A DNA stretch of 64,000 nt, taken from positions 49,053-113,052 of the forward strand of contig CAWIRZ010000048.1 in assembly GCA_963838695.1 (NCBI GenBank). The letters are read 5' to 3'. A program made the translations under genes and the position numbers. Every line of letters starts with the position of its first letter. Within the stretch, counting starts at the first letter, position 1. The notes under the pieces are model-generated. The model was not told the origin of the DNA, searched no databases, and worked only from the letters and a program-made list of their open reading frames with translations. This document shows positions 1-64,000 of this stretch, in pieces. The stretch comes from an uncultured beta proteobacterium. Lineage in GTDB: Bacteria > Pseudomonadota > Gammaproteobacteria > Burkholderiales > Burkholderiaceae.

Positions 1-1
1 G

Positions 2-391
2 ATTTGCCGGGACGATCATCCGCTCGCCAAGCGACGACGTGTGCGCTGGGAATCGCTGCGCGCATATCCGCTGATTTTCGCGGGGGAAATGAGCGGTAAT
101 CGCGGCCCGCTCGATGGCGCACTCAAGGCCAGCGGCGTGGCATTGCATTCGTTTTATGAAGTGCAGCGCAGCTCGACGGCGCTTGGCCTCGTTGCGGAGG
201 GCCTAGGCGCCGCCGTCGTTCCGAGGCTCGCGATTCAGAAAAACGCTTACCCTATGGTGCGAACGATCGAACTCGTCGAGCCGTCCATCTCACGTACGCT
301 CGTGCTCGTGACCCGAAAGACGGCGCAATTGTCGCCGGCTGCGCGGGCACTCTACGAGATGCTGATCGAGCAGGCGGCACCGGCCCGTTGA
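2..391 (+). CDS. LysR-family transcriptional regulator, C-terminal part (5' end lies outside the window)
   Basis: The frame of ORF 41..391 stays open to the window edge. The tail 'LVLVTRKTAQLSPAARALYEMLIEQ' is typical of the end of a LysR effector-binding domain. Confidence 0.7.
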   Translation: MCRDDHPLAKRRRVRWESLRAYPLIFAGEMSGNRGPLDGALKASGVALHSFYEVQRSSTALGLVAEGLGAAVVPRLAIQKNAYPMVRTIELVEPSISRTLVLVTRKTAQLSPAARALYEMLIEQAAPAR

Positions 392-421
392 GCCGCCTGC
401 GGGCCGAACGTCCGCCGTTCT

Positions 422-1252
422 TCAAAACCGATACGAAACGGCGAGAAACGTGACGATCGGATCGGCCTTGAGTTTCGCTTTGCTGACGGCGAGCAAAGTA
501 CCGTCCGCGGCTTTGATGTCGGTCTCCGCATAGGTCTTCAGCGGCATGTAGGAGACGGACGCATTGATCTGCCAATGCTTGGTGAGTGCGTAGCTGGCTC
601 CGATGTTGATCATCGGGGTCCATGACGACGACGATTTGGCCGAGATGCTGGTCGGCCCAGGCTTGCCGGCACCGGCGGCGAGGATGCTGCCTAGGTTCTC
701 GTTGAGCGATTGCGAGAAGTAGGGATTGAGTCGAAACGAATTGAACCACGTATAAGTCACGCCGACACCGATGAACGGCCGAAATTTCGCCTCGGCCTTG
801 CCGAAGAAATATTGCAGCATCGCGCCGGCGGTCCATTGGCGCACTTTGCCGACGAGTGGGTTGTTCGACGGTGCGCTCAGGTTTTCTTGTCCGAGTGCCC
901 CCGCGGGGCCCGGCGGCTGAATCACGCCAAAGCCGCTGATACGAAACTCGGGCGGCACGCCGCCCATCGTCGTGAGCGCGATGTGATCGGTAAAGAAGTG
1001 GCTGAACGTGAGCCCCAGCGTGTTCGCGTTGTTGACTGCGAGCCCCGTCCCCGCCGATGTGAATGCCGGCGGCAGGCCGAGCGGCCCGTTGATTGGCATC
1101 GGCGCCACGTGAGTCGTCAACGGATCGCTCGAGTATTGCGGCGCGATGTGAAACCAGCCCAACGAGACGACATTGTCCCCCGCTTGCTGCGCGTAGGCGC
1201 TGCTCGATACGCAAGCCGCCACGATCGGTGCGAATAGCTTCCTTGTCCCCAT
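422..1252 (-). CDS. ompW: OmpW-family outer-membrane beta-barrel protein
   Basis: ORF 422..1270. Signal peptide 'MGTRKLFAPIVAACVSSSAYA'. 'SLGWFHIAP' begins the barrel, followed by an alternating beta pattern and the C-terminal 'AVSYRF'. Start placed at ATG 1252. Confidence 0.8.
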   Translation of the reverse strand: MGTRKLFAPIVAACVSSSAYAQQAGDNVVSLGWFHIAPQYSSDPLTTHVAPMPINGPLGLPPAFTSAGTGLAVNNANTLGLTFSHFFTDHIALTTMGGVPPEFRISGFGVIQPPGPAGALGQENLSAPSNNPLVGKVRQWTAGAMLQYFFGKAEAKFRPFIGVGVTYTWFNSFRLNPYFSQSLNENLGSILAAGAGKPGPTSISAKSSSSWTPMINIGASYALTKHWQINASVSYMPLKTYAETDIKAADGTLLAVSKAKLKADPIVTFLAVSYRF

Positions 1253-1285
1253 GTCTTCGGTTCCTGGCACGTGTTCGTTATTTGG

Positions 1286-2539
1286 TCACTGCACGAAAGC
1301 GCTGACGGCGAAATACGGTGCGTTTGGATCCGACGTATCGAGGTATCCGATCGTGCCGCCCGTAAAAATCATCTTTCCGGTGGGCTTCGTTCCGGTTGCG
1401 CCTTTCGTTGTCGTCACGAGGCCCGGGAGCACTTGCGTGTAATCCAGATTGAGCGCGGTCGCGAGCGAGGCTTGCGATGCATTGAACGGATCGAGCATCG
1501 TCGCTTGCGCATTTGTGAGCGCCGTCGTGCGATAGGCGAAATTACTGTCGACGCCGATGTATTCGCCGTTCTGCGTTCCGTTGACGACGGACGTTTGCGG
1601 CGCGAGCATGGCGATACCCGATTCGTCGTCGGCCAGCGGCGTAGCAGGAGGGGCGCCCGGTGGCGAAACAATCGATGGGTTGGCTGCACCCACGCGGATC
1701 AGGATCGGCACGAGCTGGCCGCGAAGCTTCCCGACAATCAAAATGCCTTGCGCCTGCGGGCCGTTGACGGCCTGCGTAGGGGCGACTTGGCCCGTGAAGT
1801 GATCGGTCTCGAACGTCGGTGAATCGGTGCGCGCGACGAAGTTCGTGCCCGATTGCCGGCATTGGCCCGCGTAGATTCCGCTGTTGTCGCATTCCGAGAA
1901 GCTGCCGTCGGCATGGATCGTCATCGCCGAATCGACTGCGACGGGCGCGAAATTTTGCGACGGCACCTTGTGATAGCCGAGCATCGAATACTTGCCGGCG
2001 ATTTCGGCAAGGCTTGTCGATGTTTGCGCGAACGCAATGAACGGGTAGTAGGGGAACGTCGTATCGGGCACGACGCCGACGCCCGCTACGCCCGCGAACT
2101 GGATCTCCGCTCCGGGAATCGTGCCGCCGAGCACGCCTTCGCCGAGGAACACGCGCGCGGGGTTCGACGGATCCAGGCTCGCATTGTTCAATCGAAACGC
2201 ACATTGATTGAGTTTGGCCGTCGGCAGCAGCGTTTCCTGCGTCAACGTACCGGATACGACGTTGTTCGGCGCCGTCGCGCGGGTGGGTAATACGGTGCCT
2301 TTCGTCACGGGTACGGGCGACGCGAGATACGTGATCTTGTACGTCATGGCCGTGGTGTCGAGCTGCACTTGCACGAGTTCGCCCGAACCTGCGCCGCCGG
2401 TGAACACGGTGCCGTAGTCCGTCGTTTGCGGGCACAGCCGGGTCGCGACCGGGGCGGGCGGATCGCCGCCGCCGCTGCCGCCGCAGGCGGAGAGAACAAA
2501 AGCGGCCAGCGCTATCGAGAGCAGACTACGCCAAATCAT
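1286..2539 (-). CDS. putative lipoprotein, paralog A of the 3257..4864 product (unknown function)
   Basis: ORF 1286..2623. Start at ATG 2539 gives the lipobox 'AFVLSAC'. It shares the blocks 'FTGGAGSGE', 'PYYPFIAFAQT' and the C-terminal 'SAFVQ' with the neighbouring 535-aa lipoprotein. Confidence 0.7.
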   Translation of the reverse strand: MIWRSLLSIALAAFVLSACGGSGGGDPPAPVATRLCPQTTDYGTVFTGGAGSGELVQVQLDTTAMTYKITYLASPVPVTKGTVLPTRATAPNNVVSGTLTQETLLPTAKLNQCAFRLNNASLDPSNPARVFLGEGVLGGTIPGAEIQFAGVAGVGVVPDTTFPYYPFIAFAQTSTSLAEIAGKYSMLGYHKVPSQNFAPVAVDSAMTIHADGSFSECDNSGIYAGQCRQSGTNFVARTDSPTFETDHFTGQVAPTQAVNGPQAQGILIVGKLRGQLVPILIRVGAANPSIVSPPGAPPATPLADDESGIAMLAPQTSVVNGTQNGEYIGVDSNFAYRTTALTNAQATMLDPFNASQASLATALNLDYTQVLPGLVTTTKGATGTKPTGKMIFTGGTIGYLDTSDPNAPYFAVSAFVQ

Positions 2540-2696
2540 GAGGAGTCCCGAATAAATAGTTTTAAATGGAAGCCGGCGCTTGCAATGGCGCCGGGGTTGA
2601 CGCTGGGTTGCGATGCACGGCACCGTTTAACCGCGCGCCCGCTCCTCGTGAGGCGGGCGCGTCCAATGCCGCAGCCGGTCGGCCGCGGGGAGTCGA

Positions 2697-3173
2697 TCAG
2701 TGGATCGTCAGGTACGGCGTCGTAGTGAGCGTGCCCGATACGGTGCAGCCGCCCGAGAGGGCTTGGTCCGTCAGGCCGATCGTCGTTTCTTTTTGTGTCG
2801 TGTTCTCCGTGATGCTGGCCGCGATCGTGCTCGGGCCGCAAGCGCCCAAGAGCGTGTTGACCGCGACACCGCTCAACGACAGGCTGGTCGTCGTCAGTAC
2901 ATCCCCCGTCCAGGGCAACTGCAGCGCAGTGATGCCCGTACACAGGGAATTGCCGGCGAACTTGGCCGACGTAATGGAGATGGCGCCGGTACTGCTGACG
3001 CTACCGACCATGTTGGCGGTGCAGCTCACCGAAACGATCCCCTTCTTGAGGGTAGTGGATCCGATCAGGCTGATCGGACCTGCCGGGGAGATCGTCACGG
3101 CGTATGCCGATGCCGAAGCCGCGAGGAACAATGCCATTGCCGCACCTACGGGGATGAGCTTGAAACTCTTCAT
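2697..3173 (-). CDS. small secreted protein with 4 Cys, unknown function (possible PraA/PraB-like, unverified)
   Basis: ORF 2697..3254. ATG 3173 is preceded by GAGAGG. Signal peptide 'MKSFKLIPVGAAMALFLAASASAYA'. The mature part is Ser/Thr/Gly-rich with Cys in 'VSCTA', 'SLCTG', 'GACGP' and 'GGCTV'. Confidence 0.6.
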   Translation of the reverse strand: MKSFKLIPVGAAMALFLAASASAYAVTISPAGPISLIGSTTLKKGIVSVSCTANMVGSVSSTGAISITSAKFAGNSLCTGITALQLPWTGDVLTTTSLSLSGVAVNTLLGACGPSTIAASITENTTQKETTIGLTDQALSGGCTVSGTLTTTPYLTIH

Positions 3174-3256
3174 TTGAGAACCTCTCATCAGGTTAAAGGC
3201 AGGATGTAATGGCGGTCGGTTGGCGCTGCCGACCCCTTCTTGAAGCGGTACCACCC

Positions 3257-4864
3257 CTACTGAACGAACGCGCCAATCGTGAAAAACGGATTCGGTAGGC
3301 CCGTGCCGTTCATCAGCACGGCGAACACGGAACCGACCTTGATCAAATAGCCGGTGTCGCCGGTTTTAAAGACGGTGGCGGTGCCGGAAGCGAAGTTGTT
3401 TTGCGCGGTGACTTTGACGAACCCAGGCCGGCTTTGGGTGAAGTCGAGCGCAAAGTTCGTCGCAGCCGTGGACGTGAACGGGTTCAAGAAAGAGGCGCTT
3501 GTCCCTTGGAAAATCGTCGACGTGTAATTAACGCCGGGGTTTCTCGTCGTCGTATCGTCGAGGCAAGCGCCTTCGAATACGGGGGGCGAAACGGAGGTCG
3601 GGCCGTAGGCGCTCACGATGCCGCACGCGGTGACGCTGTTGGCGCCGATGTACGCGCCCGTCATCGTCGACGGGTCGACGTTTCGTACCGGAGCGAGCAG
3701 CGAAATGCCGAGCTGATCGTCGACCGTTGAATCGGTCAACGTCGCGCCCGAGTGCGCATAGCCGACGCGGATAACGACGGGAATGATTTGCCCGTCGAGC
3801 TCGCCGGCGATCATGATGCCGTGCGCTTGGTCGCCTGCTAGCGGCACCTGCAGCAACCCCGCGCCGAGAGCCGGATAAACGTTGGCGCCAAGCCCCGAGT
3901 CGATGTTCGCCGCACTAGTGAATACGTTGTCTTGCGATCCGTCTGCATTCGTTCGCAGCGTCCAATTGCCGCCGCTCGTCGGGCAAGACGTGTACGACTG
4001 TCCGTTGTCGGGCGTGCATGAGCCGTCGGCATTCATCGTCTCGGTCACTTGCACGCCGTCCGCTTGCCATCCAAGCAAGGTACCGGTCGGGTTTGCGGCT
4101 GTCGTTTGAAGGTCCCCGCCTGACGGGGTGAAGTGGATGCCCAGTTCGTTGTAGTGGCCCGCCACCTTCGAGAAATCCGTAACTGTTTGACTGAATGCGA
4201 CAAACGGGTAGTAGTCGAACGTCTTGCTCGGCACGGTTGCCAGAAATGTCCCGGGTACGACTTCCAGGCCGTCGAACTGCACCGTGGAACCGGGAATGCC
4301 GCCGCCGACGATGCCTTTGCCGACGAAGAGCATCGGGGGATCGTTCGGATTGATCGCGACTTTATAGCTGCCGTCGGCGGTCTGGCCGTTTTCGAGCACG
4401 AAGGCGCAGCGGTTCTGCTCGGCGGTGGGCAGCTTGAGCGGCGTCGTCGCCGCTCCTTGCGCGTTTTGGATCTGGTAAAGATCGGCATTCTGGTAATCGC
4501 CTGTGACCGTGAGGCCGGCGCGCGTCGTGTTGACTTGACCGGCGGAGGTGGGGACCTCCGATTCGATAAACGTCATCTGGTACTGCTTTTTCGACGTGTC
4601 GAATTTGACCTTGATGTACTCGCCGCTGCCCGATCCCCCCGTAAAGGTTGTATTGAAGTCGAGTGAAGCAGGGCAGAGCACGGTCGGATCCGACGGCTGC
4701 GTGGTGGCCCCCGAGCCCGAGCAGACATTGGCCGAGCAGGGCGCGGCGGCGATCGGCGCAGGATTGTCGGATCCGCCGCCGCCGCAGCCGCCCGCGAGGA
4801 GCGCGACGGTCAAAGCCGCGGCTGACGCAGCGAAAATGGATTGAACGCGCGCGGTAGGCGCCAT
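3257..4864 (-). CDS. putative lipoprotein, paralog B (unknown function)
   Basis: ORF 3257..4936. ATG 4864 is preceded by AGGAGA. Lipobox 'LLAGGC'. Shares the blocks 'FTGGSGSGE', 'DYYPFVAFSQT' and the C-terminal 'GAFVQ' with paralog A. Confidence 0.7.
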   Translation of the reverse strand: MAPTARVQSIFAASAAALTVALLAGGCGGGGSDNPAPIAAAPCSANVCSGSGATTQPSDPTVLCPASLDFNTTFTGGSGSGEYIKVKFDTSKKQYQMTFIESEVPTSAGQVNTTRAGLTVTGDYQNADLYQIQNAQGAATTPLKLPTAEQNRCAFVLENGQTADGSYKVAINPNDPPMLFVGKGIVGGGIPGSTVQFDGLEVVPGTFLATVPSKTFDYYPFVAFSQTVTDFSKVAGHYNELGIHFTPSGGDLQTTAANPTGTLLGWQADGVQVTETMNADGSCTPDNGQSYTSCPTSGGNWTLRTNADGSQDNVFTSAANIDSGLGANVYPALGAGLLQVPLAGDQAHGIMIAGELDGQIIPVVIRVGYAHSGATLTDSTVDDQLGISLLAPVRNVDPSTMTGAYIGANSVTACGIVSAYGPTSVSPPVFEGACLDDTTTRNPGVNYTSTIFQGTSASFLNPFTSTAATNFALDFTQSRPGFVKVTAQNNFASGTATVFKTGDTGYLIKVGSVFAVLMNGTGLPNPFFTIGAFVQ

Positions 4865-6024
4865 AGTTTGTCTCCTGTGGACCGATGCTGAGGTCCCGGC
4901 TCGTGCTTCGCAGTCGGCCAAAGTCAGTGCTTCCACGCTCGAGCGGAACGGCGCTGATTCGCCTATCCGGCTTGGAAAAAGGAAGTACTTACTCCGATCC
5001 CTGCGGAGTTCGCGATATGAATGGGTGAACAGTTGCCCCCAATTGGCATATCGAGGGCAGCGGGCGTTACCTTACGGGTGTCTCGCGACCGGTGTAAATA
5101 GAGACGCGGATCCAAACGAATTTTTATAGATTCCTCAATATTTACGCGGGTTTGGGCGATCGTTTAAAACGGCCAATGACGAGAGATTTCACCGGCTTCT
5201 TATGCAGACCGAGTGAATCTTTTCGAGATGTGGCGGGAAACCGCTTGAACTCTTGAACTGCACCGTCCGGCTGCTCCAGAAAGCCGTCATTCGATGCGGA
5301 TAAGCGCGGTGGGTGCGGGCTGGCGTAGGAATCACGAAAAACAGCCGATAAATGCGAGCAGGTCGGCCAGAACGATCGCGAAGCACGTTACGCATTCGGG
5401 ATGAATGCAGTGCATGTGCACTCGCCGCAAAAAGCGGCAGCACCGACTCATAAGTACAGGCGAGCCGGAATAAAATTGATGGTTAATGTATTTAGCGAGC
5501 GTTCAATAGACTTGGCGGGAGGGCGCGCGAACGGATGTGTATCGCGGATAGAATCGTTGTACTTTGCGCCGCAATAAAATTGCGACAACTCATATGCGTG
5601 CGAAAAATCCGACTCTGTGATGCCTCCTTGCGGCGTGGACTGCCGCAGCGGCAGCGGACGCCACGGCGTCCGGCTTACGCCGCCGGCAGGGCAACCCTCA
5701 AGGTGTGTTTCGAAGCCGGTCGTCGGTGAGCGAGATGCCCGACGACCTTGCCGGCTATGACGTCGCTATCCGCGCCGTCGGCGCGACCGACATGGCCTTC
5801 TTTGATGATCGCGCACATGGAGACGAGCAACGCGAACACGATGCTCCAAAGTGCACAGTAGCCGACGATTTTCATGGGCGGACACTCAAACGGTCGAACC
5901 ATCGTTCGCGCGCGCAAACGATTGCGGTGGCCCGTTTATAGCACGGATGTGTGACAACTAATCTGCGCCGATGCTTAGGTGTCCGATCTATTGGGAGCAG
6001 GAAGCGCTTCGTCTGCCGGGAGAC

Positions 6025-6654
6025 TCAGCGCAGTTGCGCGGCCGCAACCAACAGCACCATGCTGCCGATCGCGCCGTCCAGCATGCGCCATGCAAGCGCC
6101 TTACGGAACAACGGGGCGAGCAACCGGGCGCCATAACCGAGCGACACGAACCAAAGCGTGCTGATCGTCATCGCGCCGACGGCGAACGCCGTCCTTGCGC
6201 CATCTGGCTCGCGAGCCCCGGCGGTGCCGATGAGTAAAAGAACGTCGACGTAGACATGCGGATTGAGCCAGGTGAAGGCCAAGGTCATTAGGATCACTGA
6301 CCAATTGGTTTGCCCGGTTGTCGAAGGCACCGCGCCTGGGTCGCCGCCTACTTCCATGACGGCATGGCCTGGACGCCAGGCACGCCTGAGCGTCGATAGC
6401 CCGAACCAAGCGAGATAGGCGAGCCCCCCGTACAAGACGACTTCCACGAGACGTGGGTAGCGCAGCGCTAGCGCGGAGGCGCCTCCCACGCCGGCCGCGA
6501 TGAGCAAGTAATCCGAAATCGTGCAAAGAATCACGATCTTGCCGACGTGCGAGCGCATGATGCCCTGACGAAGCACGAAGGCATTTTGCGCGCCGATCGT
6601 GACGATGAGCGAGGCGCACAGCGCCGCGCCGTGCGAATAGGCGGTCCAGTTCAT
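6025..6654 (-). CDS. argO: LysE/ArgO-family basic amino-acid exporter
   Basis: 209-aa polytopic membrane protein. 'GAQNAFVLRQG' and 'NPHVYVDVLLLIG' are LysE-family hallmarks. Divergent from an ArgP-type regulator. Confidence 0.85.
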   Translation of the reverse strand: MNWTAYSHGAALCASLIVTIGAQNAFVLRQGIMRSHVGKIVILCTISDYLLIAAGVGGASALALRYPRLVEVVLYGGLAYLAWFGLSTLRRAWRPGHAVMEVGGDPGAVPSTTGQTNWSVILMTLAFTWLNPHVYVDVLLLIGTAGAREPDGARTAFAVGAMTISTLWFVSLGYGARLLAPLFRKALAWRMLDGAIGSMVLLVAAAQLR

Positions 6655-6751
6655 GATGGAGCGGGTAGACGATGTGAATGAATGACGTTAGTCTGCATAC
6701 GGAATGCATCTAAGAACAGCTAATTCGGCTAAGGCCGATTAAGGAGCGCTA

Positions 6752-7648
6752 ATGATCGACTATGCCTTGCTCGATGCGCTCGCGGCGGTGGTGCGCCACG
6801 GCTCGTTCGACCGGGCCGCGAGCGAACTGAACGTCACGGCATCGGCCGTTTCGCAGCGCGTCAAGCTGCTCGAGGAGCGGGTGGGCAGCGTGCTCGTGAA
6901 GCGCGGGCAGCCGTGCGTGGCGACCGCATCGGGCGCGCTGCTGTGTCGTCATACCGAGCGTGTGCGGCTGCTCGAGGCACAGCTCGCGGACGACATGCCG
7001 TCGATGGCGGGCAGCCTGCTGGGGCAGTCGTGGCCGACCTTGCGCGTGGCCGTCAACGACGATAGCGTCGGCACCTGGTTCGTCGATGCGGTGGCGCAGT
7101 TTTGTGCGGAGCGACGCATGCTGCTGGATCTGGTAATCGACGACCAGGACTACACCGCTCAACGAATTCGCGATGGCAGCGTGCAAGGCGCGGTGACGAC
7201 GCAGGCCGAGCCCGTGCAAGGGTGTCGATCGGTCCGGCTCGGGCGAATGCGCTACTTGGCCGTATGCTCGCCGTCGTTCTTCGCTCGTTATTTCGGGGCA
7301 GGGGTGAACCGCGAAGCGCTGCGACGCGCGCCTTGCGTGGTTTTCAATCCGAAGGATGCGTTACAAGCGCGGTTCATGCGTCGCTTGACGCGCGCGGAAA
7401 TCGAGCCGCCGCAGCATTGGCTCCCGCATGTCGGGGGCTACTTGCGCGCGTGCGCGACGGGGCTTGGCTGGGGCATGTGCCCGACGCAGATGATCGGCGA
7501 GATGGTGGCGCGCGGCGAACTGGTGGAATTGGCCCCTGGCCGCCACCTCGACATCGATCTGTATTGGCAGAGTTGGCGGCTTTCGATCGGCTGGCTCGAT
7601 GAATTCAGTGCCGTCTTGAAGCAGCGCGCCGGGGAATTTCTCGATTAA
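6752..7648 (+). CDS. argP: ArgP/IciA (LysG-type) LysR-family regulator
   Basis: 'MIDYALLDALAAVVRHGSFDRAASELNVTASAVSQRVKLLEERVG' is an ArgP-type HTH. AAGGAG SD upstream. Divergent from argO. Confidence 0.85.
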   Translation: MIDYALLDALAAVVRHGSFDRAASELNVTASAVSQRVKLLEERVGSVLVKRGQPCVATASGALLCRHTERVRLLEAQLADDMPSMAGSLLGQSWPTLRVAVNDDSVGTWFVDAVAQFCAERRMLLDLVIDDQDYTAQRIRDGSVQGAVTTQAEPVQGCRSVRLGRMRYLAVCSPSFFARYFGAGVNREALRRAPCVVFNPKDALQARFMRRLTRAEIEPPQHWLPHVGGYLRACATGLGWGMCPTQMIGEMVARGELVELAPGRHLDIDLYWQSWRLSIGWLDEFSAVLKQRAGEFLD

Positions 7649-7849
7649 CAGCGACGCATAAGTCGGTTACGGTAAACCCTCGGAATCCGATCCATTTCGC
7701 GCATTGCATTTATGTTCTGGCAACATAGCGTGTTTGTCTAATCGGGGAACGTTGCGCATGGACGCAACCGGCAACCCAACCGGCGCTCGAGCGCCGAGAA
7801 GTAGCGGTTCTCCGTGCTTTTCCCAACTACTGCGAGTAGCGCATTTCTT

Positions 7850-8425
7850 ATGGTTTTGAACGTCGAAAGTGCCCGCCAAGCTGCGGATTTAGGCAGCAAG
7901 ATTCGAGCGCTGCGGCATCGGTTGCATAAAACGTTGGACGAAACCGCAACGGTGGCTGGCATCTCGAAGCCTTTTTTGTCGCAAGTCGAACGCGGTCTTG
8001 CCACCCCATCGCTGACGTCCCTGGCCGGTATTGCGGCCGCGCTTGGGGTCACACTGCAATACTTCGTCGATACGCCGAGCGAAGAGCGTTCCGTACGCCG
8101 GTCGGGACAGTTGCGGTTTTTCAGCTTCGCCGATTCGACGGATCTGTTTGCCCGCTTGACGAATTCCTCGGTCGGCAGCCAACTCGAGAGCATCCTGGTT
8201 CGGCTACCCGCCGGCCAGCCATCGACGGCGGAAGTGACCACCCACGCGGGCGAGGAGTTCGTCTACGTGATTTCGGGAGAAATGTCGCTGACGCTCGAAG
8301 GCAAGACGTTCGTGCTTTACGCGGGCGATAGCGCGCACTACGAATCGACGGTGCCGCACAGCTGGGCGAACACGGGTGATATTGAAACGACGCTCGTCTG
8401 GGTGGGCACGCCGCGGCTCTTTTAA
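7850..8425 (+). CDS. XRE-family HTH regulator with C-terminal cupin domain
   Basis: 'LGSKIRALRHRLHKTLDETATVAGISKPFLSQVERG' is the HTH_3 part. 'HAGEEFVYVISGEM...GDSAHYESTVPHSW' is the cupin part. The start could also be 7814. Confidence 0.8.
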   Translation: MVLNVESARQAADLGSKIRALRHRLHKTLDETATVAGISKPFLSQVERGLATPSLTSLAGIAAALGVTLQYFVDTPSEERSVRRSGQLRFFSFADSTDLFARLTNSSVGSQLESILVRLPAGQPSTAEVTTHAGEEFVYVISGEMSLTLEGKTFVLYAGDSAHYESTVPHSWANTGDIETTLVWVGTPRLF

Positions 8426-8480
8426 CGAGGACCGTGCGACCGGAGTGGCGTCTATCGATATGACGCCTTTCGCCGGATCG

Positions 8481-8523
8481 GGGATTACACGGGCATTACG
8501 CGGGCATTACACGGGCATTCGAC
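8481..8523. repeat. about 4 tandem copies of an 11-nt unit (GGGCATTACRC)
   Basis: Read directly: gggattacac / gggcattacgc / gggcattacac / gggcattcgac. Lies in the convergent intergenic region. Confidence 0.8.
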
Positions 8524-8566
8524 GTTAGAGCTTACGCGCTAGAGCTTAGCCGTTTAGCACCGGATG

Positions 8567-9403
8567 CTATGCGTGGCCGATTCGTTCCATGAGTGCCATC
8601 GCCGCGTCCGGATTGCTCGCCTTGTAGCCGCTGATCACATAGAGATAGACATCGCGCGCCGTCGGCTCTGGTGCGGTTGCGTCGGCCCGCTGTAGATCGT
8701 CGGGTTGCGCGCCTGCTGCCCACTGCTTCGCGCGCATGGCCCACGCGTCCAGCGCTTGCTCCGAATAGCCCAGCGATTGCCCTTCGACCGTTCCCATGAT
8801 GCGCGCATAGACGAACGGGGCGGTGACGTCCGCAATTTGCGGATAATCGCTATCGCCCGCGATGACGACGGCCACGCCGTGTTCGCGGACGAGTGAGATG
8901 AACTCGGCGTGGCGGAAGCTCGCGTGCCGTACTTCTACGGCATGGCGGATGGCGCGTCCGTCTATGCGTTTGGGTAGCAGCCGCAAGAACCCGTCGAAGT
9001 CTTCGGCATCGAACTGCTTGGTCGGCGCGAATTGCCAGTTGATCGGGCCTAGCTTGTCCTTTAATGCGAGCACACCGCTCGAAAAAAAGCGTTCGACGGA
9101 ATCGCCGGCTTCCGCCAGGACGCGCCGATGGGTGGCGAACCGCGGCGCTTTCAATGCGAAAACGAAGTCGTCGGGGGTTTCGTCATGCCACTTCTCGAAG
9201 CTTGTCGCGCGTTGGGTGCCGTAGAACGTGCCGTTGATTTCGATCGACGTCAGCTTGCGGCTGGCGTATTCGAGTTCGCGCTTTTGCGTTAGGTCGCTGG
9301 GATAGAAACGCCCACGCCACGGTTCGTAGGTCCAGCCGCCGATACCGATGCGAATCCGCGCAGTGAGATTTTCCTTTTTCCGGGAACGAGGCGTAGCGGT
9401 CAT
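8567..9403 (-). CDS. DUF72 (YecE-like) family protein
   Basis: 'IRIGIGGWTYEPWRGRFYP' and 'TFYGTQRATSFEKWHDETPDDFVFALKAPR' are DUF72 signatures. ATG 9403 is preceded by GGAG. Confidence 0.85.
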   Translation of the reverse strand: MTATPRSRKKENLTARIRIGIGGWTYEPWRGRFYPSDLTQKRELEYASRKLTSIEINGTFYGTQRATSFEKWHDETPDDFVFALKAPRFATHRRVLAEAGDSVERFFSSGVLALKDKLGPINWQFAPTKQFDAEDFDGFLRLLPKRIDGRAIRHAVEVRHASFRHAEFISLVREHGVAVVIAGDSDYPQIADVTAPFVYARIMGTVEGQSLGYSEQALDAWAMRAKQWAAGAQPDDLQRADATAPEPTARDVYLYVISGYKASNPDAAMALMERIGHA

Positions 9404-9550
9404 CGTGACTCCGTTCGTGGTTAGTTGGATTCGACGGCTCCAGTGAGCAACGCTTATCAAGCCCCGGCAACCTCTACCGGCCGACCGGGGCGTGCGAAAG
9501 ACATCGAGCGGTGTAACGACGACAGCCTCGGCAAGCGCGCCGTCCGCCGT

Positions 9551-11063
9551 TCACTCCGTCGCCATGCTATGTGCACTCGAACCGGCAAGTGCTTCGTTCG
9601 ATGCGCGGCGATGCTGATCGGAGAGCTTGCGCATGAGCGGCAGCAGCAACAGGGACATCACGACGCCGGCGGCCGCGAGCCAGCCCAGTTCGGCGAATAA
9701 ATTCGTATAGAGCGTAAGCGACTGCGTGGCCGGCAAATCGTTGGACGGCACTTGCGCGAAATTCGCGACGATGCTGCCCAAGTATTGGGAAATGCCCGTG
9801 GCAAGGAAGTACGCGCCCATCATGAAGCCGCTCATCCGTGCGGGGATATAGCGCGCGATCATCGCCAGGCCGAGGCCGCTGACAAGCAATTCGCCAAGCG
9901 AATTCAAGCCGTAGCCCCACACCATGAACCACGACGACACGCGGCCGTCGACTGCGTAGCGGCCACTGAATGCATAGATGACGAAGCCGACCGCGACGGC
10001 CACATATCCAAGCGCGAACTTCGCGGCGATGCTGATATCGCCGCGGCCTTTGGCCAGCCGTGTATAGGTGGCCGCGAGCACCGGGCTCAGCAGCATGATC
10101 CAAATCGGATTCAGTGCCTGGAATTGCGCCGCGCTCCACGAGAACAGATGCACGCCGAACAAGGAGAAGGTCGGATCGACATTACGCAAGGCAAACAGCG
10201 TCAGCGAGGTCATCTGCTGCTGATAGAAGATGAAAAACAGAATCGACTGCAGCACGAGCACAAGCGCCGCGATGAGGCCCGCGCGCTCCGAGCGATCGCA
10301 TTTGACGATCATATAGCCGAACAACGCGAGAATCACCATGCCGCCAATGTCGACACAGGCGATGGCAAGCGTCTTATTGCCCAGCACGAGCGTGGCGGCG
10401 GTACCGACCGCCACGGCGCCCAGCGCGACGGCACCCAGGCGGCGCCATACGATCGGCGCCGAATCCGGCGCCGAGCCGACGTGCGAGAGCGAGCGGTAAC
10501 GCAGCAAGAAGTTCACCACGCCTAACAACATGCCCGCGCAGCAAACGGCAAAGGCCGTGCGCCATCCCCACCTGATCCTTGATCCAAGGCGTAGCGAGAA
10601 TGGAAAGCGTCGAGCCGATGTTGACGGCCATGTAGTAGATCGTGAAGGCGCTGTCGATGCGCGCATCGTCGCCCTCATAGATACGGCGGACGAGGTTGGC
10701 GGAGTTCGCCTTGAAGAGCCCGTTGCCGACGACGATCACACCGAGCGATGCGTATAGAAACGATAGATGGTCGTTCGGCAGGGCAAGCATGCCATAACCG
10801 ATCGAGAGCACGAATGCGCCGAATAACATCGTGCGGCGTGCACCGAGAATTTTGTCGCCGATCCATCCGCCGATCGACGGGGCCGCATACACGAGCGCGG
10901 TGAAGGCACCCCAAGTGAGGTTCGCGCGCGCGTCGCCGAAACCGAGCCGTTCGACCATATAGAGCACGAGCAGTGCGCCCATGCCGTAATAGCCGAAACG
11001 TTCCCACATTTCGACTAAGAAGATCGTCGTGAACGATCTCGTTTGCGAAGCCGACGAATTCAT
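9551..11063 (-). pseudogene. POT/PTR2-family di/tripeptide:proton symporter, interrupted by a +1 frameshift
   Basis: The N-terminal part 'MNSSASQTRSFTTIFLVEMWERFGYYGM...ATPWIKDQ' lies in the frame of ORF 10374..11198. It continues as 'WGWRTAFAVCCAGMLLG...' in the frame of ORF 9551..10678. Removing one C near 10571 restores 'IKDQWGWRTAF'. Confidence 0.8.
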
Positions 11064-11369
11064 TAAAAGTTCTCCCTGATAGGTCGAATGACTTTCGCAC
11101 GTTATGCGTGCGGAACTCGAACGCCGCCGATCCGCCGCGCGATAGCGCGTGAATCGAAGCGTTCGCTGTGCGAGCTTACGCCGGTACGCCACGGCCATAC
11201 ATCGCCGCGCGCGATTCTCCTAGCCTCACCGAGGAGCGTCACTTCGGGTATGCCCCAGGGGCTGCCCCACAGTGTTGCTAGCTGCGCCCGCGAGCGAGCG
11301 CGTGTTTTGATGCGCTTGCAATTGGCCGATTGCATATCGCCCCGCTATTCCAACCTGTCACTCATCGTT

Positions 11370-13013
11370 ATGAAAGCCACGCAAATCTTTGCTAGGGCCC
11401 CGTCGTGTTTGAACGCGACGGGCGCTATCGTACCCGTAGTTTCACGATCGTGTTCGAAGCCCGACTCGGTTGATAGGGTCCCTTCCATTAAGTCGCGCGT
11501 GGTCGCATTGACTTGCGGCATGCATGCGCTCGCCGGTGTCACGGCGGCTTGCGCCGACGAGCCGCCGCACGCTTCACCGGCGCGCTCGCCCACTCCGTTG
11601 CAGCCGGCACCGGCCATGACGCCGATGCCCGACGCAAGCAGAGACCCAAGGCGAGACGAACCGAACGTTGTCCGGAGCAAACCGACGACACAAATCGCAC
11701 AGGACGCCACCACCCCAAACGCCGTGGTCGGCGCCGAATCGGCGTTGACGCAACAACCGAAAGCACCGCGCTCGAGCCAGGCGGCTAGCGCGGGGTTCGT
11801 CGCCGATAGCCGGCTCGATTTAGAGTGGCGCAACTACACGGATTATTTTCATGCGAGCGGCATTAGCCGTCACGCGTGGGTCGAGGGTCTTCAGGCCCGG
11901 TTCGAATCCGGCTTCACGCGCGGGCCGATCGGTTTCGGCCTGGACGCGGCGCTGTTCGGCGCGTTCAAGCTCGACGGCGGACAAGGCGCCCGCAATATGG
12001 TGCACCTCGGCCGCCATGGCGACGGCGAGCGCCGGCTCGCATGGGCTTATCCGGGCATGTACGGCGCGAAGGCTCGCGTTTCGCAATCGGTCCTGCGCTA
12101 CGGCCTGCAAAATGTCTCGAATCCATTCTTGGAGCCGCACGACAATCGTGCATTGCCGCCGACGTTTCTCGGTGCCTCGCTGCTCAGTCGCGAAATCGAC
12201 GGTGTGTCGTTGCAGGCCGGTAGCTTCACGAAGACGGACCCGCGCGGCCAAACGAATTTGGCGTCGCTTCGCACAAGCTACGGGCGTGTCCCGTTCAAAC
12301 GCGCGAGCTATGCGGGCGCGACGTGGGATTATTCGCCCAACGGTTCGGTATCGATCTATGCCGATCAAGCGGAGAACGTTTGGCGCCAATACTACGGCTC
12401 GCTGCAGCACGGTGTGGGCAGCCCGCAATCTCTGCGGCTGACAGCATTCGCCAACCTGTATTCGACGCGCGATACGGGCGCAGCGCTGCAAGGGCCGATT
12501 CGAACCGACGCCTACAGCGTTTCACTCTCGGCGCAGCATGGCCCACACGGATTGCTGGTCGGCTATCAGAAGATTTTCGGCGACCAGTTCTTCGATTACA
12601 TCGATGAAACGGCAGGCGTGTACCTAGTGAATTCGATGGACGTCGATTACAACGCGCCGCACGAACAATCGTTGCAGGTGCGCTATATGTTCGACGGCAA
12701 GCGGGCGGGAGTGCCCGGGCTGTCCGCCATGTTCTGGGCGCAGCAGGGATGGGGCGCGGATGCGTCCGTAGCCGCTCAGAGGTATGGCCGGAACGGGCCG
12801 CCGTTCAGCTCGGTTTACTTCAGGAACGGACAACCGATTCACGGGCGGCATCACGAGTTCGGATTCATTCCCACTTATGTCGTACAACGTGGGCCGCTAC
12901 GCAATACCAAGGTCACGATGATTGCCCAATGGCATGTCGGCTCAGCCTACTACTCGGACAGTACCAACCAGGTATACCGGCTCGTCGTCACGTTGCCGTT
13001 GCGTGTGTTTTGA
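11370..13013 (+). CDS. OprD/OccD-family substrate-specific porin with an unusually long N-terminal low-complexity region
   Basis: 'GFVADSRLDLEWRNYTDYF' is an OprD-type barrel start. Beta-barrel pattern runs to the C-terminal 'VTLPLRVF'. Start uncertain: ATG 11370, ATG 11520 or a nearby GTG. Confidence 0.75.
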   Translation: MKATQIFARAPSCLNATGAIVPVVSRSCSKPDSVDRVPSIKSRVVALTCGMHALAGVTAACADEPPHASPARSPTPLQPAPAMTPMPDASRDPRRDEPNVVRSKPTTQIAQDATTPNAVVGAESALTQQPKAPRSSQAASAGFVADSRLDLEWRNYTDYFHASGISRHAWVEGLQARFESGFTRGPIGFGLDAALFGAFKLDGGQGARNMVHLGRHGDGERRLAWAYPGMYGAKARVSQSVLRYGLQNVSNPFLEPHDNRALPPTFLGASLLSREIDGVSLQAGSFTKTDPRGQTNLASLRTSYGRVPFKRASYAGATWDYSPNGSVSIYADQAENVWRQYYGSLQHGVGSPQSLRLTAFANLYSTRDTGAALQGPIRTDAYSVSLSAQHGPHGLLVGYQKIFGDQFFDYIDETAGVYLVNSMDVDYNAPHEQSLQVRYMFDGKRAGVPGLSAMFWAQQGWGADASVAAQRYGRNGPPFSSVYFRNGQPIHGRHHEFGFIPTYVVQRGPLRNTKVTMIAQWHVGSAYYSDSTNQVYRLVVTLPLRVF

Positions 13014-13138
13014 GCGGGATCGGCAAACCCGCTCGCGGTGGCAAACGTGCCACCGCGAGCGCAGCGAAATCAAACCAAAAGAAAGGCGAGGATAAAGGAG
13101 AGGGCGATTGCGGGTGCCGCCCAAACAATCCGGTAAAT

Positions 13139-13384
13139 TTAGCGGACGTGCTGCTCGCCCGGTAATTCTGCCCCATGCGCGCGGATCGCCGCGATGAGTT
13201 CGGCGGGTGTGATCTCGTAACGGAGTTCCCGATGGATTCCGGGCTTGCGCTCGTCGATTTCGATCAGATGAATGCTTTTGCCGTCGTCGGTCGCTTCAAG
13301 CCGCAATGTGCGGACAACATGTCCGCCCGTGTCGTGGATTTCGGTGAGCAGGGTCATTGCCCCGGAAGAGCCGGTGGTGCGCAT
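13139..13384 (-). CDS. hypothetical small protein (81 aa)
   Basis: ATG 13384 is preceded by GAGGAA with a 7-nt spacer. No recognisable family. Confidence 0.45.
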   Translation of the reverse strand: MRTTGSSGAMTLLTEIHDTGGHVVRTLRLEATDDGKSIHLIEIDERKPGIHRELRYEITPAELIAAIRAHGAELPGEQHVR

Positions 13385-13642
13385 CGAACGTTTCCTCGAG
13401 TCGTGGGTGAAGCAATTGTACGGGCTTACGAAGGGCTGATGTCTGTCGCCCAGCGCGCATAGCGCCGCTGCAAAGACACGCCAAACGTGCCTCGCGCCCA
13501 TTTCATGCCGATGAGTGTATCGCGAAGTTCGGCCGTGTCAGCGCCTTTTAAAAGTGCGCGAACACAAAGCGCCACACCGCCCTCACTCAGGCTTGACGCT
13601 CCGCAATTTTCTCGCCGCCGACGTGTCCACCGGCGGCGCTCG

Positions 13643-14212
13643 TCAAGCGACGTGCATGCGTTCGTTCTCGAGCAGCGCTTGGGCGATTTCCCATGCCTCG
13701 CGCGCCGCATCGACTCGGCCGCTCAATTGCCGTGCCAACGTCGCGCCGTCGAGCAGCAAGGCACAGCGGCGCGCGAGCCGCATCGCCGTTTCGCCGTCGA
13801 AGCGTTCGTCGAGGATGCGTTCGAGCGTCTGCACGAAGTTGCGGCGCTGCGCCTCCGATGCGGCGAGAATTTCGTTCTCCTCGGCATGGAATTCCGCCGC
13901 GGCATGGATGAGCATGTTGCCGTTGAACGTCTCGGTGCGAAACCAAGCATCATGCCATTGAAAGATCGCATGGAGCTTGTCCAGCGCATCGGTGTGCGCC
14001 GCGATTGCGGCGGCAATGCCAGCCGCCAAGGTCGCGCCTTGCTCGTTCAGCACTTCGACGACGAGGCGGCTCTTCGATGGGAAGTGCTTGTACATCGTCA
14101 TCTTGGCGACGCGCGATTCGGCGATGATTCTGTCGATGCCGACGGCATGAAAACCGAACTGCGCAAATAGCCGGCTCGCGGTTTCGATCAGCGCTTTCTT
14201 TTTTTCGCTCAT
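13643..14212 (-). CDS. TetR/AcrR-family transcriptional regulator
   Basis: 'ALIETASRLFAQFGFHAVGIDRIIAESRVAKMTMYKHFPSK' is a TetR HTH. Confidence 0.85.
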   Translation of the reverse strand: MSEKKKALIETASRLFAQFGFHAVGIDRIIAESRVAKMTMYKHFPSKSRLVVEVLNEQGATLAAGIAAAIAAHTDALDKLHAIFQWHDAWFRTETFNGNMLIHAAAEFHAEENEILAASEAQRRNFVQTLERILDERFDGETAMRLARRCALLLDGATLARQLSGRVDAAREAWEIAQALLENERMHVA

Positions 14213-14616
14213 TTAGAGGCCCGCTTCTATAGTGGAAGTTATGTGTTTTCTCGTCGAAACCCGTCGATAACGATGCTTCTTCCTCCGAAAAAAAGCTTTC
14301 CGAAGGAATGTTTCGCAGCGTATGACTAGGTTCGGCTATGCCGGGCAGTCTCTCAATGCACGGCAATGAACGCGAAGCCTCGTCATTCAAATCGAAGCGC
14401 GCGCTGAAATCAAGCCCCTTACCTTGCTAAACCCGATTGCACGAGCGTTTTATTTCTTCGTTTGGATGATTTATTCGCACCTTTCGCGTCGCGGCAAGAT
14501 TTTCCTAACAATATGCTTTCAATTATTCGTCGCGGGGCCATTGGCTGGTCGGACGCCGGGCGTCTTGGTGCGGTGATACGATCCATGGGCCGGCAACTTT
14601 TCATTCGACGAGAGAC

Positions 14617-15276
14617 ATGATGACGCTGTACGACACGCTCGGCGTTCATGAAGACGCCTCCGACGACGAAATCAAACGTGCGTATCGGAAGGCCGCGATG
14701 CGCGCGCATCCCGATCGCAATAAGGGCCGCGAAGCCGCGGCGCACAACGCATTCCAAGAAATCAAGCAGGCTTACGCGATCTTGTCCGATCCTGAGCAGC
14801 GCCGCGTCTATGACGCCGTATTCGCCCAGGAAATGGATAAGCTGCGGGAGCAAGAGGAAGGGCACGCGCAAGCAGCGCGCGAGCGGGCGGAGCGAGAAGC
14901 GCAGGCCGAACGCGAGCGTTACGAGAAGTTCGTCGCGCAAGCGATGCGCTATGCGGAGCGCGGGCACAATCGCGACGTCGTATTCGGCGTCTTGCTCGGC
15001 CGCGGATGCGAACCAACGCTGGCAGCACGTATCGCCGACGGCGTCGCTGCGCTCAGCGCGGCGCGCGCGCAGGCTACGCCCGTGAGCCATGTCGATATGC
15101 CGCCGGACACCGACGCGGCCGCCCCCGAGACCGATGGATCGAAGCGTGCGCGGTCGGCCCGCCCGGCCGCGTCAGCGCGCGAAGCGCCAGCGAGCGAGGC
15201 TGCGGAACAGGACGCCGCGGCGCATGCGGGGCTCTTCACGACGCTTTGGCACGGAATGTTCGGCCTGCGTTCCTAA
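14617..15276 (+). CDS. J-domain (DnaJ-like) protein
   Basis: 'LYDTLGVHEDASDDEIKRAYRKAAMRAHPDRNKG' contains the HPD motif. No zinc-finger or C-terminal DnaJ domains. Confidence 0.8.
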   Translation: MMTLYDTLGVHEDASDDEIKRAYRKAAMRAHPDRNKGREAAAHNAFQEIKQAYAILSDPEQRRVYDAVFAQEMDKLREQEEGHAQAARERAEREAQAERERYEKFVAQAMRYAERGHNRDVVFGVLLGRGCEPTLAARIADGVAALSAARAQATPVSHVDMPPDTDAAAPETDGSKRARSARPAASAREAPASEAAEQDAAAHAGLFTTLWHGMFGLRS

Positions 15277-15376
15277 CGTCTATTCGCAAGGCGGCGAGCA
15301 CCGCGGCGATCGGCTGCTTGCACCCTTCCCGAATTGGCCGTGATTGCCGCCATAGTCGTGATAGTCGTGAGAGTCG

Positions 15377-16219
15377 CTAAGAAAAATCGGTCGATGTCGA
15401 TAGCGATTCCCAGGCATCGATTTCCGCGCGCAACGCATCGAGCTTTTCGCGCGCACGCCTGACGGCGTCCGGGCCGAGCAACAAGTGAACGGGCGGCTTT
15501 TCCTCCGCCACGATCTGCAAGATGGCACGCGCAGCTTTTGCCGGATCGCCGGATTGCTTGCCGCTGATCGACTGACGTCGTGCGCGGACGGGATCGAACA
15601 CCGCATCGTAGTCCGCGATCGAGCGTTGCGCGCGCACCATCGAACGGCCGGCCCAGTCGGTTCGGAACGCGCCCGGGGCGACGGCCGTCACTTTGATGCC
15701 GAGGCCGGCCACTTCCTGCGCGACGCTGTCGGAAATACCTTCAAGCGCGAACTTCGTCCCGTGATAGGCGCTCAGGCCCGGCAACGCGAGATAGCCGCCC
15801 ACCGAGGTGATGTTGACGATGTGGCCGCGCTTGCGCCGCCGCATGTAAGGCAGCACGCCCTGCATCATCGCAACGGCACCGAAGACATTGACGTCGAATT
15901 GCTTGTGCCAATCGGCGAGGGTCGATTCTTCGAGGACGCTTTCATACCCGTAGCCGGCATTGTTGACGAGCACGTCGATTGCGCCGACCTTGCCTTCGAT
16001 ATCGGCGATGGTGTCGCCGATCGCATCCGTGTGCGTTACGTCGAGCAGCTTGCCGATCGCTCGGCCGGGGCCGAGCAGTTCGAATTCGCCGACCGCGGCT
16101 TGGTCGCGCAACGTGCCCACCACGCGATGGCCGTCGGCCAGCGCCTGCTGCGCGAGTGCGCGGCCAAAGCCGCTGCTTACGCCCGTGATGAGAAAGAGCT
16201 TGCTTTGCGTCGTGGACAT
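15377..16219 (-). CDS. SDR-family oxidoreductase
   Basis: 'LITGVSSGFGRALA' is the TGxxxGxG motif. 'NNAG' and 'YHGTKFAL' (YxxxK) are also present. Confidence 0.9.
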   Translation of the reverse strand: MSTTQSKLFLITGVSSGFGRALAQQALADGHRVVGTLRDQAAVGEFELLGPGRAIGKLLDVTHTDAIGDTIADIEGKVGAIDVLVNNAGYGYESVLEESTLADWHKQFDVNVFGAVAMMQGVLPYMRRRKRGHIVNITSVGGYLALPGLSAYHGTKFALEGISDSVAQEVAGLGIKVTAVAPGAFRTDWAGRSMVRAQRSIADYDAVFDPVRARRQSISGKQSGDPAKAARAILQIVAEEKPPVHLLLGPDAVRRAREKLDALRAEIDAWESLSTSTDFS

Positions 16220-16299
16220 CGATCTCTCCGGTTGGAATGAAGTCGATACCTATGCTACGGCAAGCGCCACCTGTCGGCGGATCGTAAGCTCTTTCGGTC

Positions 16300-16553
16300 T
16301 CACACGAGGCCGGTGGTGTAGTACACGCCGATCACGAAGAACGCCGCGAGCGTTTTGATGAGCGTGACCGCGAAAATGTCGCGATAGGATTCCTTATGCG
16401 TGAGGGGCGGCCCAACCCGTCGAGCAGGAACACGGGGAAATACAGTTTGACGAAGCCGACCATCTTCCCCATGAAGATGCCGGTGAACACGGGTGCGACC
16501 GCGGCGGGATCCGTCAGCAGGACGGCGGCGAGGGCGGCCATGGGCGACATTTC
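16300..16553 (-). pseudogene. 3' remnant of an unidentified membrane transporter gene (also frameshifted)
   Basis: The hydrophobic segment 'SPMAALAAVLLTDPAAVAPVFTGIFMGKMVGFVKLYFPVFLLDGLGRP' continues in another frame as 'LTHKESYRDIFAVTLIKTLAAFFVIGVYYTTGLV*'. No N-terminal part is present. Confidence 0.45.
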
Positions 16554-16934
16554 GAATTGCAGGACGATGCGTTGCGTCTGCTCGCCGCGCACGATTGGCC
16601 CGGCAATGTGCGCGAGTTGCGCAACACGCTCGAACGCGCCGTCATGCTGTCGGATACCGAACGGATCGACGCTCGTCTGCTCACGCCGTTTATGGGTGCC
16701 GCCGCATTGCCAAGGCCCCATCTCGCCGGCGAAGCGTCTATCGCGAAACCAGGATCGTCGTCCTCGGCAGGCGGCTTGGATTCATACGGGCAGGCGATGG
16801 CCGATTTCGAGCGTCGTTTCCTAAGCGATGCGCTGCGAGCAACGGGCGGTCGCGTGGCCGAGGCGGCGGCGCGGATCGGCATGGGACGCGCGACGCTTTA
16901 TAAAAAGATTGTCGCGTTGGGAATCGATATTTGA
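16551..16934 (+). pseudogene. 3' remnant of a sigma54-dependent (NtrC/Fis-family) activator
   Basis: 'FELQDDALRLLAAHDWPGNVRELRNTLERAVML' is the end of the AAA+ domain. 'RVAEAAARIGMGRATLYKKIVALGIDI' is the Fis-type HTH. The receiver and ATPase parts are missing. Confidence 0.7.
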
Positions 16935-17035
16935 ACGATGGAAGTGCAGGGTTGCAGCGCGGCCAGGGCGCGAGCGCGATGCCGTGGCATACTCGGCCAT
17001 TCAAAAAAGAACGTTAGGCCAAAGGAGTTCGTTCA

Positions 17036-17314
17036 ATGAAGGGTATGTCTTTCTTTCATTCTCGCGTAGGCGCTTTTGTTCGCTGCATGGCGGCGGCCGG
17101 CCTCGGTGCCGCCGCGCTGGCAGCGTGCGGCACGAGCGCGCCGCTCTTTACGGACGACGGGCGGCCGACCACGGTCGTCCAGTGCTCGGCCGCCAGCGCT
17201 TGGGACAACTGCACCGAGCATGCGCGCGCCATCTGCGGCGGCGATATCGACATCATTCAGCAATCGGACGTCGAAGGCTCGCATAAGTTACTGTTCGCTT
17301 GCAAGGCCAAATAA
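17036..17314 (+). CDS. small putative lipoprotein
   Basis: AAAGGAG SD upstream. Lipobox 'AALAAC'. Several Cys in the mature part. Confidence 0.55.
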   Translation: MKGMSFFHSRVGAFVRCMAAAGLGAAALAACGTSAPLFTDDGRPTTVVQCSAASAWDNCTEHARAICGGDIDIIQQSDVEGSHKLLFACKAK

Positions 17315-17462
17315 CTGCGCGTAGCTTTGGTCGGGCCAAGCCGTTAAGCGTCGGCGCGGTCCATGGCTTGCTAATCGACCGACGTCGATACCGGTGTGCA
17401 CTTTGGTGCAAACGGGTAGTCAGAGAAGCGTTTACCGTCAATCAACAAGGAGGCGATTTTCT

Positions 17463-17750
17463 ATGCCGACGTACAAGCAGTTGACCGAGCAGCTGGCGAA
17501 GGTACAGGCGCAAATGGAAGCGGCCCGCAGTAAAGAACTGACCGCCACCATCGAGCAGATCAAGGAGCGGATTGCGGAGTACGGCATTACGGCCGAAGAG
17601 CTCGGTTTTACGAGCAAACGCTCGGCGTCGCGAAAAACGGGAGGCTTGCCGCCGAAGTACCGCGATCCGAAAACGGGCGCAACCTGGAGCGGACGGGGGC
17701 GCGCGCCCGGTTGGCTCGGCAAGCGCCGCGAGAAGTTCCTGATTCAGTAA
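17463..17750 (+). CDS. H-NS-family nucleoid-associated protein
   Basis: AAGGAGG SD upstream. N-terminal coiled coil, then the C-terminal 'YRDPKTGATWSGRGRAPGWL' H-NS DNA-binding motif. Confidence 0.85.
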   Translation: MPTYKQLTEQLAKVQAQMEAARSKELTATIEQIKERIAEYGITAEELGFTSKRSASRKTGGLPPKYRDPKTGATWSGRGRAPGWLGKRREKFLIQ

Positions 17751-17872
17751 AAGGTGTAGAAGGACCGGCCAGCCCGAGCTGGCGCCGAACGATCAGCGTT
17801 CATTCGCTTTTCGTTCGGCTGGGGTTCGTTTAGGATCGTTGCCATCCACTACTATTCCAAATCTGGAGAGAC

Positions 17873-19150
17873 ATGGCACCGATCGTCAGAAACCTTCTGG
17901 GTATGCTTGTCCTATTGGCGATCGCATTCGTCTTTTCGACGAATCGCCGCGCTATTCGGCCTCGTACGGTCATTTCGGCGCTGCTGGCGCAGGTTGCGAT
18001 CGGTGCGCTCGTGCTATTCGTACCGTTCGGTAAGGTCGTGCTCGCCGACATGGCGGCCGGCGTCAATCATATTCTCGACTATGGCAATGCCGGCATTGAG
18101 TTTCTATTCGGCGGGCTAGTTGAATCGAAAATGTTCGCCCTGTTTGGCAATGGCGGCTTCGTATTCGCGGTTCGCGTGTTGCCGGCGATCATTTTCGTCA
18201 CCGCATTGATTTCGGTGTTGTATTACCTTGGCGTCATGCGTTGGATCGTGATCGTGCTCGGTACGCTGTTTCATCGGCTGCTGGGCGTCTCGAAGCTCGA
18301 GTCGTTTTCGGCCGTCACGACGATTTTTCTGGGGCAGAGCGAAATGCCGGCGGTGGTCAAGCCGTTCGCGCGCGACATGACGGGTGCGGAGCTGTTCGCC
18401 GTCATGTCGAGCGGGATGGCTGCCGTGGCGGGCTCGGTGCTGGCCGGCTACGCGGGCCTCGGCGTGCGCATCGAATACCTGTTGGCGGCTTCGTTCATGG
18501 CGGTGCCGGGCGGCTTGCTGTTCGCGAAGATCATCCACCCCACGACGGAAGCGAGCCGCGTACAGCTTGAACAACTGAGTTTCGACGAGCGGCGTCCGGC
18601 CAATGTGATCGAAGCGGCCAGCTCCGGCGCGGCCGTCGGCCTGAAGATCGCAGTGATGGTCGGCGCGATGCTGATCGCATTCGTTGGATTGATCGCACTC
18701 CTGAACGGTTTGGTCGGCGGCATCGGTGGGTGGTTCGGGCATCCGAACATTTCGATGCAGTCGATGCTCGGCACTGTGTTCGCACCGCTTGCCTACCTGA
18801 TCGGCGTGCCGTGGAGCGAAGCGCTGGTGGCCGGGAATTTCCTCGGTCAGAAAATCATCTTGAACGAATTCGTGGCCTACGCGTCGCTGTCGCCGTATCT
18901 GAAGGATTCGGCAAGCGTGGCCGCGGCCGGTCTTCATGCGCTCACGCCGCGGACGCTCGCGATCGTATCGTTCGCGCTGTGCGGCTTCGCGAACTTCTCC
19001 TCGATCGCCGTATTGACCGGGGGCTTCAGCGCCGTTGCGCCCGAGCGCCGGTCCGAGGTGGCGCGCTACGGGCTGCGTGTGGTGTTGGCGGGTACGCTAT
19101 CGAATCTGATGAGTGCGACGATCGCGGGCATGTTTCTGACTTTTCATTGA
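17873..19150 (+). CDS. nupC: NupC/CNT-family nucleoside transporter
   Basis: 425-aa polytopic protein. 'LGMLVLLAIAFVFSTNRRAI' and 'NEFVAY' conserved blocks. Followed by cdd. Confidence 0.85.
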   Translation: MAPIVRNLLGMLVLLAIAFVFSTNRRAIRPRTVISALLAQVAIGALVLFVPFGKVVLADMAAGVNHILDYGNAGIEFLFGGLVESKMFALFGNGGFVFAVRVLPAIIFVTALISVLYYLGVMRWIVIVLGTLFHRLLGVSKLESFSAVTTIFLGQSEMPAVVKPFARDMTGAELFAVMSSGMAAVAGSVLAGYAGLGVRIEYLLAASFMAVPGGLLFAKIIHPTTEASRVQLEQLSFDERRPANVIEAASSGAAVGLKIAVMVGAMLIAFVGLIALLNGLVGGIGGWFGHPNISMQSMLGTVFAPLAYLIGVPWSEALVAGNFLGQKIILNEFVAYASLSPYLKDSASVAAAGLHALTPRTLAIVSFALCGFANFSSIAVLTGGFSAVAPERRSEVARYGLRVVLAGTLSNLMSATIAGMFLTFH

Positions 19151-19185
19151 ATCGTCGACCGAATTTAACAACGCAGGGGCTAGCA

Positions 19186-19575
19186 ATGACGTTGGAGCAA
19201 TTGTTCGAAAGAGCGAAGACGGCGCGCGAGCGCGCCTATGCGCCATATTCGAAATTCAAAGTGGGGGCGGCGCTTTTGACGAAGGACGGGCGCGTTTTCG
19301 ACGGCTGCAACGTCGAAAACGCATCGTACGGCCTCTGCAATTGCGCGGAACGTACCGCGTTCTTCAGCGCGATCGCGGCCGGATGCGAGCGTGACGCATT
19401 CGCGGCGCTTGCGGTCGTCGGCGACACCGACGGGCCCATCGCGCCGTGCGGCGCCTGCCGCCAGGTCATCATCGAACTGGGCGGGCCCGACCTCACGATT
19501 CGGCTCGGCAATCTGCGCGGCGCGACACGCGATACGACGGCGCGCGAACAATTGCCCGATGCCTTCTATCTATGA
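19186..19575 (+). CDS. cdd: cytidine deaminase
   Basis: 'APYSKFKVGAAL', 'CAERTA' and 'PCGACRQ' are the zinc-binding motifs. Confidence 0.9.
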   Translation: MTLEQLFERAKTARERAYAPYSKFKVGAALLTKDGRVFDGCNVENASYGLCNCAERTAFFSAIAAGCERDAFAALAVVGDTDGPIAPCGACRQVIIELGGPDLTIRLGNLRGATRDTTAREQLPDAFYL

Positions 19576-20543
19576 GTCTTCGCATGCATAAAGTCATTTA
19601 CGACACCGACCCGGGCGTCGACGACGCAATGGCGCTCGTCTTTCAGGCGCAGCATCCGGAAATCGAATTGCTGGGCGTGACGAGCGTATTCGGCAATTCG
19701 ACGATCGAGACGACGACGCGCAACGCGCGCTATCTCGTCGAGCGGTTCGCGCCTGGAGTGGCCGTCGCGAAAGGGGCAGCCGCGCCGTTGCGCCGAACCG
19801 CTCCGGCACCCGTCGACTGGATTCACGGTAGCGACGGCCTCGGGAATATCGGCGCGCAGCCGGCCGGGCGCAGCGTACTCGACGCACGCCCGGCGCATCG
19901 CTTCATCGTCGATACCGTTCGTGCGCACCCCGGCGAGGTCACGCTGATCGCCGTCGGCCCGCTGACGAACCTCGCGCTTGCGCTCGATGAGGATCCAGAC
20001 ATCGCGCGGCTGGTGAAGCAAGTGATCGTGATGGGCGGCGCGTTCGGCACGAATGGCGTCAACGGCAATGTATCGCCGGCGGCCGAGGCGAACATGGCGG
20101 GCGACCCCGATGCGGCCGATATCGTCTTCGGCGCGGCGTGGCCCGTTGCGATCGTGGGGTTGGACGTGACGGAAAGCACCGTAATGACAACGGACTATCT
20201 CGCCAAGCTGCGCGACGAGGCTGGCGCGGCAGGGCGATTCGTTTGGGACGTTTCTCGACACTACGAAGCGTTTCACCAGTCGAGCGTCGGGCTCGGCGGC
20301 ATTTTTGTACACGATTCGTCGGCCGTCGCTTATCTGCTCGAGCCGCAACTTTATACAACTCGCAGCGGCCCGGTTCGGGTGCTGACCGACGGCATTGCCG
20401 CGGGGCATACGCTGCAGAAGCCGGCCGGCTTTGCAGCGCCTGCTCCCGAATGGGATGGCCGGCCTTCATGCGAGGTATGCGTGGGTGTCGATAGCGCGCA
20501 AATGCTTGCGCTTTACGCACGCACCCTGGGCGCGAAGGGGTAA
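19572..20543 (+). CDS. nucleoside hydrolase (IUNH family)
   Basis: 'VIYDTDPGVDDAMAL' is the N-terminal DxDxxxDD motif. Its ATG overlaps the cdd stop (ATGA). Confidence 0.85.
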   Translation: MSLRMHKVIYDTDPGVDDAMALVFQAQHPEIELLGVTSVFGNSTIETTTRNARYLVERFAPGVAVAKGAAAPLRRTAPAPVDWIHGSDGLGNIGAQPAGRSVLDARPAHRFIVDTVRAHPGEVTLIAVGPLTNLALALDEDPDIARLVKQVIVMGGAFGTNGVNGNVSPAAEANMAGDPDAADIVFGAAWPVAIVGLDVTESTVMTTDYLAKLRDEAGAAGRFVWDVSRHYEAFHQSSVGLGGIFVHDSSAVAYLLEPQLYTTRSGPVRVLTDGIAAGHTLQKPAGFAAPAPEWDGRPSCEVCVGVDSAQMLALYARTLGAKG

Positions 20544-20676
20544 GCGCTTAGCGGGGGCTCCTCCGCCTTCGCCGGTCAGCTCCCGAAAACGCTCACCTCA
20601 GGGGGAAATCGGCGAGCTGCGGAGCCTTATTCCAGGCGGTCTGCGGGCGTCGCGGCAGGGCAGGTCCTGCAAACCC

Positions 20677-21417
20677 TCACCTTTCGAGTGTTCCGGCCGC
20701 CGCTCGCACCGCCGTTTCGCGTTCCGATGCCCACCAGCGCAGCAATGCGCGCGTATTCGAAAAGATCGTTTTCTTCACAAAATCGAGTTTTTCGGCGTCC
20801 ATCGAGGTCCAGCCGAAGAGGGCCAGCACATTGCGCGGCGCTATGTGAAATAACGCGAACTGGCCGTTTAGCGCGATCAAACGCACAATGGTTAGCGGAT
20901 CGCTCGGTGCCGTTCCACAGATCTTCGAAATGATCTTCGCCGCCACATCGTTCAGCGGGCCGCGCACGCGCCGCTGAAACGTCTCGGTCGCGATCTGCGG
21001 TTCTTGCCCGCCTTGCTCGCGCACGAAAAACAGCCGCAATCCCGGCGCGCTCGGCTGTTCCATGGCCTTGTCCATCATCACGCATTGCAAGTCGACGAAT
21101 GCCTCGATCAGTTGTGCGAGGTCGTCGGTGGATTCGACCGTCGCCGCCGAGTGGCGCACGACCGGCTCGAATTTACTCCAGACCTCATCGGCCAAATGCT
21201 CCGCGCATGCCCGATACACCCCTTCCTTGTTTTCGAAGTAGTACTGCAAGGCCGGCGCGTTGACACCCGCGTGCGCAGCGATGTCGCGCGTCGAAGCCGC
21301 GACGAATCCATGCTCCCCGAATAGTTCGATCGCGGAACGGATGATACGAAGGCGTGTTTCTTCGCCGCGCGCGTAGCCCCCTTCGGTGGAACGGCGAGGG
21401 CGCTTCGTCTCGGTCAT
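20677..21417 (-). CDS. TetR-family transcriptional regulator
   Basis: 'RLRIIRSAIELFGEHGFVAASTRDIAAHAGVNAPALQYYFENKEGVY'. Divergent from the efflux pair. Confidence 0.85.
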   Translation of the reverse strand: MTETKRPRRSTEGGYARGEETRLRIIRSAIELFGEHGFVAASTRDIAAHAGVNAPALQYYFENKEGVYRACAEHLADEVWSKFEPVVRHSAATVESTDDLAQLIEAFVDLQCVMMDKAMEQPSAPGLRLFFVREQGGQEPQIATETFQRRVRGPLNDVAAKIISKICGTAPSDPLTIVRLIALNGQFALFHIAPRNVLALFGWTSMDAEKLDFVKKTIFSNTRALLRWWASERETAVRAAAGTLER

Positions 21418-21540
21418 GGCGTCAATCCTTTCTAACAGTTACGGCTGGCTGGCCGTTAGAAATATATCACTTGACACATTTCTTCCAACTGGAATAATTG
21501 TGTGACATTTCACCCCATCTCTTCGTAGGAAGCCCGAATC

Positions 21541-22683
21541 ATGGCAACGACAATCGAGGCTCGGCCACGCGGCGACACGCGCCAAGACGCAGGCGGCGGT
21601 GCCCCGCGTCGGGCGCGCAAGCGTGGCTGGGTGATCGGCGCGGTGATCGTCGCGCTCGTGGCCGCAACGGCGTGGTTCGCGCATTGGTGGACGGTCGGGC
21701 GTTTCATCGAAAGCACCGAAGACGCGTATCTGCAAGCCGACAGCGTGACCGTCGCCCCGAAAATCAGCGGCTACGTCACGCAAGTCTATGTGCACGATAA
21801 CCAGGCGGTGGCGGCCGGTGCGCCGCTGGTGCGGCTCGATATTCGGCAGTACGAAGCATCGCTCGCGCAGGCGCAAGCGACGGTGGATGCCCGTGAAGCG
21901 GATCTTGCGCGAGCACAAGCCGATCTGAAGCAGCAGCAGGCGGCGGTGCTACAAGCGCAGGCGCAAGAGCAAGTGGCTCAGGTCGTGGCACGGCACGCGC
22001 AAGACGACGTGCGGCGCTATGCCCCGCTCACGGCGGCCGGGGCGGAAACCCAGGAACGGCTCGCGAGTTTGGTCAGCACGCGCGATCAAGCGCGCGCCAC
22101 GGTCGCGGCCAACGCCGCGGCCGTGCGTTCGGCCGAGACGCAAATCGATGCGACGACGGCTCAGATCGCCCAGGCGCGAGCCCAGGTGGAAGCGGCGCGC
22201 GCCAGCTTGCGCCAGGCGCAGCTCGATGTGAACGACACGACGCTCTATAGCTCGATCGCGGGCCGCATCGGCGATCGTTCCGTGCGCGTCGGTCAATACG
22301 TGCAGCCGGGTACGCGCTTATTGACGGTGGTGCCGGTGCAAAGCATCTACCTCGAAGCCAATTTCAAGGAGACGCAGATCGGCCACATGCGCGCGGGCCA
22401 GCAGGCGACGCTGCATATCGACGCGCTGCGCGGCATCGATTTACATGGCGTTGTCGATAGCTTCTCGCCGGGGACCGGTGCGCAATTCGCGTTGCTTCCG
22501 CCGGAAAACGCAACGGGCAACTTCACGAAGATCGTGCAACGCGTCCCGGTGCGGATTCGGGTCGATGCAGGGCCGCGAACGCGTGCCTTGCTTCTGCCTG
22601 GCTTGTCGGTGACGGTCGATGTCGATACGCGCACCGCGCGGGACGACGATCGGCATCTCGCCGCCGAGAACGAGCATGGCTGA
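21541..22683 (+). CDS. HlyD/EmrA-type membrane fusion protein
   Basis: Single N-terminal TM segment. 'TEDAYLQADSVTVAPKISGYV', a long Ala/Gln coiled coil, and 'NFTKIVQRVPVRI'. Confidence 0.85.
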   Translation: MATTIEARPRGDTRQDAGGGAPRRARKRGWVIGAVIVALVAATAWFAHWWTVGRFIESTEDAYLQADSVTVAPKISGYVTQVYVHDNQAVAAGAPLVRLDIRQYEASLAQAQATVDAREADLARAQADLKQQQAAVLQAQAQEQVAQVVARHAQDDVRRYAPLTAAGAETQERLASLVSTRDQARATVAANAAAVRSAETQIDATTAQIAQARAQVEAARASLRQAQLDVNDTTLYSSIAGRIGDRSVRVGQYVQPGTRLLTVVPVQSIYLEANFKETQIGHMRAGQQATLHIDALRGIDLHGVVDSFSPGTGAQFALLPPENATGNFTKIVQRVPVRIRVDAGPRTRALLLPGLSVTVDVDTRTARDDDRHLAAENEHG

Positions 22684-24277
22684 CGCCACTTTGCAGGCGG
22701 GCGCCGACGGCGCGCCGGGGCATCCCGAGCGCGCGAATGCCAGCGATTGGATCGCGGTGGCGGCCGGTTCGCTGGGGGCATTGATGGCGACGCTCGACAT
22801 CTCGATCACGAACTCGGCACTCCCGCAGATTCAGGGCTCCGTCGGTGCGACGGGCACTGAAGGCACGTGGATCTCGACGGGTTATCTGATGTCGGAGATC
22901 GTCATGATCCCGCTCGCCGCATGGCTCACGCGCGTATTCGGGCTGCGCAATTTCTTGCTGACGAACGCCGCGTTGTTCATGGCATTCTCGATGATTTGCG
23001 GCGCATCGCACTCGCTGGCGTGGATGATCGCCGGCCGCGTGGGCCAGGGCTTCACGGGCGGAGCGATGATTCCGACGGCGCAGACGATCATCCGCACGCG
23101 GCTGCCGCGCGCGCAGCTTGCCGTCGGCATGACGATCTTCGGGCTGATCGTCTTGCTCGGGCCGCTGCTTGGGCCCGTGCTAGGCGGATGGCTCGCCGAG
23201 AACGTGTCATGGAACTGGTGCTTTTTCATTAACTTGCCCGTCTGTATCGCCCTCATCGCGCTATTGGTCGCGGGGCTACCGTCCAGTCCGCCGCATTGGC
23301 ACGAGTTCATCAACGCGGATTGGGTCGGCATCGTGGGCCTATCGATCGGCCTCAGTTCGCTCACGCTCGTGCTCGAAGAAGGGCAGCGCGAGCAATGGTT
23401 CGAGTCGAGCGAAATCGTGATGTTTTCGGCTGTGGCGTTGCTCGGCTTCATCCTGATCGGCGTCTCGCAGTTCGTCGCGGCCAAACCGATCATTCGGCTG
23501 TCGCTGCTGCGCAACGCGCGTTATGCGAGCGTTATCGTCATCGTCTCCGCCGTGGGCGCGGCGCTGTACGGCATTTCTTATCTCGTGCCGCAGTTCTTGA
23601 GTCTCGTCGCCGGTTACAACGCCGAGCAAGCGGGCAACATCATGCTGCTTTCCGGTGTGCCGGCGTTTCTGATGATGCCGATGCTGCCGCGCCTGCTCGC
23701 GAAGGTCGATTTTCGCCTGATGGTCGTAGCCGGCCTGGGTTTTTACATCGTCAGCTGTGTGCTCGATACGAGTCTCACCGCGCAAAGCACCGGTCACGAT
23801 TTCGTCTGGTCGCAATTGTTGCGCGGCGTCGGGCAGATGCTGGCGATGATGCCGCTCAATCAGGCGTCGATGGCGGCCGTCTCGAGGGAAGACTCGGGCG
23901 ATGCCGCGGGGCTGTACAACATGGCGCGCAATCTCGGGGGCTCGATGGGGCTCGCCGTGATCGGCGTCGTCATCGATCGGCGCAACGCGTTTCACATCGC
24001 CACGCTGCGCGAATCCGTGACGGCGAATTCGCTGATCGGCCAGGAACGGCTTGCGGCGAACGCGGCCGGCTGGCTCGCGCGAAACGGCGACGCCGCCTAC
24101 TCGAAGATGCAGGCCCTCGCGCAGTTCGCCGGGCAGATTCGGCAACAAGCGGCCGTGATGACGTTTTCCGAAACGTTCTACCTGCTGGCCGTTGCGCTCG
24201 CGGCTTGCGTCCCGCTAGCCCTGCTGTTGAGACGGCCGGCGCCGCAGCCGGACGGCCCGGCTTCGGCCGGGCACTGA
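22676..24277 (+). CDS. DHA2 (EmrB/QacA) family MFS efflux transporter
   Basis: 'LMATLDISITNSALPQIQGS' plus a 14-TM-type length. Its start overlaps the MFP gene stop. Confidence 0.85.
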   Translation: MADATLQAGADGAPGHPERANASDWIAVAAGSLGALMATLDISITNSALPQIQGSVGATGTEGTWISTGYLMSEIVMIPLAAWLTRVFGLRNFLLTNAALFMAFSMICGASHSLAWMIAGRVGQGFTGGAMIPTAQTIIRTRLPRAQLAVGMTIFGLIVLLGPLLGPVLGGWLAENVSWNWCFFINLPVCIALIALLVAGLPSSPPHWHEFINADWVGIVGLSIGLSSLTLVLEEGQREQWFESSEIVMFSAVALLGFILIGVSQFVAAKPIIRLSLLRNARYASVIVIVSAVGAALYGISYLVPQFLSLVAGYNAEQAGNIMLLSGVPAFLMMPMLPRLLAKVDFRLMVVAGLGFYIVSCVLDTSLTAQSTGHDFVWSQLLRGVGQMLAMMPLNQASMAAVSREDSGDAAGLYNMARNLGGSMGLAVIGVVIDRRNAFHIATLRESVTANSLIGQERLAANAAGWLARNGDAAYSKMQALAQFAGQIRQQAAVMTFSETFYLLAVALAACVPLALLLRRPAPQPDGPASAGH

Positions 24278-24440
24278 ACTTCGGAACGGCAGCAGCTTTT
24301 ACAAGCGCTGTAATTCCGACAGTAGGCGGCGGCGCCCGGTCTCCTTTCGAAAGGCTGTCGACGCACCGAGCGCCCCGCGATCGCCGCAAAAAAAAATCGA
24401 ACAAAAAGGCGGTGCGGAGCGCGGAAACAAACATCGATAG

Positions 24441-24480
24441 GCCCGCGCAAGGCTGTCCGCGCGGGCTTCTGCATTTTTTT
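24441..24480 (+). terminator. putative intrinsic terminator
   Basis: Stem GCCCGCGC (24441-48) pairs with GCGCGGGC (24459-66). A T7 run follows at 24474-80 after a 7-nt gap, so the geometry is imperfect. Confidence 0.45.
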
Positions 24481-24545
24481 GAAATAATTTCGATCTTTAC
24501 TGGGAATACTTTGTTCGTAGGCTAGTGCGGCTAGAGGAGAAGCGC

Positions 24546-26468
24546 ATGAGCCATGATTTTTTCGCAGCCGCCACCGCCACGCTGGATCGACACGACGAAG
24601 CCCACGCGGCCCCGCAGCCGGTGCCGAGCACGCGCATGCGCACGCCCCGCGTGGCGATCGTGCACGATTGGCTCGTTACCTACGCAGGCGCTGAGCGTGT
24701 GCTCGAGCAAATGATCGCGTGTTTTCCTCAGGCGGAAATCTTCAGCCTCGTGGATTTCATCGAGGATCGCAAGTTCTTGCACGGCAAACGTGCGACGACA
24801 TCGTTCATTCAACGCCTGCCGCTCGCGCGCAAGAAGTACCGCGCCTACTTGCCGCTGATGCCGCTCGCGATCGAGCAACTGGACCTGAGCGCCTACGACC
24901 TCGTTATTTCGAGCAGCCATGCCGTCGCCAAGGGCGTGCTCACGGGCCCCGATCAGGTGCATGTCAGCTACGTGCATTCGCCCATTCGCTACGCTTGGGA
25001 TTTGCAGCATCAATACCTCGAGCAATCGAATCTGACGAGCGGCTTGCGCTCGGCCATGGCGCGCATAGTGTTGCACTACATTCGCAATTGGGATACGCGC
25101 ACCTCCAATTCAGTCGACCATTTCGTCGCCAATTCGCAATTCATTGCACGTCGTATCAGGAAGGTCTATCACCGCGACTCTCGTGTGATTTTTCCGCCCG
25201 TCGATGTGCATGCGTTCATCGTCGGCGAAGAGAAGGAGGACTTCTATCTCACGGCCTCGCGCATGGTGCCGTACAAGAAGATCGATCTGATTGTCGAAGC
25301 GTTCTCGCGTATGCCCGGCAAGCGCCTGGTCGTGATCGGCGACGGCCCCGAGATGAAGGCGATTCGCGCCAAGGCGGGGCCGAACGTCGAAATCCTCGGG
25401 TATCAGCCGTTCGCCGTGCTTCACGACCATATGCGTCGAGCGAAGGCGTTCGTCTTCGCCGCGGAGGAAGACTTCGGCATCGCACCCGTCGAGGCGCAGG
25501 CATGCGGCACACCCATCATCGCGTTCGGCAAGGGCGGGGTGCTCGAAACGGTGCGCGAGTTGGGCCAAGCGCGGCCCACCGGCGTTTTCTTCCGCGAGCA
25601 AAGCGTGCCGTCCGTTGTCGGTGCCGTGCGCGAGTTCGAGCACAATTCGCATCGCTTTTCGGCGCGGGATTGCCGCCTGAATGCCGAGCGGTTTTCGATC
25701 GAGACGTTTCGCGAGCGTTTCATGGCGTTCGTTGAACAAGTCATGCCCGGGGCGACGAAGCACGGCGACGACGCGCCCGCATCGGGCAGCGCGGGCGGCG
25801 TCTCTTCCACAGCAGCGCCCGCGGCGGTCCGCGTGCTCGCGCTCGATCAAAGCGGTGGGCTCGACGATGCGGAACTCTCGTTGCTGAACGTCGCGAGTCA
25901 TCTGAGGGAATCGGTAGAAGTGGTGCTGTTCGACGACGGCCCATTCCGTCTTGCGCTCGAAGAAGCCGGCGTGGCTGTGGATGTCCTCGATGCGCCCGCG
26001 CTTTATCCCGTGACGGGGCGCACGAGGCCGCCGAAGTCGCGCACGCTCTCCGGTATCGCGTCGCTGGTGCGCGAGACGGTGAAGCGCGCACGACACGTCG
26101 ACGTCATCTATGCCAATACGCCGCGCACAATGCTCGTCGGCGCGCTGGCCGGGATGATCGTCCGCCGCCCGGTGGTATGGCACTTGCGTCAAAGCGTTGG
26201 GACGGATCCCCTCGGGCGCATTCAGCGTCTCGCGCTGAAGTGGTGTGCGCGCGTGGCGCTCGATCGCGCGATTGCCGACAGTGCGGCTTCAAAGCACGCG
26301 TTCGAGGCGTTTACGAAAGCACCGCGGTTGCGGATCGATGTCGTGGATGAAGAACCGCACGCACCACGCCATGCCGAGCCGGCTAAATCTCAGTCGTACG
26401 CGCCTCGCAAGCAAATCGAGAGCGTATCGGCCATTCTCGCGCAAGCCGCCATGCGTGGGGCCCGCTGA
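24546..26468 (+). CDS. GT4-family glycosyltransferase with an extra C-terminal GT-B N-lobe-like segment
   Basis: 'RVAIVHDWLVTYAGAERVLEQM' through 'EDFGIAPVEAQACGTPIIAF' forms a complete GT4 enzyme. After an Ala/Ser/Gly linker, 'VRVLALDQSGGLDDAELSLLNVASHL...VDVIYANTP' resembles a second Glyco_trans_4 N-lobe without its C-lobe. Confidence 0.75.
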   Translation: MSHDFFAAATATLDRHDEAHAAPQPVPSTRMRTPRVAIVHDWLVTYAGAERVLEQMIACFPQAEIFSLVDFIEDRKFLHGKRATTSFIQRLPLARKKYRAYLPLMPLAIEQLDLSAYDLVISSSHAVAKGVLTGPDQVHVSYVHSPIRYAWDLQHQYLEQSNLTSGLRSAMARIVLHYIRNWDTRTSNSVDHFVANSQFIARRIRKVYHRDSRVIFPPVDVHAFIVGEEKEDFYLTASRMVPYKKIDLIVEAFSRMPGKRLVVIGDGPEMKAIRAKAGPNVEILGYQPFAVLHDHMRRAKAFVFAAEEDFGIAPVEAQACGTPIIAFGKGGVLETVRELGQARPTGVFFREQSVPSVVGAVREFEHNSHRFSARDCRLNAERFSIETFRERFMAFVEQVMPGATKHGDDAPASGSAGGVSSTAAPAAVRVLALDQSGGLDDAELSLLNVASHLRESVEVVLFDDGPFRLALEEAGVAVDVLDAPALYPVTGRTRPPKSRTLSGIASLVRETVKRARHVDVIYANTPRTMLVGALAGMIVRRPVVWHLRQSVGTDPLGRIQRLALKWCARVALDRAIADSAASKHAFEAFTKAPRLRIDVVDEEPHAPRHAEPAKSQSYAPRKQIESVSAILAQAAMRGAR

Positions 26469-26786
26469 TCCCAGCGGGAGCATGCCGCCATCGCGGCGGT
26501 ATGCGAACGAGCGGCGTGTGTCGCACGAAACAGCCTGTGTGGTCGCTCGTGCGTCGATCTGTGCCGCTCACGATGTATGAGCGAGACAAGATGCCCACTA
26601 TTTGAATAGATAGCTGTATTTCGGCGGGTTCGAATCAACAATGCGCGTCGCACAATGTGGCCGCGCAGCGACCGGCGTTTTGATTGGTAACGTGCGATCG
26701 ATCGCGATCGATCGCATCGAGCGGCGCGCGGCTTGGGATGGGTTCGCGCCACGGTTGCGATAACAATTACCCCAAGGGAACGAACT

Positions 26787-27677
26787 ATGTTGAAAGTCAC
26801 TAAAGCGGTGTTTCCAGTGGCGGGACTGGGCACACGGTTCCTGCCAGCCACCAAGGCAAGCCCCAAGGAGATGCTGCCTGTCGTCGATAAACCGTTGATC
26901 CAGTACGCGGTTGAGGAGGCGATCGAGGCGGGCATTACCGAACTCATCTTCGTGACGGGCCGCAGCAAGCGCGCGATCGAGGATCACTTCGATACGTCAT
27001 ATGAAATCGAGGCCGAACTCGAGGCGCGCGGCAAGGAGAAGCTGCTCGAATTGGTGCGCGGAATCAAGCCTAGCCATGTCGATTGCTTTTATGTGCGTCA
27101 GCCGGCGGCGCGCGGGCTTGGCCATGCTGTGCTGTGCGCGGAAAAGCTCGTCTCCGACAGCCCCTTCGCCGTGATCTTGGCCGACGATCTGCTGCACGGC
27201 AGCCAGCCGGTGATGAAGCAGATGATCGACGTCTTCAATCACTATCACAGCACCATCATCGGCGTCGAAGCGATCGAGCGCGAGGACAGCCGTTCGTACG
27301 GCATCGTCGAAGGACGCGAGTGGGAAGAGGGCATCTTCAAGCTGTCCGGCATCGTCGAAAAACCCTCTCCCGAGGCCGCGCCGTCGAATCTCGGCGTCGT
27401 GGGCCGGTATGTCTTGATGCCGAGCATCTTCGAGCACCTGCGTCGGCTCGAGCCCTCCGTGCAGGGCGAATTGCAATTGACGGATGCGCTGCACGCGCTG
27501 TTGGCCGAGGAACAAGTGCTCGCGTACCGGTATTACGGGCAGCGCTTCGATTGCGGCAGCAAGCTCGGTTATCTGAAAGCGACGGTCGAATTCGCCTTGC
27601 GGCACCCCGAGATCGGATCGGCATTCGGTTCGTACTTGCGCGATTATGTGGGCCATCTCGCGCCGTCTTCGTCTTAA
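26787..27677 (+). CDS. galU: UTP-glucose-1-phosphate uridylyltransferase
   Basis: 'KAVFPVAGLGTRFLPATKASPKEMLPVVDKPLIQY' is the GalU signature. Confidence 0.9.
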   Translation: MLKVTKAVFPVAGLGTRFLPATKASPKEMLPVVDKPLIQYAVEEAIEAGITELIFVTGRSKRAIEDHFDTSYEIEAELEARGKEKLLELVRGIKPSHVDCFYVRQPAARGLGHAVLCAEKLVSDSPFAVILADDLLHGSQPVMKQMIDVFNHYHSTIIGVEAIEREDSRSYGIVEGREWEEGIFKLSGIVEKPSPEAAPSNLGVVGRYVLMPSIFEHLRRLEPSVQGELQLTDALHALLAEEQVLAYRYYGQRFDCGSKLGYLKATVEFALRHPEIGSAFGSYLRDYVGHLAPSSS

Positions 27678-28005
27678 CGGCGAAACGGCGTATCCGGGGC
27701 AAGAGCGGTCTTCCCCAAGCACCCTGGCTGTACTGCTTTATCCCTTTTGCGTGTCGCGCGCCCGGCGAAAGCCGCGTGCGCGCGTTCGCATGCCTGCCTG
27801 CGCTCGCATTCGTCTTGGCATTCGTATTCATCAAGCAGACACGATTTCTTCCTATCCTGGTCGGCCGTTCAGTGCCGTGCCGTCGTGAAGCGGTGTCGGC
27901 TGTAGCGAACGCGTTTTCGATGAGGAGCATCGAGTGGCGATGATCGAGCGACGACCGCGGTTGGGCCATCCTCCGCGCAGCAAACCTTTGTTGCGCGGCT
28001 TGCCG

Positions 28006-28269
28006 ATGGTGCCGACGCATGGGCGCAGGTTGCTCGTGGCGATGACGGCCGCGATCGCGTGCGCTGTCGCGGCGGGATGCGACGGTGGGCATCAGGATGG
28101 CGACGCCCGCGCGCACGCGGGGGATGCCGCGCCCATGCTGCCCGGCACGCGCGGCGCTGCCGCTGCGGTGGCGAGCGCCGGGGCACAGCGCTTCGACGAC
28201 GCCGACGGAGCGCAAGCGCACGCCGCATCGGATGCGCTGCTGCCGCCGGTGATGCATACCGCCGACTGA
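28006..28269 (+). CDS. possible small lipoprotein (weak call)
   Basis: 'MVPTHGRRLLVAMTAAIACAVAAGC' is lipobox-like. The rest is low complexity in a high-GC background. Confidence 0.3.
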   Translation: MVPTHGRRLLVAMTAAIACAVAAGCDGGHQDGDARAHAGDAAPMLPGTRGAAAAVASAGAQRFDDADGAQAHAASDALLPPVMHTAD

Positions 28270-28532
28270 ATCGTTGGTTTCCTTGTTGGTTCGCTTGCTG
28301 TGCTGCTCTGCTCTGCTGTTGTCCCGCTGTGCGGCTAAGCCGCGGTTGCCGCAACGCCGTTCGCATCGCCCGTCGCTTATTGCTTACCGCCTATCGACTA
28401 TCGACTATCGCTTGTTTTCGTAGTGCTGTCCGTTGCTCTTCCGGTCGTTCGTTTTGCCGTAGTGCGCCGATGCGCGTCGCTTGGGCGACGCCGTCTTCCG
28501 TTCCAATCCTTCGCCAGAAACACGAATTCCCT

Positions 28533-30641
28533 ATGACATCGACAAGCCGCCGTGATTTTCTGCGCGCCGCCGCTCAAGCAGCAGGCGCAGCCGCCGCGAT
28601 GGGTGCGTTGCCCGCCGGCATTCGCAACGCGCTCGCGATTCCCGCGAACGACGCGACGCGCAGTATCCACGACATCGAGCATATCGTGATCCTTATGCAG
28701 GAGAACCGCTCGTTCGATCACTACTTCGGTACGCTGCGCGGCGTGCGTGGCTACGGCGATCGGCGTGCGATTCGCTTGCCGAACGGCAACAGCGTCTGGC
28801 AGCAGCCCGCGCTGGCCGATGCCGGCCACGTCCTGCCGTTTCGGCCGAGCGCGCCGGATCTAGGCATGCAATTCCTGCAGGACCTGCCCCACGATTGGAC
28901 GACAACCCACAACGCGTGGAACGGTGGCCGCTACGACCAATGGGTCAGTGCGAAAGGCACGACGACGATGGCCTATCTCACGCGTCAGGACATTCCATTC
29001 CACTATCAGCTCGCCGACGCCTTCACGATCTGCGACGCTTACCACTGCTCGGGCATGACGCCGACCGATCCGAATCGCTACTACATGTGGACGGGCTGGG
29101 TCGGCAATGACGGCAAGGGCGGCGGCCCCGTCATCGACAATGCCGAAGCCGGCTACGGCTGGTCGACCTATCCCGAGGTGCTGCAAACGGCCGGCATCTC
29201 GTGGAAGATCTATCAGGACATCGGCACGGGGTTGGATGCGGCGGGCTCGTGGGGCTGGACGCAAAACGCCTATATCGGCAACTACGGCGATAACTCGCTG
29301 CTCTACTTCAATCAATACCGCAACGCCCAACCCGGCAATCCGCTCTATGAAAAAGCGCGCACGGGGACGAACGTCGCCGCTGGCGGTGGCTATTTCGACA
29401 TGCTGAAGCACGATGTGCAAAACGGCACGCTCCCGCAGGTATCGTGGATCGTGGCGCCCGAGGCGTATTCGGAGCATCCGAATTGGCCCGCCAATTACGG
29501 CGCGTGGTACGTCGATCAGGTGCTGCAAGTGCTCACGTCGAATCCGACGCTATGGAGCAAGACGGCGCTCTTGATCACCTATGATGAAAACGACGGCTTC
29601 TTCGATCACGTCGCGCCGCCGTTCGCGCCTTGGTCGAAAGAAGCGGGGCTCTCGACCGTCGAAACGACCCACGAGTATTTCGCGGGCAACGCGACCTATC
29701 CGGCGGGGCCTTTCGGCCTTGGGCCCCGCGTGCCGATGCTCGTGGTCTCGCCGTGGTCCAAGGGCGGCTGGGTGTGTTCCGAAACGTTCGACCATACCTC
29801 GATCATTCGTTTTATCGCGCGTCGGTTCGGTCACGAGCGCAACCTGTGCGAGGCGAATATCACGCCTTGGCGCAAGGCCGTTTGCGGCGATTTGACGCGC
29901 GCATTCGATTTCGCCAATCCGAATGCCGCGTTTCCGACGCTGCCGAGCACGAGCGGGTACGTGCCGCCCGATCAGCAACGCCACCCCGATTACGTGCCGC
30001 TGCCGCCGCTCGTGCAGGCCAAGCCCCAGCAGGAACCGGGGGTGCGTCCGGCACGCGCGTTGCCGTACGAGCTGTTCGTGCGTGCCCATGTCGACGCGGG
30101 GCAAGCGCAATTGCATCTGAAATTGACGAACACGGGAGAGGCGGGCGCCGCATTGCAGGTGTACAAGGCACACAGCGCCGATGCGCCCCGCACCTACACG
30201 GTGGAACCGCGCAAGCATCTCACCGATGACTTCGCGCTCAATCTAGACGGCAGCTACGATTTCGCGGTGCACGGACCGAACGGATTTGCCCGCCGCTTTG
30301 CCGGCCATGCTGTCGCGGCGCATTGGTGGAGCGCGGGGGTGGCCGTGCCGGACGTAGTCGAGTCGTACGACGTGGCGAACGGCAACATCGAACTGCGCTT
30401 GGAAAACAAGGGCACGGCGGCCTGCGAATTCACGGTCTCGAACGCGTACACCGGAAAGAGCGTGACGCACCGGGTCGCGGGCGGCGAAAGTGTGGACCTG
30501 TACGTCGATTTGCGGGCGGAGCACGCTTGGTACGATTTCCACGTGACGGTCGATACGGATCCGCTGTTCGTGCGCATGCTGGCGGGTCACGTCGAAACGG
30601 GTCACCACAGCATGAGCGATCCCGCGCTCGGTTTGGTTTAA
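28533..30641 (+). CDS. phosphocholine-specific (non-haemolytic type) phospholipase C, Tat-secreted
   Basis: Tat signal 'MTSTSRRDFLRAAAQAAGAAA'. 'IEHIVILMQENRSFDHYFGTLRGVRG' is the phosphoesterase motif. Two C-terminal DUF756-like repeats. Confidence 0.9.
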   Translation: MTSTSRRDFLRAAAQAAGAAAAMGALPAGIRNALAIPANDATRSIHDIEHIVILMQENRSFDHYFGTLRGVRGYGDRRAIRLPNGNSVWQQPALADAGHVLPFRPSAPDLGMQFLQDLPHDWTTTHNAWNGGRYDQWVSAKGTTTMAYLTRQDIPFHYQLADAFTICDAYHCSGMTPTDPNRYYMWTGWVGNDGKGGGPVIDNAEAGYGWSTYPEVLQTAGISWKIYQDIGTGLDAAGSWGWTQNAYIGNYGDNSLLYFNQYRNAQPGNPLYEKARTGTNVAAGGGYFDMLKHDVQNGTLPQVSWIVAPEAYSEHPNWPANYGAWYVDQVLQVLTSNPTLWSKTALLITYDENDGFFDHVAPPFAPWSKEAGLSTVETTHEYFAGNATYPAGPFGLGPRVPMLVVSPWSKGGWVCSETFDHTSIIRFIARRFGHERNLCEANITPWRKAVCGDLTRAFDFANPNAAFPTLPSTSGYVPPDQQRHPDYVPLPPLVQAKPQQEPGVRPARALPYELFVRAHVDAGQAQLHLKLTNTGEAGAALQVYKAHSADAPRTYTVEPRKHLTDDFALNLDGSYDFAVHGPNGFARRFAGHAVAAHWWSAGVAVPDVVESYDVANGNIELRLENKGTAACEFTVSNAYTGKSVTHRVAGGESVDLYVDLRAEHAWYDFHVTVDTDPLFVRMLAGHVETGHHSMSDPALGLV

Positions 30642-30905
30642 ACGTGCCGGGCTAAAAGACGCCTATTTCAAGGGGTGTCCTATGCGGACAAACCCTTTGT
30701 CGCCGTCGTCGTCGGCACTTGCCGATCGACGACGGCCCCCTCCGATGCCGTAGATAGTCGGCGCCGCGCAACAAATCCCCCCGTAAACACGCTCTCGAAA
30801 CACAAATTAGATGCATGAAGCCGCGCGGCGCTTGTAGAATCCGGCGTTGAAGCAGCGCACGTCGTGCGCGCTTCGTGCGTTCAACGACCAACAGGTAGGA
30901 GAAAC

Positions 30906-31358
30906 ATGGTTACTTCCGCAAAGAAGGTTGCGAAAAAGGCAGCAGCTCCCGCACCGGCAAAAAAAGTAGCTGCCAAGAAAGCTGCTCCCGCGAAGACTGC
31001 CGCGGCTAAGAAGGTCGCCGTGAAGGCGTCCGGCGCTCCGTCGCCGATCAAGGACACCTTCACGAAGGCCTCGCTGGCTGCTCACCTCGCTGAGCGCTCG
31101 GCTGTCGAGCCGAAGTCCGTCAAGGCTGTGCTTGGCGCGCTCGAAGACACGATCCTCGGCTCGGTGCACAAGAAGGGTGCCGGCGAATTCACGCTGTCGG
31201 GCCTGCTGAAGATCGTCGTGCAAGCGGTGCCGGCGAAGAAGAAGCGCTTCGGCAAGGATCCGTTCACGGGTGAAGACCGTTGGTTCCCGGCCAAGCCGGC
31301 AAGCGTGCGCATCAAGGCACGTGCACTGAAGAAGCTGAAGGACGCGGCCGCAGGCTAA
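30906..31358 (+). CDS. HU/IHF-fold DNA-binding protein with N-terminal Lys/Ala-rich histone-H1-like tail
   Basis: The tail is 'AKKVAKKAAAPAPAKKVAAKKAAPAKTAAAKKVAVKA'. The HU-like core follows: 'FTKASLAAHLAERSAV...GEFTLSGLLKIVVQAVPAKKKRFGKDPFTGE'. Confidence 0.8.
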   Translation: MVTSAKKVAKKAAAPAPAKKVAAKKAAPAKTAAAKKVAVKASGAPSPIKDTFTKASLAAHLAERSAVEPKSVKAVLGALEDTILGSVHKKGAGEFTLSGLLKIVVQAVPAKKKRFGKDPFTGEDRWFPAKPASVRIKARALKKLKDAAAG

Positions 31359-31382
31359 GTCGTTCGCTTCGACAAACAAAAA

Positions 31383-31415
31383 ACCCGCATCGGTTTTGCC
31401 TTTGCGGGTTTTTTA
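31383..31415 (+). terminator. intrinsic terminator
   Basis: Stem CCCGCA (31384-89) pairs with TGCGGG (31403-08), followed by a T run at 31409-14. Confidence 0.75.
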
Positions 31416-31484
31416 TTGCCTCGCTTCGGCGAGCCGTTCGGTGTTTCGGTTCGGGGTTCGGCGTCTAGCGCTTAGCTCCGGCGC

Positions 31485-32924
31485 TCAGTGCGCGCTGCCG
31501 CTCGGCTGATAGCCATCCGTCAGCGTCTGCAGGAACGCGATGATGTCCTTGATCTCGGCGTCCGTCATCGCAGGGGTATCGCCCGGGTGTCGATCGAAGG
31601 GCGCATCGCTCTTGTCGATGTTGGCGTGGTATTTCGCCGGCAGATCGTCGTATTGCAAGACGTGCCCTTGTGCGTCGTGCGAATAAATTTGGCCCGGCTC
31701 GATGTCGCGCAGGTTATAGAACTTCATGACGTCGTCGAGCGAGCGATACACGCCGTTGTGAAAATACGCGTGACGGGTGGCCGCATTGCGCAGTGTCGGC
31801 GTGAGGAACATGCCGCAGTACTGCGTTTGCGCGGCGAGGTCCGTGCGATAGGGGCCGCACAGGCCCATGTCGAAATAGTGCGCGCTGCGATTGACGGCAA
31901 GCGCGCTGTTGCGCGGGACGCCGAGCGCCTCGTATTGATAATCGGTGAACATCGGCGGCAGCCCGTCGGTTGACGGTTTCGACAGGTGGCAGCCTGCGCA
32001 ATTGGCCTTCTTCGGATCGTTGAAGAGCTGCAAACCGTGCAATTCCGCCCGCGTCAAACGCGCGCGCCCTTCCAGCCAGTAGTCGTACTTGCTCGTGTAC
32101 GGGTGGAACGAAGGATCCTCTACTTGGTAGCGCGCGACCGCGAACATCGCTTCGGACAGCAACAGGCGCGGATCGGCGAAGATGCGCGGCCCAAAGAGTT
32201 GTAGGAAAGCATCGCGGTAGGCGCCGTTTGCGAATTTGCCTGCAACCTCGGCTTCGCTCGTATTCGCCATTTCGACCGGGTTCAGCAGCGGCCCTAACGC
32301 TTGCGCTTGCAGCGTATCGGCGCGGCCATCCCAGAACATGCCGCCTTGCGGCACCATCGCAGGCGCGGCGGGCGCGACGCCGGCCGTCTTTTGCGTGCGT
32401 GCGGTGCCCGACGCGGCCGCGGCTTCTTGTGCGAAGTTGGCTTGGGTATCGGCGTCGGCCGTATCCGGTCCGATGCTGAAGTTCGGTTGTCGATACAAGT
32501 ACATCAGCGTGGGCGGGGGACGATCGCCTTGCAACGTCATCGCCGATCCGCCGAGCTGCACCGGCAACGCGTTGGGAGGCCCATAAGCATGCGCGGGGCT
32601 GTGGCACGATGCGCACGACAGCTTGCCCGAAGCCGATAGGTTTCGATCGAAGAAGATTTGCTTGCCGAGCAGCGCCATGGCACTGAGCGGCGCGACCGCC
32701 GGACGCTCGAGATGGACCGGGTGCGGGTTGGCGCCCGTCAATTGCTCCACGATGTTGCCGACGGCGGCCGGCGTTCGCTCGGGATAGGCGAGTGCCCACG
32801 CGCAGACGCCGGCCGCGGCCAGCGCTACGCCCAGTGCGGCAAGACGGACGAATGAGCGACGGCGCGGAGGCGGATTGCCACGGTCGGCGGGTGGGGTCGG
32901 CAAGGCGGAATCGAGCGGCTGCAT
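31485..32924 (-). CDS. di-haem cytochrome c peroxidase (CCP/MauG family)
   Basis: Two CxxCH motifs ('CASCHSP' and 'CAGCHLS'). 'MFWDGRA' is a CCP hallmark. N-terminal TM/signal 'FVRLAALGVALAAAGVCAWA'. Start at ATG 32924. Confidence 0.85.
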   Translation of the reverse strand: MQPLDSALPTPPADRGNPPPRRRSFVRLAALGVALAAAGVCAWALAYPERTPAAVGNIVEQLTGANPHPVHLERPAVAPLSAMALLGKQIFFDRNLSASGKLSCASCHSPAHAYGPPNALPVQLGGSAMTLQGDRPPPTLMYLYRQPNFSIGPDTADADTQANFAQEAAAASGTARTQKTAGVAPAAPAMVPQGGMFWDGRADTLQAQALGPLLNPVEMANTSEAEVAGKFANGAYRDAFLQLFGPRIFADPRLLLSEAMFAVARYQVEDPSFHPYTSKYDYWLEGRARLTRAELHGLQLFNDPKKANCAGCHLSKPSTDGLPPMFTDYQYEALGVPRNSALAVNRSAHYFDMGLCGPYRTDLAAQTQYCGMFLTPTLRNAATRHAYFHNGVYRSLDDVMKFYNLRDIEPGQIYSHDAQGHVLQYDDLPAKYHANIDKSDAPFDRHPGDTPAMTDAEIKDIIAFLQTLTDGYQPSGSAH

Positions 32925-33040
32925 CGTATCGGTCGGAAAAACGTAGCGTGCGATCAAATAAAAAGCCACAGCCCGTTGCCGGGCTGTGGGGGCGCATCGT
33001 CGTGCTAGCGCGCGGCATCGTGCGCTAGCCGGTGAAGCGA

Positions 33041-34705
33041 TTAGCTCTGCGGCGGCGTGCTGACCGGCGTACCCAGCGTCGGGTCGAGGTACAACGGCGT
33101 CGTACGTGCCGAAGCCGAGAAGTTGAACAAGCTCATGATGCTGCCCGCCGTCGCATCGAACGAACCGCCGCCGATGCGTTGGCCGCCGAGCCAGTTGTCC
33201 TCGATGAAACGGACGACCGATGCTTGCGAGATCAACGTATGGTCGACATAGTTTTGCTTCGCGTACGGCGAGATCACGAGGAACGGCAAGCGCGTGCCGG
33301 GGCCGCAGCGACCGTTCACCGGTTGACCGTTCAGGCCGGCGGGCTGCGTGCCGGTGCCGCACACGCTACTGCCGTTCAGTTGATCCGCGCTCGAGAACGA
33401 GGCCGACGTCGGGGATTGGAATTGATGGTCGTACCAGCCGTCCGAGTCATCCCACGCGACGATCACAGCGGTGCTCTTCCAGTCCGGCTGCTGTTGGAGG
33501 AAGTTCACCACCTTCGTCACGAACGCTTGCTCGTCGAGCGGATCCGAATAGCCGGCGTGGCCGTCCTGATAGGCGGGAGCCTTCAGGAAGCTGACCGACG
33601 GATAATTGCCGGCGCTGACGGCCGTGAAGAAATCGTTGACATCGTATTCGTGATTGGCCGGATCGACGGTCGTCGTGTTCGGCACGACGGTGAAGCCGAT
33701 GGCGGCCGTCGATGTCGGGCGCAGGTGGTTCGGATTCGACGTCGATTGGTAGTACTGGAACCAGTTGTGGTGCGGGATGTAGTCGGCCGTTGCCGCGCCG
33801 ACTACCGCGGACGTCGTGCTGCGCTTACAGCCCGTCGTGCCGTTGGCGTTCGTCGTCGACAGGTTGAACCCGCCCATGAAGCCGCCCCACGTGATGTTTT
33901 TTGCGTTGAGCAGGTCGCCGATGTTCTTGCCCGTCATGAAGGCTTGGTCGGTCGTGCTCGAGCACAGGTCGGAGCCCGGATCGACGTCGTTGATCATCGT
34001 CAAGCCGCCCTGGCCGTCGGCCGTGTAGTAGGAAGTGCGCGACGATTTGACGATCTGCATTCCGTTCGTTTGCCCGGCGACGACTTCGAGTGCGCCTGGC
34101 GTCGAGGGGCCATACGTGTCCGTATACGCGTTATCGCTCATCGCGAAGTTCTGCGCGTAGTTCCACATTGCCGTCACGGTGTTGCCGTCGTAGTAGCCCA
34201 TGACTTGGCCGGTCGTGCCGAATGCGCCCGCGCCGCCGCTCGTGCCGTTACCCGTGAACTTCGGAAAAAGATCCATCAGGCCGTTGTCGTATGCCTGTTC
34301 TTCGGCCGTGTAGGCGTGATTCTGGTCGGCGGTTGCGGCTTGTGTGCGATCGAGCCGAAACGGATTCGTCGCGCCCGTGCCGTTCGCGACATTCGTCGAA
34401 TTCGGGTTGGCCGTCAGCAGTGTGCCCGCGAGGCCGTTGACCGTCGGCGTGCCGGCCGCCGCCGTGAACGACGGTTCGCCCGCGGGGTTCGTCGCGTTCG
34501 GATACGTCGCGAAGTAGTGGTCGAACGAGACGTTCTCGCCGTAGATCACCACGACGTGTTTGATCGGCGTCGCGGTTTGGGTGAGGTTTTGAAGGCTGAC
34601 CGCTGCGGTGGGCGTGGTGTTGTCGGAGTTGCTGCTGCCACACGCGGCGAGAACGCCGAGCGACGCGACTGCCACTGCGGCGGGGAGAAGCTTACGGCGA
34701 AACAT
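33041..34705 (-). CDS. acpA: AcpA-type acid phosphatase (phosphoesterase family), lipoprotein
   Basis: Lipobox 'GVLAAC'. 'IKHVVVIYGENVSFDHYFATYP' is the phosphoesterase motif. 'PHHNWFQYY' is also present. Confidence 0.85.
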   Translation of the reverse strand: MFRRKLLPAAVAVASLGVLAACGSSNSDNTTPTAAVSLQNLTQTATPIKHVVVIYGENVSFDHYFATYPNATNPAGEPSFTAAAGTPTVNGLAGTLLTANPNSTNVANGTGATNPFRLDRTQAATADQNHAYTAEEQAYDNGLMDLFPKFTGNGTSGGAGAFGTTGQVMGYYDGNTVTAMWNYAQNFAMSDNAYTDTYGPSTPGALEVVAGQTNGMQIVKSSRTSYYTADGQGGLTMINDVDPGSDLCSSTTDQAFMTGKNIGDLLNAKNITWGGFMGGFNLSTTNANGTTGCKRSTTSAVVGAATADYIPHHNWFQYYQSTSNPNHLRPTSTAAIGFTVVPNTTTVDPANHEYDVNDFFTAVSAGNYPSVSFLKAPAYQDGHAGYSDPLDEQAFVTKVVNFLQQQPDWKSTAVIVAWDDSDGWYDHQFQSPTSASFSSADQLNGSSVCGTGTQPAGLNGQPVNGRCGPGTRLPFLVISPYAKQNYVDHTLISQASVVRFIEDNWLGGQRIGGGSFDATAGSIMSLFNFSASARTTPLYLDPTLGTPVSTPPQS

Positions 34706-35031
34706 GGGGACGCACTCCTGGTTTGTCGTCGCCGCAAGCCCCCTAGCGAAGTGTCGTCATTCGATCCCGAGTGGATGACAGCGAAGACGCGTGCGGTGAA
34801 CGATGGTTATTTTTCGGAAGAACGGCGCATTGGACCATGTCGATGTTAAGTATCTGCGACACATAGCTTTCAACTCTATTTTTTTAGCTTTCGATTGTAT
34901 TTGGCGTTTTCAGCCTCGTCGGCGGTGCGCCGGCGGCCCATGGAGTGCGGCGGCGGAGGCCGGGGCCGTAAAGGTATGATGTGCGCGTCGTCGGTGCGGG
35001 CGTGCCGAATCGGTAGGATAAGGTGAGAGTA

Positions 35032-35844
35032 ATGAAGCTTTTCGAGGCGCTGGGTTTCCGCTGGGATCGTGGTGCTGCCGTGGGCGGCATGCCGAGGTAC
35101 TCGGTCGAGCGGGTCTGTTTTCGCTTCCATAAGATGCTCCCGGAATTCGTCTGGGACGCAAGTGTGCTGGAGGGCAATCCGTTCACGTTTCCCGAAGTCA
35201 AAACGTTACTGGACGGCATTACGGTGGGAGGCCGGAAAATCTCCGATCAAGAACAGGTTCTGAACTTGGTCGAGAGTTCGAAACACCTACTCAAGCTGGT
35301 GAAGAACAGGCAGTTTTCTCTCGATAAGGCCACGTTCACTGGCCTGCATTCGCTCGTTGCTCGCAACGAAGCGCTCGAGTGGGGGCATTTCCGCGGCGAA
35401 GGCGATGAGTGGAATTACACCCGCGATGTCGGCCTAGGCGAGCAAGGGCGCTACACGCCGCTGCCGACGATCAAGGGTGGTGCGAATGTCGACGACGCAT
35501 TCCGCCGGGGCGTGGATGCACTGAACGCCGACGTGTCGGATCCTTTTGAAAAAGGCGCGGCGTTCTTTCTGTTCGGCGCGTTGCAGCAGTTCTTCTTCGA
35601 CGGCAACAAGCGTACTTCCCGATTCATGATGAACGGTGTGCTGATGTCGCACGGGATCGATGCGATCAGTATTCCGGCCGCAAAAGCCCAGGCGTTCAAC
35701 GAGAAGATGATTCGGTTCTATCTGCATCGCGACGGCAGCGAGATGATGCAGTTCCTGGTGGATTGCCATCCGGAGCCCGAACGCATTCGGGTGCCGAATC
35801 CGGCAAGCTCTCCTTCCTCGTCCGGCTCCGGTATCGACGTTTGA
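35032..35844 (+). CDS. Fic/DOC-fold protein with a degenerate active-site motif
   Basis: 'LEGNPFTFPEVKTLLDG' is typical of Fic N-terminal helices. The motif position reads 'QFFFDGNKRTSR' instead of HPFxDGNGRxxR. Sits in locally AT-rich surroundings. Confidence 0.7.
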   Translation: MKLFEALGFRWDRGAAVGGMPRYSVERVCFRFHKMLPEFVWDASVLEGNPFTFPEVKTLLDGITVGGRKISDQEQVLNLVESSKHLLKLVKNRQFSLDKATFTGLHSLVARNEALEWGHFRGEGDEWNYTRDVGLGEQGRYTPLPTIKGGANVDDAFRRGVDALNADVSDPFEKGAAFFLFGALQQFFFDGNKRTSRFMMNGVLMSHGIDAISIPAAKAQAFNEKMIRFYLHRDGSEMMQFLVDCHPEPERIRVPNPASSPSSSGSGIDV

Positions 35845-35904
35845 TCGGGCACGCTGGGCCGCCGCGTCGATTCCATTCATGACCCGGGCAGCGCAACGCC
35901 GCAA

Positions 35905-35937
35905 TAAAAAACGCCAGCCGGGGAAGCCCCGGCTGGC
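35905..35937 (-). terminator. intrinsic terminator for the minus-strand porin gene
   Basis: 11-bp stem GCCAGCCGGGG (35913-23) pairs with CCCCGGCTGGC (35927-37). An A6 run at 35905-10 gives a U tract on the minus strand. Confidence 0.7.
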
Positions 35938-35990
35938 TCGATATTGCGTACTGCTTCGTTGTTTTCTCGTCGATTGCTCGAACGAACTTA

Positions 35991-37150
35991 TTAGAACTTG
36001 TGGCGCAGGCCCAATGCGACGAGTTCTTGCGAGTTCGTGCCGCTGTAGCCGTACGAGCCGATGGACGCTTGAGCAGGAGCGCCGCCTGCCGTGTTGCCGC
36101 TTGCGTGCTGATACGCGCCGACAAGGTACACGTCCGTGCGCTTCGACAGGTTGTAATCTGCGCCGAGCGAAGCTTGATGGTACTTAGCCGACGAATCGCC
36201 GCTCGACTTCATGTACGTGTAGCCCGCGCCGACCAGCAAAGCGGGCGTTGCTTGGTAGTTCAAGAAGCCGCTACCCGAGTTGTACTTCTCCGTCGAGCCG
36301 AAGGTCGAGAAAGCCGTCCGCCTTGTATTGCGCGTTGCTGTAGCTCAGGCCCATCGTGAACGGACCAACCGTGTATTGGCCGGCGACGCGCGCGATGCCG
36401 ATCGACTTGGCGGACTGGTAACCGTTGTTGATCGGGTCGATATCAAACGGACCGTCCGAGGTGCACGCTCCACGTTGTCCGGACACCGCTCGTCAGCGTG
36501 TTGGTGTTGTCGGCGCGGAAGTAGCCGGCAGCCAAGGCGATCGGACCGTTGTTGTACGCTGCTGCGAGCGACCACGTTTGGCCCGAGCCCGTCGAACCTG
36601 CCACACCGCCGAACGCGTAAAACGCTTCGGCTTGGAAGCCGGCGTAGGTCGGCGACACATACTTGATCGCATTGCTCGTGCGCGAGCTGTTGTCGTAATT
36701 GTCGACGTCGCCCGGCGTGGCGAACGAGCTACCGAAGTAGTTGTCGCCCGTGATGCCTTGGACCATATCGACCACCGGGTCGTACTGGCGGCCGAGCGTC
36801 ACCGTACCGTACGTTTGGCTGGTCAAACCGACGAAGGCTTGACGGCCGAATTCGCGCGAGCCTTGGCCCAGCTTGCCTGTGGACGGATCGAAGCCGTTTT
36901 CCAATTGGAAGATTGCAGCGAGGCCGCCGCCCAGATCTTCTTGACCCTTGACGCCCCAACGCGTGCCGGCCAGATCGCCGCCGCTGTTGTTGCCGAGCGC
37001 CCACAGATTCTTGTTGCCGGCCGCGTTGTGCACGTACGTGATCGAGTTATCGATTACACCGTACAGCGTGACGCTGGTCTGAGCTTGCGCTGCACCGGCG
37101 GCGCCGAGCAAGGCGAGCGAGAGGGTCGACAAAGCGATTTTTTTCATCAT
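35991..37150 (-). pseudogene. general (OmpC/Omp38-type) trimeric porin, broken by two frameshifts
   Basis: Three consecutive ORFs (36443..37255, 36271..36486, 35991..36263) read as one porin: 'MMKKIALSTLSLALLGAAGAAQAQTSVTLYGVIDN...', '...SDGPFDIDPINNGYQSAK...YKADGF' and '...FLNYQATPALLVGAGYTY...VALGLRHKF'. The shifts are near 36480 and at the A run 36310-12. Confidence 0.8.
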
Positions 37151-37526
37151 TTCTCCACGCGAAACGTTTATTAGACTGCTGCGGGGAGGAGAATACCCAA
37201 TGTTCTTGAAAGGCTGAAAGGAAAAAAGAATACTGTCGTCAAAACGAAACAGCACGGTCCGGCGCCCGGTAAAGACGGGATATCGAATTATTGCTGCCTC
37301 CGAAATACTGAATTAGAAAAAACGCAAAATTGCGACGCAATAGCGCAAGTTTTCCCATGATCCGGGCGCGACGCACAGCTTTGGAACCGTCCCGCGGCGG
37401 TGCGCAGCGGCGGCGTGGCCGCACGACGGTGCGCGGCGCACAGAAACGCGACATCGCGCCCCACCGCTGCGCAAAGCCGTAACTGGACAAGATTGAGGAA
37501 TTATGTCCTTGCGCGCTGCGCGAGGT

Positions 37527-38435
37527 TTAATAGTCAGATCTATTTTCCTGTGCGTGCAAATGTGCACGCATGCGACGCCGTCCTCTTGCCGCGGCATATT
37601 CGGCGCCGAGCAACAGCACTGCGGCCGAAAAGTACAACCACATCAACAAAACCGCGAGAGAACCCGCGGCGCCGAATGCATTGGACAATCCCGCATGGGC
37701 AAGATAAAGCGCGAATAGCTTCTTACCCGCGGTGAATAGCAAAGCGGCGACGATGCCGCCCGTGAGTGCGTCGTGCCATGCGACCTGTGCATCCGGCAAG
37801 AACTTGAGCAGTGCCGCGAATGCGAAAGCCAACGCGACGATGCCGAGCGCCAGTTGCAAGATGTTGCCGATCAGGACGAACGGCGTGCCGCCTAAAAGCC
37901 ACGCGCCGATGTAGCTGACGACCGTATCGAGGACGAGCGAGACGATTGCCAGAAAGGCGACGCCCAGCACGAGGCCGAACGAAATCAATCGAACTTTGAC
38001 GAGTGCCAGCACGGTGGAGACGCGCTGCGATGCATCGGCCGGCCAAATCACCGAAAGCGCCGCATTCAGCGAAGCGAATGTAGCGGACGCGCCGAGCGCG
38101 AGTGCCACGAACGAGATAAATGCGGCGAAACCGCCCGTCCCGCTGTGCGAGCGCGCATTCGCGAGAATCATCTGAATCGCGGCGGCGGCTTCGTCGCCGA
38201 TCAGCACATGCGCGTCTTGAAAGATTTGCCCGCGTATTGCATTCGCGCCGAAGAACCAGCCTGCTACCGCGATCACCATGACCAGCATCGGTGCCAACGA
38301 AAACGCCGAGTAAAAGGCGATGCCGGCGGCCATCGTCGCGCAGCGATGGTTGCCGAAATGCTGCACTGCATCGGCCGCACAGGCGCCTTCGTTGCGCGCG
38401 GCGCGCGGCAGTTCACGCAGCGTGTATGAAGCCAT
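37527..38435 (-). CDS. YihY/BrkB (virulence factor BrkB) family membrane protein
   Basis: 'CATMAAGIAFYSAFSLAPMLVMVIAV' plus polytopic C-terminal helices. Start at ATG 38435. Confidence 0.8.
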   Translation of the reverse strand: MASYTLRELPRAARNEGACAADAVQHFGNHRCATMAAGIAFYSAFSLAPMLVMVIAVAGWFFGANAIRGQIFQDAHVLIGDEAAAAIQMILANARSHSGTGGFAAFISFVALALGASATFASLNAALSVIWPADASQRVSTVLALVKVRLISFGLVLGVAFLAIVSLVLDTVVSYIGAWLLGGTPFVLIGNILQLALGIVALAFAFAALLKFLPDAQVAWHDALTGGIVAALLFTAGKKLFALYLAHAGLSNAFGAAGSLAVLLMWLYFSAAVLLLGAEYAAARGRRRMRAHLHAQENRSDY

Positions 38436-38532
38436 CGATCGACCCTCGCTTACGCGTCCCGGATGCGCTTCACTGTTGCAGACTCCATGCCTGTTCCGCA
38501 CCGGGCCGATGTGTCGCTTTTCAGCCGCGTTG

Positions 38533-38552
38533 CGAATCGAATCGAATCGAAT
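38533..38552. repeat. (CGAAT)x4 pentanucleotide microsatellite
   Basis: Read directly. Lies about 100 nt upstream of the YihY-family start codon. Confidence 0.85.
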
Positions 38553-38853
38553 CATTCTCGACCGGCGGGCAATAGCGATCCGACGAGGCGCCCACTCAAT
38601 GGTCGGCGGCTGCACGCTGGCGCTTGAGCGCGGCGCGCGCGAAGGCGATGAAGCGTTGCGTGACGACATCGTCGCGGCCGGCCTGCCAGGCGAGCCAGCG
38701 TGCGTGGGGGCCTTGCAGCGTCAAGACGGTGGCGTCGCGCAGCAAATAGCGCATTCGCGAGCGCACGCGGATCGGCCGCGGTGAGCTTCGCTGTCGTCGC
38801 AAGACGGCGTCCGATGCGATAGCACTCTGCGGTTATGGGCTATGGACTACGGC

Positions 38854-39402
38854 CTATCGCCGATCCGTGCGCAGCAACCCGTAGATCGCGCCGTCCGAGA
38901 TTTCGCCGTCGATCATCCGCCGTTCGCGCAACAGCCCCTCTCTGACAAAACCCAGGCGTTCGAGCACGCGCGCCGATGCGGTGTTGCGCGGGTCGATTTC
39001 CGCTTCGATCCGATGCAACTGCAATAGATCAAACCCGCAATCGACCACGGCGCGCGCCGCCTCGCTCATGTAGCCGTTGCCCCAAAAAGGGCGATGCAGG
39101 CCGAAGCCGATTTCGGCATGCTTGGACGTCAGATCCGCATTGAACAGGCAGCAGGTGCCGATCATTTCGTGCGTCGAAGCGAGTTCGACGGCCCAGACGA
39201 GATCCGTATTCGCCGCCGATCCCTGCATCCGACGCGCCAGGTAATCGATGGCTTGCTCGATCTGCGTCATGACGGGAAACGACCAATAGCGCATGAATTG
39301 GACGTCGGAATACATCGCGAACATCGGGATAGCGTCTTCTGCTCGAGGAGGGCGCAGCATCAGCCGTGCGGTCGATAAGATGGAGGCATCGCGGAGTGGC
39401 AT
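38854..39402 (-). CDS. GNAT-family N-acetyltransferase (RimJ/RimL-like)
   Basis: 'RLMLRPPRAEDA' and 'AEIGFGLHRPFWGNGYMSEAARAVVDCGF...HRIEAEIDPRNTASARVLERLGF'. Confidence 0.85.
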   Translation of the reverse strand: MPLRDASILSTARLMLRPPRAEDAIPMFAMYSDVQFMRYWSFPVMTQIEQAIDYLARRMQGSAANTDLVWAVELASTHEMIGTCCLFNADLTSKHAEIGFGLHRPFWGNGYMSEAARAVVDCGFDLLQLHRIEAEIDPRNTASARVLERLGFVREGLLRERRMIDGEISDGAIYGLLRTDRR

Positions 39403-39636
39403 GGGAATGCTGAAGACGGGGCGCGGATGGGTGAGCAGTGTACGCGCGTTCGACGCGCCGGTATCATCTGCCGCCGTTCGCCGATAGGGAGACGTTCGAC
39501 AGCGCCTCATACATCGTCAACAATGCAGGGCCGGCCGCTGGCAACGCTCGCACCGGGGTACACCGGGCGCATTCAAATGCAGCACCCGATAGCGCAGTTG
39601 GTTTGTTTCAGTATCGATATCAGGATTGAGTCACCT

Positions 39637-40359
39637 ATGTCCCGCGCCGAACGTCTCCTTCAGCTCCTGCAAGCGTTACGTCGTTATCGACGCCCCGTGA
39701 GCGGCCAGGTGCTTGCGGATGAACTTGGCGTGAGCATCCGCACGCTATACCGGGACATCGCCAGTTTGCAGGCGCAGGGCGCAACGATCGAGGGCGAGCG
39801 AGGCATCGGCTACGTGATGAAGCCGGGCTTCATGCTGCCGCCCATCATGTTTTGCTCGGAGGAACTCGATGCCTTGGTGCTTGGCATGCGCTGGGTGGCC
39901 GATCGCTGCGACCAGACGCTGTCGTCCGGTGCGCTCAGTACACTTGCGAAGATCGCCGCGGTCCTGCCCACCGAGTTGCGTCGCGAACTGGAGGAATCTT
40001 CGCTGCTGATCGGCGCGCCGTTGACGCGGCCTACCCATACGATTTCGCCGGACCTCCTGCGTGCCGCCGTCCGCGCGGAGCGCAAGCTCGATATTACCTA
40101 CGTAGACGGCCGTGGTATTCGCTCGCAGCGTATCGTTTGGCCCTTTGCTTTGGTGTACTTCGACCAGGCGCGTGTGCTGATGTGTTGGTGCGAGCGTCGA
40201 GCCGATTTTCGGAATTTCCGCTCGGATCGGATTCTGAACGTCGAGCAGCTCGAAGTGCGCTATCCCAAACGGCGTGCGACGTTGCTGCGCGAGTGGCGCA
40301 AGCTTAACCAGGTAGCCAGCAAAACCATACTGCCAGAATCTGACAGCATCGATCATTAG
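39637..40359 (+). CDS. YafY-family (HTH plus WYL domain) transcriptional regulator
   Basis: 'RAERLLQLLQALRRYRRPVSGQVLADELGVSIRTLYRDIASLQAQG'. A WYL-type C-terminal half follows. Confidence 0.8.
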   Translation: MSRAERLLQLLQALRRYRRPVSGQVLADELGVSIRTLYRDIASLQAQGATIEGERGIGYVMKPGFMLPPIMFCSEELDALVLGMRWVADRCDQTLSSGALSTLAKIAAVLPTELRRELEESSLLIGAPLTRPTHTISPDLLRAAVRAERKLDITYVDGRGIRSQRIVWPFALVYFDQARVLMCWCERRADFRNFRSDRILNVEQLEVRYPKRRATLLREWRKLNQVASKTILPESDSIDH

Positions 40360-40391
40360 ACTGAGGCTCTTTTCTTGGAGAGGAGGCTCAA

Positions 40392-40766
40392 ATGAAGTTC
40401 GCATCGGTTCGTGTTGTTACCTCGGATGTCGAAAGGCTGATCGAGTTTTATCAGAGGCTTTCCGGCATCGAGGCGCTACGCCTGGCCGATGGATTTGCCG
40501 AGATGCGATTCGCAGGCGCGACGCTCGCTATCTCGTCCGAGCACCTGATTAAGCTTTTCAACGTCGGGGCCGCCACTGCGGCTGCCAATCGATCGGCAAT
40601 CTTTGAATTCGAAGTCGAGGACGTCGACGCCGTGCTTGAGCGGATGAATGGGTTCGGAACGCAGGTCGTGATGCCAACCACATTGATGCCTTGGGGCAAT
40701 CGATCGCTCCTATTGCGTGACCCCGATGGGAATCTCGTCAACGTATTCTCTCGACCCGGGCATTGA
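40392..40766 (+). CDS. VOC (glyoxalase/bleomycin-resistance) family protein
   Basis: 124 aa. 'VRVVTSDVERLIEFY' and 'LLLRDPDGNLVNVF' are typical VOC beta-alpha-beta modules. Confidence 0.75.
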   Translation: MKFASVRVVTSDVERLIEFYQRLSGIEALRLADGFAEMRFAGATLAISSEHLIKLFNVGAATAAANRSAIFEFEVEDVDAVLERMNGFGTQVVMPTTLMPWGNRSLLLRDPDGNLVNVFSRPGH

Positions 40767-40981
40767 GACCGCGCGCTGTCGTCCGCGAGCGGCGGGTGGC
40801 GGGTGGCGCTTAGGCGGAACGAGCGTCCGTTTTGCGCGGATCGCCGCGATGCCCGCGGCAACCTGCCGACTGCCGACAACTCCCGGCGTAAAATCGTCGC
40901 CATCACGTCACGGAAGGCACGCGTGCTTTGTCGCGGAGCGGAGCATCGCATCGCAGCAAAAACCGGCATGCGGGAGACGAT

Positions 40982-41674
40982 ATGGCATACAACGAACGCC
41001 GGCCGGTACGGCGAGCCACGAGCGCTTGCGTTGTCGCATGGGTCGCGGCGGCGCTAACCAGCGCACACGCGCAGAGTCCGTCTTCGGGGCAGCAGATTGC
41101 CGCCGGGGGCAGTGCTCAAGGCGCTGCCGCCTGCGTGGGTTGCCATGGCGCAGCGGGACAAGGCAACGCCGGCGCCGGGTTTCCGCGGCTCGCCGGGCTC
41201 AGCGCCCCTTATCTCGATGCGCAACTGACGGCATTTGCCGATGGCAGTCGTCAAAGCGTCGTGATGCAGCCCATCGCCACCCTCCTGACAGCCTCTGAAC
41301 GCACCGCGGTTGCGAACTACTTCGGCACGCTTTCGCGTCCTCAAGGTATTCGTACGAGCGATCCGTCCGATCCGCTACCTTCGGATACCGGCGCCTGGCT
41401 GGCAACGCGCGGACGGTGGAACGACAATATGCCTGCTTGCGCGCAGTGCCACGGCCCCGGCGGCGCCGGCGTAGGCAGTGTCTTTCCGCCATTGGCCGGC
41501 CAGCCTGCGAGCTACATCGAAACGCAGTTGCACGATTGGAAAACAGGCGCGCGCCCACCGGGGCCGCTCGCGCTGATGCCCGCTGTGGCGACCAAGCTTT
41601 CCGATGCCGACATCCACGCTGTGGCGCAGTATTACGCGCAACCGACGCAAATCGGCGAAACGGCAGGGCAATAA
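40982..41674 (+). CDS. tsdB: di-haem cytochrome c4-like protein (TsdB-like)
   Basis: Two CxxCH motifs ('CVGCHG' and 'CAQCHG'). 'FPRLAG' and 'FPPLAGQ' are c4-type motifs. Sits immediately upstream of the TsdA-like gene. Confidence 0.6.
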   Translation: MAYNERRPVRRATSACVVAWVAAALTSAHAQSPSSGQQIAAGGSAQGAAACVGCHGAAGQGNAGAGFPRLAGLSAPYLDAQLTAFADGSRQSVVMQPIATLLTASERTAVANYFGTLSRPQGIRTSDPSDPLPSDTGAWLATRGRWNDNMPACAQCHGPGGAGVGSVFPPLAGQPASYIETQLHDWKTGARPPGPLALMPAVATKLSDADIHAVAQYYAQPTQIGETAGQ

Positions 41675-41683
41675 AAGGAAATC

Positions 41684-42604
41684 ATGAGGACTGAACGAAA
41701 GCGTAGAGGCGCAATGCTCCTGGCCGCTTTGTCGATCATGTGGCCTCTAGGTCAAGGCATCGCGGCGGAGCCCGCGGGTGTGACGGCCGCCTCCGAGCCG
41801 GTTACTGTTCCAGGCCGTCCGTTCGAACCGCCTCCGGAAAACGCGATGCCGAGCGGCGAGTTCGGCAAGTCGGTCAAGCTCGGCGAGCAGATCTTTATGC
41901 ATACCGGGCAATTCGCCGGAAAGTTTGTCGGTAACGCGCTGACGTGCGCCAACTGTCATCTCGACGCAGGCCGTCGAGCAGATTCTGGCCCGCTCTGGGC
42001 TGCCTATATTTCGTATCCGGCGTATCGCAGCAAGAACGGGCACGTGAATACGCTCGCGGAACGGATGCAAGGATGCTTTCGCTACAGCATGAACGGCAAG
42101 GCGCCGCCGCTCGGCGATCCGGTTTTGGTTGCGCTGGAGAGCTACGCGTTCTGGCTCGCCACGGGCGCTCCGGTCGGCGAGAAGCTCGCAGGCAGGGGCT
42201 ATCCAACGTTGCCTGCGCCCGCGCTGAAGGCGGATTTCGGGCGTGGTGCGCTGGTGTATGCGCAGCACTGTTCCGTGTGCCATGGCCCCGAGGGGCAGGG
42301 GCAGAGCAGCGCCGGTCGAACGGTGTTCCCGCCGCTTTGGGGCGATCGCTCGTTCAACTGGGGGGCGGGCATGCATGAGATCCAAAATGCTGCCGGCTTT
42401 ATCAAGGCCAATATGCCCTTAGGATTGGGCAACACACTGACCGACCAGCAAGCTTGGGATGTGGCGTTTTTCATGGATAGCCACGAACGTCCGCAGGATC
42501 CGCGATTCAACGGTTCGGTCGATCAGACGCGGGCGAAATTCCACGATACGCCGATGTCGATGTATGGCCGGATCGTGAATGGCCATAAGCTTGGCGGTTC
42601 GTGA
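41684..42604 (+). CDS. tsdA: di-haem cytochrome c, thiosulfate dehydrogenase TsdA-like
   Basis: 'CANCHLDAG' and 'CSVCHGPEG' are the haem sites. 'MQGCFRYSMNG' provides the Cys that serves as an axial ligand in the TsdA family. Confidence 0.65.
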   Translation: MRTERKRRGAMLLAALSIMWPLGQGIAAEPAGVTAASEPVTVPGRPFEPPPENAMPSGEFGKSVKLGEQIFMHTGQFAGKFVGNALTCANCHLDAGRRADSGPLWAAYISYPAYRSKNGHVNTLAERMQGCFRYSMNGKAPPLGDPVLVALESYAFWLATGAPVGEKLAGRGYPTLPAPALKADFGRGALVYAQHCSVCHGPEGQGQSSAGRTVFPPLWGDRSFNWGAGMHEIQNAAGFIKANMPLGLGNTLTDQQAWDVAFFMDSHERPQDPRFNGSVDQTRAKFHDTPMSMYGRIVNGHKLGGS

Positions 42605-42864
42605 ACGAAGGCGCTCGTGATTGGAGACGGCGAGCCACGGTCGTGGCGCCGCCGTCCAATCGTCGCGCCCACGCCTTCGCTGCGAGCACAATAAGAATCC
42701 CCGCCCGTGCGGGCGGAGACAGTGCCGAAGTCGTTGATTTCGGCGGCGACGAGCGGTTGCCGGTGCTATTCCAGGTGCTGTGCGATGTTGCCGACGGGGC
42801 TGAGGGGCCGACGGGGCTGACGGCATGGCACCGGCCGCACTCGGCAGCCGGTTGCGACGATCGC

Positions 42865-43312
42865 TCAGTCGCGATAGTGGCGGTGGTGGCGCCGGCCACG
42901 ATGCCCGTGGGAATCGTTGGCGTAGGCGTTCGCGCGCGAGATATGGCCGCCGAGCGCCGAGCCGGCTCCGCCGCCCGCCGCCGCGCCAATGATGCCGCCT
43001 GCGCGTCCGCCCATGGCGTTGCCAGCCGCCGCACCTGCGCCGCCGCCCAGTGCGCCGCCTACGATCGCACCCGTGCGCTCGCGACGATTCGAGGTCACGG
43101 CGCCACCTGCGCCGCCACCCACCGCACCGCCGATGATCGAGCCGGTGCTTCCCCCTACGGCGCCGCCCAGGGCAGCACCCGCTGCGCCACCCAGTGCGCC
43201 GCCGAGTGCGTTGTTCAGGTCGCCCGCGAGCGCCGGCAGCGACGTCAACGCAGGCCAACGCCACACAGGTCGCCGATACGGCGGTTCGAGCATGCTTCTT
43301 CAGCTTCAACAT
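42865..43312 (-). pseudogene. glycine-zipper (OsmB/Gly-zipper_2TM-like) small protein, apparent frameshift in the signal peptide
   Basis: A good signal peptide 'MLKLKKHARTAVSATCVALA' starts at 43312 in one frame. The Gly-zipper body 'ALTSLPALAGDLNNALGGALGGAAGAALGG...' is in another frame. The junction is near 43255. Confidence 0.45.
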
Positions 43313-43634
43313 TTAAGGTCCTCTTGCCTATTGTTGGAATGGTGGCGCGCAGTATACCGGGGTCCAGAAAGCCCGGTGTTGCTCGCTCGTACGGACCCTG
43401 TAAGAAGCGTAACCAAAATCGAAGGGTGCCGTCGCCGAAGCGTCTGACGCATTGCACAAAATTTGCTTCTTTGCCGCGCGAGCGTTTAGGGAGAGCAAAA
43501 AAGTATCGAAAAATAGGCGTAAAGTTGGTGGAGGCGGCACGGCGATCGCCCTACATTTCAGTCAACGCGACGACCGATCGCGCTTTCGTCGGCGAGCGGG
43601 AGCCCGCAGCGTAGGACAGTGGAGGGGAGACATC

Positions 43635-44666
43635 ATGATGATGCGTCCGGATCTTGAAGTGGTCGAGGTGCGACGGGACGAGTCGTTTAAGGTCTGGTCG
43701 CACGGTTATCCCTACCGGACGATTCGTTGGCACTTCCATCCGGAGTTCGAACTGCATCTGATCGTCGCGACGCGCGGCAAATATTTCGTCGGCGATTACA
43801 TCGGTTCGTTCGGCCCCGGCCATCTGGTGCTTGTCGGGCCGAACTTGCCGCATAACTGGGTCAGCGACGTAGCGGAAGGCGACACGATCGAGCGGCGCAA
43901 TCTCGTGATGCAGTTCAGTCAAGACTTCGTGCGCCGCTGTTTAGATGCATTTCCGGAGTGTCGCGAGGCGCAAGCTCTGCTCGACGACGCGCAACGTGGC
44001 GTCGTGTTCGACGACACCACCAGCGCCGCTGTCGCACCTCTCTTCGAAGCGCTGTTGACGGCGCACGGCATCCGGCGAACGTCGCTGTTTCTGACGCTGC
44101 TCGACCGTCTGTGCAATGCCGAAAAGCGCACACTGCTCGCGAGTCCCGCATCGAATCGGCCGAACGCCGCATCGACGCGGCTGAGCCATGCGCTTTCGTA
44201 TATCGGCAAGAACCTGACTTCGGAGTTGCGCGAGGCGGATCTCGCACAACTCGCGGGGCAGAGCATCAGTGCGTTCTCTCGGGCGTTTCACCGTTACACC
44301 GGGATGCCGTTCGTGCAATACGTGAACCGGTTGCGGATCGAATCCGCCTGCCTCATGTTGCTGGCCGACGAGGCGAAGATCACCGAAGTGTGCTTCCAAT
44401 CGGGGTTCAATAACGTCTCCAATTTCAATCGCCAGTTCCGTGCGGCGAAGGGCATGTCGCCGTCCGAGTTCCGAACGCTGCAGCGCTTGAATGCGGGCAG
44501 CCGTAACGTTGCGCTTCACGCGGCGAATGGCGATGGCGATGCAGTTGCCGATGCGGATGCCATCGCCGATAGCGGTATCCCGACCGGCGCGCTGCCGCAC
44601 GTTATCAAGCCGCAGCTCGCCACAAACGTTGCACCGGCTCGGCCCCCGAACTCACTTCAACCTTAG
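43635..44666 (+). CDS. AraC-family transcriptional regulator (cupin N-domain)
   Basis: GGAGGGGA SD upstream. 'WHFHPEFELHLIV' is the cupin part. 'FSRAFHRYTGMPFVQYVNRLRIESACLML...GFNNVSNFNRQFRAAKGMSPSEFR' is the HTH_18 part. Confidence 0.85.
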   Translation: MMMRPDLEVVEVRRDESFKVWSHGYPYRTIRWHFHPEFELHLIVATRGKYFVGDYIGSFGPGHLVLVGPNLPHNWVSDVAEGDTIERRNLVMQFSQDFVRRCLDAFPECREAQALLDDAQRGVVFDDTTSAAVAPLFEALLTAHGIRRTSLFLTLLDRLCNAEKRTLLASPASNRPNAASTRLSHALSYIGKNLTSELREADLAQLAGQSISAFSRAFHRYTGMPFVQYVNRLRIESACLMLLADEAKITEVCFQSGFNNVSNFNRQFRAAKGMSPSEFRTLQRLNAGSRNVALHAANGDGDAVADADAIADSGIPTGALPHVIKPQLATNVAPARPPNSLQP

Positions 44667-44851
44667 CGTCCGAATCTGTCCGCCATTTAAAAATATCGCG
44701 CGCTTTCCTGCGCGATGGCCTCGCTCGCTCTAAAGAAAAAAAGCACTCACTCAACCGGAGACACTTTGATGACTGAACCCCTCATCGATTGAACGGGCTT
44801 GGCGCCACAGCCACCCGAACCAAAAAATTTTTCCAACAATGGAGACAAACA

Positions 44852-45913
44852 ATGATGACGAGACTTTCAAACCAACTGCTGCGCGCCGGCGCGCTGGCCC
44901 TCAGCGTGGCCGGCAGCACGGCCGCGTTCGCTGCGCCGAGCGGCACCGTCGCTTTCCTCATGCCCGACGAAGCTTCGACGCGGTATGAGCAGCACGATTT
45001 TCCCGGCTTCGAGGCGGCCATGAAAAAGCTCTGCCCCGATTGCAAGCTGCTCTACCAGAACGCCAATGCCCAGGTCGCCCAGCAACAACAACAGTTCAAT
45101 TCGGCGATTGCGCAGGGCGCTAAAGTGATCGTGCTCGATCCGGTCGACTCCACGGCCGCCGCGTCTCTCGTACGGATGGCTCAGAGCCAAGGCATCAAGG
45201 TGATCGCCTATGACCGCCCGGTGCCTTCGACACCTGCCGATTACTACGTCTCGTTCGATAACGAGGGGATCGGCAAGGCAATCGCGCAGTCGTTAGTGGA
45301 ACATCTGAAAGACGCGGGGGTGTCGCCCGGCAAGGGTGGTGTTCTCGAAGTCAACGGTTCGCCCACCGATGCTGCCGCGGGCCTGATTCGCAAGGGTATC
45401 CACGAGGGGTTGGAGGGCAGCGGCTATAAGACGCTGGCCGAGTACGACACGCCCGACTGGGCACCGCCGAAGGCTCAACAATGGGTAAGCGGTCAGATTA
45501 CCCGCTTCGGTGCGCAGATCGTCGGCGTGGTGGCGGCCAACGACGGAACGGCCGGCGGGACCATCGCCGCGTTCAAGGCCGCAGGCGTCAATCCGCTTCC
45601 GCCCGTCACGGGCAACGATGCGACGCTGGCCGGGCTGCAGTTGATCATCGCGGGGGATCAGTACAACACCATTCTCAAGCCTAGCGAAATCGTGGCCGGC
45701 GCCGCGGCGAAGGTTGCCGTCGGCTTCCTCTCCGGCCAAAAGCCGAAGGCCGAGACCACGCTGTTCAATACGCCTACGCAACTGTTCAAGCCGGCCGTCA
45801 TTACGCAGAAGAACCTCAAAGCGGAGGTGGTCGACAAGGGCATCGCGAGTGCCGCGCAACTCTGTGCGGGCCGCTATGCGGATGGCTGCAAAAAACTGGG
45901 AATCGCGCACTGA
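44852..45913 (+). CDS. sugar/polyol ABC transporter periplasmic binding protein
   Basis: GGAGA SD upstream. Signal peptide 'MMTRLSNQLLRAGALALSVAGSTAAFA'. Peripla_BP_4-like blocks 'VIVLDPVD' and 'VIAYDR'. Confidence 0.8.
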   Translation: MMTRLSNQLLRAGALALSVAGSTAAFAAPSGTVAFLMPDEASTRYEQHDFPGFEAAMKKLCPDCKLLYQNANAQVAQQQQQFNSAIAQGAKVIVLDPVDSTAAASLVRMAQSQGIKVIAYDRPVPSTPADYYVSFDNEGIGKAIAQSLVEHLKDAGVSPGKGGVLEVNGSPTDAAAGLIRKGIHEGLEGSGYKTLAEYDTPDWAPPKAQQWVSGQITRFGAQIVGVVAANDGTAGGTIAAFKAAGVNPLPPVTGNDATLAGLQLIIAGDQYNTILKPSEIVAGAAAKVAVGFLSGQKPKAETTLFNTPTQLFKPAVITQKNLKAEVVDKGIASAAQLCAGRYADGCKKLGIAH

Positions 45914-45982
45914 TCCGGCTCGAAGTTAGGTGGACGGGCCCGGTCGAGATGGGCCCGTCGGAAACGAAGAAGGACGTCTCCC

Positions 45983-46798
45983 ATGACTGACAAACGAACG
46001 GCACGCGCGAAATCGGGCGAACTTGTGCTCAGCCTGCGCGGCATTTCCAAGCACTTCGGCGCGGTGTCGGCCTTGACCGATATCGAACTCGACGTGCACG
46101 CCGGCGAGGTCGTCGCATTGGTCGGCGACAACGGGGCCGGCAAATCGACCCTCGTCAAAGTTCTCGCCGGTGTGCATCAACCGAGCGCCGGCACGATCAC
46201 GTTCGGGGGCCGCGAGGTGGTCTTGTCCGATCCCGGTACGGCGCTCGACCTTGGCATCGCGACCGTATTCCAGGACCTCGCGCTGTGCGAAAACCTCGAT
46301 GTCGTCGCCAATATCTTTCTCGGGCGAGAGACGGCGCCCTGGCGTCTCGATGAAGTGTCGATGGAAGTGAGAGCGTGGACGCTGCTTAACGAGCTGTCGG
46401 CGCGCATCCCGGACGTGCGCGATGTCGTCGCATCGCTGTCGGGCGGGCAACGGCAAACCGTCGCGATCGCGCGTTCGCTGTTGCTCGATCCGAAGTTGAT
46501 CATGCTCGATGAGCCGACAGCGGCGCTCGGCGTGGCTCAGACGGCCGAAGTGTTGAACTTGATCGAGCGGGTGCGCGATCGCGGTCACGCGGTGATCATG
46601 ATCAGCCACAACATGGAAGACGTGCGCGCCGTGGCGGACAAGATCGTCGTGCTGAGACTGGGCCGCAATAACGGCGAGTTTTACCCCGATTCGTCGAACG
46701 AAGCGCTCGTGGCCGCGATCACCGGCGCGACCGAGAACGCCGTGTCGCGCCGCGCCGGCCGACGCCAAGCCGAGCAGGCCGCAGGGCCCAAGGAGTGA
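45983..46798 (+). CDS. ABC transporter ATP-binding protein
   Basis: Walker A 'GDNGAGKST', signature 'LSGGQRQ', Walker B 'LIMLDEPT'. Confidence 0.9.
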   Translation: MTDKRTARAKSGELVLSLRGISKHFGAVSALTDIELDVHAGEVVALVGDNGAGKSTLVKVLAGVHQPSAGTITFGGREVVLSDPGTALDLGIATVFQDLALCENLDVVANIFLGRETAPWRLDEVSMEVRAWTLLNELSARIPDVRDVVASLSGGQRQTVAIARSLLLDPKLIMLDEPTAALGVAQTAEVLNLIERVRDRGHAVIMISHNMEDVRAVADKIVVLRLGRNNGEFYPDSSNEALVAAITGATENAVSRRAGRRQAEQAAGPKE

Positions 46799-46800
46799 CC

Positions 46801-48087
46801 ATGAGTCAGCATACGCAACCTGCTCCCAAGGATGGCGTGCCGTCAACGCCTACCCCTACCCCTACGCCCCTCGATCGCGACGATGTGCGCGTCAAACATG
46901 CGAATAGCGTCGGCGACGTCATCGGCGCCTTCGTCGATCGCATCCGCTCCGGTGACGTGGGCGCGTTGCCCGTCATCGTGGGTCTCGTCATCATTTGGAC
47001 CGTATTCACGAGCTTGAATCCGGTTTTCCTGTCCGCCAACAATTTGGTCAATCTGCTCTTCGACTGTTCGACGGTGGGCGTGATCGCGCTGGGCATCGTC
47101 TGCGTCTTACTGGTTGGGCAAATCGATTTGTCGGTCGGATCCATGAGCGGCTTTGCCTCTGCGCTCGTCGGCATGCTCTGGGTCGATCAAGGCTGGCCGG
47201 TTTGGCTCGCGATCGTCGTGGCCATCGTGGCCGGTGCGCTTGCGGGCGGGGTGTATGCCCTGCTGTTCAATCGGCTCGGGATGCCGAGCTTCGTCTCCAC
47301 GCTCTCCGGGTTGCTTGCCATTCTCGGCATGCAGCTCTACGTGCTGGGTGCGGCCGGATCGATCAACTTGCCTTACGGCTCGCAGCTCGTGAACCTCGGG
47401 CAACTCATGATCATTCCGCCTCTCGTCTCGCACCTGCTTGCCTTGCTTCCGGGCGCGGTGATGCTGTTTGTCGGCACGAGTACACGCGCGCGCCGCCGTG
47501 CGGTCAATCTGTCGGTGCCTTCGATGGCGGGCCTTTGCGCTCGAAGCGGTGCGCTTACCGTGGTATTGGAAATCGCGGTCGCCTACTTGAACCGTGGCCG
47601 AGGCGTTCCGTTGATGTTCGGCATCTTCCTTGGGCTGACCGTCGCGATGAACTATGCGCTGACGCGCACGCGTTGGGGACGATCGATGAACGCCGTGGGC
47701 GGCAACCACGAAGCGGCGCGCCGGGCGGGCATCAACGTCGGTGCGATCTACACGAGCGCCTTTGTGCTGTGCGCGAGTTTTGCCGCGCTCGGCGGCGTGC
47801 TGACGGCTGCACGGCTCGCTTCGGCCAGCCAGCAGGCCGGCACCGGAGACGTCAACCTGAATGCGATCGCGGCGGCCGTGATCGGCGGCACCAGCCTCTT
47901 CGGCGGACGCGGCAGCGCGTATTCGGCGGTGCTGGGCATCATCGTCATTCAATCGATCGCCAGCGGCTTGACGCTGCTGAACCTCTCGTCCTCGCTGCGT
48001 TTCATGATTACCGGAGCGGTGCTTGCCATTGCCGTAATCGTCGATTCGCTTGCGAGGCAGTCGCGCGCTTCGCATGGACGCGCGTAA
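46801..48087 (+). CDS. sugar ABC transporter permease (XylH/RbsC-like)
   Basis: AAGGAG SD 5 nt upstream. Polytopic protein. 'NAVGGNHEAARRAGINV' is the conserved cytoplasmic loop. Confidence 0.85.
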   Translation: MSQHTQPAPKDGVPSTPTPTPTPLDRDDVRVKHANSVGDVIGAFVDRIRSGDVGALPVIVGLVIIWTVFTSLNPVFLSANNLVNLLFDCSTVGVIALGIVCVLLVGQIDLSVGSMSGFASALVGMLWVDQGWPVWLAIVVAIVAGALAGGVYALLFNRLGMPSFVSTLSGLLAILGMQLYVLGAAGSINLPYGSQLVNLGQLMIIPPLVSHLLALLPGAVMLFVGTSTRARRRAVNLSVPSMAGLCARSGALTVVLEIAVAYLNRGRGVPLMFGIFLGLTVAMNYALTRTRWGRSMNAVGGNHEAARRAGINVGAIYTSAFVLCASFAALGGVLTAARLASASQQAGTGDVNLNAIAAAVIGGTSLFGGRGSAYSAVLGIIVIQSIASGLTLLNLSSSLRFMITGAVLAIAVIVDSLARQSRASHGRA

Positions 48088-48135
48088 TCGAGTCATCGAG
48101 CCATCGAGCCATCGAGTCCTCCAGGAGAGCAGTGA

Positions 48136-48864
48136 ATGTCTGAATCGTTGATGGGAAAGGTCGCCGCCATTACGGGCGCGGCATCGGGAATCGGATTGGA
48201 ATGTGCGCGCGCACTGATTGGGCAGGGCGCTCGTGTCGTCTTGATCGATCGAGCGGCCGAGCGGCTCGCCGCGTGCTGCGCGGAGCTTGGACCCAATGCG
48301 CTACCGCTGGTGGTGGATTTACTGCAGCCGGCGGAAGTTTCCGACCTGCTGCCGAAGATCCTCGAGCTAGCCGGCAGCCTGGATATCTTTCATGCGAATG
48401 CGGGCGCCTATGTCGGCGGAGACATACTGGACGGCAATCCCGACGAGTGGGACCGCGTGCTCAGGCTCAACGTCAACGCGGCGTTCCGATCCGTGCATGC
48501 CGTGCTGCCTCATATGGTCGCCCGTAAAACAGGGGATATCATCTTTACCAGTTCCATCGCGGGCATTGTGCCCGTTGTTTGGGAGCCGATCTATACCGCC
48601 TCGAAGTTTGCGGTGCAAGCCTTCGTTCATACCACTCGACGCCAGTTGGCGAAGCATGGCGTGCGCGTGGGAGCGGTGGCGCCGGGGCCGGTCGTGACAG
48701 CCTTGCTGGACGATTGGCCAAAGGCCAAAATGGACGAGGCGCTGGCCGCGGGCAGCTTGATGCAACCGGTGGAAGTGGCCGATGCCGTACTCTTCATGCT
48801 GACACGGCCGCGCAACGTGACCATTCGCGATCTGGTGATCCTGCCGAACAACGTGGATCTCTGA
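48136..48864 (+). CDS. SDR-family polyol/sugar dehydrogenase
   Basis: '[13 protein letters not shown]', 'YTASKFAV' and an AGGAGAG SD upstream. Confidence 0.85.
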
Positions 48865-48899
48865 TCGACGCGGTGCCGGCCTAACGGTGGGGAGCATTC

Positions 48900-50450
48900 A
48901 TGGAATACGTGATCGGTGTCGATATCGGCACTCAGAGCACCAAAGCGTTGCTGGTCGATTGCCATGGCGCGATCGTCGCCAAGCATGCGTGCGGCTATCA
49001 GCCCGATACGCCGAAGCCGCTATGGGCCGAGCAATGGCCTTCGGTCTGGTTCGATGCGGTGCTCGAGTGCATCGCGCGCTGCGTGGAGGCCGCGCGCGAG
49101 CAGGGTATCGAGGCGGCGTCGATTCGGTCGGTCTGCATCGGCAGCCTTTACGGCGGATCGGGCATACCGGTCGACAACGATATGCGGCCTTTGCACCCGT
49201 GCTTGATCTGGATGGATCGCCGCGCCACCGCGCAGGTCGACTGGGTGCGCGAACATATCGACCAGGACCGACTGCTCGACATCACCGGCAATGGCGTGGA
49301 TAGCTACTACGGCTTCACGAAGATGCTGTGGCTGAGGGAGAATCGGCCGGACGTATGGGCGAATACGCGATACTTCTTGCCGCCCAATGCGTACGTGATC
49401 TACCTGCTGACGGGAGAGATCGCGGTCGATCATAGCTCGGCCGGCAATATCGGCGGCGTGTACGACATTGCGCGACGCGATTGGTCAGATACCACGCTCG
49501 ACATGCTCGGCATTCCGGCCACGATGATGCCCGAGCGTTTGGTCGAATCGACGGACATCGTGGGCGGCCTCCTCTCGCAGTGGACGGAACGGCTCGGGCT
49601 GCCGGGCGGCACGCCGGTTATCGCGGGCGGCGTGGATGCGGCCGTTGCCACATTTGCGGCGGGGGCCACGCGCGCAGGCCAGCATGTGGCGATGATCGGT
49701 ACCAGCATGTGCTGGGGCTATATCAATCAGAAAGTCGATGCAAGGCACGGTCTTGTCAGCATGCCGCACGTGTTCAACGGCAAGCACGACCTCTACGTGT
49801 TCGGCGGTGCGATCACGGCCGGTGCTTCCGTTACGTGGTTTCGCGAGCAGTTCTGTCACGCCGAGATCGAAGCCGCGCGCGCGCTGCCGCACGGCGATCC
49901 CCATGTGCTGCTGGAAGACGCGGCCGCGCAGGTGCCCGCCGGCTCCGAAGGCGTGATGTTCTTACCGTATCTGATGGGCGAGCGTAGCCCGGTTTGGGAC
50001 GCCAAAGCGAGCGGCGCATTCATCGGGCTCAACCTAGTGCATACGCGCGCGCATCTTTATCGCGCTGTCCTGGAAGGGGTGGCGTTCGCGCTTCGGCACA
50101 ACATCGAGGCGGGCCGTCGGGGAGCGCGCACGCTCGACGATAAGCTCATCGTTGTCGGCGGGGCCGCACATTCGCCGTTGTGGATGCAAATCATCGCGGA
50201 TATCACCGGCTATCCGGTCTGGACGATCGAACAGGAAGTCGAGGCGGCGATGGGGGCGGCGTTGCTTGCCGCCCTAGGTAGCCACCTCGTTTCGCCCGAA
50301 GCGGCACGCGGCGGGTGGGTGAACCTCGTCGAGCGGGCGCAGCCCGACGCGGGCCGCTGCGCGATGTACACCGAACGCTTCGAGATCTACAAGGACTTGT
50401 ATCCGGCACTCAAGCCGTTGATGCATCGGCTGCAAGGGGCGTCGGACTAA
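48900..50450 (+). CDS. FGGY-family carbohydrate kinase (xylulokinase-like)
   Basis: 'YVIGVDIGTQSTKALLVD' and 'LIVVGGAAHSPLWMQIIADITG'. Confidence 0.85.
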   Translation: MEYVIGVDIGTQSTKALLVDCHGAIVAKHACGYQPDTPKPLWAEQWPSVWFDAVLECIARCVEAAREQGIEAASIRSVCIGSLYGGSGIPVDNDMRPLHPCLIWMDRRATAQVDWVREHIDQDRLLDITGNGVDSYYGFTKMLWLRENRPDVWANTRYFLPPNAYVIYLLTGEIAVDHSSAGNIGGVYDIARRDWSDTTLDMLGIPATMMPERLVESTDIVGGLLSQWTERLGLPGGTPVIAGGVDAAVATFAAGATRAGQHVAMIGTSMCWGYINQKVDARHGLVSMPHVFNGKHDLYVFGGAITAGASVTWFREQFCHAEIEAARALPHGDPHVLLEDAAAQVPAGSEGVMFLPYLMGERSPVWDAKASGAFIGLNLVHTRAHLYRAVLEGVAFALRHNIEAGRRGARTLDDKLIVVGGAAHSPLWMQIIADITGYPVWTIEQEVEAAMGAALLAALGSHLVSPEAARGGWVNLVERAQPDAGRCAMYTERFEIYKDLYPALKPLMHRLQGASD

Positions 50451-50492
50451 TCGGCGAGGAGCGATCGCCTAGGCCGAGCCCGCTGTGGGGGC

Positions 50493-50565
50493 AGCCGCGG
50501 AACTCGGTCCCGGAAGTGAGTCCCAGGTCAGCCGCGGACGTGCAGCCGCGGAAGTTAGCCGCGGA
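50493..50565. repeat. four dispersed copies of AGCCGCGGA within 73 nt
   Basis: Copies at 50493, 50530, 50544 and 50557, in the convergent intergenic region. Each contains the palindrome CCGCGG. Confidence 0.7.
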
Positions 50566-50580
50566 AGTCGGCTGCATGAG

Positions 50581-51594
50581 TCAGCTGCGATCGCTCGCAT
50601 CGCTGTCGCCAACATGCGAGCGATGAGCGTCGATGCATTTTTCTTCTTCCACTTGAACGGTCGTGTGTTCGATCCTGAACGTCGCGGCCAAGCGACGCTG
50701 AACCGCGGCGACGACTTCATGCGAAGCCACACCGGGCGTCGGGTGGACATGCAAGGTGACCATATGCCGCTCCGCGGTAATCGACCATGCATGAATATGA
50801 TGCGCATCGCGCACTTCAGCCACGTTGCGCTCGAGATCGGCTTTGATGTCGGCCAGGCTGACGCCTTCCGGCGTGCCCTCGAGCAGGATATGCGCTGACG
50901 ATTTGACGATGCCCCAGGCACTTTTGAGAACGATCACCGCGACGAAGATCGAGAGAAGCGGATCGATGGGCGTCCAACCGGTGAATAGGATTACACATGC
51001 TGCGGCGATGGCCGCCACGGAGCCGAGCATATCGCCGAGCACATGCAGCCACGCGCCGCGCAGATTGAGGTTCTCGCGGTTGCCGCCGTGCAGGGCCGCG
51101 AACGCCGCGATGTTCGCCGCGAGCCCTGCCAACGCGACGATCAACATGGTCTTACCGAGCACGGGCACCGGTTCCGCGAACCGCCGCACGGCTTCGATCA
51201 CGATCCACGCGGCGATGACGAACAGCGCGCATCCATTGACGAATGCGGCGAGGATTTCGAGCCGCTTGTAGCCATACGAGAGCCTTGCGGTGGCGGGGCG
51301 CTTCCCATAGTGAATGGCGGCCCAGCTGAAACCGAGCGCGGCCGTGTCGCTGATCATATGGCCGGCATCGGCCAGTAGCGCCAGGGAGCCGGACAGCAAG
51401 CCGCCTACGATCTCCACCACCATGAACGTTGCGATGACCACGAACGCCAAACCGATGCGGCGCTGATCGGTTACGCCATGCAGATGGTCGTGCCCGGCGT
51501 GGCTGTGGTCGTGTCCCGCATGGTCGTGGGTGTGGCCGGCGTGGCCGTGGCCGTGGTCGTGGCTATGATCGTGATCGTGATGAGAATGCGCCAT
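50581..51594 (-). CDS. cation diffusion facilitator (CzcD/ZitB-type) metal exporter with His-rich N-terminus
   Basis: 'MAHSHHDHDHSHDHGHGHAGHTHDHAGHDHSHAGHDHLHG', then 'SGSLALLADAGHMISD' and 'HVLGDMLGS'. Confidence 0.9.
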   Translation of the reverse strand: MAHSHHDHDHSHDHGHGHAGHTHDHAGHDHSHAGHDHLHGVTDQRRIGLAFVVIATFMVVEIVGGLLSGSLALLADAGHMISDTAALGFSWAAIHYGKRPATARLSYGYKRLEILAAFVNGCALFVIAAWIVIEAVRRFAEPVPVLGKTMLIVALAGLAANIAAFAALHGGNRENLNLRGAWLHVLGDMLGSVAAIAAACVILFTGWTPIDPLLSIFVAVIVLKSAWGIVKSSAHILLEGTPEGVSLADIKADLERNVAEVRDAHHIHAWSITAERHMVTLHVHPTPGVASHEVVAAVQRRLAATFRIEHTTVQVEEEKCIDAHRSHVGDSDASDRS

Positions 51595-51773
51595 ATGTCT
51601 TGGTCCGAGGGGAATTCAAAACGCTGGACATGACGGAAAGGTCATGCCGCGTGCGTCCCCGGAGCATAACGCGGAAGTGATTCCCTTTCGTCGGTAAGGC
51701 GATATGAAAGCTGCGCGAGCGCACTCCACGCAAGCGCTCGCCTGACGCCGATCGGCAAACCGACGGTGGCCAG

Positions 51774-51847
51774 GAAGTTGCCCACAGATTCTGTTCGCAA
51801 GGCTGTGGGCAACGCTTGGGTAAATGCGATAAGCCGCTGAAACCGTT
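51774..51847 (+). repeat. copy A of a roughly 70-bp element containing an 11-bp-arm inverted repeat
   Basis: GTTGCCCACAG (51777-87) pairs with CTGTGGGCAAC (51803-13). It is followed by gcttgggtaaatgcgataagccgctgaaaccgtt. Closely matches copy B. Confidence 0.8.
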
Positions 51848-51941
51848 TGGTTTTCGCGCGCCGCTCTCGGTGCATGCATTCGGGCGATCCTGGCGCTGGA
51901 ACCCGGCGATGCCGATCGGAAAAACGCCCGAGACGCCCGAA

Positions 51942-52385
51942 TCAGGACTTCGCAGGGCGACCGGTCTTGACGGTTTCCACCGCCGAAACGGCGGCGAGCA
52001 GGCGTTTCAGGGGGGCGGCCTCCAACAACAACAGGCCGGCGCGCAGCAACTCGCTCTTCTTCGTCGACACGCCCGCGTCGAGGCATTTCTGCTTCAGCGC
52101 GGCGATCTTCTCGTAGTCGGATCTCGGCATCGTAAAGCTGTCGCGCACAACCTTTTCTTTTTTCGCGCGCTTGGTCTTGCCTTCTTTTACAACACTCGCG
52201 GGTGCCGCTTCGACGATCGCAGCAGCACGCTTTTGTTTCGGTGCCTTGGCCGGTGCGGGTGGGGTGGTCTCGGCAGCAACCACGGGCGCGATCGCCTGCT
52301 CCACTTCTACGGGCATTTTGCCGTTTGCGCTCTTCGGCACGCGCACCGCCTTTTTGGCTGCCTTCTTGACGATCGGTTCGCTCAC
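51942..52385 (-). CDS. hypothetical basic protein (Lys/Ala/Pro-rich N-half, conserved-looking C-half)
   Basis: GTG start preceded by GGAGAGG. 'VKKAAKKAVRVPK...APAKAPKQKRAAA', then 'VRDSFTMPRSDYEKIAALKQKCLDAGVSTKKSELLRAGLLLL'. Confidence 0.65.
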   Translation of the reverse strand: MSEPIVKKAAKKAVRVPKSANGKMPVEVEQAIAPVVAAETTPPAPAKAPKQKRAAAIVEAAPASVVKEGKTKRAKKEKVVRDSFTMPRSDYEKIAALKQKCLDAGVSTKKSELLRAGLLLLEAAPLKRLLAAVSAVETVKTGRPAKS

Positions 52386-52476
52386 GGTTCCTCTCCAGTT
52401 TATAAACGGTATAAACAGTATATACCGTTTATGGTGCGTCTCGGCTATACGAGGGAGCGCGCTGGACGCCTCGAAG

Positions 52477-52550
52477 AAAGTTGCCCACAGAAACTGTTCG
52501 CAAGGTTGTGGGCAACTGATGGGTAATTGCGGTAAGCGGCTGAAATCGTT
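52477..52550 (+). repeat. copy B of the roughly 70-bp element
   Basis: aaagttgcccacagaaactgttcgcaaggttgtgggcaactgatgggtaattgcggtaagcggctgaaatcgtt, in the same orientation as copy A. Confidence 0.8.
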
Positions 52551-52620
52551 GAGCTTATAGGCCGCGCTCTCGATCTACGCACGGCGAGGATCTAACGATG
52601 CGAAATACGGCGGCTATCGC

Positions 52621-53292
52621 TTACGAACCGTTGACGCGACGGGCCTTTTTGGCTGCGTCGCTACTCTTGCCGGGGCGTGGTGGGCTTTTAGCAATCGATG
52701 CCGCACCGGTTATCTGCTCCATCCAAGATAGCGCGTCGATGTACGAGAGAAACTGCTGGAGGTACCCCGGCGATAGCGCTTGCATCAGCGATAGCGAGCG
52801 GTGCACAAGGCTGCTCGAATTGAGTGGTCCCGGGTTTCCAGGTACTTGCGCGAGCGATTGCCGTAGCTGCTTCTCGGTGCTCATTCTCGACCAGATTTCT
52901 CTGAAGTCGTCGAGCAACGGCAGTTCGGGATAGGGGGCCGACCGAGCGGTAGGGCGCTGAGTTGCCAATCCTTCGCCGCGCGCCAATGCATGCGCCTCCA
53001 GATACTCCACCAGTCCCGCAAGCGCACCCCGATCCGGCTTGCCTAGCGATTGCGCGCCGACCGAATCGTTAGGTTGCCGCGCTTGAAATGCGGCACGCTC
53101 GAGATCGCCCGCGTAAGCATCGAGCAGTTCGCCGAGCCTATTGTCCAGAGCCCGTCGCGCTGCTCCGCTGTGCGTGGCCGAGCGCCGCGCCAGTGCTTCG
53201 ATGAAATGGAAGCGGATGGGATCCATGCGGTCCGCGCCTTGCTCGCGCCATGCGTCGAGCATCGATCGGGCGCGCGTCGCGCCGTTACTCAT
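52621..53292 (-). CDS. uncharacterised soluble helical protein (I recall this family as DUF2894; needs an HMM check)
   Basis: Its ATG 53292 overlaps the upstream MotB-like gene by 8 nt. No TM segment and no catalytic motif recognised. Confidence 0.7.
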   Translation of the reverse strand: MSNGATRARSMLDAWREQGADRMDPIRFHFIEALARRSATHSGAARRALDNRLGELLDAYAGDLERAAFQARQPNDSVGAQSLGKPDRGALAGLVEYLEAHALARGEGLATQRPTARSAPYPELPLLDDFREIWSRMSTEKQLRQSLAQVPGNPGPLNSSSLVHRSLSLMQALSPGYLQQFLSYIDALSWMEQITGAASIAKSPPRPGKSSDAAKKARRVNGS

Positions 53293-53929
53293 GAGACACC
53301 GCTGTGGCCGATGGCTTCGGGATCGGCGCGATTTCGACGCGCCGATTCTTGGCACGCCCCGCGCTGTCGGCGTTCGAGCCCACCGGCTGCTGGGCGCCGA
53401 ACGCAGCCGCGAAGACCGACGAAGCAGGTACGCCCGCATCGATCAACGCACGGGTGACCGTCAGTGCGCGCTGGGCCGAGAGCTCCCAGTTATCGGCGAA
53501 TTGCTTGGTGCCGCCACGTACTTGGCGGTCGTCGGTGAAGCCGCTCACCATCAGGATTTCGTCGCGCGCCACTAGATACCGGGAGAGCGGCCCCGCCAAA
53601 CTCTTCAGCACGTCTCGGCCTTCGGGCTGCAACTGATCCGAGTTCAGCGCGAACAACACACTGCCGCTGATACCGATTCGGCCGTTGACCAGCGTTACCC
53701 GGCCCGCGGCCAGCGGGCCCGCCAACGCGTCTTCCAAAGCCTTGCGGCGCTGCGCTTCTTGGTGCCGCTGCTGGACCTCTTTCTCGAGCTTCGTCGAGAG
53801 TTCCAGTTGCGCGCCGATGACGCACACCAGGATCAGCATGAAAGCCCCCAGCAGCACCGACATCAAATCGCCGAACGCCGCCCAGATCGGCGTGACGTGC
53901 TCCACGCCGCCGTCGATTTCCTCGCTCAT
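53285..53929 (-). CDS. MotB/OmpA-like protein (single TM with conserved Asp, plus OmpA_C peptidoglycan-binding domain)
   Basis: 'PIWAAFGDLMSVLLGAFMLILV' is a MotB/ExbD-style TM segment with Asp21. 'GFTDDRQV...NWELSAQRALTVTRALIDAGV...GRAKNRRVEI' is the OmpA_C domain. Confidence 0.85.
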   Translation of the reverse strand: MSEEIDGGVEHVTPIWAAFGDLMSVLLGAFMLILVCVIGAQLELSTKLEKEVQQRHQEAQRRKALEDALAGPLAAGRVTLVNGRIGISGSVLFALNSDQLQPEGRDVLKSLAGPLSRYLVARDEILMVSGFTDDRQVRGGTKQFADNWELSAQRALTVTRALIDAGVPASSVFAAAFGAQQPVGSNADSAGRAKNRRVEIAPIPKPSATAVSHE

Positions 53930-56022
53930 GCCGCTGCGGCTCCAGCCGATGCCCGCGGGCCCGCGAGCTGTTGCAGATCTTCGATGATTTGTTTCTGCGA
54001 CATCATGCTGAGGTCGATGACTTCTCTCGCCTGCGCGACGTAGTAGGCGAGCTGCTCGTCGCTGCGCGCGAGCGACTTGTCGAGTGCCGCTTCGATACGC
54101 GTGAGATGCGTCACCAAAGCGTCGTTCGATTGGCCGAACAACTGGACGGCGGCACCGAATGCTTCGCCAAGGCTCGCGACTTCGACCGCGCTACCGGTCA
54201 CTTGCGCCGCGATCGCGCCGAGTTTTTCGGTTTCTGCGTCGACCCTCGCGGCGAATTGCGTGCCGACGCGCTCCAGCAGAGTGGCCGACGTGGCGACGAG
54301 CGCATCGACAGCCGATCGTTGTTCGGTACTGGCGAGGTTGACGGCATCGAGCAACGTTTCCAGCGTTGCCAACAAGCGGCTGCGTTCTTCAAGCATGGCG
54401 GTATCGCGCACCATGCTCTCGGAAAGTTTCTGTCGTAGTTCGGCGACGACTTCAGCCGCCGCCTTGGGCGCTTCCGATGCAGCTTGTACGAGTCGAGCGA
54501 TCTCGTCGATCGTCTCGCTGGCGCGCGCTTGCGTATCGGCGGAAATTTCACGTGCGGTCTGCGCGAGCACATTGCAGATGTCCTGCTGCCGGTCTGCCGT
54601 ACGCTTGCCTGCTGCGTCCCATTCGTTGCTCAGCGTAGCCGCCATTGAGCCGAGCGTTTCGGTCCAGGCCGCGAGCCGCTGCTCGTCGCGCGCAGCGAGT
54701 TCGGCCTGTAACTGCGCATGAGAGCGATCGACGTTTTGCAGCAGCGCAGCAGCGTGCTGCTCGAATGTGGCCGCGGCAGCTTGCAGGGCTTCGCGGTTGC
54801 GATCGGAAAGAGTCTCGCCGATCCTTTCTTGCTGCGATAGCGCCGCAGTCCACGCTTCCGACATATTGCCCGTGGTGACATCGAGGCGCGCCGCTACGTC
54901 TTGCAGCAGCTTGCCCGAGCGTTGTTCGAAAGTTTCGGTAAAGCCGGTGAGTGCGGTGTTCAACTGCCGGGCAAGCGCCTCGCTCGATTGACGGTGTTCC
55001 GTCAGCGCGTGGTTCCAGATGCCCGACACCGTCTGCGTCGCAGTCTGGAAACCATCCGAGAGCCCATCGAGTTGCCGCTCGACGGCTCGCGTGACAGCGT
55101 CGTGCAAAGAGGCTGTCTCTTGCGCGAGCCCGGCCATCGTCGCTTCCACGACCGGTTGCAGGGCGGCACCGGCTGCGCGGGCGCTGTCGGTCACGGTCTG
55201 CCTCAACGACTGTTCGACGGACGAAGCCAATCGAGAGTAAGCGGCCTCGACCCCGCGGTGAAACGCATCTTGGCTCGCCAGTTGCCGCTCGTTCGCGGCC
55301 ATGCTGTGTTGTTCGATCGTCGACATCATCGTTTGCAACCGATCGACGAGCGCGGGCATCGTTTGCGCCTGCTGCTGCAGGAGCTTAAGCATCTCCTCGC
55401 GCTGATAGGACTGCGAAAACACGCGCAATGTCGTGGCGATCTTCACGTCGAGGCGCTGCGCCGCTTCGATTCTTTCGCGCCGGCACAACGCGGAAAGCAG
55501 CCCGAGCATGGCGGACGTCGCCACGCCGGCGATCGAGGTACCGAATGCAAACCCCAGACCCTTGACGGGCGCAGCGAGCGATGCCCGGATCGCTTGCAGA
55601 TCCGTCGCGCTGTCGAGCGCCATGCCGGTGCCTCTCAAGGTGGCAGCCATGCCCAGCAGTGTGCCCAGCATTCCGAGCAAGACGAGCAATCCGACCAAGT
55701 AGGGGGTCAGCGCCGGCCCGGGCAAGGCCACGCGCTCGCCCTCGATGCGCAGACGCACCGCGTTGCGCAAGCTCACCGGCAGTGGATCGAGGCAAGCGGC
55801 CAGGCTGGGCGGCGCCGCGGACAGACCGTCGACGGTGCGCACCAAAGCGGCGGTAGCTTGGCTGTAGCGTCGAAGTTCGAGTGCGCCGGCTATGTAGCAA
55901 GCACCGACCAACAGCGTGACGGCTAGCGCGAGCGAGTTCGAGCCGACGTAGCCAACGCCGACCCAGCAGAGCGCGGCAAGGCCGGCCAAGAAAGCGACGA
56001 TGCTGATGAGATGTCTGGACAT
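53926..56022 (-). CDS. MotA/ExbB/TolQ-like channel protein with a roughly 470-aa helical tail (I recall this family as DUF802; needs an HMM check)
   Basis: 4 TM segments. The last pair, 'PYLVGLLVLLGMLGTLLGMAATL' and 'GLGFAFGTSIAGVATSAMLGLLSALC', resembles the MotA_ExbB core. The rest is Ala/Gln/Glu/Leu/Thr-rich helical repeats. Its stop overlaps the MotB-like start (ATGA). Confidence 0.8.
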   Translation of the reverse strand: MSRHLISIVAFLAGLAALCWVGVGYVGSNSLALAVTLLVGACYIAGALELRRYSQATAALVRTVDGLSAAPPSLAACLDPLPVSLRNAVRLRIEGERVALPGPALTPYLVGLLVLLGMLGTLLGMAATLRGTGMALDSATDLQAIRASLAAPVKGLGFAFGTSIAGVATSAMLGLLSALCRRERIEAAQRLDVKIATTLRVFSQSYQREEMLKLLQQQAQTMPALVDRLQTMMSTIEQHSMAANERQLASQDAFHRGVEAAYSRLASSVEQSLRQTVTDSARAAGAALQPVVEATMAGLAQETASLHDAVTRAVERQLDGLSDGFQTATQTVSGIWNHALTEHRQSSEALARQLNTALTGFTETFEQRSGKLLQDVAARLDVTTGNMSEAWTAALSQQERIGETLSDRNREALQAAAATFEQHAAALLQNVDRSHAQLQAELAARDEQRLAAWTETLGSMAATLSNEWDAAGKRTADRQQDICNVLAQTAREISADTQARASETIDEIARLVQAASEAPKAAAEVVAELRQKLSESMVRDTAMLEERSRLLATLETLLDAVNLASTEQRSAVDALVATSATLLERVGTQFAARVDAETEKLGAIAAQVTGSAVEVASLGEAFGAAVQLFGQSNDALVTHLTRIEAALDKSLARSDEQLAYYVAQAREVIDLSMMSQKQIIEDLQQLAGPRASAGAAAA

Positions 56023-56047
56023 AGTGCTCCAGTAATCCTGTATTCGG

Positions 56048-56791
56048 TTAGCGGGTGCGAAGGGCAGCGAGCAATCCTTCGACCGGTTGAAAACGAACTT
56101 CGAGTTCGGCGAGTAGCGCGCTTTGCATGTCTTTGCGGAACACGTCCAACCATGCACGCGGCGAGTGTTCCTGCACGGTGCCCGATGCTTCGGCATCGGC
56201 GAGTGCGGCCTGCTCGGCCTGGCGCAAACGCTCGAAATACTTGGCGAGCAACGCGGGGATGCCTGCCAGCAGGCTTTGCTCGCGCGGGGCCAACGCGCGT
56301 TCCATGACGGCATCCACCATGGCGAGCCGCGCCATTTCGGGCGTGCGGGCGGCGAGCGCGCCGCGCAGGCGCTCGCGCAGGTTGCCGACGGCCGTCTCCA
56401 TCTCGCGCTGCATGTACAGATAGCGCTGACGAAACACGGAATAATCGACCGAGGCATCCGCGGTGCTTTCCAGCGCGGGTGCCTGAGCCGGCCCGCGCTG
56501 TTTGAGTGCGGCGAACACGGTGTCGTCGGCGATGGCTTTCCTCAGCGCAGCACGCACGCGAGCGTACTCGCTCTCCACGGCGCGCGCGCTGGCGCGTGCG
56601 TCGGAGGCGACGACCGGTGCGTTGCCGTTCAGCGCGGAGGACAGCGTAATGGCGTCCGTCCAGTTGAGCCATTGGCTGAGCCGGTCGGAGAGCGCTTGTC
56701 GATCGTCGGGAACGTCGGCGCCGGTCAGACGCGCGAGCAGGCGAATTAGGGTCGGGCCGCTTAGGGCTGTGCGCTGAGGGGCTTCCACCAT
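56048..56791 (-). CDS. uncharacterised protein, first gene of the stator-like operon (I recall this family as DUF3348; needs an HMM check)
   Basis: 247-aa soluble helical protein. Lies 25 nt upstream of the MotA-like gene on the same strand. Confidence 0.7.
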   Translation of the reverse strand: MVEAPQRTALSGPTLIRLLARLTGADVPDDRQALSDRLSQWLNWTDAITLSSALNGNAPVVASDARASARAVESEYARVRAALRKAIADDTVFAALKQRGPAQAPALESTADASVDYSVFRQRYLYMQREMETAVGNLRERLRGALAARTPEMARLAMVDAVMERALAPREQSLLAGIPALLAKYFERLRQAEQAALADAEASGTVQEHSPRAWLDVFRKDMQSALLAELEVRFQPVEGLLAALRTR

Positions 56792-56880
56792 ACAACCAAA
56801 GTCAAAGAGGCAGCAGTTTACACTGCGCCGCGAGCGAGGTGGCCGGACGGCGTCCGATCGGGCTGAATTTGAGCGGATAG

Positions 56881-57287
56881 TTGGCGGTCTTCAAGACCAG
56901 GGTGTTCGCCCGCTGGGCCGACAAAGAAGGCGTAAGCGATTCGGCGTTGCTTGCGGCAATGGAGGAGATAAGCCGAGGGCGGATTGATGCGAACCTCGCG
57001 GTCATGTTTTCAAGGACCGTATGGGCATCGGCGGACGAGGGAAGAGCGGCGGGGTGCGTACGCTGCTGGGGTTGCGGGCAGGGGGCGAGCCATCTTCGGA
57101 CTATCGAGTGTCCCAGCCCGACGGAAGTACGCTGATTAACGCGGACGGCCTGCGGCAGCATCGCCCACCTCCACCGACGCCCAATACCACCTACGCGACG
57201 ACCGGAGCGCAAGCCGATTTCCAACCGCTGTCCGAGCGAACGGTGCCACCTCTATCTGCTGCCGGGGGGACGATGTTGTGTCATTAA
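56881..57287 (+). pseudogene. decayed RelE/ParE-superfamily toxin gene (several frameshifts)
   Basis: 'AVFKTRVFARWADKEGVSDSALLAAMEEISRGRIDANL' continues in a second frame as 'GHVFKDRMGIGGRGKSGGVRTLLGLRAGG...INADGLRQ'. This matches the layout of toxins of the 'FKTKxFxRWAxKE...GKSGGxRTL' type. No antitoxin ORF follows. Confidence 0.5.
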
Positions 57288-57516
57288 TCTTGACCAAAAC
57301 CTCAACGAACCGGCATAGCGAGAAAACCGGCAAACCGATTTTCTGATAGACCGTTCTGTTTTTAAAAAATCCTCGGTTTAATGCGCTCGACAATTCGCTT
57401 TCGGTGAGGTATAGCCGCGCTCTCCGTATCGGCGTGAGTGCCTATGGAATGCTGAAAATGGTACTTCCCCATAAAACGGAAAGAAGTTCACGGCCTGCGT
57501 TTTAGTCGTGCGACTG

Positions 57517-57544
57517 TTGACAAAAACACTGGAATCATTACAGT
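57517..57544 (+). promoter_or_regulatory. candidate sigma70 promoter
   Basis: TTGACA (57517-22), a 16-nt spacer, then TACAGT (57539-44). Lies about 110 nt upstream of the 27-codon ORF in an AT-rich intergenic region. Confidence 0.5.
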
Positions 57545-57587
57545 AACGCAAAACACTGATCGGAACGATATGTCGATTTGCCCGTAA

Positions 57588-57642
57588 AACGGCAAAAGCC
57601 GTTGCTCGCCGGTCTTTAGCGAGCATTCTTCAATCTTGTTTT
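57588..57642 (+). promoter_or_regulatory. structured 5' leader: two hairpins, the second followed by a U-rich tract
   Basis: AACGGC-aaaa-GCCGTT at 57588-603. TGCTCGC (57603-09) pairs with GCGAGCA (57619-25), followed by ttcttcaatcttgtttt. The SD AGGAGAG at 57644-50 comes directly after. Confidence 0.45.
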
Positions 57643-57654
57643 CAGGAGAGAGCT

Positions 57655-57738
57655 ATGTCCCAAACGACTCCGCAACAGCCTGTCATTGTGGTCAAACCGC
57701 GTAACCCGCGTCCTGTGCTGATTCCCGTTCACCTGTAG
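57655..57738 (+). CDS. 27-aa Pro-rich peptide MSQTTPQQPVIVVKPRNPRPVLIPVHL (candidate RiPP precursor, or a regulatory leader peptide)
   Basis: Not in the supplied ORF track because it is too short. ATG 57655 sits 4 nt after AGGAGAG, with a TAG stop at 57736-38. It lies directly upstream of three RRE-like/HDO genes on the same strand. Confidence 0.55.
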   Translation: MSQTTPQQPVIVVKPRNPRPVLIPVHL

Positions 57739-57763
57739 GAAATAGTAGGTTCCCGTGAAGGGC

Positions 57764-57791
57764 CGGAGCCATCTGAACAACGATGGCTCCG
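57764..57791 (+). promoter_or_regulatory. 10-bp perfect hairpin between the peptide ORF and the first enzyme gene
   Basis: CGGAGCCATC (57764-73), loop tgaacaac, GATGGCTCCG (57782-91). No U tract follows. Confidence 0.7.
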
Positions 57792-57802
57792 TGCATAGAT
57801 CA

Positions 57803-58816
57803 ATGCGGCCGGAGGAAAGCGTGGATCAAATTATCTCGGATTCCTGTAGATTCCGTTTGAATTCATCGGTTATCTCGAATATGCCGCTCGTCGTCAAAAC
57901 GGCAGCCGGTGACGAGTTTGAAATCGAGGCTGGCGCCATAACGGCGGACGAAACAGCCGGCCTGCTCGGCAGCCTTGCCGAAGACCGCGATGTCGACGAG
58001 ATCGCGGGCCTGCTTCCCACTCGATCGCGTGAGAACGTTCGCACGCTGATGGCCTACTTGGCGGCACACGGAATCGTTCGCCCCGTCGTGCCTTCGACGG
58101 GGAAAACCGGCCTCGATGCGCTGTTGGAAATCGAAGATTTGTCGAACCGATTGCTATACGATACGCTTTACCGAAACGAGTTCTGGGTCAACTGTTCGAA
58201 AGCCGCGAAGCGGGGTGACATCCCGGAGTCGGTCATTTACGGCATGGTCATCGAAAACTATCATTTTCTCTTCCGTGAAAGCTACTTCGATGCCCCGGTG
58301 CTGTCGTTTGTTTCGAATACGAACGTTCGCCTCGCGATGAATGCCTTTTTCGCCGAGGAGTATGGCCACGACGAGTTGCTTCTGAAATCGCTCAATCAAA
58401 TCGGCATCTCGCGAGAAGACTTGGCGCATACAGTGCCGTTGCCGCAGACTATGGCGCTATGCAACAGTCTGGCTTATTGGTCCCACAACGATCCGATATT
58501 TTTCTTCACGACGCTCGGCATCCTTGAAGGAAAGGATATCCGGCAGGATTCATTCCTCGACGCGTCGTACCGCGTCGGCATTGACCCCGATTTTCTGAAG
58601 CCGGTGAAGGCGCACTCCGACATTAATTTGAAGGGCGAGCACGGAAGCCTGACACGGAAGATTTTTTCACAAATCCCGGTGGTCGACGAAGAAACAATGC
58701 GCCGCTTGCGCGCGCAGACACATCTCTTTATCGAGCTATACGACGCTTTCTATTCGGCCGTCTGGCGACACTATTCGCACGCCGGCGAGTTGCTGCGGCA
58801 CATCGATCGCATCTGA
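57803..58816 (+). CDS. HDO-A: haem-oxygenase-like di-iron oxidase (iron-containing redox enzyme family) with a PqqD/RRE-like N-domain
   Basis: Ligand-type motifs 'IENYHF', 'AEEYGHDE', 'GILEGKD' and 'KAHSDINLKGEHG'. The N-domain 'ITADETAGLLGSLAEDRDVDEIAGLL...VRTLMAYLAAHGIV' is PqqD-like. The start is ATG 57803 or GTG 57821 (GGAGGA SD). The track start at 57755 would span the hairpin. Confidence 0.75.
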   Translation: MRPEESVDQIISDSCRFRLNSSVISNMPLVVKTAAGDEFEIEAGAITADETAGLLGSLAEDRDVDEIAGLLPTRSRENVRTLMAYLAAHGIVRPVVPSTGKTGLDALLEIEDLSNRLLYDTLYRNEFWVNCSKAAKRGDIPESVIYGMVIENYHFLFRESYFDAPVLSFVSNTNVRLAMNAFFAEEYGHDELLLKSLNQIGISREDLAHTVPLPQTMALCNSLAYWSHNDPIFFFTTLGILEGKDIRQDSFLDASYRVGIDPDFLKPVKAHSDINLKGEHGSLTRKIFSQIPVVDEETMRRLRAQTHLFIELYDAFYSAVWRHYSHAGELLRHIDRI

Positions 58817-58839
58817 CCATCCTTTGTCGTGAGGGCACC

Positions 58840-59847
58840 ATGCAGGCACCGAGCACGAACGACCTTTTCACTTTTCCGACCTTGCGCACCGGCGTCGAGG
58901 TCGAGAACACGGACGACGGGATTGCACTTATCTACGGCAACCAGTCGTGCGATATTTTCGCCGACGGCGAAACGAAAGAGCCGCTGCGCGCGCTGATCGA
59001 CTCCATGAGAAACGGCCACGCAACCGTCGACGACCTGCGCGCACGGCATCGATCGGTCGCGGCCTCGATTGATCCGCTATTGGAGGAACTGGACCGGCTC
59101 GGACTCGTCACCGAGTCGAAATTCGAGTGGCCCACCGATGTGCGCTCGGGACCGGAATTCAACGCACGCATTCGAGACCTGGCGGTCCGGGCCATGCGCT
59201 CACGCTGCAATTCGCGCCTATTCTCGATGATGGAAGACGGGTCGCTGACGCGCGAAATGCTCATCGGCTACGCGCTCGAATATTACTACTTGGTGCGCGA
59301 GGCGCCCGGACTCATCGCGCCGGCAATCTCGCAAGCCGACAGCCGGAGGAACCGGCAGGCCATTCAGCGCTTTCTCGTATCGGAGCTCGATCACGACTTG
59401 ATGTTGGCCGAGAGCCTGAAGGCGGCGGGCATCGACACATCGGACGGCAAGCTAGACTACCTGGTGCCGCTTCCCTCCACGTTCGCGCTGTGTGCAGCGC
59501 TTGGCGTATACGCGAAACAGCATCCGCTATCGTTCAAGAGCATTCTCTTCCTCTTCGAAATTCCCAGCATACGTTTTAACGAAACGCTCACCGCGCACTG
59601 CGAGAAGGTGGGGCTGCCGAAGGCTTTTTCGACACCGTTGCTCACTCATGCCAACATCAACGATTCGCTTGACCACGAAGACGTCACGGCCGAGCTGCTG
59701 AGCGACTTGACGGCCATCTCGCGTGAAGAGCAGCTCGTTGTCGAAAAGAACGTCGTGCTCGCCATCGAAACGATGGTCCAGCAGGAAGAAGAGATCATCG
59801 ACTATTACGGGCGGCCGAACGCTGTCATTCCCCGCATTTTTCAGTAA
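58840..59847 (+). CDS. HDO-B: paralogous RRE-like plus haem-oxygenase-like di-iron oxidase
   Basis: Motifs 'ALEYYYL', 'VSELDHDL', 'FLFEIPS' and 'LTHANINDSLDHED'. N-domain 'ETKEPLRALIDSMRNGHATVDDLRARH...IDPLLEELDRLGLV'. Confidence 0.8.
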   Translation: MQAPSTNDLFTFPTLRTGVEVENTDDGIALIYGNQSCDIFADGETKEPLRALIDSMRNGHATVDDLRARHRSVAASIDPLLEELDRLGLVTESKFEWPTDVRSGPEFNARIRDLAVRAMRSRCNSRLFSMMEDGSLTREMLIGYALEYYYLVREAPGLIAPAISQADSRRNRQAIQRFLVSELDHDLMLAESLKAAGIDTSDGKLDYLVPLPSTFALCAALGVYAKQHPLSFKSILFLFEIPSIRFNETLTAHCEKVGLPKAFSTPLLTHANINDSLDHEDVTAELLSDLTAISREEQLVVEKNVVLAIETMVQQEEEIIDYYGRPNAVIPRIFQ

Positions 59848-59869
59848 CTTCGAAGACAGAGGGCAATCC

Positions 59870-61360
59870 ATGGAAGCCTGGCAGATTCGCCGTTACGACA
59901 TGCCGTGCCTGGTCCCGTTATCGGCTCAGCTCGATGAAGATGGCCGGACCGTCGTGCTGACCGCGGAATCGAACGAATACGAGATCGCGTCCAACGAAGT
60001 CGATGGTCAGCAACTGCTCGAAAGTCTCCTTGCGATGACGGATCCCAACGCGCAGATCTGGGTGGATGTCAATGACGGTCACGCCTTGCCTTGGCAAGCG
60101 TCGCTGGTGCAGCAGCTCGACGAGCTGTCGCTGGTGCAGAGCAAGCCTGCCGATCAAGACATTCTGGACGAGCGCGCCGCGCTCTGCGAACGATGGGTTC
60201 AAGATGCGGAGCAAACGCTGGCGGGCATGGCGAAAGCACAAACCGAAGCCTATCGAAGCGCTATTTCCGCCTTCATCCAAATCCTCGATACCCCGCCGCC
60301 GCAAGTGGATGCATGCTCGGTCGCGGACGTTCCCCGCATCGGGGGCCGCGATAACTTCGCCCTGCAGACGTTCTTTCTCCAGAAACTCTACGTCGAAGAG
60401 AACCTGCCGGTCGTGGTGTCGCTATGGCGACAGGTTTTGCATCGGACCGGGTCTCGCCTCGGCATGACGTTCGGCGATTCAGCCTCGCCGCCTCGGGCGG
60501 CTGCGACGAGTATCGGACTCTATTGCACGGCGCACATCCAAGCCTATCTCATGTGCCTCGTCGATCTCGTCCGTCTTGCCACGACCGACGATTCCGCTCG
60601 TCGTATCTACGCAGACGCGCCGCACCTCAGTGTCGAAACCGGCCTCAATTTTATGCGGCGCGCCGAGCAATTCGCGCTCTCGTGCCTCGCTCGACTTGGC
60701 CAGTCGCGCTATGTCGCGATGATCAACGACGAGTCCACCCGATTTGGCCCGCTCGTGCAGGGACTCTTCATCGAGCAATATCACGTGACGCAGCGCTTCG
60801 TGGAAATCATCGCGCCGCTCATGACCAAGCGTACCCGCTCCGCGATCAAGCAACGCGTCTATCGTTACTTTCAGGAGGAGCTTGGGCACGAGGCATTCGA
60901 ACACGCCACGTGCGTCGCGCTCGGCGTTACCCCCCTGCGACTCGACGCGGCATTGCCGCTACCGCTTTTTCAGGCTTACGTCGACGCATTCACCGTCCTT
61001 GGCCGTTACGACGCGATTGGCTACATGAGCTCGATCATGGTCACGGAAGGGATGCTCGGCGTCGACAATCCGGTCCACCATCGCCTTGAAGCGCTCGCGT
61101 CTTCGCTCGTCGACTATCAGCGAGTCGCGAAGCGACACGACGACCTGAACGTCGAATTGAATCACGCCTCGTTGTCGCGATTGTTCTTCGAAGAAGTGCG
61201 CGCCATCTCACCTGAGGCGCAGCAGCGCGCGCTGGCAAATTTGGCATTTCTCATCGAGCTGAACTTCCGCGCGATGGACCAGGTCGCTGATTTTTACGGA
61301 GCCCAACGCGAACTGACCACGTGTTCTCTCTCGACCTATGCGACAGCTTTCGCGCCATGA
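59870..61360 (+). CDS. HDO-C: third paralog, longer (RRE-like N-domain, helical insert, HDO core)
   Basis: ATG 59870 is preceded by AGAGGG. Motifs 'FIEQYHV', 'FQEELGHEA', 'MVTEGML' and 'KRHDDLNVELNHAS'. N-domain 'VDGQQLLESLLAMTDPNAQIW...LVQQLDELSLV'. Confidence 0.8.
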   Translation: MEAWQIRRYDMPCLVPLSAQLDEDGRTVVLTAESNEYEIASNEVDGQQLLESLLAMTDPNAQIWVDVNDGHALPWQASLVQQLDELSLVQSKPADQDILDERAALCERWVQDAEQTLAGMAKAQTEAYRSAISAFIQILDTPPPQVDACSVADVPRIGGRDNFALQTFFLQKLYVEENLPVVVSLWRQVLHRTGSRLGMTFGDSASPPRAAATSIGLYCTAHIQAYLMCLVDLVRLATTDDSARRIYADAPHLSVETGLNFMRRAEQFALSCLARLGQSRYVAMINDESTRFGPLVQGLFIEQYHVTQRFVEIIAPLMTKRTRSAIKQRVYRYFQEELGHEAFEHATCVALGVTPLRLDAALPLPLFQAYVDAFTVLGRYDAIGYMSSIMVTEGMLGVDNPVHHRLEALASSLVDYQRVAKRHDDLNVELNHASLSRLFFEEVRAISPEAQQRALANLAFLIELNFRAMDQVADFYGAQRELTTCSLSTYATAFAP

Positions 61361-62631
61361 GAGATCAAGCGACGGAGGCCGACGCGTACGAGCTTTTCGT
61401 TAACCCGGCTTGGTCGAACATCGTTCGGCTAGCCGGTCTCGACATGCAACCGGTACGTGCGTCCGGTAGCTGGCTGTGCCTGCGCGACGGACGGCAAATG
61501 CTCGACTTCGTGTCCGGCTACGGTGCCATGCCGCTCGGGCATCATCCCTCGGCACTGCTCGAACGTTTGGGCCGCGACTTACTCGGCCCATTGCCGAATC
61601 TCAATCCGCTCGGCATCTGTGCTGATGCCGGCGTGTTGGCCGGGCAGCTCATCGAGCTTGCCGGCATACCTGACGGCAAGGTGTTTTTTGGCAACGGAGG
61701 CGTCGATGCAGTCGAAGCGGCGCTGAAGTTTGCAATGGTGCATACGCGGCGCTCCGGCATCGTGACCATTGCGGGCGGCTTTCACGGCCTGTCGTTGACG
61801 GCGACATGGCTGGCGGGTTCCGATTTCTGGCGTCGAGATTTACCGGCTGCACCCGCTCAGTTCCGGCAGGTGCCGTTCGGCGATACCGAAGCGATCCGTG
61901 TCATGCTCGAGCGCGAGGAAGTGGCCGCGGTCCTACTCGAACCCGTTCAGGGAACCGCCGGCGCGCGCGCCTGGAAACAGTCCGACTTGAAAAGGATTGC
62001 CGACTTGTGCGACGAGCACGGAACGGTGCTGATTTTTGACGAGATCCTTTGTGGCTTGGGGCGAACGGGAGACTGGTTCGCCTACCAGACGCTCGACGTC
62101 CCCGCGCCGCAGATGGTGCTCGTATCGAAGGGCCTGACAGGCGGCGTTTTTCCGGTTTCCGCCGTCTTGATGCAAGACGTCATCTATCAATCGATGTTCG
62201 CGCGAGACAATGCCGCCAAAATTCATGGCTCTACGTTTGGTGGCAACCGACTTGGCATGCGATGCGGTTCGCATGTGCTTTCGCTCCTGCGCGAGTACGA
62301 CGTTTGCTCGAACGCGCGAAGGCAGGGCGACCGCCTGCGTAGCGGCATCGAGCGGATAGGTTTGCCGGCTGGGCTTGTCTGCGAAGGGGTGGGCCTCGTG
62401 CTGTCGATTCGTGCCACGGACGACTGCGCGCAGCGCTTCGGCGACGACGTCGCCGCTCGGCTTTGGCATGCTTTGCTCGCGCAAAACATCGTCACGATTC
62501 CCGCAGCACACGATCCGATGTCGGTGCGGCTGCTGCCGCCGTTGAACGTAACGTCGGGGGAAATCGACCTGTTTCTGGCTGCATTCGATAACGCCGTTCA
62601 CGAATTGACGATCGGCCAGGAGGCGAGATGA
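61357..62631 (+). CDS. class-III PLP-dependent aminotransferase
   Basis: 'NGGVDAVEAALKFA', 'FDEILCGLGRTGDWFA', 'VSKGLTGGVFPVSA' (PLP Lys) and 'HGSTFGGN'. Its ATG overlaps the HDO-C stop (ATGA). Confidence 0.85.
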   Translation: MRDQATEADAYELFVNPAWSNIVRLAGLDMQPVRASGSWLCLRDGRQMLDFVSGYGAMPLGHHPSALLERLGRDLLGPLPNLNPLGICADAGVLAGQLIELAGIPDGKVFFGNGGVDAVEAALKFAMVHTRRSGIVTIAGGFHGLSLTATWLAGSDFWRRDLPAAPAQFRQVPFGDTEAIRVMLEREEVAAVLLEPVQGTAGARAWKQSDLKRIADLCDEHGTVLIFDEILCGLGRTGDWFAYQTLDVPAPQMVLVSKGLTGGVFPVSAVLMQDVIYQSMFARDNAAKIHGSTFGGNRLGMRCGSHVLSLLREYDVCSNARRQGDRLRSGIERIGLPAGLVCEGVGLVLSIRATDDCAQRFGDDVAARLWHALLAQNIVTIPAAHDPMSVRLLPPLNVTSGEIDLFLAAFDNAVHELTIGQEAR

Positions 62632-63542
62632 AGGTAAGACATATTTTGTTGGCCACGCTTGTCGCGGCAATCTGGGGCCTCAGTTTCGTCGTGGTAGCGA
62701 TCGGCTTGCGGGGGTGCCCGCCACTGCTTCTGGCAGCCCTGCGTTTCGTGATCGTATTTGCATTTGGCGTCATGTTGTTTCCGCGCCCCACGTTGCCTTG
62801 GAAACTTTACCTACGAGCAGGTCTTTGCCTGGGCGTCATCCAGTTTGCGAGCTTGTTTTCCGCTATCCACCTGGGCGTTCCGGCGGGCATCGTATCGGTG
62901 CTCGCACAGATGCAGGTATTCATCACGCTGCTGTTGTCGGGCGTCGTCTTGAAGGAATCGTCTTCCCCAACGCAGCAGAGGATGATGGCGCTTGCCCTGC
63001 TGGGTGTGCTATTGCTAGGCTACGCACGGTATCACGCTACGCTTCCGCTCGCCCCGGTCGGGCTCGCGCTCCTCGGAGCGGCTGGCTTCGCCTGGGGAAA
63101 TATCGAATTGAAGCGTGCGGGGAAAGTCGACATGTTCGCTTTCACGGTTTGGATGAGCATCGTCCCACCGATACCGTTGCTGTTTCTTTCCATGCTGGTC
63201 GAAGGAGGGCCGACGGGATTGTTCGACGCGCTGAAGCACCTGTCCTGGACCAGCGTATTTGCTCTGTTCTTCCTTGCGATAATCGGTACGCTGTTTTCGC
63301 TCGGAGCCTGGGGGCGGCTGATGAGCCTATATCCGGTTGCGGTGGTCGCGCCGTTCTCCCTGGTGAGCCCAGTTTTCGGTATGTTGGGTGGGTACTTTAT
63401 ACTGAACGAGCACTATGACACGGTGAGCGTTATCGCTTCGGGCTTGATCGTCTTCGCACTCGCCGGGAATACTTATGCGTCGAGGATCAATCAGCGTAAC
63501 GTCAGCGCTCGACGGTCGGCGGCCTCAACTCTGAAGAGCTAA
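62628..63542 (+). CDS. EamA/DMT-family transporter (likely exporter)
   Basis: 10-TM-type pattern. 'LLATLVAAIWGLSFVVV' and a duplicated EamA-like half. Its ATG overlaps the aminotransferase stop (ATGA). Confidence 0.85.
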   Translation: MKVRHILLATLVAAIWGLSFVVVAIGLRGCPPLLLAALRFVIVFAFGVMLFPRPTLPWKLYLRAGLCLGVIQFASLFSAIHLGVPAGIVSVLAQMQVFITLLLSGVVLKESSSPTQQRMMALALLGVLLLGYARYHATLPLAPVGLALLGAAGFAWGNIELKRAGKVDMFAFTVWMSIVPPIPLLFLSMLVEGGPTGLFDALKHLSWTSVFALFFLAIIGTLFSLGAWGRLMSLYPVAVVAPFSLVSPVFGMLGGYFILNEHYDTVSVIASGLIVFALAGNTYASRINQRNVSARRSAASTLKS

Positions 63543-63545
63543 AAA

Positions 63546-64000
63546 ATGACGATCGACGCATTACGCATATCGAGCGATAAAAGCGAACTGGATATCGATG
63601 TCATTCACGCTTTTCTCCGCGATCATGCTGCGTGGGCGAAGGGTATTCCCAGGGAAACCCTCGAGCGTGCGATCGAAGGGTCGCTCTGCTTCGGCGCGTA
63701 TCTGGGCAAGCGCCAGATCGGCTTTGCTCGCGTCGTGACGGATATGGCCACGTTCGGCTATCTCTGTGACGTATTCGTCCTGCCGGAATACCGATCGCGC
63801 GGTTATGCGGCCGCGCTGATGCGTCACGTCTTCGACGCTGATCTGCTCAAAGGGCTCCGCAGGATCGTTCTCGTCACGACGGATGCACACGGTGTCTACC
63901 GCCCGCATGGGTTCAACGCGCTGGCCAACCCCGAGCGGTATATGGAGCTGCATCGGCCCGACGTCTACGCGTCGTCCAGCTGTGTTGAGCTTGAGCGTCC
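63546..64000 (+). CDS. GNAT-family N-acetyltransferase (3' end outside the window)
   Basis: My own translation gives 'MTIDALRISSDKSELDIDVIHAFL...IGFARVVTDMATFGYLCDVFVLPEYRSRGYAAALMRHV...'. It is absent from the track because no stop lies inside the window. It starts 3 nt after the EamA stop. Confidence 0.75.
   Translation, partial: MTIDALRISSDKSELDIDVIHAFLRDHAAWAKGIPRETLERAIEGSLCFGAYLGKRQIGFARVVTDMATFGYLCDVFVLPEYRSRGYAAALMRHVFDADLLKGLRRIVLVTTDAHGVYRPHGFNALANPERYMELHRPDVYASSSCVELER

Follow-up and report, generated by a model that had tools for sequence, protein, structure and literature searches.

The operon described here raises the question of whether a membrane motor of the ZorA/ZorB design, encoded together with two small helical proteins, represents an undescribed envelope machine or a known anti-phage system. 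It lies on the minus strand at 52621-56791 of the window, by which we mean the whole 64,000-nucleotide stretch of DNA analysed, from an uncultured member of the Burkholderiaceae. The ORF coordinates agree with the preliminary description in giving four translationally coupled genes, with a 25-nt gap containing GGAG between zorG and zorA3, an ATGA overlap between zorA3 and zorB3, and an 8-nt overlap between zorB3 and zorF. In order, these genes encode a DUF3348 protein (247 aa), a DUF802 membrane protein (698 aa), a MotB-like/OmpA protein (214 aa) and a DUF2894 protein (223 aa). The transmembrane peptides quoted earlier for genes 2 and 3 are present in the translations; the second protein had been correctly recognised, its length being 698 aa and not 699, a count that included the stop codon. 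The features are the following:

56048..56791, minus strand: zorG (ZorG3 in PADLOC; DUF3348), 247 aa, predicted soluble and all-helical (Pfam, PADLOC, AF2 model)
53926..56022, minus strand: zorA3 (DUF802), 698 aa, with four TM-like segments ahead of a predicted helical tail of ~500 residues (PADLOC, Pfam)
55483..55722, minus strand: ZorA3 residues 101-180, predicted TM3-loop-TM4 ion-channel core (conservation and 8VVN alignment)
53998..54522, minus strand: ZorA3 residues 501-675, conserved tail tip (homologue identity)
53285..53929, minus strand: zorB3, 214 aa, N-terminal TM helix, helical linker and OmpA-like domain (PADLOC, NCBIfam, Pfam)
53867..53869, minus strand: codon of ZorB3 Asp21 (translation and orthologue alignment)
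52621..53292, minus strand: zorF (ZorF3 in PADLOC; DUF2894), 223 aa, basic and helical (Pfam, PADLOC)
52480..52515, minus strand: hairpin element TTGCCCACA...TGTGGGCAA, ~105 nt downstream of zorF (repeat count, relative L081)

The hairpin element occurs in two copies within the window where none is expected, and is also found after zorF at the equivalent place in the related locus L081, inside a 4.9-kb block common to both loci; it may mark where the transcript ends. Upstream, a scan of the minus strand for sigma-70-like promoters, the single type covered, gave no candidate.

All four proteins belong to families recognised by Pfam far beyond chance: DUF3348 (PF11828, E=7e-93), DUF802 (two stretches, E=7e-30), OmpA (E=2e-17) and DUF2894 (PF11445, E=1e-63), and the DUF3348-DUF802-OmpA-DUF2894 order given in the preliminary description is correct. 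The type III models of PADLOC match them end to end, namely ZorG3 (E=1e-101), ZorA3 (E=0, 698/698 positions), ZorB3 (E=5e-115 over 1-210 of 215) and ZorF3 (E=2e-81). Type III Zorya was defined by Payne et al (2021; PMC8565338) from precisely these Pfam families. Here, a ZorA of the DUF802 clade and an adjacent ZorB of the type III clade are flanked by DUF3348 and DUF2894 proteins on the same strand, in the order G-A-B-F that defines the type. Note that the names of the two partners are exchanged between sources, DUF3348 being ZorF and DUF2894 ZorG in the text of Payne et al (2021), and the reverse in PADLOC-DB, from which our gene names are taken. When the type III system of Stenotrophomonas nitritireducens DSM 12575 was produced in E. 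coli BL21-AI, phages plaqued with lower efficiency and cultures infected at MOI<0.1 did not collapse (Payne et al, 2021); the Stenotrophomonas locus in our set (L064) is 68, 76, 58 and 48% identical to the window operon for ZorA, ZorB, ZorG and ZorF, respectively. In addition, zorG3 and zorF3 transcripts increase with phage exposure in S. maltophilia, and the first genes of the type III operon change upon infection in B. cenocepacia. The cluster is thus already known, as Zorya type III, and has been in PADLOC since 2021. Since it has been both named and tested, the label of an undescribed machine does not hold, and a function already assigned in the literature is the very circumstance under which the preliminary description proposed to give up its reading. 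Overall, we consider it very probable that the operon is a complete and ordinary type III Zorya anti-phage system, composed of a motor and two helical partners. The identity of the four genes, the conservation of the motor residues and the integrity of the operon are established for the present locus; protection against phages, observed with one homologous system under induced expression in a foreign host, would extend to it by analogy.

Hydropathy of ZorA3 displays four TM-like segments, at about residues 1-28, 21-51, 98-131 and 158-180. Homologues numbered 7,620, all of them DUF802 proteins; conservation, measured over 238 homologues, is highest at residues 101-180 (mean identity 92%). This part carries the motifs LGMLGT... 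and FGTSIAGV..., and the invariant residues G117, G120, T121, G124, F160, G161, T162, S163 and S170. A profile built from 25 ZorA3 heads matches chain C of 8VVN, the solved Shewanella type I ZorAB, with E=3.1e-6 over residues 104-250, across TM3-TM4, and the LGxxGT (GxxGT) and F-x-T-S motifs fall on identical residues in this alignment. Weaker matches were obtained with the PADLOC models ZorA1 (5e-10) and ZorA2 (3e-8) and with NCBIfam antiphage_ZorA_2 (4.7e-7, under the model cut-off). The match to 8VVN upholds the earlier assignment of the last TM pair as an ion-channel core and, on sequence comparison, the channel core of ZorA3 is homologous to that of the solved ZorA, with a conserved Thr/Ser polar ring.

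The ~500 residues following TM4 contain four prolines and have a hydrophobic period of 3.66 residues (11/3), above all shuffles. The tip of this tail (501-675) is 58-86% identical across homologues versus 46-54% in the mid-tail (326-500), and is conserved whatever the total length of ZorA3, from 698 to 1220 aa, the tail length varying in relatives by tandem repeats of 87, 131 or 149 residues. With 698 aa, the protein encoded in the window belongs to the shortest tail class, which also includes three close metagenomic relatives and Ralstonia solanacearum. The conserved tip is a putative docking site for ZorF and ZorG.

ZorB3 has one TM-like segment (14-48) and is matched by the NCBIfam PRK09040 equivalog (1e-114) and by the PADLOC ZorB1 model (3e-18). 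An Asp at the position of D21 is the ion-binding residue of MotB/ExbD/TolR/ZorB-type subunits. The preliminary description had staked its reading on the conservation of this residue, and D21 is invariant in 75/75 orthologues from about 25 genera, as are W16, F19, L22, M23, G28 and F30. The Pfam OmpA domain, at residues 92-196, contains the NxxLSxxRA motif, and sequence matches of ZorB3 in the PDB are to the C-domains of MotB, PomB, Pal and YfiB, from which ZorB3 is predicted to carry a peptidoglycan-binding domain. Translation and Pfam together bear out the TM Asp and OmpA domain proposed for gene 3. A flagellar stator MotAB was considered and rejected: MotA_ExbB (PF01618) gave no match to ZorA3 at E<=0.01, the NCBIfam MotB, MotD and MotS models scored ZorB3 at 46-89 bits against cut-offs of 250-301, and no flagellar, TonB or Tol-Pal genes were found nearby, the neighbours being sugar-transport, SDR, kinase and CDF genes.

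Genes 1 and 4 had been described as soluble helical proteins, as the models suggest. The AF2 model of ZorG (pLDDT 75) consists of nine helices, matches no fold in the PDB (best E=0.2, TM 0.22), and no solved homologue was found by profile search. ZorF is basic (pI 9.9) with a Lys/Arg-rich C-terminal tail; its AF2 model is helical, poor (pLDDT 56) and confident at residues 1-72 only, and this unreliable model and its sequence found no match in the PDB. Neither protein has a recognisable catalytic domain in Pfam, PADLOC, fold or profile searches.

We infer the stoichiometry, the triggering and the roles of ZorF and ZorG as follows. By homology with the solved type I/II complexes, ZorA3 and ZorB3 would form a 5:2 ion-driven motor in the inner membrane, with two ZorB3 TM helices and their Asp21 placed inside a ring of Thr and Ser residues from TM3/TM4 of ZorA3. 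ZorB3 would be anchored to the peptidoglycan via its OmpA-like domain, and the C-terminal ~500 residues of ZorA3 would form a long helical bundle in the cytoplasm. For types I/II, it has been proposed that the disturbance of the envelope upon phage entry leads ZorB to engage the peptidoglycan and opens the ion path, and that the tail then relays the signal to soluble partners. ZorG and ZorF may be these partners in type III, docking on the conserved tail tip and acting as adaptors or regulators, the latter role having been proposed by Payne et al (2021) with respect to ZorAB. Their likely targets would be the ion flux of the motor itself, or DNA and host factors, ZorF being basic.

Of 185,579 species genomes, at least 583 contain a relative, the 80 best matches being all from Burkholderiales and Lysobacterales. 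The order G-A-B-F is kept in 76/76 complete loci from 80 species. In Paraburkholderia (two groups), Achromobacter, Cupriavidus, Variovorax and Caballeronia, different species of the genus carry the operon at the same position. In Ralstonia, ZorA3 is near-universal on the megaplasmid (135 records, versus 130 for the adjacent proline dehydrogenase gene). Such a frequency, equal to that of a neighbouring metabolic gene, is unusual for a defence system. Recurrent neighbours of type III loci are ordinary (LysR, symporter, oxidoreductase, two-component systems, TerC), none is universal, the commonest flank cluster being a generic LysR in 17/83 loci, and the flanks of the 83 loci show no recurrent nuclease or helicase. 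The flanks of the operon in the window are common to 0/82 other loci, and L081, whose operon DNA is 84% identical over the 4.9-kb block, has unrelated flanks. The family was found in none of 50,697 phage records and, in PLSDB, on replicons of 0.37-3.2 Mb only. Around the operon, PADLOC returned within about 10 kb nothing but generic P-loop cross-matches of an ABC-transporter ATPase; tRNA genes are absent, and the scanned flank ORFs gave no Pfam match of the integrase or transposase kind. Nearest ZorB neighbours follow taxonomy; ZorB identity is 74% between Beta- and Gammaproteobacteria and 78-81% within each class, a closeness that suggests transfer between orders. The operon behaves unlike a typical defence island and more like a stable chromosomal module. 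A core-genome status in Burkholderiales, as first suggested, thus stands for some lineages, given the positional stability and the Ralstonia megaplasmids, and fails as a rule of universal synteny, the flanks of the operon in the window being unique.

This distribution could also be that of a housekeeping envelope machine, vertically inherited and with a cellular role such as uptake, division, or the surveillance or repair of the envelope, protection in E. coli then being a side effect of over-expression. The conserved positions, the Ralstonia frequency, the taxonomic order of ZorB, the ordinary neighbours, the absence from phages and small plasmids and the lack of any enzymatic effector found are all consistent with it, yet no positive evidence of a cellular phenotype accompanies them, while the sole experiment on the family is phage protection and transcripts respond to phage. 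The many unique contexts, with the L081 block in unrelated flanks, the absence of a universal flanking gene, the Beta/Gamma ZorB identity and the distribution among species genomes (at least 583 with a relative, the 80 best matches all in two orders) also weigh against this explanation, which we consider improbable. In the same way, the earlier view that the cluster is not a mobile defence island agrees with its metabolic neighbours and its absence from phages and small plasmids, whereas the non-defence role attached to it lacks positive evidence. A broader proposal, in which type III is, unlike types I/II, an effector-less and largely vertical ZorAB motor, acting through the motor and non-enzymatic adaptors at the tail tip, with a native role in general envelope surveillance and phage defence as one outcome or by-product, seems to us rather unlikely.

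Within a defensive role, the motor might itself be the effector: once triggered, unregulated ion flow through ZorA3B3 would depolarise the membrane and stop the infected cell (abortive infection). ZorF and ZorG would then only gate or time this flow and a nuclease would therefore be unnecessary, which fits their lack of a catalytic domain and the proposal that they regulate ZorAB, and the protection in liquid culture reported at MOI<0.1 (Payne et al, 2021) would suit a defence at the level of the population. Type I, however, is reported to defend directly via ZorC/ZorD acting on DNA and not by cell death (Hu et al), and a long conserved tail with its tip would be superfluous for a simple leak; we consider this possibility less likely than not. 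That the operon is a decayed or silent remnant, functionless in this genome, is hardly credible: the short tail and the missing sigma-70-like promoter could be read in this way, but the 698-aa length recurs in other genomes, the scan was limited to one promoter type, all four ORFs are intact and tightly coupled, and none of the family's invariant residues has been lost.

The locus itself has little discovery value, as a PADLOC or DefenseFinder run would label it Zorya type III. The type nevertheless makes up nearly half of the Zorya systems in the count of Payne et al (2021), 6,401 in RefSeq against a combined 7,742 of types I and II, although it has no nuclease or helicase. The present survey adds that conservation in ZorA3 is concentrated in the motor core and in the final ~175 residues of a tail whose length varies by tandem repeats, as well as a confident all-helical ZorG model with no known fold match and the behaviour of the operon as a stable module. 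We know of no solved structure of a type III Zorya.

Compared with MotAB/PomAB and ExbBD/TolQR, the system shares a channel subunit paired with a single-TM subunit bearing a conserved Asp, and the C-domains of MotB and PomB align to the OmpA-like C-domain of ZorB3; MotA, in contrast, has a cytoplasmic torque domain, in place of which ZorA3 has a 500-residue tail. The likeness to Zorya types I/II (8VVN, 8VVI) goes further and bears out the ZorA/ZorB-like design recognised at the outset: a MotA-like ZorA that has the polar-ring motif in TM3/TM4 and a long tail, predicted here to be helical and cytoplasmic, with a total ZorA length close to that of Shewanella (698 versus 696 aa), and a ZorB in which a TM Asp is combined with a domain predicted here to bind peptidoglycan. 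The relation is nevertheless distant (E=1e-6 to 1e-10) and limited to the channel core. Types I/II have ZorC, ZorD (helicase/nuclease) or ZorE (HNH nickase), whereas the window operon, as already noted in the preliminary description, has no PADLOC match to such enzymes within it or about 10 kb around; type III has instead two small helical proteins, one of them encoded upstream of zorA. With type III Zorya, the four families, their order, strand and lengths are all shared, without essential difference. Many relatives have tandem repeats in the tail, which the short-tailed ZorA3 of the window lacks, and the genomic context is its own. In Ralstonia solanacearum OE1-1, ZorA is also 698 aa long and the genes overlap by the same ATGA and 8 nt.

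The Zorya-like operon occupies positions 52621-56791 of the window and comprises the following genes:

56791..56048, minus strand: gene 1, zorG, 247 aa, followed by a 25-nt spacer with GGAG
56022..53926, minus strand: gene 2, zorA3, 698 aa, with an ATGA overlap with gene 3
53929..53285, minus strand: gene 3, zorB3, 214 aa, with an 8-nt overlap with gene 4
53292..52621, minus strand: gene 4, zorF, 223 aa, the last gene

The reading frames, their junctions and the Pfam matches (DUF3348 for gene 1, E=7e-93; DUF802 in two stretches of gene 2, E=7e-30; OmpA for gene 3, E=2e-17; DUF2894 for gene 4, E=1e-63) agree with the four-gene minus-strand operon of the preliminary description, in which the sole observation to be corrected is the length of gene 2, 698 aa instead of 699. 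Hydropathy indicates four TM-like segments in gene 2, one in gene 3 and none in genes 1 and 4. An Rfam scan of 50000-59000 returned no match, and a sigma-70 promoter scan upstream of zorG found no minus-strand site.

All four proteins are matched over essentially their full length by PADLOC-DB models (ZorG3, 1e-101; ZorA3, E=0 over 698/698 positions; ZorB3, 5e-115; ZorF3, 2e-81), with weaker matches to the type I/II models ZorA1 (5e-10), ZorA2 (3e-8) and ZorB1 (3e-18); the NCBIfam model antiphage_ZorA_2 also matches the ZorA3 channel core, at 4.7e-7, under the model cut-off. The Zorya-like reading proposed earlier was thus correct, and we conclude that the four-gene operon is Zorya type III, the best-supported reading and one that we consider highly probable. 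The cluster had also been called undescribed, which does not hold: Zorya type III was defined from 6,401 zorAB pairs with flanking DUF3348 and DUF2894 genes (Payne et al, 2021, PMC8565338). In that study, the Stenotrophomonas nitritireducens type III system was cloned into E. coli BL21-AI, where one or more of the phages T1, T4, T7, lambda-vir and PVP-SE1 plaqued with significantly reduced efficiency (EOP), and cultures with PVP-SE1 at MOI<0.1 did not collapse. Operons of this type are therefore known already under a published name, with one test of phage defence behind them, and can be detected automatically. Later structural papers cover types I and II only and just list type III (PMC11890865, PMC11946911); we found no paper or preprint to 2026 addressing the type III mechanism, and the PDB has no entry for ZorA3, ZorF or ZorG. 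The remaining value of the operon lies in this question of mechanism and in the conservation, tail-repeat and context data.

Note that the text of Payne et al (2021) names the DUF3348 protein ZorF and the DUF2894 protein ZorG, that PADLOC-DB v2 has them swapped (DUF3348, ZorG3; DUF2894, ZorF3), and that Hu et al (2024) use both orders, zorFABG and zorGABF; the PADLOC names are used throughout.

A single-sequence search of the PDB with ZorA3 gave only spurious coiled-coil matches (spectrin, E=0.03); a profile of the heads was required to reach ZorA. Built from 25 diverse ZorA3 heads, this profile matched 8VVN chain C (E=3.1e-6, residues 104-250), part of a Shewanella type I ZorAB structure solved by cryo-EM. 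LGxxGT and F-x-T-S-x-x-G-V fall on identical residues in the two proteins; the head alignment shows no variation at G117, G120, T121, G124, F160, G161, T162, S163 and S170, and the two channel-core TM segments have a mean identity of 92% among 238 homologues. The predicted MotA/ExbB fold of the ZorA3 head rests on this profile homology to a solved ZorA. In ZorB3, D21 is invariant in 75/75 orthologues from species-representative genomes of ~25 genera, as had been anticipated, and W16, F19, L22, M23, G28 and F30 are likewise invariant. The OmpA-like domain is clear, consistent with the peptidoglycan-binding function ascribed to gene 3.

As the preliminary description had stated, no ZorC, ZorD or ZorE was found in the operon. 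A nuclease or helicase was likewise found neither in it nor within ~10 kb. Across the 83 compared loci, neither a recurrent nuclease or helicase beside the operon nor a fifth conserved gene or effector in its flanks was observed. The PADLOC matches in the window flanks (mad3, mad8, AriA, AbiLi) come from a single ABC-transporter ATPase and were rejected as P-loop cross-matches.

The operon could instead be a housekeeping machine rather than a defence system, as had been proposed in view of its conservation in the Burkholderiales core genome; we consider this unlikely. On core genome versus defence island, the genomic context gives mixed evidence. Among the 80 species-representative loci, different species have flanks in common in two Paraburkholderia groups, Achromobacter, Cupriavidus, Variovorax and one Caballeronia pair, and the recurrent neighbours are ordinary genes (LysR, solute symporter, FAD oxidoreductase, histidine kinase, response regulator, methionine aminopeptidase, TctC, TerC). 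ZorB nearest neighbours agree with taxonomy. The 166 PLSDB records with zorA3 are all replicons of 0.37-3.2 Mb, and 135 of them are Ralstonia megaplasmids, the adjacent proline dehydrogenase gene having 130 Ralstonia records; zorA3 is absent from all 50,697 phage records. On the other side, none of the flank genes occurs throughout, the most frequent (a generic LysR) being present at 17/83 loci, many loci have unique contexts, and the flanks of the window operon are common to no other compared locus. A 4.9-kb block (56842..51946) has 84% DNA identity to a metagenomic relative (L081); it begins 51 nt upstream of zorG and extends to the stop codon of a small gene lying downstream, with unrelated flanks outside it. 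Relatives occur in at least 583 of 185,579 species genomes. Core status is thus partly borne out, by stable flanks within several genera and by the Ralstonia megaplasmids, but not at the window locus itself, and it does not overturn the assignment to defence.

In loci L001-L080, mean ZorB3 identity between Lysobacterales (Dyella, Rhodanobacter, Luteibacter, Xanthomonas, Stenotrophomonas) and Burkholderiales is 74%, with 78-81% within each group. This closeness of the Beta- and Gammaproteobacterial values also counts against a simple core gene. As 74% is far above expectation for two proteobacterial classes, the sequences suggest a transfer between the two orders.

The small gene just downstream of zorF (51942-52385, minus strand, GTG start) encodes 147 aa, Lys/Ala/Pro-rich in the N-half and resembling a ribbon-helix-helix in the C-terminal part, and has no Pfam or PHROG match. 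It is preceded by the palindrome AAACGGTATATACTGTTTATACCGTTTATAAAC and bracketed by a hairpin-containing repeat (51777-51812 and 52480-52515; two copies versus zero expected). In L081, this gene (with 77% aa identity), its palindrome and the hairpin upstream of it are co-inherited with the operon, whereas none of the three occurs at any of the other 81 loci. Beyond it, ~1 kb downstream of the operon, lies a CDF cation-efflux transporter (50581-51594, minus strand) whose N-terminal region includes a long stretch rich in His/Asp (HSHHDHDHSHDHGHGH...). On the other side, at 57755-63542 (plus strand), three consecutive genes matching PF14518 (heme-oxygenase-like "iron-containing redox enzyme"; 353, 335 and 545 aa) are followed by class-III aminotransferase and EamA-type exporter genes; together they resemble a small biosynthetic cluster whose product would be an unusual amino-acid derivative.

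We compared the ZorA3 tail (gene at 53926-56022) with homologues P0001-P0120. Homologue lengths are discrete (698, 871/872, 959, 995, 1045, 1098, 1200/1207 and 1220 aa), the steps arising from repeat units (87, 131 or 149 residues) that stand in tandem within the longer proteins; the window ZorA3 has none and is a repeat-free minimal form, and that of Ralstonia solanacearum is also 698 aa. The unit is 87 aa in Paraburkholderia and Cupriavidus necator, 131 aa in Achromobacter and 149 aa in C. basilensis, with copies 30-56% identical to one another. In the window tail, which has four prolines only, hydrophobicity recurs with a period of 3.66 residues (11/3; power 138 versus a shuffle maximum of 97.5, n=200), and the 11-residue periodicity is present in all tails. 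Conservation is bipartite, highest in the channel core, lowest in mid-tail (46-54%) and high again over the last ~175 residues, with identity up to 86% at residues 651-675.

The partner proteins, which Payne et al (2021, PMC8565338) termed regulators, show more rapid evolution than the motor, judging from identities to relatives of 38-69% for ZorG and 37-63% for ZorF, versus 70-83% for ZorB; the best named relatives are from Paraburkholderia. The best 120 matches listed for each are single-domain proteins of ~210-290 aa, none of them fused to an enzymatic domain, and profile searches against PDB and PHROGs gave no match. ZorG is predicted with reasonable confidence (pLDDT 75, pTM 0.71) to be all-helical with a long C-terminal helix bundle (residues 117-245). 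Foldseek of this model against the PDB reached only E=0.2 and TM 0.22, and matches to pore-forming toxins and the Mx stalk were dismissed as generic long-helix similarity. The ZorF model is poor (pLDDT 56, confident only in the N-terminal helical region, residues 1-72), which makes its fold search meaningless. With a pI of 9.9, ZorF is a basic protein; its C-terminal tail is rich in Lys/Arg, and conservation along the protein peaks at P151-N-x-G-P-L-N-S-x-x-L-x-H-R..., a stretch lacking a confident fold that might become ordered only once a partner is bound.

Under the Zorya type III reading, ZorA3(5)ZorB3(2) would form a peptidoglycan-anchored, ion-driven motor sensing envelope perturbation when phage enters, and its signal would pass along the helical tail to a conserved tip engaging ZorG and ZorF. 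ZorG and ZorF could then gate the ion flux, with an abortive-infection type outcome, in line with the regulator role suggested by Payne et al (2021), or basic ZorF could bind DNA or recruit host factors. Our confidence in these details is far below that in the identity of the operon. In type I ZorA, both tail and tip are needed for defence and for ZorC/ZorD signalling (PMC11946911), and by analogy we infer that the conserved ZorA3 tip may be where ZorG and/or ZorF act.

Follow-up and report, generated by a model that had tools for sequence, protein, structure and literature searches.

We asked what might be made by an operon that joins a 27-codon peptide gene to three haem-oxygenase-like dimetal oxidases (HDOs), and whether the peptide itself is the substrate. 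The window, a 64,000-nucleotide stretch of DNA from an uncultured beta proteobacterium, carries at 57.5 to 64 kb a single same-strand operon consisting of the 27-codon ORF, a GC-rich hairpin, HDO-A, HDO-B, HDO-C, a class-III aminotransferase, an EamA exporter, and a GNAT acetyltransferase. This gene content and order, proposed in an earlier note on this DNA, was borne out by ORF coordinates and Pfam matches across the region. All features described here lie on the forward (+) strand. HDO-A (57821..58816) has an RRE-like N-domain at approximately residues 1 to 95, followed by a haem-oxygenase-like dimetal oxidase domain; its ORF opens at 57755, but a GTG at 57821 behind GGAGGA is the likely start, giving the length of 331 aa found in homologues. 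Its paralogue HDO-B (58840..59847; 335 aa) has a homologous N-domain with an invariant P13-x2-R16-x-G and an HDO domain, while HDO-C (59870..61360; 496 aa) consists of an RRE-like N-domain (residues 1 to 92), a helical linker (96 to 285), and an HDO domain (294 to 476).

Downstream lie the class-III PLP aminotransferase (61357..62631; PF00202, Aminotran_3, 4e-65), a predicted EamA-family (DMT) exporter (62628..63542; PF00892, 6e-20), and a GNAT N-acetyltransferase (63546..64000; PF00583, Acetyltransf_1, 1e-13), which the end of the window cuts ~10 nt before its stop. On an identical contig (L001), the GNAT is 154 aa long and closes the operon, with opposite-strand genes next. The best NCBIfam matches of the aminotransferase were of the PigE and ArgD types, every one below its cut-off, and the EamA protein scored 158 bits against the O-acetylserine/cysteine exporter model NF008523, also below cut-off. 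The last four junctions had been described as tight, which is true of three (ATGA overlaps at HDO-C/aminotransferase and aminotransferase/EamA and a 3-nt gap at EamA/GNAT) but not of HDO-B/HDO-C, where the gap is 22 nt; HDO-A and HDO-B are separated by 23 nt, and both gaps contain SD-like sites. A Pfam search of the operon proteins agreed with the claim that radical-SAM, YcaO, LanB/M, MNIO, NRPS, and PKS genes are absent. Furthermore, no reductase or ligase was detected in the window by Pfam, no PEARL or LysX-type gene was found there, and no protease for freeing a small product is encoded in the window cluster.

The 27-aa product of the small ORF (57655..57738), MSQTTPQQPVIVVKPRNPRPVLIPVHL, has a variable N terminus, a beta-strand-like VIVVK stretch, a basic Pro-rich linker, and a C-terminal His-Leu. 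Its near-perfect SD was confirmed as AGGAGA 5 nt upstream. The earlier note had proposed checking whether this ORF is conserved in homologous clusters, and it is: an upstream small ORF ending in [L/I/V/M][P/A]-x-H-L-stop was present in all 62 loci with an HDO-A homologue, and the C-terminal His-Leu was invariant among them. Thus, a short encoded precursor adjoins the modifying enzymes and is conserved with them in 62/62 loci, as is general for RiPP clusters. The strand-like stretch, 10 to 14 residues from the peptide C terminus, is also conserved and is a candidate recognition sequence for the RRE-like domains. Nucleotide differences from the window ORF are concentrated at third codon positions (e.g., 2/0/10 by position), and across loci His is encoded by CAC and CAT, Leu by 6 codons, and termination by all 3 stops. 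Judged from these sequences, recurrence of the small ORF is far beyond chance, and the ORF is under protein-level selection.

Evidence for regulatory features around the peptide gene was mixed. The proposed sigma-70-like promoter, TTGACA-N16-TACAGT (57517..57544; 10/12 matches), is present in the sequence, but such a match is weak evidence: one site is about what chance would provide (0.6 expected from shuffles), and the hexamers are not kept in the two closest relatives (L002 and L003). The leader had been called structured, a claim not borne out, as its stability is no greater than that of shuffles (z = −0.63). The 5′ leader does contain two inverted repeats, TTGCC-N8-GGCAA and GCTCGC-N9-GCGAGC (57578..57624), which are kept in close relatives, both being conserved in the Paraburkholderia silvatlantica and P. 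silviterrae loci, and which may be an operator or small hairpins. The predicted 10-bp hairpin between the peptide gene and HDO-A was recovered as a GC-rich stem-loop without a T-run (57764..57791; intergenic fold z = −2.7), and a terminator scan did not call it a terminator. GC-rich hairpins of 8 to 14 bp, unrelated in sequence, occur at the equivalent position in most short-peptide loci across genera. The stem-loop probably sets the ratio of precursor to enzymes through transcript processing or attenuation.

If the peptide is a substrate, the N-terminal domains of the HDOs are candidate docking sites for it. Under a strict definition, an RRE is a winged-helix fold with three beta-strands followed by three alpha-helices from N to C terminus (PMC12710340). 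The AF2 models of HDO-A and HDO-C show this order, as the earlier note had required of its reading, and HDO-B is assigned to it through homology to both. In HDO-A, strands at residues 10 to 13, 15 to 20, 23 to 27, and 32 to 35 precede helices at 42 to 54, 58 to 64, and 70 to 82 (block pLDDT, 82 to 90; overall pLDDT, 88); in HDO-C, strands at 12 to 14, 18 to 21, 27 to 32, and 35 to 40 precede helices at 46 to 55, 62 to 68, and 74 to 85 (overall pLDDT, 86.5). The three N-domains are mutually homologous, with hhalign probabilities of 96 to 97% (97.4% for B versus A). These domains had been described as PqqD-like, which their sequences do not show: likeness to PqqD itself is weak. Pfam PqqD (PF05402) gave no worthwhile match, hitting 1 of 31 HDO-A N-domains (E = 0.18) and 0 of 34 HDO-B N-domains. 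Against a profile of real PqqD sequences of low diversity, hhalign returned 73% for HDO-B (P = 3e-5), 5% for HDO-A (in register, P = 0.008), and no match for HDO-C. The PxFRxGV motif of the HDO-B N-domain aligns with PAFRRGY of PqqD. Searched against the PDB, the HDO-A N-domain profile returned weak matches to winged-helix regulators and to the RRE regions of PaaA (0.017), PbtF (0.083), and LynD (0.76).

The C-terminal halves are haem-oxygenase-like, as had been claimed. PF14518 matched HDO-A at 2e-9, HDO-B at 1.3e-6 (28.7 bits versus a cut-off of 28.9), and HDO-C at 6e-4. The seven-helix haem-oxygenase-like fold is seen in the HDO-A and HDO-C models and is assigned to HDO-B by paralogy and its sub-cut-off Pfam score. 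Foldseek matched the HDO-A model to 3dde, CADD, BesC, and UndA (target-normalised TM-scores of 0.60 to 0.77), as well as to PqqC, PqqCD being likewise among the matches, and TenA; the HDO-C model matched 3dde, HrmI, SznF, CADD, and PqqC. At least 61 of 63 sequences retain the HDO-A residues E145, H148, E180, H183, E236, H265, and H274. Other conserved residues are E147, E182, H185, E240, H270, and H279 in HDO-B, with Tyr at the position of HDO-A H148, and E337, H340, E393, H423, and H432 in HDO-C. In each paralogue, at least three His and at least three Glu reach 95% conservation or higher, as candidate ligands for an E-H-E-H-(D/E)-H set, and the domains are probably dimetal, O2-activating, diiron enzymes.

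The 62 loci span at least eight phyla and include Proteobacteria, Chloroflexi, Actinomycetota, Acidobacteria, Bacteroidetes, and Eremiobacterota-type MAGs, among others. HDO-A, HDO-B, and HDO-C occur in the same order in 58 of them (two of the other four are truncated contigs), and natural A-B fusion proteins occur. In loci with a TPP enzyme, HDO-A lacks the N-domain, so docking cannot be required by every enzyme. Two peptide types were distinguished, with the aminotransferase present in 34 of 36 short-peptide loci versus 5 of 26 long-peptide loci. EamA is restricted to the closest relatives, and other lineages have MFS, ABC-2, or C39-ABC exporters, including one locus with HlyD and a C39-peptidase ABC exporter typical for peptide export. 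In gammaproteobacterial loci, the extra genes are a GNAT, an MFS gene, and one resembling ATP-grasp amino-acid ligases; elsewhere a TPP enzyme, an aldehyde dehydrogenase, or a GMC oxidoreductase is encoded. The core is the peptide with HDO-A, HDO-B, and HDO-C; the aminotransferase, GNAT, ATP-grasp ligase, TPP enzyme, aldehyde dehydrogenase, GMC oxidoreductase, and exporters are lineage-specific additions. The annotations of these accessory genes suggest export and chemistry of a carbonyl and amino-acid-like kind. The distribution of the cluster is patchy and island-like.

We think it likely that the operon encodes a RiPP-type pathway of an undescribed kind, in which three RRE-HDO enzymes oxidise the C-terminal (His-)Leu. 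A RiPP-type reading had been put forward before, and conservation of the ORF in all 62 loci and the RRE topology in the HDO-A and HDO-C models lend it support. By its conservation, the 27-aa peptide would be the ribosomally made precursor, and its VIVVK stretch would dock on the RRE-like N-domain of each HDO, an interaction that the structural models make plausible. One after another, the three dimetal O2-activating domains might then act on His-Leu at the C terminus, where the free carboxylate probably helps to place the residue at the metal site. The resulting oxidised product would, in this lineage, bear a carbonyl that the class-III aminotransferase could convert to an amine. Since EamA and MFS exporters are unfit for a 27-mer and no protease is encoded in the cluster, a release step must be assumed; either oxidative cleavage or a housekeeping peptidase could free a small end product. 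The GNAT may acetylate this product or shield the producer from it, and EamA would export it. These steps have parallels elsewhere. In daptides, a class-III aminotransferase aminates a carbonyl formed at the C terminus, and in the 3-thiaglutamate and mycofactocin pathways a small molecule is released from the peptide end. Daptide, MNIO (TglH and ApyH), and mycofactocin systems likewise target the C-terminal residue(s) of a ribosomal peptide, but their oxidising enzymes are MNIO/DUF692 proteins, radical SAM enzymes, and dehydrogenases rather than HDOs. A daptide cluster itself was ruled out, as the aminotransferase scored 166 bits against NF041821 (cut-off 450) and daptide partner genes are absent.

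A second comparison is with PqqD and PqqC, including the natural PqqCD fusion, where a very short ribosomal precursor and an RRE-type domain paired with a haem-oxygenase-like enzyme also occur together. However, PqqC is metal free and acts on a released small molecule, the RRE of PqqCD is C-terminal whereas those of the HDOs are N-terminal, and PQQ requires radical-SAM PqqE, PqqB, and a PqqA with E-x3-Y, all absent here. PQQ biosynthesis (pqqABCDE) was accordingly ruled out, given a peptide without Glu or Tyr and an operon without a radical-SAM or PqqB family member. The broader logic of PQQ and mycofactocin could still apply, with the HDOs cross-linking or oxidising His-Leu and a small intracellular redox cofactor being cut out of the peptide. 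In both of those pathways, an RRE protein handles a very short peptide, and a few of its residues become the cofactor. PqqC shares the HDO fold, and the 21 long-peptide loci without an aminotransferase have no exporter among their annotated genes, some being followed by an aldehyde dehydrogenase or GMC oxidoreductase that could be a cofactor user. We nonetheless consider a cofactor unlikely, given that the window cluster and most short-type loci encode an exporter (EamA, MFS, ABC-2, or C39-ABC), that the GNAT and the gammaproteobacterial ATP-grasp ligase better suit clusters for secreted antimetabolites, and that so scattered an occurrence is unlike that of a housekeeping cofactor.

Alternatively, the small protein might not be a substrate at all but a carrier or scaffold holding an amino acid on its C terminus, as LysW and pearlin do, or a structural subunit of an HDO complex, with the chemistry taking place on an appended or free amino acid. 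The invariant free C-terminal carboxylate and the gammaproteobacterial ATP-grasp ligase would fit such a role, and the LysW system has a class-III aminotransferase that works on a carrier-bound substrate, although the LysJ model scored only 147 bits here, far below cut-off. Yet the ligase occurs in only ~9 of 62 loci, so a carrier would have no loading enzyme in most clusters; with the window lacking a PEARL or LysX-type gene and no carrier hydrolase present, we regard this reading as very improbable. Least probable of all is a free-amino-acid pathway in which the small ORF is a regulatory uORF or leader peptide, the HDOs oxidise free Leu, His, Lys, or Arg, and the aminotransferase, GNAT, and exporter finish an antimetabolite: characterised HDOs do mostly use free amino acids or small molecules as substrates (PMC13108848; PMC13185094), amino-acid antimetabolite clusters typically contain aminotransferase, GNAT, EamA or MFS, and ATP-grasp genes, and a hairpin follows the ORF, but a leader would not retain His-Leu and a strand motif over eight phyla while its DNA diverges, the ORF has no regulatory codon run, the hairpin has no T-tract, and a peptide-binding-type domain on each of three enzymes would be hard to explain.

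Returning to oxidation of the ribosomal peptide, two further known systems with haem-oxygenase-like enzymes bear comparison. The nearest solved sequence to the HDO-A catalytic domain is MboA (E = 7.7e-5; ~150 residues covered), the HDO acetylenase of mangotoxin biosynthesis, which desaturates a tripeptide at its C-terminal residue (PDB 9ypi; Badding et al., JACS 2026; PMC13185094). MboA thus also oxidises the C-terminal residue side chain of a short peptide, in a cluster (mbo) that yields an exported amino-acid-like antimetabolite. However, MboA is a single HDO of 250 aa without an N-terminal docking domain, as opposed to three HDOs here; its tripeptide comes from two ATP-grasp ligases rather than the ribosome, and it depends on a dedicated reductase, MboB, that has no equivalent here. 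With the likeness remote and partial, no reductase or ligase in the window, and a gene-encoded peptide, a mangotoxin-type cluster was ruled out. The second system is thiovarsolin biosynthesis, whose cluster includes an ATP-grasp ligase and an MFS exporter and whose VarO is believed to carry out dehydrogenation at one residue of a ribosomal peptide (RiPPER paper, bioRxiv 10.1101/494286; NAR 2019). Among the haem-oxygenase-like proteins cited by a March 2026 HDO review, VarO is the sole one linked to a RiPP. In thiovarsolin, YcaO and TfuA are class defining, VarO is accessory, and no RRE fusion is reported, whereas here HDOs are the only candidate maturases.

No description of such a pathway was found in the literature searched. 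Since the peptide and three HDOs recur together across many phyla, they probably represent an undescribed route from a ribosomal peptide to a natural product. On balance, we favor the view that this locus is a founding example of a RiPP class or peptide-derived small-molecule family whose class-defining maturases are a trio of RRE-fused HDOs, predicted diiron enzymes, whose precursor carries an invariant His-Leu, and which has spread horizontally over at least eight phyla. If this is true, these organisms would perform oxidative chemistry on a peptide C terminus that has no counterpart among known RiPP enzymes.

Coding from 57.5 kb to the end of the window runs throughout on the + strand, and ORFs together with Pfam matches bore out the gene order proposed in the earlier note, namely, a peptide ORF, a hairpin, three haem-oxygenase-like dimetal oxidases (HDO-A, HDO-B, and HDO-C), an aminotransferase, an EamA exporter, and a GNAT. 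The peptide gene (57655 to 57738, + strand) has 27 codons, with AGGAGA 5 nt upstream, and its product is MSQTTPQQPVIVVKPRNPRPVLIPVHL. A GC-rich stem-loop of 10 bp (57764 to 57791) lies within the 83-nt spacer between this gene and HDO-A. The ORF of HDO-A (+ strand) extends from 57755 to 58816; we took as its start the GTG at 57821, behind GGAGGA, which gives 331 amino acids, as is typical of homologues. HDO-B (58840 to 59847) and HDO-C (59870 to 61360) follow on the same strand, as do the class III aminotransferase (61357 to 62631; Pfam Aminotran_3, 4e-65), the EamA exporter (62628 to 63542; Pfam EamA), and the GNAT (63546 onward; Pfam Acetyltransf_1). The GNAT, at 154 amino acids, is the last gene of the operon, with opposite-strand genes beyond it on a metagenomic contig carrying an identical EamA. 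Of the four junctions described as tight, three are so and the fourth is not. Directly upstream, on the minus strand (53926 to 56791), are genes for DUF802 and DUF3348 proteins that have no obvious connection with the cluster.

In a protein collection clustered at 90% identity, 332 relatives of HDO-A are detectable, and an HMM search of 1.84 billion representatives returned 81 clusters at an E value of ≤1e-30 and 370 at ≤1e-10. Scanning one genome per species yielded 62 loci, whose hosts include Paraburkholderia, Burkholderia, Chromobacterium, Sphingomonas, Lysobacteraceae, and Dyella; Pseudomonas, Photorhabdus, Klebsiella, Chimaeribacter, Vibrio, Enterovibrio, and Legionellales; and Chloroflexi, Actinomycetota, Pyrinomonadaceae (Acidobacteria), Bacteroidetes (Pedobacter), and Eremiobacterota/Vulcanimicrobiota MAGs. 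Conservation of the small ORF in homologous clusters had been set beforehand as a check on the proposal, and a small + strand ORF ending in ...[L/I/V/M][P/A]-x-His-Leu-stop was found upstream of the HDO genes in all 62 loci. The peptides come in a short form of 19 to 48 amino acids (e.g., MKIKIRPKTTRPVLVAVHL in a Chloroflexi MAG and ...KKIVIKAKSDRPILMAAHL in Pseudomonas) and a long form of ~60 amino acids (e.g., ...DLYINTGTLGGKHFLV.V....G.PTLIAIHL), and in both, hydrophobic residues alternate in a strand-like run 10 to 14 residues ahead of the C terminus. Over the last 17 codons, Paraburkholderia diazotrophica differs from the window at 2, 0, and 10 sites in codon positions 1, 2, and 3, respectively. 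Across all loci, the His is encoded by CAC or CAT, the Leu by six codons, and the stop by all three, a pattern indicating that selection on the small ORF acts at the protein level. Judged from these comparisons, the small ORF is a genuine peptide gene, conserved and translated, with an obligatory C-terminal His-Leu. Since Pfam and NCBIfam hold no specific family for the window peptide, the long-type peptides, or the HDOs, the peptide-HDO system is uncurated, and HDO homologues are labeled by NCBI as "iron-containing redox enzyme family protein" or "hypothetical protein."

HDO-A, HDO-B, and HDO-C occur in that order in 58 of the 62 loci, two of the exceptions being contigs of 3.9 and 5.0 kb. 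Matches to PF14518 had E values of 2e-9 for HDO-A, 1e-6 for HDO-B (marginally below the cutoff), and 6e-4 for HDO-C. Each paralogue has at least three His and at least three Glu residues at ≥95% conservation, those of HDO-A including E145, H148, E180, H183, E236, H265, and H274; by sequence, then, the three co-inherited paralogues keep residues of metal-ligand type. AlphaFold2 models of HDO-A and HDO-C (pLDDT, 88.4 and 86.5) have C-terminal bundles that matched CADD, BesC, UndA, TenA, PqqC, SznF, HrmI, and PolF in Foldseek searches, for which whole models served as queries and matches were dominated by the catalytic domain. The solved protein closest to HDO-A in sequence is MboA (E = 7.7e-5), which in mangotoxin biosynthesis turns the residue at the C terminus of the tripeptide Leu-Ala-Arg into an alkyne by desaturation (Chang laboratory, 2026; PMC13185094). 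There is thus a precedent for an HDO that acts on the last residue of a peptide. Natural A-B fusions of about 690 to 705 amino acids, with HDO-A-like and HDO-B-like halves (the metagenomic proteins P0267, P0282, P0301, and P0307), suggest that HDO-A and HDO-B work as a complex. Three HDO-C homologues of the Chromobacterium phragmitis type (P0134 to P0136), in which EELGHE is replaced by ELAREV and MVTEG by AFECG and the RHDDLN..LNH region is scrambled, look like degenerate, possibly noncatalytic paralogues. In Burkholderia stagnalis (L035:8088-8828) and Burkholderia sp. SRS-46 (L060:7951-8691), a fourth, more distant HDO homologue lies on the opposite (minus) strand ~1.2 kb upstream of the peptide gene.

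The N-terminal domains of the HDOs had been called PqqD-like. In the models of HDO-A (strands at residues 10 to 35 and helices at 42 to 82) and HDO-C (12 to 40 and 46 to 85), this block, with a pLDDT of 82 to 90, consists of four short strands followed by three helices. The strict definition of the RiPP recognition element (RRE) from the Mitchell laboratory has the order three strands and then three helices (PMC12710340). The models thus place an RRE-type fold in HDO-A and HDO-C, and profile comparison makes the N-domain of HDO-B homologous to both (A versus B, 97.4%, E = 1.5e-11; B versus C, 96.7%; A versus C, 95.8%). Likeness to known RREs at the sequence level is weak, though it points in the right direction. 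A profile search with the N-domain of HDO-A returned a MarR-type winged helix (0.0018) and the RRE regions of PaaA (0.017), PbtF (0.083), and LynD (0.76). The N-domain of HDO-B aligned with genuine PqqD at 73% probability (P = 3e-5), its invariant P-x-F-R-x-G-V falling on PAFRRGY of PqqD; that of HDO-A gave a weak match in register, and that of HDO-C gave none. The Pfam PqqD model was essentially negative on single N-domains (31 + 34), and merged N-domain profiles aligned with PqqD in register at only 17 to 19% probability in hhalign, the PqqD profile having little diversity (Neff, 1.6), as the PqqD homologues listed were all from Enterobacterales. Because the fold order fits and PqqD sequence matches are weak or absent, we term the N-domains RRE-like by fold and place them outside PF05402 by sequence. 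The N-domains of FlcD and SznF were rejected as an explanation, since those are an all-helical "superhelical linker," whereas here strands precede helices. HDO-C also has an FlcD/SznF-like helical linker (residues 96 to 285) after its RRE-like domain.

The set of accessory genes differs between lineages. The aminotransferase is present in 34 of 36 short-type loci versus 5 of 26 long-type loci. Gammaproteobacterial loci have, in this order, the peptide, HDO-A, HDO-B, HDO-C, the aminotransferase, an ATP-grasp protein resembling amino acid ligases, an MFS transporter, and a GNAT, with an AsnC regulator upstream. The Paraburkholderia phymatum group has the aminotransferase and EamA. Some long-type loci have an aldehyde dehydrogenase or GMC oxidoreductase next downstream, and a Chloroflexi locus has an ABC-2 exporter. 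In five loci (L056, L057, L058, L061, and L062, from Bacteroidetes, Eremiobacterota-type, and one alphaproteobacterial MAG), a gene for a TPP-dependent enzyme separates the peptide gene from HDO-A, which here is ~230 to 270 amino acids long and without the RRE-like N-domain; HDO-B and HDO-C retain theirs. In a proteobacterial MAG (L063:13664-17555), HlyD and a C39-peptidase ABC transporter, the usual export device for leader-bearing peptides, come right after HDO-C, and a Gly/Ala-rich stretch precedes the core of the peptide (..KTGVAAGPNELLPVHL); the product of this lineage may be exported as a cleaved peptide. The common theme, as annotated, is enzymes for carbonyl- or amino acid-like molecules plus an exporter.

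We consider it likely that the RRE-HDO trio acts on the peptide as its substrate, while our confidence in any one specific chemistry is far lower. The N-domains would serve as the docking site for the strand motif, and the free Leu27 carboxylate, perhaps together with the imidazole of His26, would place the peptide end at the dimetal site; such positioning would explain why a stop directly after Leu is obligatory. The terminal residue or residues would be oxidized successively by the three HDOs in O2-dependent steps. In the window lineage, a carbonyl may be formed and then converted by the aminotransferase to an amine, and the small product might be set free oxidatively or by a host peptidase, acetylated by the GNAT (unless this protects the producer), and exported by EamA. 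The hairpin that follows the peptide gene, seen again in other genera with unrelated sequences, probably lifts the ratio of precursor to enzyme transcript. Among alternatives, a PQQ-like cofactor in place of a secreted product is unlikely; the aminotransferase, amino acid ligase, GNAT, and small-molecule exporters hint at an exported, possibly antimetabolite-like product. It is still less probable that the peptide acts as a carrier or subunit and not as the substrate. A pathway on free amino acids, in which the small ORF would have no more than a regulatory role, has the lowest probability of all; conservation of the tail at the amino acid level across phyla is hard to reconcile with it.

Neither the TTGACA-N16-TACAGT promoter nor the "structured leader" reported ahead of the peptide gene beats chance, and both were rejected as meaningful signals: the promoter site exists, but at chance frequency and with hexamers unconserved in the nearest relatives, and the stability of the 5′ leader is unexceptional (z = −0.63). 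Inverted repeats in the leader, TTGCCCGTAAAACGGCAA (57578 to 57595) and GCTCGC-N9-GCGAGC (57604 to 57624), are kept in the Paraburkholderia silvatlantica and P. silviterrae loci and might serve as a binding site for a regulator. Related loci have MocR-type GntR-aminotransferase regulators upstream. The G+C content of the cluster (57000 to 64000) is 52 to 60%, versus 62 to 68% for the upstream flank (50000 to 57000), and on two metagenomic contigs the genes that come after an identical EamA-GNAT end differ; together these suggest that the cluster is a horizontally acquired mobile island.

RiPP logic, RRE domains, HDO enzymes, and C-terminus-directed RiPP chemistry (daptides, MNIO systems, and mycofactocin) are already known. 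Membership in the PQQ, daptide, pearlin, or mangotoxin systems was rejected, as a defining feature is missing for each. The combination of the peptide with the RRE-HDO trio may be new: in the openly searchable full-text literature, no paper describing RRE-HDO fusions or His-Leu-tailed precursors was found. The accessible parts of the 2020 and 2025 RRE surveys, text and supplements, make no mention of HDO fusions; since the 2025 survey reports many unnamed fusions, an RRE-HDO fusion may be present in a data set without comment. For ribosomal peptides, a March 2026 review of HDOs cites VarO, of the thiovarsolin cluster, alone.

Maturase families define RiPP classes, and HDOs are a fast-growing enzyme family whose chemistry is, to our knowledge, known almost only on free amino acids and small molecules. 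If the peptide is indeed their substrate, RiPP biosynthesis would gain a new maturase family, with three docking-domain HDOs, conserved in multiple phyla, as the only candidate maturases, and the C-terminal oxidative chemistry would probably be new too. A PF14518 trio with a short ORF ending in His-Leu-stop offers a handle for genome mining, and the compact cluster (~6.5 kb) is amenable to direct testing by heterologous expression. Among the producers would be Paraburkholderia, Chromobacterium, Pseudomonas, and Photorhabdus associated with plants and insects.

Follow-up and report, generated by a model that had tools for sequence, protein, structure and literature searches.

A conserved small ORF ending in His-Leu is the likely precursor peptide of an operon encoding three heme-oxygenase-like diiron oxidases with putative RRE-type N-terminal domains

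The biosynthesis of PQQ starts from a very short precursor gene (pqqA) that stands first in its operon, and pairs an RRE-type domain (PqqD) with a heme-oxygenase-fold oxidase (PqqC), the two sometimes being fused, as in the natural PqqCD of Methylorubrum (PDB 5vrd). The few invariant residues of PqqA are the site of the chemistry, and the product is a small molecule. In two other RiPP pathways, those of daptides and mycofactocin, the C-terminal residue or pair that is remodelled is invariant, i.e. Thr in daptides and Val-Tyr in MftA, and the peptide is recruited by an RRE protein; in daptides oxidation is followed by the action of a class-III aminotransferase on the new carbonyl group, and in mycofactocin biosynthesis the modified C terminus is cut off to give a small molecule. 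Non-heme iron, O2-dependent enzymes that modify ribosomal peptides are known from the MNIO (DUF692) pathways. The heme-oxygenase-like diiron oxidases (HDOs) include MboA, involved in mangotoxin biosynthesis, which acts on the C-terminal residue of a tripeptide, the C-terminal carboxylate of which is bound to Fe1 (PMC13185094). The sole ribosomal-peptide example cited for HDOs in a 2026 review of these enzymes (PMC13108848) is thiovarsolin. Thiovarsolin clusters are defined by YcaO/TfuA.

The window analysed here, a stretch of 64,000 nucleotides from an uncultured beta proteobacterium, contains an operon of seven genes, encoding a peptide, HDO1, HDO2, HDO3, an aminotransferase, an EamA exporter, and a GNAT, which are linked by ATGA start/stop overlaps and gaps of 22-64 nt. 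Its features are as follows, the peptide ORF and Shine-Dalgarno being read directly from the sequence.

57517..57544, + strand: promoter-like site TTGACA-16 nt-TACAGT, about 110 nt upstream of the peptide ATG (consensus match only)
57644..57649, + strand: Shine-Dalgarno AGGAGA, 5 nt before the ATG
57655..57738, + strand: putative precursor peptide gene, an ATG ORF encoding MSQTTPQQPVIVVKPRNPRPVLIPVHL (27 aa), stop TAG
57764..57791, + strand: hairpin, 26 nt past the stop, with a 10-bp stem (CGGAGCCATC / GATGGCTCCG), an 8-nt loop and no T-run
57803..58816, + strand: HDO1, RRE-like N-terminal domain and heme-oxygenase-like diiron oxidase domain (Pfam PF14518, Haem_oxygenas_2, E = 2e-9)
58840..59847, + strand: HDO2, RRE domain (residues ~10-95, modelled) and heme-oxygenase-like diiron oxidase domain (PF14518, E = 1.3e-6)
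59870..61360, + strand: HDO3, RRE-like N-terminal domain, extra ~190-aa middle region and heme-oxygenase-like diiron oxidase domain (PF14518)
61357..62631, + strand: class-III (PLP) aminotransferase (PF00202, E = 3.6e-65), its ATG overlapping the HDO3 stop (ATGA)
62628..63542, + strand: EamA/DMT-family exporter (PF00892, E = 6e-20), its ATG overlapping the aminotransferase stop (ATGA)
63546..64000, + strand: GNAT N-acetyltransferase (PF00583, E = 1e-13), running off the window end

The overall arrangement, with a very short gene placed first and an RRE-type domain (here a predicted one) joined to a heme-oxygenase-fold oxidase, is that of the PQQ system, and the structures closest to the HDO2 catalytic domain include both PqqC and PqqCD. 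The operon does not carry the marks of the PQQ pathway itself: it has no radical-SAM gene (PqqE) or PqqB, nor PqqF, and the peptide, which contains neither Glu nor Tyr and ends in His-Leu, lacks the Glu-x3-Tyr motif. Further, PqqC has no metal cofactor, whereas HDO1-3 appear to keep a full diiron ligand set, and the window has three paralogous oxidases with the RRE-type domain at the N terminus, rather than one with the domain at the C terminus. With respect to daptides and mycofactocin, which oxidise their precursors via a dehydrogenase/decarboxylase and a radical-SAM enzyme, respectively, the window operon would use HDOs, and it has no methyltransferase and no MftE-type peptidase. The best NCBIfam matches of the aminotransferase (PigE, ArgD, and the daptide aminotransferase) are all far under their cut-offs; since it scores 166 bits against a cut-off of 450 for the daptide aminotransferase model NF041821, it does not belong to that family, and with a peptide ending in His-Leu rather than Thr, the operon does not have the features of a daptide pathway. 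MboA is comparable as an HDO with the C-terminal residue of a peptide as its site of oxidation, and among solved structures its sequence is the nearest to that of HDO1 (E = 0.002, a marginal similarity). By contrast, its substrate is an ATP-grasp-made tripeptide rather than a ribosomal product, it lacks an RRE domain, and it depends on a redox partner, MboB. MNIOs differ in having a TIM-barrel rather than a heme-oxygenase fold, and in their use of separate partner proteins, and the window operon has neither the YcaO nor the TfuA of the thiovarsolin clusters. Nitrilobacillin, considered as a relative by virtue of its C-terminal modification, is unrelated because an asparagine-synthetase-like enzyme and MNIOs are used (PMC13060819). 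No published description of, or curated model for, the family was found in the full-text literature (subscription-only papers being outside the scope of the search), and the main text of a 2025 structure-based RRE survey does not mention heme-oxygenase-like fusions (PMC12710340). No NCBIfam model matches the peptide or HDO1, and HDO2 and HDO3 give chance-level matches only.

The presence at 57655-57738 of a Pro-rich ORF of 27 residues, six of them Pro (6/27), was described in an earlier note on this DNA and is borne out by the sequence, which has a good Shine-Dalgarno ahead of it; the C terminus, however, given there as His-x-(x)-Leu, is His-Leu, with no residue between. The promoter-like site agrees with the consensus at 10/12 positions, and is the sole match in 57200-58000, for which shuffles average 0.6 matches. 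A tblastn search with the 27-aa peptide gave no match at E <= 1e-5; 49 related loci were gathered with an HDO2 profile and the small ORFs in them were located by position. In 46/49 of these loci, the window being additional, a small ORF ending in His-Leu-stop is present directly upstream of the oxidase genes, always on the same strand as, and directly upstream of, HDO1, and most of these ORFs are preceded by GGAG/AGGA motifs comparable to the window Shine-Dalgarno. The loci concerned span the Beta-, Gamma- and Alphaproteobacteria, Myxococcota, Nitrospinota, Acidobacteriota and Actinomycetota, including the genera Paraburkholderia, Burkholderia, Chromobacterium, Pseudomonas, Sodalis, Dyella, Sphingomonas and Sorangium, and MAGs of Nitrospinota, Pyrinomonadaceae and Actinomycetota. 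The family is sparse in sequence space, yet it is found in many Burkholderia cepacia complex genomes, and in Chromobacterium, Sorangium and Sphingomonas. There is a gap in annotation here: precursors of 24-27 residues have no gene call, and the longer ones are entered as 'hypothetical protein'. No HL-ending ORF was found anywhere in three cyanobacterial loci (L023, L042, L048), the HDO sets of which are divergent and without HDO3, and which probably represent a different sub-family.

The family peptides (19-102 aa as called) consist of a variable N-terminal part, a β-strand-like segment (VIVVK in the window), and a conserved tail, R-P-x-L-[IMV]-[AP]-x-H-L-COOH. The motif for the family is [VIL]-K-x4-R-P-x-L-[IMV]-[AP]-x-H-L, in which the C-terminal His and Leu, present in 20/20 distinct 16-residue tails, are the only invariant residues. 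Over the last 18 codons, the numbers of synonymous/non-synonymous variants are 20/0 in the P. phymatum-type clade, 9/0 in Chromobacterium and 9/3 in the window clade; the codons for His (CAC/CAT) and Leu (CTG/TTG/CTC/CTA/CTT) vary with the encoded residues remaining constant, and the stop codon varies among the loci between TAG, TAA and TGA. Judged from these codon variants, purifying selection acts on the amino-acid sequence of the peptide. A chance ORF is therefore ruled out, by the synteny (46/49 loci) and the codon evidence in combination, and the conservation in homologous loci, proposed earlier as a check, holds both for sequence (the tail motif with its invariant HL) and for position. 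RiPPs with variable cores do not typically have their conservation concentrated in the C-terminal part, as here, instead of in an N-terminal leader; the pattern agrees with scaffold peptides such as PqqA and MftA, and also with a conserved arrest sequence.

The three oxidases have the marks of HDOs, i.e. a heme-oxygenase-like seven-helix fold (PF14518, and the HDO2 model) and, by analogy, conserved His/carboxylate ligands, although the PF14518 match of HDO3 (E = 6e-4) is under the gathering score. The motif E...ExxH...E...H-x3-N-x4-H is kept in all three paralogue families, comprising E151, E186/H189, E242, H271, N275 and H280 among the conserved residues of HDO1 (the start of which may be ATG 57803 or GTG 57821, the latter being preceded by GGAGGA), E147, E182, H185, E240, H270, N274 and H279 in HDO2, where they are invariant in 103 sequences, and E337/H340, E393, H423, N427 and H432 in HDO3, which follows HDO2 in 43/49 loci. 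By analogy, and not from superposed structures, each of HDO1-3 is assigned a full diiron ligand set. AF2 models were made with an input alignment composed of substrings of database matches. The full-length model of HDO2 (pLDDT 93.7) supports a heme-oxygenase-like fold, and Foldseek neighbours of its catalytic domain are CADD, PqqC, HrmI, UndA and FlcD (probability 1.00).

The N-terminal region of HDO2 (residues 1-100) is modelled as a β-sheet followed by three helices (pLDDT 85.6), for which the best Foldseek PDB matches are ThcOx, the PbtF RRE bound to peptide (8t19), McbBCD, TigE, MccB, lasso B1 proteins and SuiB; the probabilities are up to 1.00 and TM is ~0.6, with E only ~1e-3. The HDO2 N-terminal domain thus models as an RRE-type peptide-binding fold. 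Neither Pfam searches with 22 HDO2 N-terminal domains (E <= 10) nor a PDB-sequence profile search detected PqqD/RRE, giving weak winged-helix matches alone (MarR, ArsR, Z-alpha, DnrK N-domain), so that the RRE assignment rests on predicted structure. By hhalign, the N-terminal domain of HDO1 is homologous to that of HDO2 (probability 96.8 %), and that of HDO3 to those of HDO2 (88.6 %) and HDO1 (94.5 %). The presence of RRE-type domains in the oxidases implies that there is a free peptide as their ligand.

The small ORF thus has the attributes of a RiPP precursor, including co-occurrence and co-orientation with the enzyme genes, purifying selection and, from the predicted structure, an RRE partner. 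It is likely that it encodes the precursor peptide, i.e. the ribosomal substrate, of the seven-gene operon; on this view the peptide would be translated, bound and modified. This was one of the two readings offered in the earlier note, and it is well supported in outline by the synteny, the RRE-type model and the recurrence of the enzymes.

The second of those readings was that the peptide is a TnaC-like leader, acting in cis, that stalls at its stop codon and, with the downstream hairpin, controls the enzyme genes. In this case the nascent ...PVHL would stall the ribosome, perhaps in a metabolite-responsive manner, and the stalled ribosome would alter the folding of the hairpin, thereby setting the transcription or translation of the oxidase genes. 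The hairpin is real and conserved in position. The region 57736-57825 has an MFE of -31.6 kcal/mol (z = -2.3); family-wide, the 80 nt past the precursor stop have a median z of -2.7 against dinucleotide shuffles, with z < -2 in 70 % of loci, compared with a median z of +0.3 for the region past the HDO3 stop, and a stable hairpin is present past the stop codon in about 70-87 % of loci. Hairpin sequences differ by clade, and those with T-runs (L043, L044, L045, L047) resemble intrinsic terminators. In favour of arrest, moreover, the conserved C terminus is the part of the peptide that would be placed at the peptidyl-transferase centre, and a possible HDO1 start may share bases with the stop codon (TAATG) in loci of the P. 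phymatum-type clade.

By contrast, arrest itself is without positive support. The distance from stop to hairpin ranges from about +4 to +27 nt among the loci and the stop codon may be TAG, TAA or TGA; the fixed spatial coupling of the stall site to a downstream terminator or rut element that is characteristic of TnaC-type leaders is thus not seen. The window hairpin begins 26 nt past the stop, a distance that a ribosome halted at that codon does not span, and has no T-run; a scan found no terminator, and Rfam gave no known leader or riboswitch for 57200-57900. A leader peptide would also leave the homologous N-terminal domains, that of HDO2 being modelled as an RRE fold, without a ligand, and the C39-peptidase ABC exporters of the myxobacterial clade imply that the peptide is secreted. 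A role limited to arrest is thus improbable, though an arrest function could coexist with a precursor function, as reported for mccA of microcin C. A hairpin between precursor and enzyme genes is common in RiPP operons, and in the present one it probably makes the precursor mRNA more abundant than that of the enzymes, either through partial termination or through 3'-end protection.

The other genes of the operon bear on the question of whether the peptide is a substrate at all. The cluster aminotransferase is found in the window clade, Chromobacterium, the P. phymatum-type clade, Pseudomonas, one Sorangium and an Actinomycetota MAG, and in-cluster homologues of the GNAT (48-82 % identity) in L001, L002, Chromobacterium, the Actinomycetota MAG (L028), Sorangium (L019-L021 and L025) and Pseudomonas (L045/L046), such that both recur within the cluster in distant clades. 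The EamA protein is conserved in L001, L002 and Chromobacterium, and an EamA-family protein follows the aminotransferase in L010; in its place other clades have MFS exporters or an HlyD plus C39-peptidase ABC exporter, the latter being located after or beside the oxidases in the Sorangium and Nitrospinota loci (upstream in L021). Transporters of the EamA type usually carry small metabolites, not 27-mers. It may be that the peptide is not modified and instead serves the oxidases as a structural or activating subunit, docking on their RRE-like domains and assisting in their assembly or gating, with the oxidases acting on a free small molecule, e.g. an amino acid. The aminotransferase, GNAT and amino-acid-type EamA exporter do look like the apparatus of small-molecule metabolism, no protease gene is present in the window operon, and the HDOs characterised so far mainly use free amino acids, fatty acids and short non-ribosomal peptides (PMC13108848, PMC13185094). 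However, an invariant, free His-Leu end on a peptide of variable length and N terminus better suits a substrate than a folded subunit, and the C39-ABC exporters in one clade suggest export of a peptide. Further, RRE domains are known as modules that recruit substrates. The probability of a non-substrate role of this type is considered to be low, similar to that of the arrest leader.

The feature that first drew attention to the ORF, its likeness to the proline-rich peptides that target ribosomes, holds at the level of letters. In the window peptide RPVLIP differs at one position from RPVYIP of apidaecin 1b (GNNRPVYIPQPRPPHPRL, as printed in PMC11347161), as the earlier note had it; both peptides are short, contain Pro and Arg, and end in a basic residue followed by Leu-COOH, or more precisely in His-Leu in the window and in H-P-R-L in apidaecin. 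The caution given at the same time, that the likeness may be chance, is borne out in that a 5-of-6 match to any apidaecin hexamer occurs in 3,017/100,000 composition-preserving shuffles (3 %), before allowing for other comparison peptides. Mutagenesis has shown that the last eight residues of apidaecin (P11-L18) are critical, with almost no substitutions being tolerated at P11, R12, R17 and L18, and R17A being inactive (PMC11347161). The hexamer match falls in the N-terminal half of apidaecin, outside this segment, and the window tail PVLIPVHL agrees with PRPPHPRL at only 2/8 positions; P11 and L18 are matched, but Val replaces R12 (-7) and His replaces R17 (-2). Nor is Pro-richness a family trait: the Pro fraction of the window peptide (0.22) is the highest among 39 distinct members, most of which are at about 0.05-0.08, and family members have 0-4 Pro in the last 14 residues. 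On the sequence comparisons, therefore, the window peptide does not have the C-terminal segment of apidaecin, its relatives do not share a Pro-rich composition, Pro-richness and apidaecin likeness are confined to one clade, and the likeness to the insect peptide looks coincidental, leaving the functional part of the earlier claim unsupported. An apidaecin-like action, with entry of the peptide into target cells in modified or unmodified form, binding within the exit tunnel of the ribosome and trapping of release factors, has in its favour the 5/6 hexamer, the 6 Pro in 27 residues, the several Arg/Lys and the basic residue before Leu-COOH, but is very improbable, given the above and the simpler reading of the invariant His-Leu as the target of the enzymes. 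The peptide also differs from apidaecin in its bacterial origin and in having dedicated modifying enzymes.

With the ORF taken as a precursor, a pathway can be proposed. The RRE-type domains, if correctly modelled, would bind the β-strand-like segment of the peptide (VIVVK in the window), whereby its C-terminal end, R-P-x-L-h-[P/A]-x-His-Leu-COOH, would be brought to the diiron sites. One iron may be ligated by the free Leu carboxylate, by analogy with MboA and with UndA, AetD, HrmI and PolF, in which substrate carboxylates are iron ligands. The His-Leu end would then be rebuilt by up to three successive O2-dependent oxidations, the type and position of which can only be guessed at; of the targets suggested earlier, 'His or C-terminus' would fit the invariant C-terminal residues. 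The tailoring enzymes vary by clade between an aminotransferase, an aldehyde dehydrogenase and a GMC oxidoreductase, and because all of these handle alcohols or aldehydes, the oxidations probably create a carbonyl group. In the window operon, transamination of this carbonyl by the aminotransferase would give an amine, acetylation of an amine by the GNAT would serve either tailoring or self-protection, and EamA would export the product, which could be the peptide in its modified form or a small molecule excised from the C terminus of the peptide, in the manner of PQQ and mycofactocin.

On balance the evidence leans towards the operon being the founding example of an undescribed RiPP class, in which three RRE-fused HDOs jointly rebuild an invariant C-terminal His-Leu. 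The HDOs are a fast-growing superfamily with unusual C-H, C-C and N-oxidation chemistry, and, if the proposal is correct, this chemistry would extend to ribosomal peptides recruited via leader recognition, with the operon supplying a defined, genetically encoded substrate for the discovery of new HDO reactions. Genome mining could also make use of a simple signature, a small ORF with an HL-stop end located upstream of RRE-HDO genes. The aminotransferase, GNAT and exporter would serve in tailoring, self-protection and export, and the outcome would be either a novel pharmacophore or a novel small molecule released by excision, e.g. an antimetabolite, signal or cofactor. The pathway would provide a natural product, likely a new one, in soil- and plant-associated bacteria and in the opportunistic pathogens of the Burkholderia cepacia complex.

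The earlier note had described a 27-residue proline-rich peptide, and the ORF is present as claimed, encoding MSQTTPQQPVIVVKPRNPRPVLIPVHL with its six prolines and an 'RPVLIP' stretch. The six genes on its 3' side, all on the same strand and closely packed, include those for three heme-oxygenase-like diiron oxidases (HDO1, HDO2 and HDO3).

57517-57544, +, promoter-like TTGACA-16-TACAGT, by sequence match
57644-57649, +, Shine-Dalgarno AGGAGA, read from the sequence, 5 nt ahead of the peptide ATG
57655-57738, +, peptide ORF, ATG start and TAG stop
57764-57773 / 57782-57791, +, hairpin with a 10-bp stem, beginning 26 nt past the peptide stop codon
57803 or 57821 to 58816, +, HDO1, match to Pfam PF14518 (Haem_oxygenas_2)
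58840-59847, +, HDO2, PF14518 match
59870-61360, +, HDO3, weak PF14518 match
61357-62631, +, class-III aminotransferase, its ATG overlapping the HDO3 stop codon
62628-63542, +, EamA exporter, with an ATGA overlap with the aminotransferase gene
63546-64000, continuing past the window end, +, GNAT acetyltransferase, starting 4 nt beyond the stop codon of the EamA gene

The GNAT gene is missing from ORF lists because it is incomplete at the window end, and NCBIfam holds no model for the peptide or for HDO1-3. The cluster is directly preceded, on the other strand, by three co-oriented genes (window 53285-56791, -) for a DUF3348 protein, a large protein with DUF802 and one that is OmpA-like, which seem to have no connection with the peptide operon. 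A membrane protein of 337 aa encoded at window 50581-51594 (-), whose N terminus is extremely rich in His (MAHSHHDHDHSHDHGHGHAGHTHDHAGHDHSHAGHDH…), resembles by eye a cation-diffusion-facilitator metal exporter.

Full-length relatives of HDO2 occur in Paraburkholderia, Chromobacterium, Sorangium, Sphingomonas, Nostoc and others, and a scan with an HDO2 profile, taking one genome per species, yielded 49 loci, most of which keep the gene order HDO1-HDO2-HDO3. A small ORF lies immediately 5' of HDO1 in 46 of the 49, and all 46 end in His-Leu-stop; no HL-ending ORF was found in the other three, which all come from cyanobacteria and have an incomplete set of oxidases. Examples are:

Chromobacterium, VVVVKPRNPRPVLVPVHL
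P. phymatum group, VVVKPRKARPVLIPVHL
Sorangium, RIRLKTGVMAGPVVAVHL
Sphingomonas, FLFTVEKADGRPTLIAIHL
Burkholderia cepacia complex, YLVTVNKPDGTPTLIAIHL
Pseudomonas, IVIKAKHQRPILMAAHL
Sodalis, IIIVAKKTRPVLMPSHL
Actinomycetota MAG, MKITVTPRKKRAAGVALHL

Annotations overlook these peptides or list them as 'hypothetical protein'. Their called lengths span 19-102 aa, with an upstream ATG probably used in the two longest, and their tails (20 distinct over 16 residues) follow [VIL]-K-x4-R-P-x-L-[IMV]-[AP]-x-H-L, with the H and L invariant. Over the last 18 codons there are 20 synonymous and no non-synonymous variants in the P. phymatum-type clade (ten loci), nine and none in Chromobacterium (six loci), and nine and three in the window clade; within clades the codons for the C-terminal His and Leu vary while the residues are constant. 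Such near-purely synonymous variation is the signature expected of a translated, functional peptide. Among loci L024-L044 (Sphingomonas, the Burkholderia cepacia complex, Dyella, and Pyrinomonadaceae and Alphaproteobacteria MAGs), the long precursors of 59-60 aa share a further conserved block near the N terminus, TVHEVK…N-x-FDG-x-K-x-DLYINTG-x-LGGKHF. This block, which contains an LGG motif, could be a separate signal for recognition or cleavage, or could provide distinct docking sites for three RiPP recognition elements (RREs).

Each oxidase has ~100 additional N-terminal residues, unrecognised by sequence searches, and HDO3 has a further insert of ~190 residues. In an AlphaFold2 model (39 sequences, pLDDT 85.6), residues 1-100 of HDO2 form a small beta-sheet followed by three helices, for which the top Foldseek PDB matches are almost only RREs: those of ThcOx (a cyanobactin oxidase), PbtF with bound peptide (8t19), McbBCD (microcin B17 synthetase), TigE, MccB (a microcin C enzyme), lasso-peptide B1 proteins with leader bound (6jx3, 5v1v) and SuiB. 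The E-values are modest, about 1e-3, with probability 1.00 and TM about 0.6. Profile-profile comparison shows the N termini of HDO1 and HDO3 to be homologues of the HDO2 domain (probabilities of 96.8 % for HDO1 with HDO2, 88.6 % for HDO3 with HDO2 and 94.5 % for HDO3 with HDO1). As modelled, the HDO2 domain looks like a peptide-docking module.

The catalytic domains retain E, ExxH, E and H-x3-N-x4-H within each of the three paralogue families, and therefore none looks like a dead scaffold. The closest solved folds to the full-length HDO2 model (pLDDT 93.7) are CADD, Sden_3740, PqqC (including a natural PqqC-PqqD fusion), HrmI, UndA and FlcD, and the closest solved relative of HDO1 by sequence is MboA (E = 0.002). 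This HDO introduces a desaturation into the last residue of a tripeptide, whose carboxylate ligates Fe1 in a binding mode common to AetD, UndA, HrmI and PolF (PMC13185094). MboA thereby offers a helpful precedent for reactions on a C-terminal Leu that is free. The HDO2 family is small: of 1.84 billion sequences, 330 representatives match at E <= 1e-3, and 64 of them at E <= 1e-30. A few members of about 700 aa look like natural HDO-HDO fusions; database relatives P0178, P0186, P0189 and P0196 (690-705 aa) are twice as long as usual and match HDO2 in their C-terminal half, with two matched stretches. Such fusions would suggest that the paralogues work as a complex.

Accessory genes vary by clade. 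Besides the window clade, the aminotransferase is found in Chromobacterium, the P. phymatum-type clade, Pseudomonas, one Sorangium and the Actinomycetota MAG. The GNAT is found in six of these lineages, Sorangium and the Actinomycetota MAG among them (48-82 % identity); its presence inside the cluster in distant clades suggests that it tailors a product bearing an amine or protects the producer from it. Directly after HDO3 there is a GMC oxidoreductase in Burkholderia and Dyella, and an aldehyde dehydrogenase in a Pyrinomonadaceae MAG. Since the clade-variable enzymes all work on alcohols, aldehydes or ketones, we infer that the HDOs make a carbonyl group. The exporter also depends on the clade, being of the EamA or MFS type or, for Sorangium and Nitrospinota, HlyD with a C39-peptidase ABC transporter, the type classically used to export peptides that carry a leader. 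In L019-L022 and L025 (Sorangium spp., a delta-proteobacterial MAG and a Nitrospinota MAG; e.g. L022:10804-16863) the latter set, with a second ABC-like protein, replaces the aminotransferase/EamA pair, which implies leader cleavage and peptide export; TG/AG sites in the precursors of these loci (…KTGVMAGPVVAVHL) might be the cleavage sites. In two Sodalis/Acerihabitans loci a type III polyketide synthase gene (L047:10825-11868; L049:10761-11801), which may or may not belong to the pathway, lies just 3' of a reduced cluster of peptide, HDO1, HDO2 and MFS, without HDO3.

The earlier note also entertained a TnaC-like arrest leader acting with the downstream hairpin. Structure at this position is a family trait: the 80 nt past the precursor stop have a median z of -2.7 versus dinucleotide shuffles, with z < -2 in 70 % of loci, compared with +0.3 past the HDO3 stop. 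The hairpin sequences are unrelated from clade to clade and the stop-to-hairpin distance is variable; Rfam gave no family matches. The window hairpin has no T-run and was negative in a terminator scan; some others in the family look like true terminators. A hairpin after the precursor gene is the usual means by which RiPP operons make more precursor than enzyme transcript, an arrangement for which no arrest of the ribosome is required. In the P. phymatum-type clade (L009-L018, e.g. L015:6962-6970), where the HDO1 start is uncertain, the precursor stop possibly overlaps a candidate HDO1 start (TAATG); if real, this would couple translation of peptide and first oxidase, and place the 'hairpin' inside the HDO1 coding sequence.

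The proposed likeness to apidaecin, whose 1b sequence (GNNRPVYIPQPRPPHPRL) was correctly quoted, is not supported as a guide to function: a 5/6 hexamer match arises in 3 % of composition-preserving shuffles of the window peptide and is unremarkable because the comparator was freely chosen, the match falls in the N-terminal half of apidaecin, outside the last eight residues that matter most in mutational scanning, and the window tail PVLIPVHL agrees with PRPPHPRL at only 2 positions, with R12 replaced by Val and R17 by His, whereas substitutions of P11, R12, R17 and L18 are almost completely lacking and R17A is inactive (PMC11347161). Nor does the peptide have the supposed 'His-x-(x)-Leu' end, His and Leu being adjacent. 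Proline is scarce in the family except in the Burkholderiales, Chromobacterium and Sodalis clades, the window peptide being the most Pro-rich of 39. What is kept among homologues is R-P-x-L-h-[P/A], with which the overlap of 'RPVLIP' is happenstance.

The peptide ORF is thus best regarded as encoding the precursor, or scaffold, for a pathway that depends on RREs and is catalysed by HDOs, a substrate role that we hold with considerable confidence. The chemistry would be directed to the invariant C-terminal His-Leu, with the three oxidases acting in some order and the aminotransferase and GNAT presumably contributing, and the end product may be either a peptide or an excised small molecule. No description of this peptide-HDO system was found in the openly searchable literature or in the 2025 RRE survey (PMC12710340), and thiovarsolin is the only ribosomal-peptide case cited in the 2026 HDO review (PMC13108848). 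We rate the system as a pathway of the RiPP type that relies on an enzyme family, the HDOs, not earlier seen with fused RREs.
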